A DNA stretch of 25,341 nucleotides from positions 1-25,341 of IMG/VR virus record IMGVR_UViG_3300025470_000078; one strand, given 5' to 3'. The notes below the pieces were generated by a model. That model saw only the letters and a program-made list of their open reading frames with translations, was not told the origin of the DNA and did not search any database. Source of the DNA: a virus. Its lineage: Duplodnaviria > Caudoviricetes. Shown in pieces: positions 1-25,341 of the stretch. The position numbers were made by a program, and so were the translations under genes. Positions within the stretch are counted from its first letter, which is position 1, and every line of letters starts with the position of its first letter.

Positions 1-165
1 CCCGGTAATTCCTCCGCTGCCAGCAGCGATAACGCCGGAACCTGCAACATTGACCCAAGAGCTGCTCAAACTCTTGTCTCCCTTACAGAACGAGGCGATT
101 CCGCCATCGAAAAACTGAACGCCTGCATAGCAGCTTATAACTCACTACTGGAGCCTAAACAATGA
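1..165 (+). CDS. Rz: Rz-like inner-membrane spanin, 3' part (5'-truncated by the window)
   Basis: Frame 1 is open from base 1 and reads PGNSSAASSDNAGTCNIDPRAAQTLVSLTERGDSAIEKLNACIAAYNSLLEPKQ*, resembling i-spanin C-termini (GD.AI..LNAC..Y). The stop overlaps the endolysin start (ATGA 162-165). Not in the ORF track. Confidence 0.75.
   Translation, partial: PGNSSAASSDNAGTCNIDPRAAQTLVSLTERGDSAIEKLNACIAAYNSLLEPKQ
2..118 (+). CDS. Rz1: Rz1-like outer-membrane spanin nested in the +1 frame of Rz (5'-truncated)
   Basis: Frame 2 reads PVIPPLPAAITPEPATLTQELLKLLSPLQNEAIPPSKN*: a Pro-rich segment then a short amphipathic helix, the lambda Rz1 pattern, fully embedded in Rz. The lipobox would lie outside the window. 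Confidence 0.6.
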   Translation, partial: PVIPPLPAAITPEPATLTQELLKLLSPLQNEAIPPSKN

Positions 166-599
166 ACTGGTTAGAAATCGCTACTGAAGAAATCAAACGC
201 CACGAGGGTTGCAAGCTGACTGCATACCCAGACCCCGGTACTGGCGCTGCTCCTTGGACTGTTGGTTACGGCGCTACTGGCCCGGAAATCCATCAAGGTA
301 CAGTTTGGACGCAAGAACAAGCTGACGCCGACTTAGCTAACCGCTTAAACATCTTGGGCGAGCATATTGACGCTGCCGTGCATGTTGAGATTAACGACAA
401 TCAAAAAGCAGCGCTGTGCTCATTTGCTTACAACGTCGGCATGGGCAATTTAAAGAGCAGCACCTTACTCCGCAAACTAAACGAAGGCGATTATGACGCC
501 GCTGCTGAACAGTTCAAGGAATGGACTAAAGCCGCTGGTCATGTGTTGCCCGGACTTGTTACACGTCGTGCAGAAGAGTCTAGCCTTTTCCTAGCGTAA
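162..599 (+). CDS. Endolysin, glycoside hydrolase family 24 phage lysozyme
   Basis: HEG...AYPD....WTVGYG catalytic E/D/T region, SFAYNVG, SSTLLRKLN and GLVTRRAEE motifs. No long N-terminal hydrophobic SAR segment. Confidence 0.95.
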   Translation: MNWLEIATEEIKRHEGCKLTAYPDPGTGAAPWTVGYGATGPEIHQGTVWTQEQADADLANRLNILGEHIDAAVHVEINDNQKAALCSFAYNVGMGNLKSSTLLRKLNEGDYDAAAEQFKEWTKAAGHVLPGLVTRRAEESSLFLA

Positions 600-618
600 T
601 AGCTAGAATGACGTAAAT

Positions 619-2619
619 ATGGCACTCATAAAGCTCCAGTTTAAGCCGGGTATCGATAAAGAAATCACGACGCTCGGTGGTAAGGGGGGCTGGTTTGCGT
701 GCAACAACGTGCGCTTTCGCTCTGGCGTGGCCGAAAAAATTGGTGGCTGGACGGTTGACAACGGCGTAACTAGTTCCGCTCTGAAGCCTACTACAGGCAA
801 CTTCTGGGGGCTTGCTAAATCTTTGTTTAGCTGGGCAAGCCTTGCGGGGTTTAACCTGATGGGTATTGGTACTAACGTCAAGTACTACATCCAGAACGGT
901 AACGGCGGTAACTTCTACGACGTAACGCCTATTACTACGACCACTTCGGCAGGGGCAATTACTTTCTCTGCAACCAACGGCTCTACGACCCTGACGGTTA
1001 ACTCTTCTACTTCGCTGACGGTTACAGCGATGACGTTTGTGACTTTCAGTGGTGCAGCCAGTCTGGGCGGCAACGTAACCGCAACCATCCTCAACGCTGA
1101 GTTCCAGATTACCAAAGTCGTTAGTAATACGCAGTTCCAAGTGGTTATGTCGGTCGCTGCCAATTCCAGCGATACAGGTACAGGCGGTGCTTCAACGGTT
1201 GGGGCTTTCCAATTAAACGCTGGGCCCACTCAGTATTCAGTCGGCGTGGGTTGGGGCGCTGGTGGTTGGGGCGGTAGCACTCCGGGCTTTGCGGCTACTG
1301 GCTGGGGTCAGTCTACTGGCGGCTATCAACTGCGTTTGTGGAGCCAGTCTAACTACGGTGAAAACTTGGTCATGAACCCCCGTGGCGGGGCTCTGTACTA
1401 TTGGGTGACTTCTTCGTCGCCCTCAAGCTTTTACCGTGCGCAGATTCTTTCCCCAAGCAACACCAACTATTTCAATGGGGATGCAGGAAACGCGCAGTAT
1501 TGGAAGACAGACAGCTACTGCCCAACGATCGCCAACTTTGTGCTGGTGTCGGATCAGTCTCGGTTTGTGATTGCGTTTGGCACAGATAACAACGGCAACG
1601 GCACGCAAGACCCGATGCTGGTCTCTTGGTCAGACCAGTCTGACATCTTGACATGGACCCCCCAAGTGGGTAACCAAGCTGGTAACTACCGTCTTTCTCA
1701 AGGCTCCTCAATCATTACAGCAGTTCAAGCCCGTCAAGAAATTTTGGTGTGGTCAGATACGTCGCTGTATTCCATGCAGTATCTTGGGCCTCCGTATGTT
1801 TGGGGCTTCCAAATCATGGGCTCAAACGTGTCCATCATTTCGCCTAATGCGCGGGTGGTGGCAAACAACAACGTCTACTGGATGGGCGTTGACAAGTTCT
1901 ACATGTATAACGGTACGGTCCAAACCCTGCCGAGTAGCTTGCGTAAATATGTTTTTGAGAACATCAACATGCAGCAGGCATTCCAAGTCTTTGCTGGCTC
2001 CAACGAGGGCTTCAGTGAAGTTTGGTGGTACTACTGTTCAGCCAGCTCAAACACCATCGACAGCTATGTGATCTACAACTATGTGGATAACACTTGGGCC
2101 TACGGCTCGATGGCGCGTACGGCTTGGACATACAGCCCCCTGCGCGGCCTGCCAGTGGCAACGGGATATAGCAACGGCGGCACAACCAGCGGCAATTTGA
2201 TTTACCACGAGTCTGGAGTGGATGATGGCACAACTAACCCCGCTTCTCCTATCAATGCTTACATCCAATCATCCGACTTCGATATTGGTGATGGTGACAA
2301 GTATGGCTTTGCTTGGCGGATGATTCCTGACGTGTCGTTTGACGGCTCAAATGTTGCTAATCCGTCTATGTATATGACGTTGATGCCCCGCCAAAACCCC
2401 GGTGCGGCCTATAGTGCAACGATATACCCAACCGTACAGAGTACGCAAACATACTCCAATTCAACACCTTTTTACGGCACTCAGCAGTTCACCCAACAAA
2501 TTAATGTTCGGGTGCGCGGTCGCCAGATTGCAGCAGTGTTCGGTTCCAACACGCTGGGCACACAGTGGCAGGTTGGTATTCCTCGAATGGACGTGCGTCC
2601 TGATGGTCGGAGGGCATAA
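619..2619 (+). CDS. Virion tail hub / tail tubular (P22 gp10-like, beta-propeller-type) protein
   Basis: 666 aa, beta-rich. Motifs NVRFR.G..EKIGGW, DPMLVSWSDQ, VYWMG.DKFYMY.G, EVWWYY, YVIYNY...W, RVRGRQ and C-terminal R.DVRPDGRR. Position precedes the ejection genes. Confidence 0.65.
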   Translation: MALIKLQFKPGIDKEITTLGGKGGWFACNNVRFRSGVAEKIGGWTVDNGVTSSALKPTTGNFWGLAKSLFSWASLAGFNLMGIGTNVKYYIQNGNGGNFYDVTPITTTTSAGAITFSATNGSTTLTVNSSTSLTVTAMTFVTFSGAASLGGNVTATILNAEFQITKVVSNTQFQVVMSVAANSSDTGTGGASTVGAFQLNAGPTQYSVGVGWGAGGWGGSTPGFAATGWGQSTGGYQLRLWSQSNYGENLVMNPRGGALYYWVTSSSPSSFYRAQILSPSNTNYFNGDAGNAQYWKTDSYCPTIANFVLVSDQSRFVIAFGTDNNGNGTQDPMLVSWSDQSDILTWTPQVGNQAGNYRLSQGSSIITAVQARQEILVWSDTSLYSMQYLGPPYVWGFQIMGSNVSIISPNARVVANNNVYWMGVDKFYMYNGTVQTLPSSLRKYVFENINMQQAFQVFAGSNEGFSEVWWYYCSASSNTIDSYVIYNYVDNTWAYGSMARTAWTYSPLRGLPVATGYSNGGTTSGNLIYHESGVDDGTTNPASPINAYIQSSDFDIGDGDKYGFAWRMIPDVSFDGSNVANPSMYMTLMPRQNPGAAYSATIYPTVQSTQTYSNSTPFYGTQQFTQQINVRVRGRQIAAVFGSNTLGTQWQVGIPRMDVRPDGRRA

Positions 2620-2933
2620 TGGCAAATGCAAACGTAGTACAGCCGCGCTTACAAAGTGCGCCGCAAGAATATGACCAAGTATGGATGAATAACTTGGTTA
2701 GCCAGTTGCGTCTGTACTTCACTCAGATTGATAATGCGGGTCCTATGGTGGCTTCGTCGTCAAATATCGGGACTACCAGCGTTAAGTCTGGCTTGACTTT
2801 CTCCCATCCGGATCCGACTAACCCAAATAAATTTGTTTCCAGCTTGCCAACACAAGCGGATTTGTCTAACCTACGCAGTGGCGATGTTTACTATGATACT
2901 TCCGCCAACAACGTATTGAAAATTAAACCGTAA
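2619..2933 (+). CDS. Small virion protein, possible tail needle/plug (gp26 position)
   Basis: TAATG-coupled to the hub gene. N-terminal helix (EYDQ.WMNNLVSQLRLYF) and C-terminal GDVYYD motif typical of short trimeric tail appendages. Function inferred from position. Confidence 0.45.
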   Translation: MANANVVQPRLQSAPQEYDQVWMNNLVSQLRLYFTQIDNAGPMVASSSNIGTTSVKSGLTFSHPDPTNPNKFVSSLPTQADLSNLRSGDVYYDTSANNVLKIKP

Positions 2934-2943
2934 AGGAACTATC

Positions 2944-4149
2944 ATGGACGGCGGAATTGGTGAAATGGCGCTATTAGACGCCGCTATTGGTGGTGCGGAA
3001 ACCGGCGCTGTCGTTGGTGGTGGTACATCGTTGTTAACTGGTAAAGATCCTTTGAAGGGTGCGATGTACGGCGCACTCGGTGGGGCGCTTACTGGCGGGG
3101 TAATGAACGGTATGGGCGGTGCTGCTGGAGCTGGCGGTGCTGGGGCTGGTGGTACTTCAGGAGTTGCTGGAGATTTAACTAGCGCTATTCCAAATAATAT
3201 TGGTGCGTCTAACACTTTGGCTGCAACTCAAAACATGGGAAACATGTTAGGCAGTTCAAACAGTGGTTTAATGGATATTGGTAATAGCGGGCTTACCCCT
3301 AACCCAAGTCAAGGTATGTTTGGCGTAAACCCTAGTTCTGGTATGAGCATGGCAAACCCAGATACGTTTAGTCTGGCTTCTAGTAATACGGGCGGTCTTG
3401 GTATGAACCCATCACTGGGCAGTAACCTGTCTGGCCCCGGTGTAGATTTGTCTAATACCTATGGCGCTTCCGGTTTTGGTAATAGTGGCGCACTGGGTGC
3501 AAACTCCGCAGTGTCTTCTATCGGTAATGTTGCTCCTTCTAGTGGCAACTTGTTCTCGCAACTTGGGGATCAGTTTAGCGGGCTGTCCACTAACCAGAAG
3601 TTGATGCTTGGTGGCGGTGCAGGTCTTGGCGCTTTGATGCTGGCCGATAGACGCCGTTATGGTGTTCCTAAAGCTCCCAACCTATCTGGGCCTTTGAGCA
3701 AATTTGGTTATGACCCATCTACCTATAGACCTAGCCTGCCCTATGCGCAAGGTGGTATTGCTGGGTTAGCAGGTGGTGGTATGCCCCACGGACAGTCGCG
3801 TAGCGGCGCATTACGCAGTACACTTGGCATGTTGCATGGTGTTGAGCATTTGTCTGAATTCTCTAGGGGTGGCTCGCTTGGTGGCTATTCTGATGGCGGT
3901 CAGATGCTCAAAGGTCCCGGCGACGGTATGAGCGACAGCATCCCTGCACATATTGACGGTAAACAACCAGCACGCCTTGCGGATGGTGAGTTTGTTATCC
4001 CCGCTGATGTGGTCTCTCACTTGGGCAATGGGTCAACTGATGCAGGTGCAAAACACTTGTACGACATGATGAGCAAGGTGCGCAAAGCCCGTACGGGTAA
4101 CCCCAAGCAGGGTAAACAGATCAACGCAAGTAAGTACTTGCCTAAATAA
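2944..4149 (+). CDS. Gly-rich internal virion/DNA-transfer-like protein with C-terminal GPG..SDSIPA..L.DGEFV module
   Basis: RBS AAAGGAA before the ATG. N-terminal glycine-zipper hydrophobic segments, Ser/Gly/Asn-rich middle, and C-terminal YSDGG..GPGDGMSDSIPA..RLADGEFVIPADVV. Confidence 0.6.
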   Translation: MDGGIGEMALLDAAIGGAETGAVVGGGTSLLTGKDPLKGAMYGALGGALTGGVMNGMGGAAGAGGAGAGGTSGVAGDLTSAIPNNIGASNTLAATQNMGNMLGSSNSGLMDIGNSGLTPNPSQGMFGVNPSSGMSMANPDTFSLASSNTGGLGMNPSLGSNLSGPGVDLSNTYGASGFGNSGALGANSAVSSIGNVAPSSGNLFSQLGDQFSGLSTNQKLMLGGGAGLGALMLADRRRYGVPKAPNLSGPLSKFGYDPSTYRPSLPYAQGGIAGLAGGGMPHGQSRSGALRSTLGMLHGVEHLSEFSRGGSLGGYSDGGQMLKGPGDGMSDSIPAHIDGKQPARLADGEFVIPADVVSHLGNGSTDAGAKHLYDMMSKVRKARTGNPKQGKQINASKYLPK

Positions 4150-4160
4150 AGGGGAATATC

Positions 4161-4904
4161 ATGGCTGGTGGAGGAATGCAACCCGGGGGTTCTTCGGGAA
4201 CTACACAATCAAACGGCTTCTCGCAAGCAAACCAAACACCCCCTTCCGGGTATCGCCCCAGTTCGCCTACGCAGCAGTTTTACCAACCTATATACCAACA
4301 GCAGTATCAGAACTACAACCAAACTGATCCTTATGCAGTTAGCCAATACGGTCAAGGCATGAGGGGTTTTGGTGGTATGGCTGGCTACGGCGGTATGGGC
4401 GGCTACGGCGGTGGTATGGGTGGCGGCGGTGGGGGTTATGGTGGCGGCTTTGGCGGTGGCTATGGTGGTGGCTATGGCGGCTATGGTGGTTACGGTAACT
4501 ATGGCCTCCCACAACTGCAAAGCCCTTTCTCTAATAACTACGGCAACTATGGTGGCACTGGGTTCGGTGGCTATGGTGGCGGCTACGGCGGTGGTATGGG
4601 TGGCGGCGGCTTTGGTGGCGGCTACAACGGTAATAGTGGGTTTATGGGCGGTTTGTCTAACATACATGGTGCGTTACAACAACCTCCGCAACAACCTCCG
4701 CAACAACAAATATACGGTGCGCCTCAACAACCGCCACAACAAGCTCAAAGTTGGGCAATATCTGCACCGTCACAACAACCCTTAGATCCAAATTACAACG
4801 CGGTTATTGGTTCATCACAATTGGCCGACCAAGTTATGCCTGCGCCACCAGTCCCTTCAAATACTGGCTATGGCAGGGGGTTCGCTAATATCATGGCAGA
4901 ATAA
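4161..4904 (+). CDS. Low-complexity Gly/Tyr/Gln/Pro-rich hypothetical protein
   Basis: RBS AAAGGGGA. Fills the gap between flanking genes (11 and 3 bp spacing). GGYGG and QQPP repeats, no Lys or Cys. Confidence 0.7.
   Translation: MAGGGMQPGGSSGTTQSNGFSQANQTPPSGYRPSSPTQQFYQPIYQQQYQNYNQTDPYAVSQYGQGMRGFGGMAGYGGMGGYGGGMGGGGGGYGGGFGGGYGGGYGGYGGYGNYGLPQLQSPFSNNYGNYGGTGFGGYGGGYGGGMGGGGFGGGYNGNSGFMGGLSNIHGALQQPPQQPPQQQIYGAPQQPPQQAQSWAISAPSQQPLDPNYNAVIGSSQLADQVMPAPPVPSNTGYGRGFANIMAE
4398..4609 (+). repeat. 32-bp exact direct repeat (4398-4429 and 4578-4609) within the GGYGG tract
   Basis: GGCGGCTACGGCGGTGGTATGGGTGGCGGCGG occurs twice, 180 bp apart and in frame. Confidence 0.9.
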
Positions 4905-4907
4905 AAA

Positions 4908-5339
4908 ATGAACCTGCAAGTTCGCCCTGTTGACACTAACTACGTCCAACAAGTTTGGCCAATGGTTAAACCTTTCATTGATGAAGCAATGCAAAAAGGT
5001 GGGGAATTCCCCGATTGGGCTGCTGGCTATACCGCCGACCATATCCAAATGTTCTTGACTTCGGGGCAATGGCTATTGGTTGTGGTTGCAGATGAAGCGG
5101 GTGCGATACATGGTGCTGCGACTGTATCGTTCATTAATTACCCACTGCATAGGGTAGCGTTTGTCACTGCGATTGGCGGCAAACTTATTTCTAGCGAAGA
5201 TACATTTACGCAGTTTTCTAATTTGTTAAAAACGCGAGGCGCGACTAAAATCCAAGGTTACGGCAGGCCAGCAATTGTGCGCCTTTGGAAACGGTATAAG
5301 TTTGAACCCCGTAACACCTTGGTGGAAGTTTTACTATGA
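4908..5339 (+). CDS. GNAT-fold acyltransferase-like virion assembly protein (P22 gp14 / T7 gp13 position)
   Basis: 143 aa alpha/beta pattern (QWLLVV...IHGAATVSF..YP..RVAFVTAIGGK...GATKIQGYGR...RLWKRYKF) consistent with phage GNAT-like proteins. ATGA-coupled to the downstream DNA-transfer gene. Confidence 0.55.
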   Translation: MNLQVRPVDTNYVQQVWPMVKPFIDEAMQKGGEFPDWAAGYTADHIQMFLTSGQWLLVVVADEAGAIHGAATVSFINYPLHRVAFVTAIGGKLISSEDTFTQFSNLLKTRGATKIQGYGRPAIVRLWKRYKFEPRNTLVEVLL

Positions 5340-8300
5340 CTAATTACTCTCGTCGGCAACTTGAAGCTTTTGGTGAAACGCTGGGCGAGAGCGTCACTCG
5401 TTTAAAACCCGGTGGCCGTATTTATGGTGGCGGTGGCGGCGGTGGTGGGCAACCCACGTCCCAAACTATTACAACTTCGAACATCCCTGCATATCTTGCA
5501 CCACAAGTGCAGGCTTTGATTGGCGGCGCTACCCAACAGATTTTCCAAACAACCCCCGGGCAAGTGCCTGTATTGGACTCAAACGGCAACCCCGTTATGA
5601 ATTCCGATGGCACTCCGCAGATGCAAGCGGGGAACAACATTACTGGGGTAAACCCCTATACCCCTTATAGCGCAAATCCGTCGGATTACGTTGCTGGCTT
5701 TAGCCCCTTACAGCAACAAGTTCAAGCAAACGCTGCCAACATGATGATGCCCGGGCAGTACAACGACGCAAGCAATATGGCTTTGCAGTCGGGTGTGCAA
5801 GGTATGGGTACTGCTGGTAGCGCTATGGGCTACGGTGGTATGGGCGCTGGCTACGGCGCTCAAGGTGCGAATATCGGCACTCAAGGCGGTGGTTACTATG
5901 GTGCTCAAGGCGCAGGTTATGGCAACTTAGGCGCAAACATTGGGCAGCAAGCTATTGGGTATGGGCAGAACGTAACTAACCAAGCGGGCAACGCTGCTTA
6001 TGGATACGGGGCGCAAGGCGCAAATATTGGTGCGCAAGCTCAGAACTACGGCCAGAATGTAGCTAATCAAGCGGGCAATGCAGCCTATGGGTATGGTCAG
6101 CAAGGTACAAACCTTGGACTGGCTGCTACAAACTATGGACAAAACGCAGCTAATCAGTTGTCGAATAGCGCGTATGACATTACGGGCCAAGCGCAGAATT
6201 TAGCAAACACAGCGCAAAACTATGGCGAGGGTGTGGCTAACCAAGCTGGTAACGCCGCATACGGTTATGGCAATCAAGCTGCACAAGCTGGTCAATTGGG
6301 ACAAGATATTGCTACCCAAGGCGGCGCTGGCTACGGTGGTATGGGCGCTGGGTATGGTGCTCAAGGTGCACAGTTCGGCGCTCAGGGTGCAAACATTGGT
6401 GACCAAGCTGCGGGTATTGCTGGCTTGGCGCAAAACTTTGGTCAAGGCGTAGCTAATCAGGCAGGTAATGCAGCCTACGGATACGGTGCTCAAGCACAAC
6501 AATCTGGCTTAGCAGGTCAAAATCTTGCCGGTATACAAGGGGCCCTGTACGGCGGTATGGGCGCTGGGATGGGTGCGTCGGCAGCAAATCTAGCTAACGC
6601 AGCTCAAGGGTATGGCGGCGCAGGTGCTAACTACGGTGCACAAGCTGCAAGCTTAGCGAACACCGCTTTGAACTATGGTCAAGGCGCTTCCAATATCGGT
6701 ATGCAGGCCCAGCAGCAGGCCCAAGGTCTTGGTCAGAACATCAGTGGTCAGTCTCAGGCTTTGGCGGCTCAACAGGCTGCTGCCGGTCAAAACTATGCTA
6801 ACCAAGCGACCAATCCTGGCGCGGTTAACGCGTACATGAATCCCTATTTGCAAGCTTCTTTGGCTCCGCAAATGGCGCTACTTGAGCAACAGCAAGGACA
6901 ACAACAGGCTGCTAACCAAGCGAAGCAAACTCAATCTGGGGCTTTTGGTGGCAGTCGTGCATCAGTGGAAGATGCGCTGCAAAATCAATCTAACCAGTTG
7001 GCTATGTCCAACCTTATTGGTCAAGGCTACAACAACGCCTACAACCAAGCAATCCAAAACATGCAATATGGGACCTCGGCAGGTCTGCAGGGTATGTCTG
7101 GTGCTCAATCAGGGCTTGCGGGTGCTGGACTTGGTGGCGGTCAGTTAGGTTTGTCTGGGGCTGGCACAGCTTTGCAAGGTCAACAAGGCGCATTGGCTGG
7201 AGTTGGTCAAGCAGGTTCTATGTATGGCCTCGGTATGCAGGGCACGCAATCCGGTATTGCTGGGCTTAACGCCGCCAATCAAGCGTACCAAACAGGTATT
7301 TCTGGGGCAAACACCGGACTGCAAGGTGTTGGTCAGCAGCTGGCTGGCACTGCTCAAGGTATCCTTGGGTCTCAAGCTGGGCTGCAAGGCGTCGGCCAAG
7401 CGGTCAACGCTGGTCAATTGGGTCTGTCTGGTTACAACACCGCAAACAACTTGTACCAAACCGGTATATCTGGGCAGCAAGCGGGTATGGCTGGCGCACA
7501 AACTGGTATTTCCGGTGCGGGCATGGGTTTGCAAGGCGTCAACACACAACTGGCGGGTACAGGCCAAAATATCACTGGTGCTCAGGCTGGTCTGCAAGGT
7601 GTGGGTCAAGCCGTCAACGCTGGTCAGTTGGGTATGTCCGGCATCAACGCGGCAAACAATGCGTATCAAACAGGCATTGCAGGTTTAGGTCAAGCCGGTA
7701 ACGCTGCACAGATCGGTCTGTCTGGGTACAACACTGGTCTTAGCGGTAACGCACAAGGCTTGCAAGGCGTTGGTCAGGCTCTCAATGCGGGCCAACTGGG
7801 TATGTCTGGTTACAACACCAACCTCTCGGGCAATGCTCAAGGTTTGCAAGGTGTTGGTCAGGCGCTCAACGCAGGTCAGCTCGGCATGTCCGGTTACAAC
7901 ACCGGGCTGCAAGGCGCACAAACTGGTATCTCGGGTGCTCAAGCAGGTCTGTCCGGAGTTGGTCAGCAATTGGCGGGCACTGCTCAAGGTATGCAAGGCG
8001 CTCAATCTGGTCTTGCTGGTGTCTCCGGCGCACAGAACGCTTACAACCTAGGCAACACCGCCGCGTCTAATTTGGCGAATATTGGCGGACAGCAACTGGG
8101 CGCTCAACAAAATATTCTGAACCTGCAAAACACTATTGGCGCTCAACAACAAGCCCAACAGCAGAATATTATTAACAACGCTATCAACAACTACTCGATG
8201 GCACAGCAGTATCCGCTGCAGCAGATGAACGCGTATAACGCGTTGTTGCGTGGGTATGCAATTCCCGGCCAGACTACAGCTCAATATCAAGCGGCTCCTA

Positions 8301-8455
8301 GCGCTACATCTATGCTCACAGGTTTGGGTACAGCAGGTATCGGGGCTGCAGGTTTGATGAAAGCCTCGGGCGGTAAAAAAGGTGGTAAAGTTTCTGGTGA
8401 TGGCATTCATAAATTGGCTATCAACCACGCGCTCAAACGGAAGGCCAAAGCATGA
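5336..8455 (+). CDS. 1039-aa DNA transfer/ejection protein with leader, poly-Gly and long Gly/Ala/Gln repeats
   Basis: 30-aa leader followed by Gly8. Non-repetitive islands (VAGFSPLQQQ, YMNPY, GAFGGSR), 29-aa and 7-aa repeats, and a C-terminal glycine-zipper hydrophobic segment. gp7-like position after the GNAT gene. Confidence 0.65.
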   Translation: MTNYSRRQLEAFGETLGESVTRLKPGGRIYGGGGGGGGQPTSQTITTSNIPAYLAPQVQALIGGATQQIFQTTPGQVPVLDSNGNPVMNSDGTPQMQAGNNITGVNPYTPYSANPSDYVAGFSPLQQQVQANAANMMMPGQYNDASNMALQSGVQGMGTAGSAMGYGGMGAGYGAQGANIGTQGGGYYGAQGAGYGNLGANIGQQAIGYGQNVTNQAGNAAYGYGAQGANIGAQAQNYGQNVANQAGNAAYGYGQQGTNLGLAATNYGQNAANQLSNSAYDITGQAQNLANTAQNYGEGVANQAGNAAYGYGNQAAQAGQLGQDIATQGGAGYGGMGAGYGAQGAQFGAQGANIGDQAAGIAGLAQNFGQGVANQAGNAAYGYGAQAQQSGLAGQNLAGIQGALYGGMGAGMGASAANLANAAQGYGGAGANYGAQAASLANTALNYGQGASNIGMQAQQQAQGLGQNISGQSQALAAQQAAAGQNYANQATNPGAVNAYMNPYLQASLAPQMALLEQQQGQQQAANQAKQTQSGAFGGSRASVEDALQNQSNQLAMSNLIGQGYNNAYNQAIQNMQYGTSAGLQGMSGAQSGLAGAGLGGGQLGLSGAGTALQGQQGALAGVGQAGSMYGLGMQGTQSGIAGLNAANQAYQTGISGANTGLQGVGQQLAGTAQGILGSQAGLQGVGQAVNAGQLGLSGYNTANNLYQTGISGQQAGMAGAQTGISGAGMGLQGVNTQLAGTGQNITGAQAGLQGVGQAVNAGQLGMSGINAANNAYQTGIAGLGQAGNAAQIGLSGYNTGLSGNAQGLQGVGQALNAGQLGMSGYNTNLSGNAQGLQGVGQALNAGQLGMSGYNTGLQGAQTGISGAQAGLSGVGQQLAGTAQGMQGAQSGLAGVSGAQNAYNLGNTAASNLANIGGQQLGAQQNILNLQNTIGAQQQAQQQNIINNAINNYSMAQQYPLQQMNAYNALLRGYAIPGQTTAQYQAAPSATSMLTGLGTAGIGAAGLMKASGGKKGGKVSGDGIHKLAINHALKRKAKA
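5957..6304 (+). repeat. 87-bp (29-aa) tandem coding repeat, 4 copies, plus a fifth at 6434
   Basis: NYGQNVANQAGNAAYGYGAQGANIGAQAQ-like units start at 5957, 6044, 6131 and 6218. Confidence 0.85.
7232..8029 (+). repeat. 38 consecutive 21-bp (heptad) coding repeats, G-hydrophobic-x-G-x-x-x
   Basis: Units such as GLQGVGQ, ALNAGQL, GMSGYNT, GISGAQA and QLAGTAQ run in unbroken register. Confidence 0.85.
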
Positions 8456-10533
8456 TCGGCATCATCCAACGTCTTATCAACAGCCCAGAAAAGTTTTCGC
8501 TGCACGAGATTGTCCAAGGCGTGCAGGACGGCACGATCCCAGCTTATATTGGCACGCCACTGATTGCGCAGAAGACACAAGAAGAGAGCCGACAGTCAGC
8601 AGCTGCACAAGGCGGTGCACCACAAAGACCCCCGATTGCCCAGCAAATCATGCAGCAGGCAGAGGCGCAAGAGCAATCGCAAGGCATTCCGGCGTTACCC
8701 ACTTCTATGCCTACTCATTTGGCTGAGGGCGGCATCTTGCACTTTGCCGACGGCGGCATGTATAACGATGACGATGAAGGCGCTCAAGCCGAAGAAGATT
8801 ACTATAAGCAGCAGCAAGAAGAAGGCGGCATGAGCCGCGAAGATCAGCACTTGTTTGACCGCTTGATGGATCAGGCCCAAGCTTCTGACGAAGAAGATGA
8901 GGAAGAGCCACAACCTCAAGTTGCATCCCAACCCCAGCCAAAAAGCCAAGGCATCTCTACATTACCCGCTGTAGCTACGGCTTCATATGAAGCTGCGCAC
9001 CATGCGATTTCTTCTAAGGAAGAGGGCAAGCCCCGTGAATCTCATGCCGAAGGTGTGGAGCACATAACCAAGCAAAAAACCGGTTCGCATCCTTACGAAG
9101 CAATGGTGTTAGAAGAAGCTAGACGTCAGGGCGTTGACCCACGTATTGCTATGCACGTGTTGTATAAAGAAACTGGTGGCGCTAAAGATCCCGCTACTGC
9201 ATTGTCTCCCGCAGGTGCTGGCGGTGTTATGCAGCTTATGCCCGGTACGGCTAAAGACTTGGGTGTTGCTGATCGGTTTGACCCAGCGCAGAATATTCGT
9301 GGAGGCGTTGCATACCTTGCGCAACTACAAAAGCAATTTGGCGAACCCAAGCTGGTAGCTGCTGCATACAATGCTGGCCCCGGTAACGTGCGCAGATATG
9401 GCGGCGTTCCTCCGTTTGCTGAGACTCAAGGCTATGTGCAGGGCTTGGCTCAGGGCGGCAGCGTGCAGCATTTCGACGCAGGTAAACTAGTTTCTGGTGA
9501 CCCTATTGGTAACTACTTCCGTAGTATGTATAGCGACATGCCCAGCAATGCGGCGTATAACAAAAACATACAAGACTATAACGATATTTTTGGGGATACG
9601 TTTGACCCCGAGAGCCTTGCTAACGGCAAGCTGATGTCACAAGCAACTCCGCTTACAGTACCCTACCAAGGCAACGCTGGTCGTGGGTATTACGGTGGCC
9701 CGACTGCAGCACAACTCGCATCGGCTGCACCTAAAACCCCCGCAACTAATACTCCTAGCTACCAAAATACGCCGCAACAGGACTTCCGTAAATCGGAAAT
9801 TTTGGCAGAGAACGCAGCGGGGGATCAGGGTACTACTGGTACTACCGAAGCTGCAGCTACCCCTGAATCCGAAGGGTATCACAGCCCCTACATGAAGGAT
9901 ATGCTGGATTGGATCAACAAAAATAAGAGCGATTTAGATCAGTCCAAATCAGAAGATAAATACTACGCGCTCCTCGCTGCCGGTCTGGGTATGATGGGTG
10001 GCACGTCACCATACGCTTCTGCTAATATTGGTCAAGGCGCAACTCAAGGTTTGGGTTACTTGATGAACGCACGCAAGATGCAGATGGCTCAAGAAAACGG
10101 TATCCAATCCGGTTTGCTGGGTCTGTCACGTGCAGACTTGTATGATCGTATGCACCAAGCGAATATTGACCAGCACGCCGAAGCCGCACGGCAGAGGAAT
10201 GAATACAACCAAGGCCGCTTGGATATTCAGCAGCAGGGCGTCGATAGACAACTTGCAGCGGTCAATGCAAATACTCAAGCGCATAATGCTTCCGCAGATA
10301 TCGGACGTCGTAAACTTGTGTTCCAGTATGACCAAGCATTCCCGGGGTCTGCAGCTGAGCAATCGATCCTTAAAGAACTTAATGCTAAAAAAGTTTCGGA
10401 TCTCAAACCAACGCAGATGCAGATCTATAACCAGAAAAAAATGAACTATATAAATACCCAAGCAGGGTTAGATATGGCTGAAAATGCTACTGGTGTGCCT
10501 AGTTTTGACCAAGTAATGCAATCAAAATCATGA
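8452..10533 (+). CDS. Internal virion protein with soluble lytic transglycosylase (SLT) domain
   Basis: SLT motifs at about 9094-9440: KETGG (catalytic Glu at 9169-9171), SPAGAGGVMQLMPGTA, NIRGG..YL, AAYNAGPG.V, PPFAETQGYV. Acidic linker upstream, and LLAAGLGMMGG plus a coiled segment downstream. Confidence 0.85.
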   Translation: MIGIIQRLINSPEKFSLHEIVQGVQDGTIPAYIGTPLIAQKTQEESRQSAAAQGGAPQRPPIAQQIMQQAEAQEQSQGIPALPTSMPTHLAEGGILHFADGGMYNDDDEGAQAEEDYYKQQQEEGGMSREDQHLFDRLMDQAQASDEEDEEEPQPQVASQPQPKSQGISTLPAVATASYEAAHHAISSKEEGKPRESHAEGVEHITKQKTGSHPYEAMVLEEARRQGVDPRIAMHVLYKETGGAKDPATALSPAGAGGVMQLMPGTAKDLGVADRFDPAQNIRGGVAYLAQLQKQFGEPKLVAAAYNAGPGNVRRYGGVPPFAETQGYVQGLAQGGSVQHFDAGKLVSGDPIGNYFRSMYSDMPSNAAYNKNIQDYNDIFGDTFDPESLANGKLMSQATPLTVPYQGNAGRGYYGGPTAAQLASAAPKTPATNTPSYQNTPQQDFRKSEILAENAAGDQGTTGTTEAAATPESEGYHSPYMKDMLDWINKNKSDLDQSKSEDKYYALLAAGLGMMGGTSPYASANIGQGATQGLGYLMNARKMQMAQENGIQSGLLGLSRADLYDRMHQANIDQHAEAARQRNEYNQGRLDIQQQGVDRQLAAVNANTQAHNASADIGRRKLVFQYDQAFPGSAAEQSILKELNAKKVSDLKPTQMQIYNQKKMNYINTQAGLDMAENATGVPSFDQVMQSKS

Positions 10534-13500
10534 TTCTTGACCTGCCTAAAGTTGGGAAGGTACAGTTTGACGACAACCTAAGCGTTAACGAACTGTACGA
10601 TCAAATCGACAAACTTGCTGATAAGTTTGGTTTTGATTCTGACCGCCCAAAGATGGGCTATGGCGAGATAGCAAAGAATGCCCTGCAACGTGGGCTTGGC
10701 GAATTGGGTTCTGCTGTTACGGAAACAGGCCCTGCTTTAGCCGGTAAAGCATTTGGGTTTGATGAATTTGCTAAAAGAAAATTAGACGAAGCTGCAGAAA
10801 CACAAGCTCGCCTGCAGGAGCAATACCCCGCGCAATACAAGAGCCTTAAAGATATTAAAGGGATTAGTGATATCCCCGGGTATGCTTTAGAAGCGCTAAC
10901 TGAACAAGTACCCTCGCTTGCCACTGCGTTGATCCCCGGTGTGGGGGCGGAGACCTTAGCTGCTAGATACGGCGCAACGGCAGCAGGCAAAACTTTAGCT
11001 GGGCACGCTGGTAATTTTCTTGGTGCGTATGCTTTGGCCGCACCTGCCGTGTTTAACGATGTGTATGAGAAGACTGGCAAGATGGATGCCGGAGCCGCGC
11101 TTATGTTTGGCGCTGGGTCTGCTGCGCTGCAGTCCATCCTCCCTGCGGAACTCTCAAAGAGTTTAAGTGGTGAAGCCAAGGCTACGATTGTTGGCAAGCT
11201 TCTAGAGAAGTCCGGTATGGAGCCGGGGTTGCTGACCTCCGTTCTTGGCAGTGTCGCTAAAGATGCTGGTATCCAAGGTCTAGCAGGTGGCGGTTCGGAA
11301 GCGCTTAATATTGCTGCTGAGAACTTTGTCAATCAGAATCCACATATCTTTGACAGCGATGACTGGAAGCGCATCATGCACTCCAGCATCCAAGGTGCTA
11401 TTGTTGGTGCACCATTTGGTCTGTTAACAGGTTTTGGTAACCGTGAGCGTGTCCCACGTGAAACACCGGAAGAGCAACCACCTACCACTGGAACAGCCGC
11501 CCCAACAACTCCCCAGTTACCGGGTCCCGCATCCGTGCCCTTACTTGAAGCGCCTAAACCAATAGAACCTGCTGCGCCTATTGCACCGGAAACGCCAAGT
11601 GTTGACCAAAAATTAATCAACCAAACACGGTTAGCAGAACAACGCGCTCGGGTTGAGGCTAAACAGGCGCAATACAAATTACGTAAAGCTTTAGAAGAAG
11701 CGCACCAAGACTCGGGCCTCAAGGATCTGCCTGAGTTGCCCGCGCAAGAAGCAAAGCCGATTGTTGCCAAGACAGAAGAAGCTGCTCCCACAGTTCCAGA
11801 TACCCAAGTTAATGACGCCCTGCTAAAGAGTTTTGGTGTGGGCCCATCTGCACTACTACGTAAAAACAAATTAATCGATGGGTTAGATATCGCTAACCCT
11901 GACCACGCAGCGCAGGTGAAACAGGTACTGGAAGCCTACGTAGAAAATCGGAGCCAACCGATCCGTGAGAAAATTGAAGCATACCTTGCACGACCAGAGT
12001 TTCAAGGAGCCGAAGATGTTACAAGACCTGACACTGCCCCAGTTGGAGCAGGCCCTAGTGTGGGTGTCGAACCCATTAATGAGCCCACCCGACCCAGTGA
12101 GCAAATTGAACCCAATGGAAACATTCCTCCTATCGAGGATGTTGGACGAATTGATGCGGGAGAGGGACAGCAGCCCGCTGCAGTAGAGATACCTAAAGCT
12201 GAAGAGCCGAAGGTTGAAATACCAAAAGTTGAAGCGCCCAAGATTGAGGAGTCCGCGCCAGTAGCTACGCCTATCGTGGAGCCTGAGAAAGCAATTGAGA
12301 CTCCACAAATTGAGACACCAAAGGAAGAGCCACGTGTCGCTGAAACCCCTGAAGCCATCGAAACAAAGCCGGAAGAACCGCAAGCAGCAGCCGAGCCAAT
12401 AAAAGCTGTATCGGAAACAAAAACAAAAGATAAATATGGCACGAATGTCAGAGAAATTAAATTTTCTGACGGAAGTGTGCATCAAATAGCCCGCTTAAAT
12501 GGTATTGAAGGCGCTGGGCTTGCGGGATGGCATGATGTCAATCATGAAGGTATAGCGGGATCTTCATACTTGGGTAATACTAAAGAAGAAGCTATAGATT
12601 GGCTTATCGAACTTAAAAAGCAAGAAGAAACTCAGAAAGCTAAAGAAGCAGCCGAGCCAGTAACGCAAGAAGCTGCGCCTGAACAGCCAAAGATAGCGGA
12701 ACCAGTAGCCGAAGAAGCTGCGCCTGAGCAGCCACAAGCAGCGAGTAACCCATTTGTGGGTTTGGAATCTTACGGTGCAGAAGAACCTGTTGCCGATGCT
12801 GCCACACGTCGTGATGAGTTACACGATCAAATTAGAGCAGTAGAAGACTCCCGCCAAGCCTTATTGTCTAAAGATGGTAGACGGCCAAGAGACGGTACAC
12901 CTAAAGCCAAACAATGGGATGACTTGAGTGCGCAACGCGATGACTTGATGGATCAGTGGGCCCAAGCTGACCGCGAAGTTCGGCAAGCCAATAAACCGCA
13001 ACAAGAGTTAAACCCTTTTGCACGTGCCGCTAAACGCACCGGGGAAACTGAAGTTAATTGGCAAGCTGCACCTGATAAGCTGTATGGCAATCCTACGTTC
13101 CAAGGCGAAGAATTAAGCGACGCCGGTAAACGAATTGCTGCGAGTGGCGACAGTAAGCGTCTGTTAGATCACCTCATCAACACCGTCAAGAATCCTGACG
13201 TAAAGAGTGTGTTGCAAGCGTTTCGTCGTATGGGGGTTAACCCTAAGATTGAGATTGGCTCAGTTGAAAATGGACGCCCGGGTCATTATGACCCAACGCC
13301 AGACACAATTAGATTGCACCCAGAACTTGGTCTCAACGAACATACCGTCATTCACGAGTTTACGCACGCTGCAATTTCTCATGTGTTGCGTAACCCCGAT
13401 CACCCGCTGACCAAAGAGTTCGGTAAGTTCTTTGAGCAAATTAGGACTCAGCTGGGCGATGTGTATGGTGCAGAAAACTTACAAGAGTTTGCCGCTGAGC

Positions 13501-16307
13501 TGACGGGTAACCCTCAGTTCCAAGCGATGCTCAAGACCATCAAGGCTCCTAAGAGCGGCAACATGTTCCAACGCATCGTGCAGTCAATTGCCGAGGCATT
13601 GGGTTTCCGCAAGGGCCAGTCTGCCTACGAAAAGGGTTTGAAGTTTATTCACGATGCCATCGATGTATCGGGCGATGTTGAGGCGCACCCTGCTGACAAG
13701 ATGTTTATGGGCTCCGCAGGCAACTTCCCCGGGGTTGGCGCTATTGGTAAGCGTATGCCTGAGATGGTAGGTGAGACCGTCGAGAACGCCAAAAACGTGT
13801 TCTCTAACATCAAAGATTCTGGGCTGCTTAACTTTGCAATGGGCGGTTTGCGTCTAGACAACATGCGTACCTTGTATGGTAAAGAGCTGCCCTCTATTGG
13901 TACGTTATTAAATGCGCTTGAGCAAAAAGCTGGCAAGCAACAGCAAGAACGCACGCGCCTCGACAAGATGGTCGAAGGCTTTATGAATGTCCAAAAGAAA
14001 TACGCCAACGATGTGAAGCGTATGGACCAGATGGCCGTTGATGCCCGCCGTGCAAACGTCGAGTTAGTAGATGCTATTGACCCCAACTTCAAGCCGACCA
14101 AAGAAAACGCTGCCGAGTATGCACGTCTAAAGAAGGTATACAACTCGTTGGATCCGGAAGTCCGTAAGATGTACGACAGCATCCGCACGGAATACGAAGG
14201 CGCAATCAATAAATACCTCAACCTGCTAAGCAGCATGGTTGATCCAAGCTTGGCCCAAAAACTACGCATTCAGTTTGAAGCTGAACAGCGCGTACGTGGC
14301 TATGTACCTTTGAAGCGTTATGGCAACTACTGGATTGAATACGCTGACCCCAAGACCGGCGAACGTGTAGCCTCATCATTTGAGAGCGTGCGTGAGCGCC
14401 AACAGTTTGTTGACAACAACCTCAAGGGTCAGAGTGTCAAGATGTATAAGAACTTGGAAGATATCCGGTTCGACCCAAGCCAAGTTCCTCCCGGACGTTT
14501 TATCGGTAACGTAATGGAAGCCTTGCAAAAGCAGGGTGCAAGTCAAGCGCAACTGGATTCTGTATACCAGTCGTACATCTCATTGTTCCCTGCCGAGTCA
14601 ATTGCTAAACAGTTTGTTCGTGCCAAGGGCACGTTGGGTGAAGACACCAACACCGTCCGTAACTTTGCCAACACCATGTGGTCATGGACAAACAAGTTGG
14701 CGAATACTGAATTCAATCCAAAGATTGATAAAGCCCTTAATGGTATTGAAGCAGAGCGTCAAAACGCAAACAACTCGCAAATTGATGCAGCTGCATCGTC
14801 TATCCTGAGCCAGTCAGAGTTTTTCCACAACCCGACATTTGGTACGCTGACCCATACTGCAACTGCTCTGAGCTACGCTGAATACATTGCAGGTAACATC
14901 TCTTCTGCATTCGTCAACTTGGCTGCTATGCCTATGTTGGTATTCCCAACGCTTGGTGGTAAACACGGATTCGATAGTGCTACTTCTGCATTGTTGTCCG
15001 CTAGCAAGTTAGCTATGGGTAAGTGGGGCGAAACCGCACGGTACAAAGACTTGTATCAAACCTTGATGGACCATGACCAACTGGGCCATGCACTTGCACG
15101 CAATATCATGGAAGGACGCCAGAAGAACCGAGGCGGTCTGCTGGGTGCAAAAGACCGCATGTTTGATGCGCTGTCAATCCCATTTGGCGAGTCTGAAAAG
15201 TTCAACCGTGCATCTACTGCTATCGCTGCCTATGATCTGGCACTTAAAGATGGCATGTCTAAACAAGATGCGATTCGCTATGCCTTAGACACAACCAAAG
15301 ACTTGCACACGTCTGGCTTGTCAGCAACATCTGCTAAGTGGATGCAGAATCCCTTGGGCCGCACGTTCTTTACATTTAAGTCATTTGCTTGGAACTCGGC
15401 ATTTATTATTGGGCGGGCGTTCCATCAGGCATTCAAGGATGAGAATCCCAAGATCCGCGAGGCAGCGCAACGTCAACTGCTCGGTATCTACGGTATGTCT
15501 ATGGTGTTCGGCGGTGTCAAGGGCTTGCCCTTCTACGGCATGGCGTCCACTCTGGGCACAATGATTAACACATTGTTTGGCGATAGCAACGAGCCCTTTG
15601 ATTTTGACGAAGAGATGCGCAAGTTCTGGGGAGAAACTGCGTTCAAGGGTCCGATCAACGCTGCTACTAACCTTGAGATTGCCAACCGCACTGGCCTTGC
15701 CACTGACTTGATCTACCGTGATGACCCCCGAGGCATCGCACAAAACGGCTATGCCATGACTGCTATTAAGCAAGCGTTTGGTCCTTTGGGTTCCTATGCT
15801 GTTGGGGTTGAGCAAGCAATCAAGGAAATGAATGCTGGTAATGTAGAGCGTGGTATCGAAGCCATGCTGCCTAGCTTTGCACGCAATGGACTTAAAGGCG
15901 CTCGATACTTGACCGAGGGGGCCCAAACCCTGCGTGGTGACCCCGTACAGGAAGACGTTACAGCGTGGAACTCATTGATGCAAGGCATTGGCTTTGCACC
16001 TTCCGACTTGTCAGCCACCTACGAGCAGACCTCCGCTATGAAGGGTTACGAGCGCGAAGTGTTGCAGAAGCGTTCCAGCTTGCTTAACAAGTACGACATG
16101 GGCCGCAAGTCAGGGGATACCGATCTGTTGGCAGAAGTGCAGGGCAATATCGCAGAGTTCAACGCAGCCCATCCACAGAACCGAATTACTGGTGAGACCC
16201 TTGCTAAGTCCATCGCTGCTCAGCGTGCTGCCGAGAAGGACATGATTAACGGCGTGAAGTTCAACAAGCACCTACTGCCTGAGTTGCGCCAAAAGTTTGA
16301 CCTGTAA
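10530..16307 (+). CDS. Large polyvalent internal virion/ejection protein with zincin HExxH metallopeptidase-like and PLxRFG-like domains
   Basis: 1925 aa. N-terminal hydrophobic Gly/Ala helices and a Pro/Glu linker. G.YDP..DTI.L...HEFTH (13353-13367) with downstream EFAAE, YVPLKRYG (14301-14324), and a helical C-terminal region with hydrophobic segments. Confidence 0.75.
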   Translation: MILDLPKVGKVQFDDNLSVNELYDQIDKLADKFGFDSDRPKMGYGEIAKNALQRGLGELGSAVTETGPALAGKAFGFDEFAKRKLDEAAETQARLQEQYPAQYKSLKDIKGISDIPGYALEALTEQVPSLATALIPGVGAETLAARYGATAAGKTLAGHAGNFLGAYALAAPAVFNDVYEKTGKMDAGAALMFGAGSAALQSILPAELSKSLSGEAKATIVGKLLEKSGMEPGLLTSVLGSVAKDAGIQGLAGGGSEALNIAAENFVNQNPHIFDSDDWKRIMHSSIQGAIVGAPFGLLTGFGNRERVPRETPEEQPPTTGTAAPTTPQLPGPASVPLLEAPKPIEPAAPIAPETPSVDQKLINQTRLAEQRARVEAKQAQYKLRKALEEAHQDSGLKDLPELPAQEAKPIVAKTEEAAPTVPDTQVNDALLKSFGVGPSALLRKNKLIDGLDIANPDHAAQVKQVLEAYVENRSQPIREKIEAYLARPEFQGAEDVTRPDTAPVGAGPSVGVEPINEPTRPSEQIEPNGNIPPIEDVGRIDAGEGQQPAAVEIPKAEEPKVEIPKVEAPKIEESAPVATPIVEPEKAIETPQIETPKEEPRVAETPEAIETKPEEPQAAAEPIKAVSETKTKDKYGTNVREIKFSDGSVHQIARLNGIEGAGLAGWHDVNHEGIAGSSYLGNTKEEAIDWLIELKKQEETQKAKEAAEPVTQEAAPEQPKIAEPVAEEAAPEQPQAASNPFVGLESYGAEEPVADAATRRDELHDQIRAVEDSRQALLSKDGRRPRDGTPKAKQWDDLSAQRDDLMDQWAQADREVRQANKPQQELNPFARAAKRTGETEVNWQAAPDKLYGNPTFQGEELSDAGKRIAASGDSKRLLDHLINTVKNPDVKSVLQAFRRMGVNPKIEIGSVENGRPGHYDPTPDTIRLHPELGLNEHTVIHEFTHAAISHVLRNPDHPLTKEFGKFFEQIRTQLGDVYGAENLQEFAAELTGNPQFQAMLKTIKAPKSGNMFQRIVQSIAEALGFRKGQSAYEKGLKFIHDAIDVSGDVEAHPADKMFMGSAGNFPGVGAIGKRMPEMVGETVENAKNVFSNIKDSGLLNFAMGGLRLDNMRTLYGKELPSIGTLLNALEQKAGKQQQERTRLDKMVEGFMNVQKKYANDVKRMDQMAVDARRANVELVDAIDPNFKPTKENAAEYARLKKVYNSLDPEVRKMYDSIRTEYEGAINKYLNLLSSMVDPSLAQKLRIQFEAEQRVRGYVPLKRYGNYWIEYADPKTGERVASSFESVRERQQFVDNNLKGQSVKMYKNLEDIRFDPSQVPPGRFIGNVMEALQKQGASQAQLDSVYQSYISLFPAESIAKQFVRAKGTLGEDTNTVRNFANTMWSWTNKLANTEFNPKIDKALNGIEAERQNANNSQIDAAASSILSQSEFFHNPTFGTLTHTATALSYAEYIAGNISSAFVNLAAMPMLVFPTLGGKHGFDSATSALLSASKLAMGKWGETARYKDLYQTLMDHDQLGHALARNIMEGRQKNRGGLLGAKDRMFDALSIPFGESEKFNRASTAIAAYDLALKDGMSKQDAIRYALDTTKDLHTSGLSATSAKWMQNPLGRTFFTFKSFAWNSAFIIGRAFHQAFKDENPKIREAAQRQLLGIYGMSMVFGGVKGLPFYGMASTLGTMINTLFGDSNEPFDFDEEMRKFWGETAFKGPINAATNLEIANRTGLATDLIYRDDPRGIAQNGYAMTAIKQAFGPLGSYAVGVEQAIKEMNAGNVERGIEAMLPSFARNGLKGARYLTEGAQTLRGDPVQEDVTAWNSLMQGIGFAPSDLSATYEQTSAMKGYEREVLQKRSSLLNKYDMGRKSGDTDLLAEVQGNIAEFNAAHPQNRITGETLAKSIAAQRAAEKDMINGVKFNKHLLPELRQKFDL

Positions 16308-16333
16308 AAAAATCCCGCTGATTAGGCGGGATT
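16306..16333 (-). terminator. Intrinsic terminator for the leftward replication transcript, at the convergence point
   Basis: Stem AATCCCGC (16311-16318) / GCGGGATT (16326-16333) with a 7-nt loop. A7 run at 16306-16312 gives a U-tract on the minus strand. Confidence 0.8.
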
Positions 16334-16339
16334 AAGCTC

Positions 16340-16576
16340 TCAAGGAGAATACGAGAGAGAGTGCGGGTCAATTGTATCCTTGTTTCGCCAAACCCGCACG
16401 CCGTAGACATAATTTTCTATAACGCATTTAGTCGTTACCTCTAGGCCCAACCTGCGGGCCTCCCGCATAACGTACCGCTGCACAGGTAACCTATTGATGC
16501 AAGGTATAAAAAACGAAGTCCCCGGCTGGAACTTGTGCCACTCAATCGTTACTGGTAGGTTCAGGATCGTCAGCAT
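16340..16576 (-). CDS. Small hypothetical phage protein (G.SFF.P ... GVRVWR type)
   Basis: 78 aa. Overlaps the primase 3' end by 35 bp and ends just before the terminator. The motif pattern resembles small phage proteins of unknown function. Confidence 0.6.
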   Translation of the reverse strand: MLTILNLPVTIEWHKFQPGTSFFIPCINRLPVQRYVMREARRLGLEVTTKCVIENYVYGVRVWRNKDTIDPHSLSYSP

Positions 16577-19394
16577 TTAGCAATACGGCTTCATTGAAGA
16601 ACTCCAGCTTGCTGGTATCGAACACGATTGTGTTAACAGGTGCTTGTGTGTTAGCAGCTGTACCTGCGGTCATCCGCTTCTTTTTCATACCAACCAAAGC
16701 GTTGTTCTTGCGATATGGATTAAGCGTCTCTTCAAAGTTAGCCATGACCTTGGCGCAGTCCTCACGGTAGCTGCGCACCACAATGTAGAGCAACTTGGTA
16801 TCGGGCTCATAGCGTGCAGTCATCGCACCGCGTGGCTCCTTGATCGGGCCATGCTCCAGACCAGTACGATTATCTTTGTTGCCATTGATGACCAGAATTT
16901 CATGGAAGTGGCGTTGTAGGTATCCGCCCAAGAATTCGTCACCGTCAAACATATACTCGCGTGTCTTGCTGCGGGTGTCTCTAATCAAGTCAATACCGAA
17001 GTCAAACACAGGTGCAATTGGTATATCGTGCAGCCCCAGCTTCTTGGAGATTGTGCCCCCTGCAATAGCCAGCGAAGTCATCAGCGCCCAGTACCGTTCT
17101 GAATTGCGGATATCAGCAGCTTGCTCAACACGCACCTGCATTTCTTGGATGATCTTCTGCACCATAGGAAGCTGACCAACCAGTGCTTGGGAATAGGGCT
17201 CAACGGCGTGACCGTAGTTGCTCATCAGTCTACCGAAGTGTTGGCGTGCCCAAGTAGCGTCGTCATGGGTATCCGGCGTGATGTTGATCTCCATAATGCG
17301 TTTCAACTCACCATCGGGAAAACCCTTAATAGATAGCAACGCATCTGTTACGTACCTGTTAGATGATGTGATTAGACCAGTCTGGAACTTGGTGTGATTG
17401 CTGCGCTCGGCGTTCTCGTGCTGCTTGTAACGGTTCTTGCCACGGCCTGACGTTACGTCATAAACTTGTTGTGACATGAGTTCTGGAGCCATGTTCGTGA
17501 TTTCATCCATAGTCACGGCGAAGTTTTGCATCACACCTAACCGCCCCATGCGGGCGTTGTATGTATCCTTGGGGGAGAGCAGCAGCTCCTTGGGTCTGCC
17601 GTAGATACTGTTGATGGCTTGCAGAATAGTGGTCTTGCCTGACCCTGACTCGCGGCTGACCAAGTTAAGGAGGAAACCGTCCAGTATGGTGAACTTCATT
17701 AGCATCACACCAAAGCCCATGAAAAATGGGAAAGCTCGGTAGGCCATGCCGTCACGCCCATAGACATTGATCGTGTCCTTCCACTCGTGGAAACTTCCTT
17801 TAGCTTGAAACAACGGAACCAATGGCAGCGTTGGCGATGATGGTGGGCTATACACCACTTCTGTTGCACGGATCTCGCGGTCGCCTACGATGATGGCTGA
17901 CTCGTCTTCAACCCAACCAAACTGGCGGTGCGACTTCTCTGCTTGCGCATTCATTTGCAATTCCTCAATCCAGCGTGTGACGTAATACATAAGTTGATCC
18001 TGTTTCTTGCCAAGAGCAGTGATGCCGTAGGACGCTACCGTGGATATGAACTTCTCTTTGGATAACACGTTTGCCAGTGTCATGATGAAGTCGCGGACCC
18101 CGTCCTTGGGTAAGTGCAACCGCAGTAGTAGGGTTTCCCCTAAGTCAGGATCTTGCATCCGCTTGACGACGTAGAAGTCGTATGGGTAGATCAATTCCTC
18201 GATGTCGTCACCGTCCCTGTTCTTGGTGCGCACGTAAATGCCGCCCGCCTTGCCCCGAAAAAATGGAAATGGGAACTTGGGGATCACAAACTCTTTAAGC
18301 TCTTTGGTCTCAGGCTCCAAGTCCATGACATGGTTGTCTGCTTCGGTAGCTTCAACAATTTCTTTACCGAACTGGATGGGGGACGTGATCTTGTGTTTGC
18401 AGCCCTCGCACGTTGCGGGGTTCAGCTTCTTGAATGTTTCGCAGGTATATGGACCCTTGGTCTCGTTGGCCTTGCGGTCTGCAACACTCCATGAGTAGTC
18501 AGGGTGCTTGCCAGATATGGCCTTGAGTGCTTTGTCGCGGTCTTCACATTGTTGGGCAATACTAAGCCCTGCCCTCCACATGGGCTCCTCTAGTGTAGCC
18601 TGATTATCGTAGATGTACGCAATCTGGGCACATCCCTTACCCTCAACGCTTTTAACTAGGATGTCCTTAAACTTAGACACACTGCTGCCCATCAAGGCCA
18701 ACGTGGTTGCATCCATTGGTCGGCGGTATTCGGCTTTGTCGAGGAACGCTAATACATCTTCACTTGGCTTAAGATATTTATCCAAGTGCTCTGGCAGTAA
18801 GTAATTACCTACGTTGACAACGTCAACAGGTAGCGGGTTGTTGATATCCTTGACGTGCATGGTTCCCGGCACACGCAGCACGCGTGCAGCTTCGCCAGTG
18901 ACCGCAGGGTCAACGTCAAACTTGTGCTCGACACATAACTTCTTTAGCTGCTCAGCGTAAGGCTTCCATGCGTCGCGTGGTAACGCTTCTTCCATCACCC
19001 AATACAAATGCGCACCGCGACCCGAGGTAACTATGGTGGGCTTGGGTAGTCCGGTTGCTTTGCAGAACGCACGTAGCGCAATCAAGCCGGTAGGTAGGTC
19101 GGCGTACGGCTTACCAGCACCGCAGTCTAGGTCAATGAAGAACGACTTGAGCGCAACTACATTCGAGCGCGTGCGCCCCGCATTGCTGTCGCCATACTTG
19201 GCAACACCGAAAAACACGTTGAAATGATCTGCACCCAATTGGTCTGAGACCGTGCTGATGGCTTCAATCGAATCTACAAACTGCTGCTTAACGACGTCTC
19301 TCTCGTCAACAACTTTCTGACCAAATGTGCAGTAGTGTTCCCCATCATTCAGCGGTGGGAGCACCAGAGCGAGAAACTCACTTCTCGATAACAT
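16542..19394 (-). CDS. Primase-helicase fusion: RepB-like/AEP primase, Cys-rich helical domain and DUF927 (Cch-like) helicase
   Basis: FFIDLD, TSGRGAHLYW and RVLRVPGT primase motifs. CAQI...PYTCETF...CEGCKH. FGW motif, Walker A ESGSGKTT, Walker B VTMDE, SGRGKNR and NYGHA. RBS AAGGA. Confidence 0.85.
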   Translation of the reverse strand: MLSRSEFLALVLPPLNDGEHYCTFGQKVVDERDVVKQQFVDSIEAISTVSDQLGADHFNVFFGVAKYGDSNAGRTRSNVVALKSFFIDLDCGAGKPYADLPTGLIALRAFCKATGLPKPTIVTSGRGAHLYWVMEEALPRDAWKPYAEQLKKLCVEHKFDVDPAVTGEAARVLRVPGTMHVKDINNPLPVDVVNVGNYLLPEHLDKYLKPSEDVLAFLDKAEYRRPMDATTLALMGSSVSKFKDILVKSVEGKGCAQIAYIYDNQATLEEPMWRAGLSIAQQCEDRDKALKAISGKHPDYSWSVADRKANETKGPYTCETFKKLNPATCEGCKHKITSPIQFGKEIVEATEADNHVMDLEPETKELKEFVIPKFPFPFFRGKAGGIYVRTKNRDGDDIEELIYPYDFYVVKRMQDPDLGETLLLRLHLPKDGVRDFIMTLANVLSKEKFISTVASYGITALGKKQDQLMYYVTRWIEELQMNAQAEKSHRQFGWVEDESAIIVGDREIRATEVVYSPPSSPTLPLVPLFQAKGSFHEWKDTINVYGRDGMAYRAFPFFMGFGVMLMKFTILDGFLLNLVSRESGSGKTTILQAINSIYGRPKELLLSPKDTYNARMGRLGVMQNFAVTMDEITNMAPELMSQQVYDVTSGRGKNRYKQHENAERSNHTKFQTGLITSSNRYVTDALLSIKGFPDGELKRIMEINITPDTHDDATWARQHFGRLMSNYGHAVEPYSQALVGQLPMVQKIIQEMQVRVEQAADIRNSERYWALMTSLAIAGGTISKKLGLHDIPIAPVFDFGIDLIRDTRSKTREYMFDGDEFLGGYLQRHFHEILVINGNKDNRTGLEHGPIKEPRGAMTARYEPDTKLLYIVVRSYREDCAKVMANFEETLNPYRKNNALVGMKKKRMTAGTAANTQAPVNTIVFDTSKLEFFNEAVLLNADDPEPTSND

Positions 19395-19478
19395 AACCGT
19401 CCTTGAGCGTCATACTAGAAGGAATGGGCAGGGGTGTGACGGGATCACCCTCTTCGGTAGCTAGCCTAGCCCCCCTTA
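19395..19478 (-). promoter_or_regulatory. Candidate structured mRNA leader of the primase-helicase gene
   Basis: GC-rich intergenic region with pairings AAGGGGGGC/GCCCAUUCCUU and AGGGUGA/UCACACCCCU, plus segments complementary to the RBS. Confidence 0.45.
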
Positions 19479-19482
19479 ACCT

Positions 19483-19713
19483 TTAAGCTAACTTGTTAAT
19501 CAGCTTTTGCATTTTGTCGGAGTGCTTGCCAGACACGACCGTTTTTCCGCGAAACCATGAATATACAGTGACACGGCTCACATTAAAGAACTCAGCGACA
19601 TCTGTTGCGGGTATTTCCCTATCTAAACAGAGCAGACCAAGTTTCACACCAAGGAGACTGGCATCAGCCTCCCTGATCTCACGCGCTGTAAGGGTGGAGT
19701 AACCTTTAGACAT
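19483..19713 (-). CDS. Cro/XRE-like helix-turn-helix protein
   Basis: 76 aa. IPATDVAEFFNVSRVTVYSWFRG is a canonical HTH pattern. Confidence 0.8.
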   Translation of the reverse strand: MSKGYSTLTAREIREADASLLGVKLGLLCLDREIPATDVAEFFNVSRVTVYSWFRGKTVVSGKHSDKMQKLINKLA

Positions 19714-20602
19714 CGTCCCAATTCTCTAAGATGCTTGCCAAGTCTTTCTTGGGTTCAGCCTCTTCCTGCTTCTTAGCCGCACGCTTGGTGGGCTCTTCAG
19801 CTTTGGGTTCTTCGGCCTTCACTTCGGGTTCTTCGGCTTTAGGTTCTTCAGCTTTGGGCTCTGCCTTTGACTTAGCTTTCACGCCGTCCATTTCAGACAC
19901 GGTGAACGTGATGGCACGCTTGGCTTCTTCGGTGTTAGCTTGTGCGATAACGGCTTGGTGCTCAGAAGCATCCAACACCTTAACAGGTTTGAACGTCAGC
20001 TTGGGCGTGGCGCTATCGGTATCGAAACGCATCTCGGTCACCACAGCAGTGATGGGAATACCCTTGCTACCAATCATCTTGGCATAAGTTTGTAGGGGCC
20101 ACTTGCCAGACTCGCCAGCACCAAAGATAGATGCTCCGGGCAAGGTCAACTGGAAAACATCTCCAGCAATGTCATTAGCCAACACAACTGCCAGACGTTG
20201 GTTGAAGCGGCAAGCACGGCTATCGCCTTGGCCCGAACCCTTGACGTTTTGTTCGCAGTCCATGCAACGCTTGGCTTGTGGGTTCTTCACCTTGGCATCA
20301 GGCACGTCACCGTCAGCAGACCAGCATGTAGGTGCAACAGGCTCATCACCTTCTTTGTACGTGCCAATGTAGAACGTGCGGGACACCTTGGGTGCAGCAG
20401 CAGCGATGACGACGTTCATAGCGCGGTCTTCGTTCTTGGCAACTTCTTTGCCGTTGACCATCATGCGCCATACGCCGCCTTTGATTGAGATACGCTTGGA
20501 CTGCGAACCGCCACCCATCAGGGCTTTAGTTGTTTCGTCAAGCTCCATAGTCTTCAAGTACGATGGAAGACCGATGTCGAGAATTGCAAGTTCGTTGCTC
20601 AT
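19706..20602 (-). CDS. Putative single-stranded DNA-binding protein
   Basis: Start reassigned to the ATG at 20602 (AGGAG RBS, 1 bp after the upstream stop). RISIKGG..., P.CWS.DG..P, C..C..N.KGS...RACR, a KAEEP repeat linker and an acidic/aromatic tail (LENWDDV). Sits in the replication module. Confidence 0.55.
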   Translation of the reverse strand: MSNELAILDIGLPSYLKTMELDETTKALMGGGSQSKRISIKGGVWRMMVNGKEVAKNEDRAMNVVIAAAAPKVSRTFYIGTYKEGDEPVAPTCWSADGDVPDAKVKNPQAKRCMDCEQNVKGSGQGDSRACRFNQRLAVVLANDIAGDVFQLTLPGASIFGAGESGKWPLQTYAKMIGSKGIPITAVVTEMRFDTDSATPKLTFKPVKVLDASEHQAVIAQANTEEAKRAITFTVSEMDGVKAKSKAEPKAEEPKAEEPEVKAEEPKAEEPTKRAAKKQEEAEPKKDLASILENWDDV

Positions 20603-20603
20603 A

Positions 20604-20990
20604 TTAGCTCCTAGATTTAGTGATAACAATGGTTTGTGAAACATCCGCGTTTAGTCCCGGCGGATGAAGATCGGGATTTTCCTCAAGGTACTGTGCCATG
20701 TTGGTGTTGTTGATGCGCTGCTGCATCAGGTTGAAGGCGTCGTTCTCTTTGATGAATTTGAAGAACGATTCCCAGTCGCTTGTCCAGTAGTTCTTACTGG
20801 TGCGTCGTGAGACCGTGCCGTGTTCGGTACGGATCGTAGTAGCCCCCTGCGCTTTGCAGATCTCAAGTAGCTCAGCCGCAATCACGTTTTGCTGTTCCTT
20901 AAGACTGTCGGCCTCTTTCTCAAGGGCTAGCCGCTTCTCGCGGATCTTGACATATATCGCCGCCAGTCGGTCGGCACTTACTTCGCTCAT
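20604..20990 (-). CDS. Conserved-type hypothetical phage protein (N-terminal coiled coil, T.HGT, DW..F..FI)
   Basis: 128 aa, strong RBS AAGGAG, first gene after a consensus promoter. Confidence 0.75.
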   Translation of the reverse strand: MSEVSADRLAAIYVKIREKRLALEKEADSLKEQQNVIAAELLEICKAQGATTIRTEHGTVSRRTSKNYWTSDWESFFKFIKENDAFNLMQQRINNTNMAQYLEENPDLHPPGLNADVSQTIVITKSRS

Positions 20991-21022
20991 TGCACTCTCC
21001 TTCGGTTGTAAAAGGTTTAACT

Positions 21023-21050
21023 ATTATAGGGGCTAGATTTACACTGTCAA
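21023..21050 (-). promoter_or_regulatory. Sigma70 promoter, perfect consensus
   Basis: TTGACA (21050-21045), 16-nt spacer, TATAAT (21028-21023), then AAGGAG and the ATG at 20990. Confidence 0.85.
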
Positions 21051-22589
21051 CTAGATTTCTAAAATATTTTTGTAAAGATCAATTAGTTTGGTGTGGATGT
21101 CCACCTTTTCCGAGAGCATCTTGTAGACGCGCTTCTCTACTGGGCTCCCCTCCAAATGAACTACCGTGCAAGGGTTGTGTTGGCCTGCACGATGTACACG
21201 TGCGTTCGCCTGTAGATATGTTTCAATAGATGTGATCGGGCCCCACCATACGACGACGTTAGCAGCGTGCAATGTGACGCCATGTGCAGCAGCTTGTGGT
21301 TGGATGACAAGTACTTGGGGCTTTGTGTCGGTTTGGAACTGATTGAAAATCTCTGTGCGCTTGGTTGCCGATATGCCGCCGTGGATAACTTCGCACGATA
21401 TCTTCTCTTCCTTCAGCCGCTCAGCGATGATGTCGATGGCGTGGCGGTACGGCACAAAGATCAACACCTTATGGCTTGCTTCCTCGATGACTTCGAGCAA
21501 TGCGTCCATGCGACTTTTTGCATCAAACGTAACGATTTCGCCAGTGTCCGCGTAGACTGCGCCGCATGATAGTTGAAGAAGTTTGTTGAGGTTGGCCGCA
21601 GCGTTGACGGTTGTGATCTCCTCACCAGCCGCACGTGTAATCATGTGCTTGCGGATCTCCTCGTAGTATTTAACCTGCTGCGTGGTCAGCGGTACGTCCC
21701 GAGTTGTGTAGGTGATCTCAGGTAGGTCAAGGCACTCTTCCTTGGTAAACCTGATTGCAGGTTGCAGAGCGTTGTGCACCACATGCTCAGAGTTGTGCTT
21801 CGGTATCCACTTGAACGTAGTAATCTTCATCATGACTTGATCTCGAAACGCACCAAAGAACTTGGGTACGTTAGATGGGTTGATGAGCTTGGCGAGTCCG
21901 TATGCGTCAGTTGGTGATTGCGATGCGGGGGTTCCTGTCAGCATCCATACCCACATGTTAGGCTTGAGCACGCTGTTGAGCGTTTTCCACCTGCGGGTCT
22001 GCGGGTTTTTGTATGCGTTAGCCTCGTCAATCACGATGAGGTCAAAGTCTTTGAGGTGATCCTTGATGATCTCAAGTCCGTCAAAGTTACAGATAACATA
22101 TTCAGCTTCGCTGTTGACTGCATCGATACGTTTGTCTTTAGAGTAGCTGTGTGCAATGGCGCACGTGCGGTGCGTGGCGAACTTAAATAAGTCGTTCTCC
22201 CAAGCCGATGACATGATCGACAGCGGGCACAGCACCAGCACACGTTTGATTGCCCCAATGTTCATGAGGTAGTCGCTAGCCCAGATGACGCTAGAAGTTT
22301 TGCCAGTGCCCTGCTCGTTAAAACAAAATGCACGGCGGTGCATCGTCAGGAATGACGCAGTTGTTTTCTGGTGTTCGAACGGCTTGTACATGCCCGTCCA
22401 TGCGTACTGACCCTCGATGGGCGACGGCACGTTCTTGATGCCTAAGTTTTTAAGCACCTGAGATTCTTCCAGCCCCCACTTGACCAGCACCTCGTTGTCA
22501 CCAAGGTCTTTTGATTTGGGTATGACGGTTGTTATCTTACCCGGATTGCGCACCTTCAATAGAAGGGCTTTGTTATCTATGATTTGCAC
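21051..22589 (-). CDS. SNF2-family (SF2) helicase/translocase
   Basis: EQGTGKT, VLCPLS, VIDEAN, LTGTP, HGVTL and QANARVHRAGQ motifs. GTG start with GGGGA RBS. Confidence 0.9.
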   Translation of the reverse strand: MQIIDNKALLLKVRNPGKITTVIPKSKDLGDNEVLVKWGLEESQVLKNLGIKNVPSPIEGQYAWTGMYKPFEHQKTTASFLTMHRRAFCFNEQGTGKTSSVIWASDYLMNIGAIKRVLVLCPLSIMSSAWENDLFKFATHRTCAIAHSYSKDKRIDAVNSEAEYVICNFDGLEIIKDHLKDFDLIVIDEANAYKNPQTRRWKTLNSVLKPNMWVWMLTGTPASQSPTDAYGLAKLINPSNVPKFFGAFRDQVMMKITTFKWIPKHNSEHVVHNALQPAIRFTKEECLDLPEITYTTRDVPLTTQQVKYYEEIRKHMITRAAGEEITTVNAAANLNKLLQLSCGAVYADTGEIVTFDAKSRMDALLEVIEEASHKVLIFVPYRHAIDIIAERLKEEKISCEVIHGGISATKRTEIFNQFQTDTKPQVLVIQPQAAAHGVTLHAANVVVWWGPITSIETYLQANARVHRAGQHNPCTVVHLEGSPVEKRVYKMLSEKVDIHTKLIDLYKNILEI

Positions 22590-22607
22590 TCAATTCCCCA
22601 TACGCCT

Positions 22608-22642
22608 ACCGACCGAAAGTGGTATTTCCACAGTCAGTCGGC
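22608..22642 (-). promoter_or_regulatory. 5' UTR hairpin upstream of the SNF2 gene
   Basis: GCCGACUGA-CU-GUGG-AAAUA-CCAC-UU-UCGGUCGGU on the minus strand. No U-tract follows. Confidence 0.55.
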
Positions 22643-22658
22643 CTTGATTTGAATTTTT

Positions 22659-22686
22659 ATTTTATGCTTTTGCTCGACAGTGTCAA
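22659..22686 (-). promoter_or_regulatory. Sigma70 promoter for the SNF2 gene
   Basis: TTGACA (22686-22681), 16-nt spacer, TAAAAT (22664-22659), with AT-rich sequence downstream. Confidence 0.7.
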
Positions 22687-22937
22687 GCGGGTTTGCGATC
22701 TTTATTTCGCTTGTACGAACGATTGGCGTGCACCGTCTTGACGGCTAGGTTTGACTTTGCAGTTGAGCCGCCTTTACTCAGCGGAACTTTGTGGTCAACG
22801 TCCTTGCCATCGCCCTTGTGCACTCGGCCTTCCTTCTCCAGTTGGTAACGTGCACGGTTGCGTGCGGCACGGTTGGCCTTCTGTTCGGGCTTGCCTTGAT
22901 ACTCGTCGTACTCTCGACGATAATTTCTCGTAGCCAT
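22683..22937 (-). CDS. Small HNH endonuclease-like protein
   Basis: DVDHKVPLSKGG...SNL....HAN, basic, 84 aa, GGAAG RBS-like sequence. Confidence 0.8.
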   Translation of the reverse strand: MATRNYRREYDEYQGKPEQKANRAARNRARYQLEKEGRVHKGDGKDVDHKVPLSKGGSTAKSNLAVKTVHANRSYKRNKDRKPA

Positions 22938-22938
22938 G

Positions 22939-23625
22939 TTACTTCCTCTTGGGTTCCCAATGGGTGCAGTTTACTACCGGACACCAGCCCCTACAAGTGA
23001 AGTTAGGTTTGGCGTTCCACACGTTATGGACAACAGATTCCTCTAGCCGATTGGCGTCACGTATCCACCGTTGCCAGTAGATGTCAGCGTTCTCTTGCAG
23101 GTAATCCGCTTTGATGAACTCGTTAGCCACCACGTAGAGCAGTCCAGCCTTCACCTTCTTGACCTGCGGGTAGTGTTTGAACACAGCCAAAGAAAATATC
23201 TCAAGCTGATCCTTCTTAGCGTACTTGGCGTTCTTAGCAGTCTTGTAGTCCACCATGTATGCCTTGCCGTCTTGAATGATTAGCAAGTCAACGATGCCAC
23301 GCCACCAAACATTTTCTGCATGGAAGTCGCAGGGTTCCAAGTCTTCGGTCAACCCAAGCTTTTTTTCACACAGGTGTGTGCCCTCGAACTTGCTTAGCAC
23401 CTCTAATGACTTGCTCATGTAGTCGTACTTTTTAGGTACAGGCTTCTTATCACGTATGAACTCTTCGGCAGCAAGGTGCACATCAGTGCCATAGTCCTTG
23501 GCTTCAGTAGGCGGATCAGATACGTCCTTCTTGACTCGTAGGTGATAATACTTTTTAGGGCATTGTTTAAACAAGTCAAGGGACGAATACGACCACGTGA
23601 TACTAGGTTTTTGGCTTGCGTTCAT
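22939..23625 (-). CDS. PD-(D/E)xK exonuclease, RecB/Cas4-like
   Basis: SYSSL..F.QCP..YY, GT.VH, E, GIVDL, VDYKT, QL..F and C-terminal C..WCP...C (split four-Cys arrangement). Confidence 0.85.
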   Translation of the reverse strand: MNASQKPSITWSYSSLDLFKQCPKKYYHLRVKKDVSDPPTEAKDYGTDVHLAAEEFIRDKKPVPKKYDYMSKSLEVLSKFEGTHLCEKKLGLTEDLEPCDFHAENVWWRGIVDLLIIQDGKAYMVDYKTAKNAKYAKKDQLEIFSLAVFKHYPQVKKVKAGLLYVVANEFIKADYLQENADIYWQRWIRDANRLEESVVHNVWNAKPNFTCRGWCPVVNCTHWEPKRK

Positions 23626-23815
23626 ATTTACGTTTGGACATGATTGATGCTATGCCCTCTGATTGCGATTCTTTATTGTCTCGCATTTCCATAAATAAGT
23701 CAGCAACTTCAAACGCCGCGCCCACGCTATCTGCGTAGCTTCCACCACGCATAAGCAAACCACTCATGGCAAACATGGCAGCTAGGTCTCTCAAGTTTTG
23801 TTCGTGTTCGTTCAT
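23603..23815 (-). CDS. Small hypothetical phage protein (RD..A..AM.GLL ... A..VAD type)
   Basis: 70 aa, TAATG-coupled to the polymerase stop, with a motif pattern common in phage early genes. Confidence 0.7.
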   Translation of the reverse strand: MNEHEQNLRDLAAMFAMSGLLMRGGSYADSVGAAFEVADLFMEMRDNKESQSEGIASIMSKRKYERKPKT

Positions 23816-25341
23816 TAGCAGTCTCCGTAGCTTGCACCAATCCCAGACTCGCAGTTAAGCGGCAGGGTACTTGCCCACTCGGGCCTCCAACGCATACATT
23901 CCTCAACGTATTCCTGTGCGGCTTTGGCCTCGGCAGCAGGAGCTATGCACGCAACCGCATCGTGCACAGTCAATACCACGTGATACTTCTTAGCGATACG
24001 TAGCATCTGCTCTGCGATGACACAGCGTGCGACGGCTTGGCATAAGTTTTCAACCAGCTTGCCACCATACATCTTGGTTTCGCCCTTGCGTGTCTTGTAG
24101 ACCAGCTCGGTTTTATTATCACGTGTTATCTTTTTCAGACCTTCGTAGCGTTGCCACAGTCCGCTAGGCAGTAGGAATCCTTCACGCTTAGCGTCGAACT
24201 TGACCGCATCTACTACGCCAAAGGTCGCAGCCCGCTGCGCAATGATCGCTTCCAAGCAATTGTTCCCTTGCTTCCACAGCTCCGGTATCTTTGCATATGT
24301 GGAACGATAGACCGAAATGATACGCTGACATTCTTCAAGCGATGTTTCTTGTCCAAATGTTTTAAGCTGAATCTGGAACTTCGCCGCACCCATCCCATAC
24401 CCTGCGCCAAGGATCGTTGTCTTGCCGACAAACCGTTCCTCTTTCGTAATTTCATCCACTCCCTTGCCATAGATAGCCGATGCCATGATCTTGTATACGT
24501 CCTCGCCATTCTCAAATGCCTCTACTAAATCTGTCTGTCCTGCTAACCATGCAACGGTGCGTGCTTCAATCTGCGACGAGTCCGAATCGATGATGACGTA
24601 GCCCTCGGGGGCCATGATGGATTTCTTTAACTTGTTTGCGTTCTGCCCACGGCTCGGTAGGTTCTGCAAGTTGATCTTGTCGTCCCCGCCCCAACGCCCT
24701 GTATGCGCCGCATAGTATTTAATTGGCACTGGTAACTTGCCCCTGTAACCAATATCTATAAACCTCTGTGTACGAGTTTCCTCCAGAGTTGTTTTGTTGC
24801 CCAACCTAGCACTCACTAAGATCTGTACACGTGGGTCTGCATGTTCAAGTAAAACTTTAAACTCTTCGTCAGTCTTGGCAAACGCCCATGCTGACTTGCC
24901 AGTGCGTGCACTGATCTTTCGGGGTGGCTCAACTCCCAAGCTCATGAGTAGTTCTGCAAACTTGTCATTGGACATTAGTAAGTCCTTGTCCACAGCAGCC
25001 GACTCCAGCAGTGCGGCCTTGCGTTCCTTGACGTTTTGTATGTGCTCCTCCAGCATGTGGATATTCAGCTCAAGGGTTGGCTCGACGAACATCCGTAAGG
25101 TTGTATCAATAACCTTTAACTCCTTTGTAGGAAAGCCCGTATCCATCAGCCTGCCAAACAGCGTGCGTGTCAGCTCCACGTCGTTCTTGCAGTAGTCGCC
25201 ATACTTATCAAGCTCTTCTTTGGTGAAATCTACCCTGCGTTTGCCCAGCGCGTTGAGCACCTCAGTGCCCTTCTCGCCAATCTCGTATCGCTCGGCCAAA
25301 GCTTTGAGGCTCCCGCCAGCATCCACGCCATGAACTGCACG
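23815..25341 (-). CDS. polA: DNA polymerase family A (5'-truncated; frame open to the window edge)
   Basis: ExoIII YCKNDV, HTGRWGG, NLQNLP, motif A DSSQIEAR, motif B R..GKTTILGAGYG and motif C TVHDA. The frame continues upstream of the track's GTG (RAVHGVDAGG). Confidence 0.95.
   Translation of the reverse strand, partial: RAVHGVDAGGSLKALAERYEIGEKGTEVLNALGKRRVDFTKEELDKYGDYCKNDVELTRTLFGRLMDTGFPTKELKVIDTTLRMFVEPTLELNIHMLEEHIQNVKERKAALLESAAVDKDLLMSNDKFAELLMSLGVEPPRKISARTGKSAWAFAKTDEEFKVLLEHADPRVQILVSARLGNKTTLEETRTQRFIDIGYRGKLPVPIKYYAAHTGRWGGDDKINLQNLPSRGQNANKLKKSIMAPEGYVIIDSDSSQIEARTVAWLAGQTDLVEAFENGEDVYKIMASAIYGKGVDEITKEERFVGKTTILGAGYGMGAAKFQIQLKTFGQETSLEECQRIISVYRSTYAKIPELWKQGNNCLEAIIAQRAATFGVVDAVKFDAKREGFLLPSGLWQRYEGLKKITRDNKTELVYKTRKGETKMYGGKLVENLCQAVARCVIAEQMLRIAKKYHVVLTVHDAVACIAPAAEAKAAQEYVEECMRWRPEWASTLPLNCESGIGASYGDC

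Follow-up and report, generated by a model that had tools for sequence, protein, structure and literature searches.

The window, that is, the whole stretch of 25,341 nucleotides that was analyzed (IMG/VR virus record IMGVR_UViG_3300025470_000078, positions 1 to 25,341), is a portion of the genome of a short-tailed phage; its assembly consists of the window and nothing more. The features discussed below are listed in Table 1. Two adjacent genes are of main concern: the first encodes a small protein of a family designated A, and the second encodes the first ejection protein, referred to here as the pilot.

Table 1. Positions of genes and features in the window.
Feature	Position	Strand	Remarks
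Endolysin gene		+	In the same window
Virion structural protein	619..2619	+	phrog_3287, E 7e-56; upstream of the module; putative tail-tube-B position
Gene X	2944..4149	+	Same module; leaderless here, starts M-D-G-G
Gene Y	4161..4904	+	Low-complexity, Gly/Gln-rich; starts M-A-G-G-G
Family A GNAT-fold protein (predicted), IVP-A-slot gene	4908..5339	+	Single domain, 143 aa
Residues 86-100, from the last part of beta4 into alpha3	5163..5207	+	Expected site of R/Q-x-x-G-x-G/A; short loop after conserved Gly-Gly instead
First ejection protein (pilot, IVP-B slot)	5336..8455	+	1039 aa; Gly/Ala/Gln-rich middle, expanded
Leader type A	5336..5425	+	30 aa; predicted propeptide; optional and exchangeable among relatives
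Gly8 run, pilot residues 31-38	5426..5449	+	Predicted mature N-terminus
Second ejection-type protein	8452..10533	+	SLT transglycosylase domain, PF01464, E 1e-21
Large internal-virion-type protein	10530..16307	+	1925 aa; LPD39 and DarB-like regions; putative IVP-D position

An earlier reading of this DNA, based on the sequence only, had described the pilot as a charged leader of 30 residues followed by eight Gly and a nearly uncharged remainder, and the sequence is as stated. Eight of residues 1-30 are charged; among residues 31-1039, charged residues number 24 of 1009 (2.4%), ten of them within the last 39 positions. The assignment of the pilot as an ejection protein is also supported, by the matches of four short relatives to phrog_4287 'DNA ejection protein' (E 4e-19 to 1e-3) and by gene position. 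The 1039-aa protein itself matched no PHROG or Pfam family; it scored 245 bits against a profile of 74 shorter relatives. Comparison with P22 gp7 and T7 gp14 yielded -17 and -14 bits, respectively, scores that were also reached with shuffled sequences (200 per comparison).

The TGA of the family A gene (5337-5339) overlaps the ATG of the pilot gene (5336), and the ATGA overlap reported earlier for this junction (5336-5339) is therefore correct. Little weight was given to it, since the same overlap occurs at the next two junctions of the window (8452/8455 and 10530/10533) and relatives frequently lack it between enzyme and pilot. Translational coupling as the purpose of the leader was rejected, because 10 of 13 leaderless genes overlap as well and leaders also head non-overlapping genes.

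Fold and motifs of the family A protein

Direct sequence searches with the 4908-5339 product (Pfam, PHROG, PDB) gave no useful match. Its AlphaFold (AF2) model reached a mean pLDDT of 89.9, and with Foldseek it matched 265 solved chains in the pdb set at E<=0.001 (E 5e-8); among the matches listed, acetyltransferases lead, and all are acetyltransferases or close GNAT-type entries. The best match in VIA was Hpa2 (Z 12.1, rmsd 3.0, 133 residues aligned). The nearest solved folds among the matches listed include acetyltransferases of polyamines, aminoglycosides and histones, whereas NMTs, RTX-activating acyltransferases and tRNA-dependent transferases are missing from the top matches listed by Foldseek and VIA. 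As judged from the predicted structure, the product is a single GNAT domain, which confirms the earlier guess of a GNAT-like fold.

A single-sequence search yielded 1225 relatives, forming 365 clusters at 50% identity. At E<=0.05, PF00583 was matched by 7 of 119 family A members, while PF11090 (T7 gp13) and PF11039 (P22 gp14) were matched by 0 of 119. When the family A profile was compared with single gp13 or gp14, the probability of a match remained under 1%, which leaves room for a remote homology. The family is also represented in a cultured phage, Methylophilales phage Venkman, where a gene 39% identical to the window GNAT is followed by an ejection protein of this kind (gp47/gp46). The cultured phage PfAn1 has a family B gene. 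Scoring of 7994 candidates for longer or fused forms returned one, in which a terminase is joined to the GNAT on one contig of 1.3 kb; it looks like an assembly chimera and was rejected as a true fused partner.

For motif counts, 151 diverse family A proteins were taken, and the 126 of 128-160 aa were scored. None of these 126 carries the phosphate-binding motif R/Q-x-x-G-x-G/A in the beta4/alpha3 loop, and alignments of the family A profile with that of the canonical family B, which are weak, show a gap at the site of the CoA loop. Conserved positions are W17, G53, L57, G69, P79, R82, A84, G90, G91, G111, T113, R125 and L126, with R120 kept at 67%. The usual general acid of GNAT enzymes is a Tyr; its position is occupied in family A by W (43%), Y (19%) or L (19%). 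RTX-activating acyltransferases are GNAT-fold enzymes that use acyl-ACP and have no CoA loop.

According to the available part of Longo et al. (PMC9703596), the pyrophosphate of CoA is bound in the beta4/alpha3 loop of the GNAT fold, and tRNA-using families do without this loop. The Leu/Phe-tRNA transferases treated there thus share with family A a GNAT fold lacking the canonical phosphate loop. The likeness between loop-less GNATs and family A concerns the fold and the absent loop, not a sequence or structural match. Loss of the loop implies that family A has either lost its activity or transfers a group from a non-canonical donor. The sequence-only reading had named the lack of a GNAT fold or of a CoA-binding site as a result that would speak against it; the canonical CoA loop is indeed absent, and the fold is present.

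Occupants of the slot before the pilot gene

IVP-A is described in the accessible text of Hardies 2016 (PMC4819975) as a small, non-structural, acetyltransferase-like protein encoded before IVP-B in T7, P22, epsilon15 and phiRIO-1-like phages. It is required there for morphogenesis, and in phiRIO-1 an unrelated gene substitutes for it. The description is repeated for a Cobavirus GNAT (PMC6775973) and for PhiGT1 (PMC10386132). In their available parts, these three sources, together with PMC8954989, PMC9728967 and PMC5512222, name no substrate of IVP-A.

The window agrees with this arrangement: as in T7 (gp13), P22 (gp14), epsilon15 and the phiRIO-1 group, a small gene with a predicted acetyltransferase fold follows the tail genes and immediately precedes the first ejection gene; both there and here the occupant can be replaced by an unrelated gene. 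The analogy to P22 gp14 and gp7 drawn earlier is supported, as gene order and GNAT fold match the IVP-A/IVP-B description. By analogy, the pair may work like T7 gp13/gp14 and P22 gp14/gp7, with no detectable similarity to those sequence families. The IVP-A/IVP-B pairing in T7, P22 and epsilon15 was known. What differs here is the loop-less family A in the IVP-A slot, a separate family abundant in uncultured phages, together with the alternation of this slot with canonical GNATs and a protein carrying a DDxxD motif; neither a DDxxD gene nor a family B gene was found within the window itself.

For slot counts, the ejection protein, rather than the enzyme, served as the query for loci. A transferase-like gene lay directly upstream of the pilot in 40 of 41 loci (16 with family A, 23 with family B and one with the DDxxD protein), and the single exception has just 32 bases upstream of the pilot. 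In a second set of 39 loci, many of which repeat earlier contigs, a pilot was detected in 38, and in all of these such a gene held the slot. The occupant is thus always a transferase-like gene: family A, a canonical GNAT or the DDxxD protein. The canonical GNATs, namely family B and the L231 family, have an intact CoA loop and match PF00583. Family B also showed a weak match to ICP2 gene 8. A cupin-like guess for the 142-aa gene of another locus, L064, was rejected, as tail-fibre PHROGs were matched instead.

The DDxxD protein comprises 150 aa with an invariant motif. Of 60 unique loci retrieved through this protein, 58 have it in the slot and lack a GNAT. Its model (pLDDT 88.4) had no Foldseek match at E<=0.001, and no meaningful PDB sequence match was found. 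The best VIA match was a heptaprenyl diphosphate synthase (Z 8.0, rmsd 4.0, 138 residues aligned), and isoprenoid-synthase-fold proteins, recognized by title, made up 42 of 50 rows. For a helical protein such Z values are low, and the predicted isoprenoid-synthase fold is regarded as likely, not proven.

Locus rows with both enzyme and pilot numbered 187 and were reduced to 149 unique combinations of enzyme end and pilot start, with leaders classed by pattern. On a tree of pilots covering 122 of the 149, the DDxxD/GNAT label changes 24 times, and at least eight of these changes are forced by strong branches. Leader type A accompanied the DDxxD protein in 2 of 60 loci, compared with 28 of 53 GNAT-fetched loci, and enzyme and leader switched together in about seven of eight independent pairs (p about 0.016). 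This co-switching favours some link between enzyme and leader; as the enzyme gene abuts the leader, it may also reflect hitch-hiking of both as one block.

Variation and probable removal of the leader

Between 5336 and the Gly run, no in-frame start codon other than that at 5336 is present. The leader must therefore be translated, and the idea that translation in the window begins internally, at the Gly run, was discarded. The 18-codon core of leader A gave pN 0.15, pS 0.67 and pN/pS 0.22 across 54 relatives; leader A is under purifying selection at the protein level and is not a chance extension. Its conservation was 0.77, compared with 0.53 for the 32 residues after the Gly run (59 rows, partly leader-fetched).

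With family A alone, the pilot carried leader A in 38 loci, B in 6, C in 6 (a mixed class, mostly hydrophobic) and D in 1, and was leaderless in 14. A tree of these 65 family A GNATs shows 19 switches of leader state; the closest relatives of the window GNAT are paired with leader B or none. Leader A also stands behind canonical family B GNATs in 19 unique loci, a count that is biased because all were leader-fetched. Nor are leaders private to the pilot: in many loci a type B or D leader heads gene X or Y, with B or D at the start of gene X in many relatives and A or B often heading the gene at the position of gene Y. In 15 of the 38 loci combining family A with leader A, another gene of the module carries a type B leader.

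The earlier proposal of a RiPP-like private pair of leader and enzyme is unsupported, since the leader type switches so often on the GNAT tree and the same leader is found with other GNAT families. RiPP leaders are dedicated and private and precede a short released core peptide. Here, five leader states occur with one GNAT family, one leader occurs with several GNAT families, different leaders are mixed inside one locus, and a 1009-aa protein follows the leader.

A junction, defined as a hydrophobic residue followed by small residues, was found in 122 of 134 leader-bearing pilots. The residue after it was Gly in 108 cases and Ser, Asp or Ala in 14. All leaderless family A pilots have a Gly-rich start, beginning with Met-Ser (10/14), Met-Gly (3/14) or Met-Ala (1/14). 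The ATGA overlap forces a second codon starting with A, so the Ser start is partly imposed, yet it is tolerated; three of the four leaderless pilots without the overlap start with Met-Gly. In three further loci, behind another canonical GNAT, the pilot starts with Met-Cys-Gly.

Purifying selection on the leader, together with its hydrophobic end before Gly, makes removal as a propeptide likely. Judged from leaderless orthologues and the junction pattern, the leader is likely an optional propeptide, and without it the protein would start with a small residue and the Gly run; leader removal as claimed earlier probably does take place.

A comparable case is P22 gp7, from which, in the available text of PMC8402733, 20 N-terminal residues are removed by the host peptidase OpdA (oligopeptidase A). 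The leader is described there as largely dispensable, about 60% of the burst remaining after its deletion (Leavitt et al., PMC8402733), and its removal precedes assembly according to the part of PMC4992974 available. Both systems have a 20-30 aa extension before the Gly-rich start of the first ejection protein, and the K-G-G junction of gp7 resembles the K-G-G-G junction of two pilot relatives. In contrast to gp7, the leader here is unrelated in sequence, occurs in at least four types common to up to three module genes, and ends in a hydrophobic residue where gp7 has Glu. A gp7 amber fragment from P22 particles had a readable N-terminus, K-G-G-K-G, after the OpdA cut (PMC8402733, as far as accessible). 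At least some of the protein must therefore have a free alpha-amine, which argues against full alpha-acylation in P22.

Possible roles of the slot protein

The preferred reading, held tentatively and at somewhat less than even confidence, is that the family A protein is an IVP-A-type non-structural helper that would acylate ejection proteins independently of the leader, which a separate protease would cut. As in P22 gp7, the cut would probably be made by a host peptidase, here after the last hydrophobic residue, Tyr30, exposing the Gly run; in leaderless orthologues, removal of Met would produce the same small-residue start. The target of the helper would then be either a lysine or the newly exposed N-terminus with its small residue, and recognition of the leader would play no part in the acylation. 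Since the pyrophosphate loop is lost, a non-canonical donor such as acyl-ACP is proposed, or else CoA might be held through conserved Arg82, Arg120 and Arg125. The acyl tag may aid procapsid loading or outer-membrane entry during virion assembly, and the helper would stay out of the particle, as T7 gp13 is reported to do.

This helper role is supported by the GNAT fold, the IVP-A precedent (Hardies 2016), the stable transferase-like slot, the alternates with an intact loop or DDxxD motif, the prevalent hydrophobic-Gly junction, the gp7 precedent and the loop-less GNAT families with other donors. It is weakened by the absent CoA loop (126/126), the lack of a conserved Tyr, the readable gp7 N-terminus, the weak fold match of the DDxxD protein and the lack of a sequence link from family A to T7 gp13 or P22 gp14 and from the pilot to P22 gp7 or T7 gp14. 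Acylation by the family A protein appears plausible.

The same absent loop and unconserved general acid also suit a GNAT-fold protein without catalytic activity that acts as a chaperone or loader: it would bind ejection proteins at their unfolded N-terminal part and deliver them to the procapsid, the leader being cut and no acylation taking place. Such a chaperone would agree with IVP-A being non-structural yet required for assembly and replaceable by an unrelated protein in phiRIO-1 (PMC4819975, accessible part), and with the N-terminus of P22 gp7 being open to sequencing (PMC8402733, likewise). However, other slot occupants serving the same leader and pilot family keep their motifs, the CoA loop in the canonical GNATs and the invariant DDxxD in the other, and within family A three Arg, a Trp and Gly-Gly are conserved among members at 30-50% identity. 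This explanation is considered somewhat unlikely. An active GNAT placed here by late co-expression and acting on another substrate, such as a small amine, a different virion protein or a protein of the host envelope or host defence, was judged improbable. The nearest folds listed, which include acetyltransferases of polyamines, aminoglycosides and histones, are in line with it, as are the generic ATGA overlaps within the operon and the proposal, in the available text of PMC5512222, that late-module phage GNATs modify other proteins. However, the placement immediately ahead of the first ejection gene is very stable and persists even when the enzyme family changes.

The model proposed earlier, a leader that guides the adjacent GNAT in the manner of a RiPP and is then cut off, with fatty acylation of the newly exposed Gly on the pattern of N-myristoylation, retains very little probability. 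It draws on the prevalence of Gly after the junction, the conservation of leader A, the rarity of leader A with the DDxxD protein, the parallel switches of enzyme and leader, and the Met-Gly starts of most leaderless, overlap-free pilots. Against it, family A pairs with leaders A, B, C, D or none, the nearest GNAT kin have leader B or none, type B leaders stand elsewhere in the module of leader A loci, and the parallel switches can be hitch-hiking. NMT, about 400 aa long, has two GNAT domains in tandem and is strictly specific for N-terminal Gly. The window pair shares with it the GNAT fold and a candidate N-terminal Gly substrate, but the window protein is one 143-aa domain and its orthologous partners often start with Ser, which, provided that the pilot N-terminus is the substrate, departs from Gly specificity. 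NMT-like acylation is unsupported given the single domain, the absent CoA loop and the tolerated Met-Ser starts.

A further reading would make the slot a plug-in position for lipid transfer, in which an acyl-CoA GNAT, a loop-less acyl-ACP GNAT (the window gene) or a minimal prenyltransferase could each attach a hydrophobic anchor to the Gly-rich N-terminus laid bare by loss of the propeptide; this was regarded as unlikely. No report of acylated or prenylated phage ejection proteins was found in the literature covered, which was mostly without subscription journals, old scans and supplements.

The natural variants form a direct test set, with the leader present, swapped or absent and with a loop-less GNAT, a canonical GNAT or a prenyl-synthase-like protein as partner. 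Without a lipid tag, the pair would amount to an ordinary assembly helper and a mosaic propeptide. A lipid tag, if found, would explain the loading or outer-membrane entry of a nearly uncharged pilot. If the slot does serve lipid transfer, this would provide a biochemical function for T7 gp13 and P22 gp14 and a parallel to the myristoylated entry proteins of eukaryotic viruses.

Replacement of the GNAT gene before the pilot gene

A gene encoding a DDxxD protein of 150 aa took the place of the GNAT-fold gene upstream of the pilot gene (first ejection protein) in 58 of 60 unique loci. According to prediction, this protein likely adopts an isoprenoid-synthase fold. In IMG/VR, 214 relatives of this protein were found. 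A distant homologue was also present in the cultured Achromobacter phage CF418P1, where it is followed by a gene starting with Met-Gly-Cys.

Further occupants of the same position were observed in related loci (table). ORFs of 220 aa located 5' of the DDxxD gene in L147, L178, L179, and L181 are putative SAM methyltransferases; the PF08241 match is that of the L042 gene. The leaderless pilot of L231 begins with Met-Cys-Gly, resembling T7 gp14, which likewise has a Met-Cys start.

Coordinates of features in the window and in related loci (L-numbers)
Feature	Position	Strand	Remarks
DDxxD protein gene	L103:4502-4948; L115-L194 around 5001-5444		150 aa; DDxxD invariant
SAM methyltransferase gene	L042:6477-7145		PF08241 match; adjoins DDxxD gene, inserted in same position
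Two family-A-like GNAT genes	L044:6001-6830		tandem, 5' of pilot gene
Further canonical GNAT family	L231:2555-3013		precedes leaderless pilot (3016 onward)
Leader type D	L069:3047-3210; L068:12405-12580		~55 aa; C-terminal end INPxTGLxE
1925-aa protein	10530-16307		LPD39 (PF18858) and DarB-like C-terminal region
Replication module	16340-25341	-	convergent
Primase/helicase-like gene	16542-19394	-	part of replication module

Leader type D and pilot length

Leader type D, an exchangeable N-terminal leader, was located at the head of gene X (2944-4149 in the window) in many loci and at the head of the pilot in the cultured phage Venkman. No match was obtained in Pfam or PHROG; a further hit was to a gene that carries a tape measure protein annotation.

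Among relatives of the window pilot (5336-8455), length varied widely, from about 250 to 1700 aa, because the middle part, rich in Gly/Ala/Gln, is expanded; the two ends were conserved. The final 39 residues of the window pilot are rich in Lys/Arg.

Replication and virion modules

Besides the primase/helicase-like gene, the minus-strand replication module has ORFs that were judged by eye to be helicase-, nuclease-, and DNA-polymerase-like. Short [FYL]A-x-GG motifs are repeated in gene X and in the SLT protein (8452-10533), and the C-terminal end of gene X forms a conserved domain that includes the motif GDGMSDSI and is present in nearly all related loci. The 1925-aa product is an internal virion protein of the polyvalent type.
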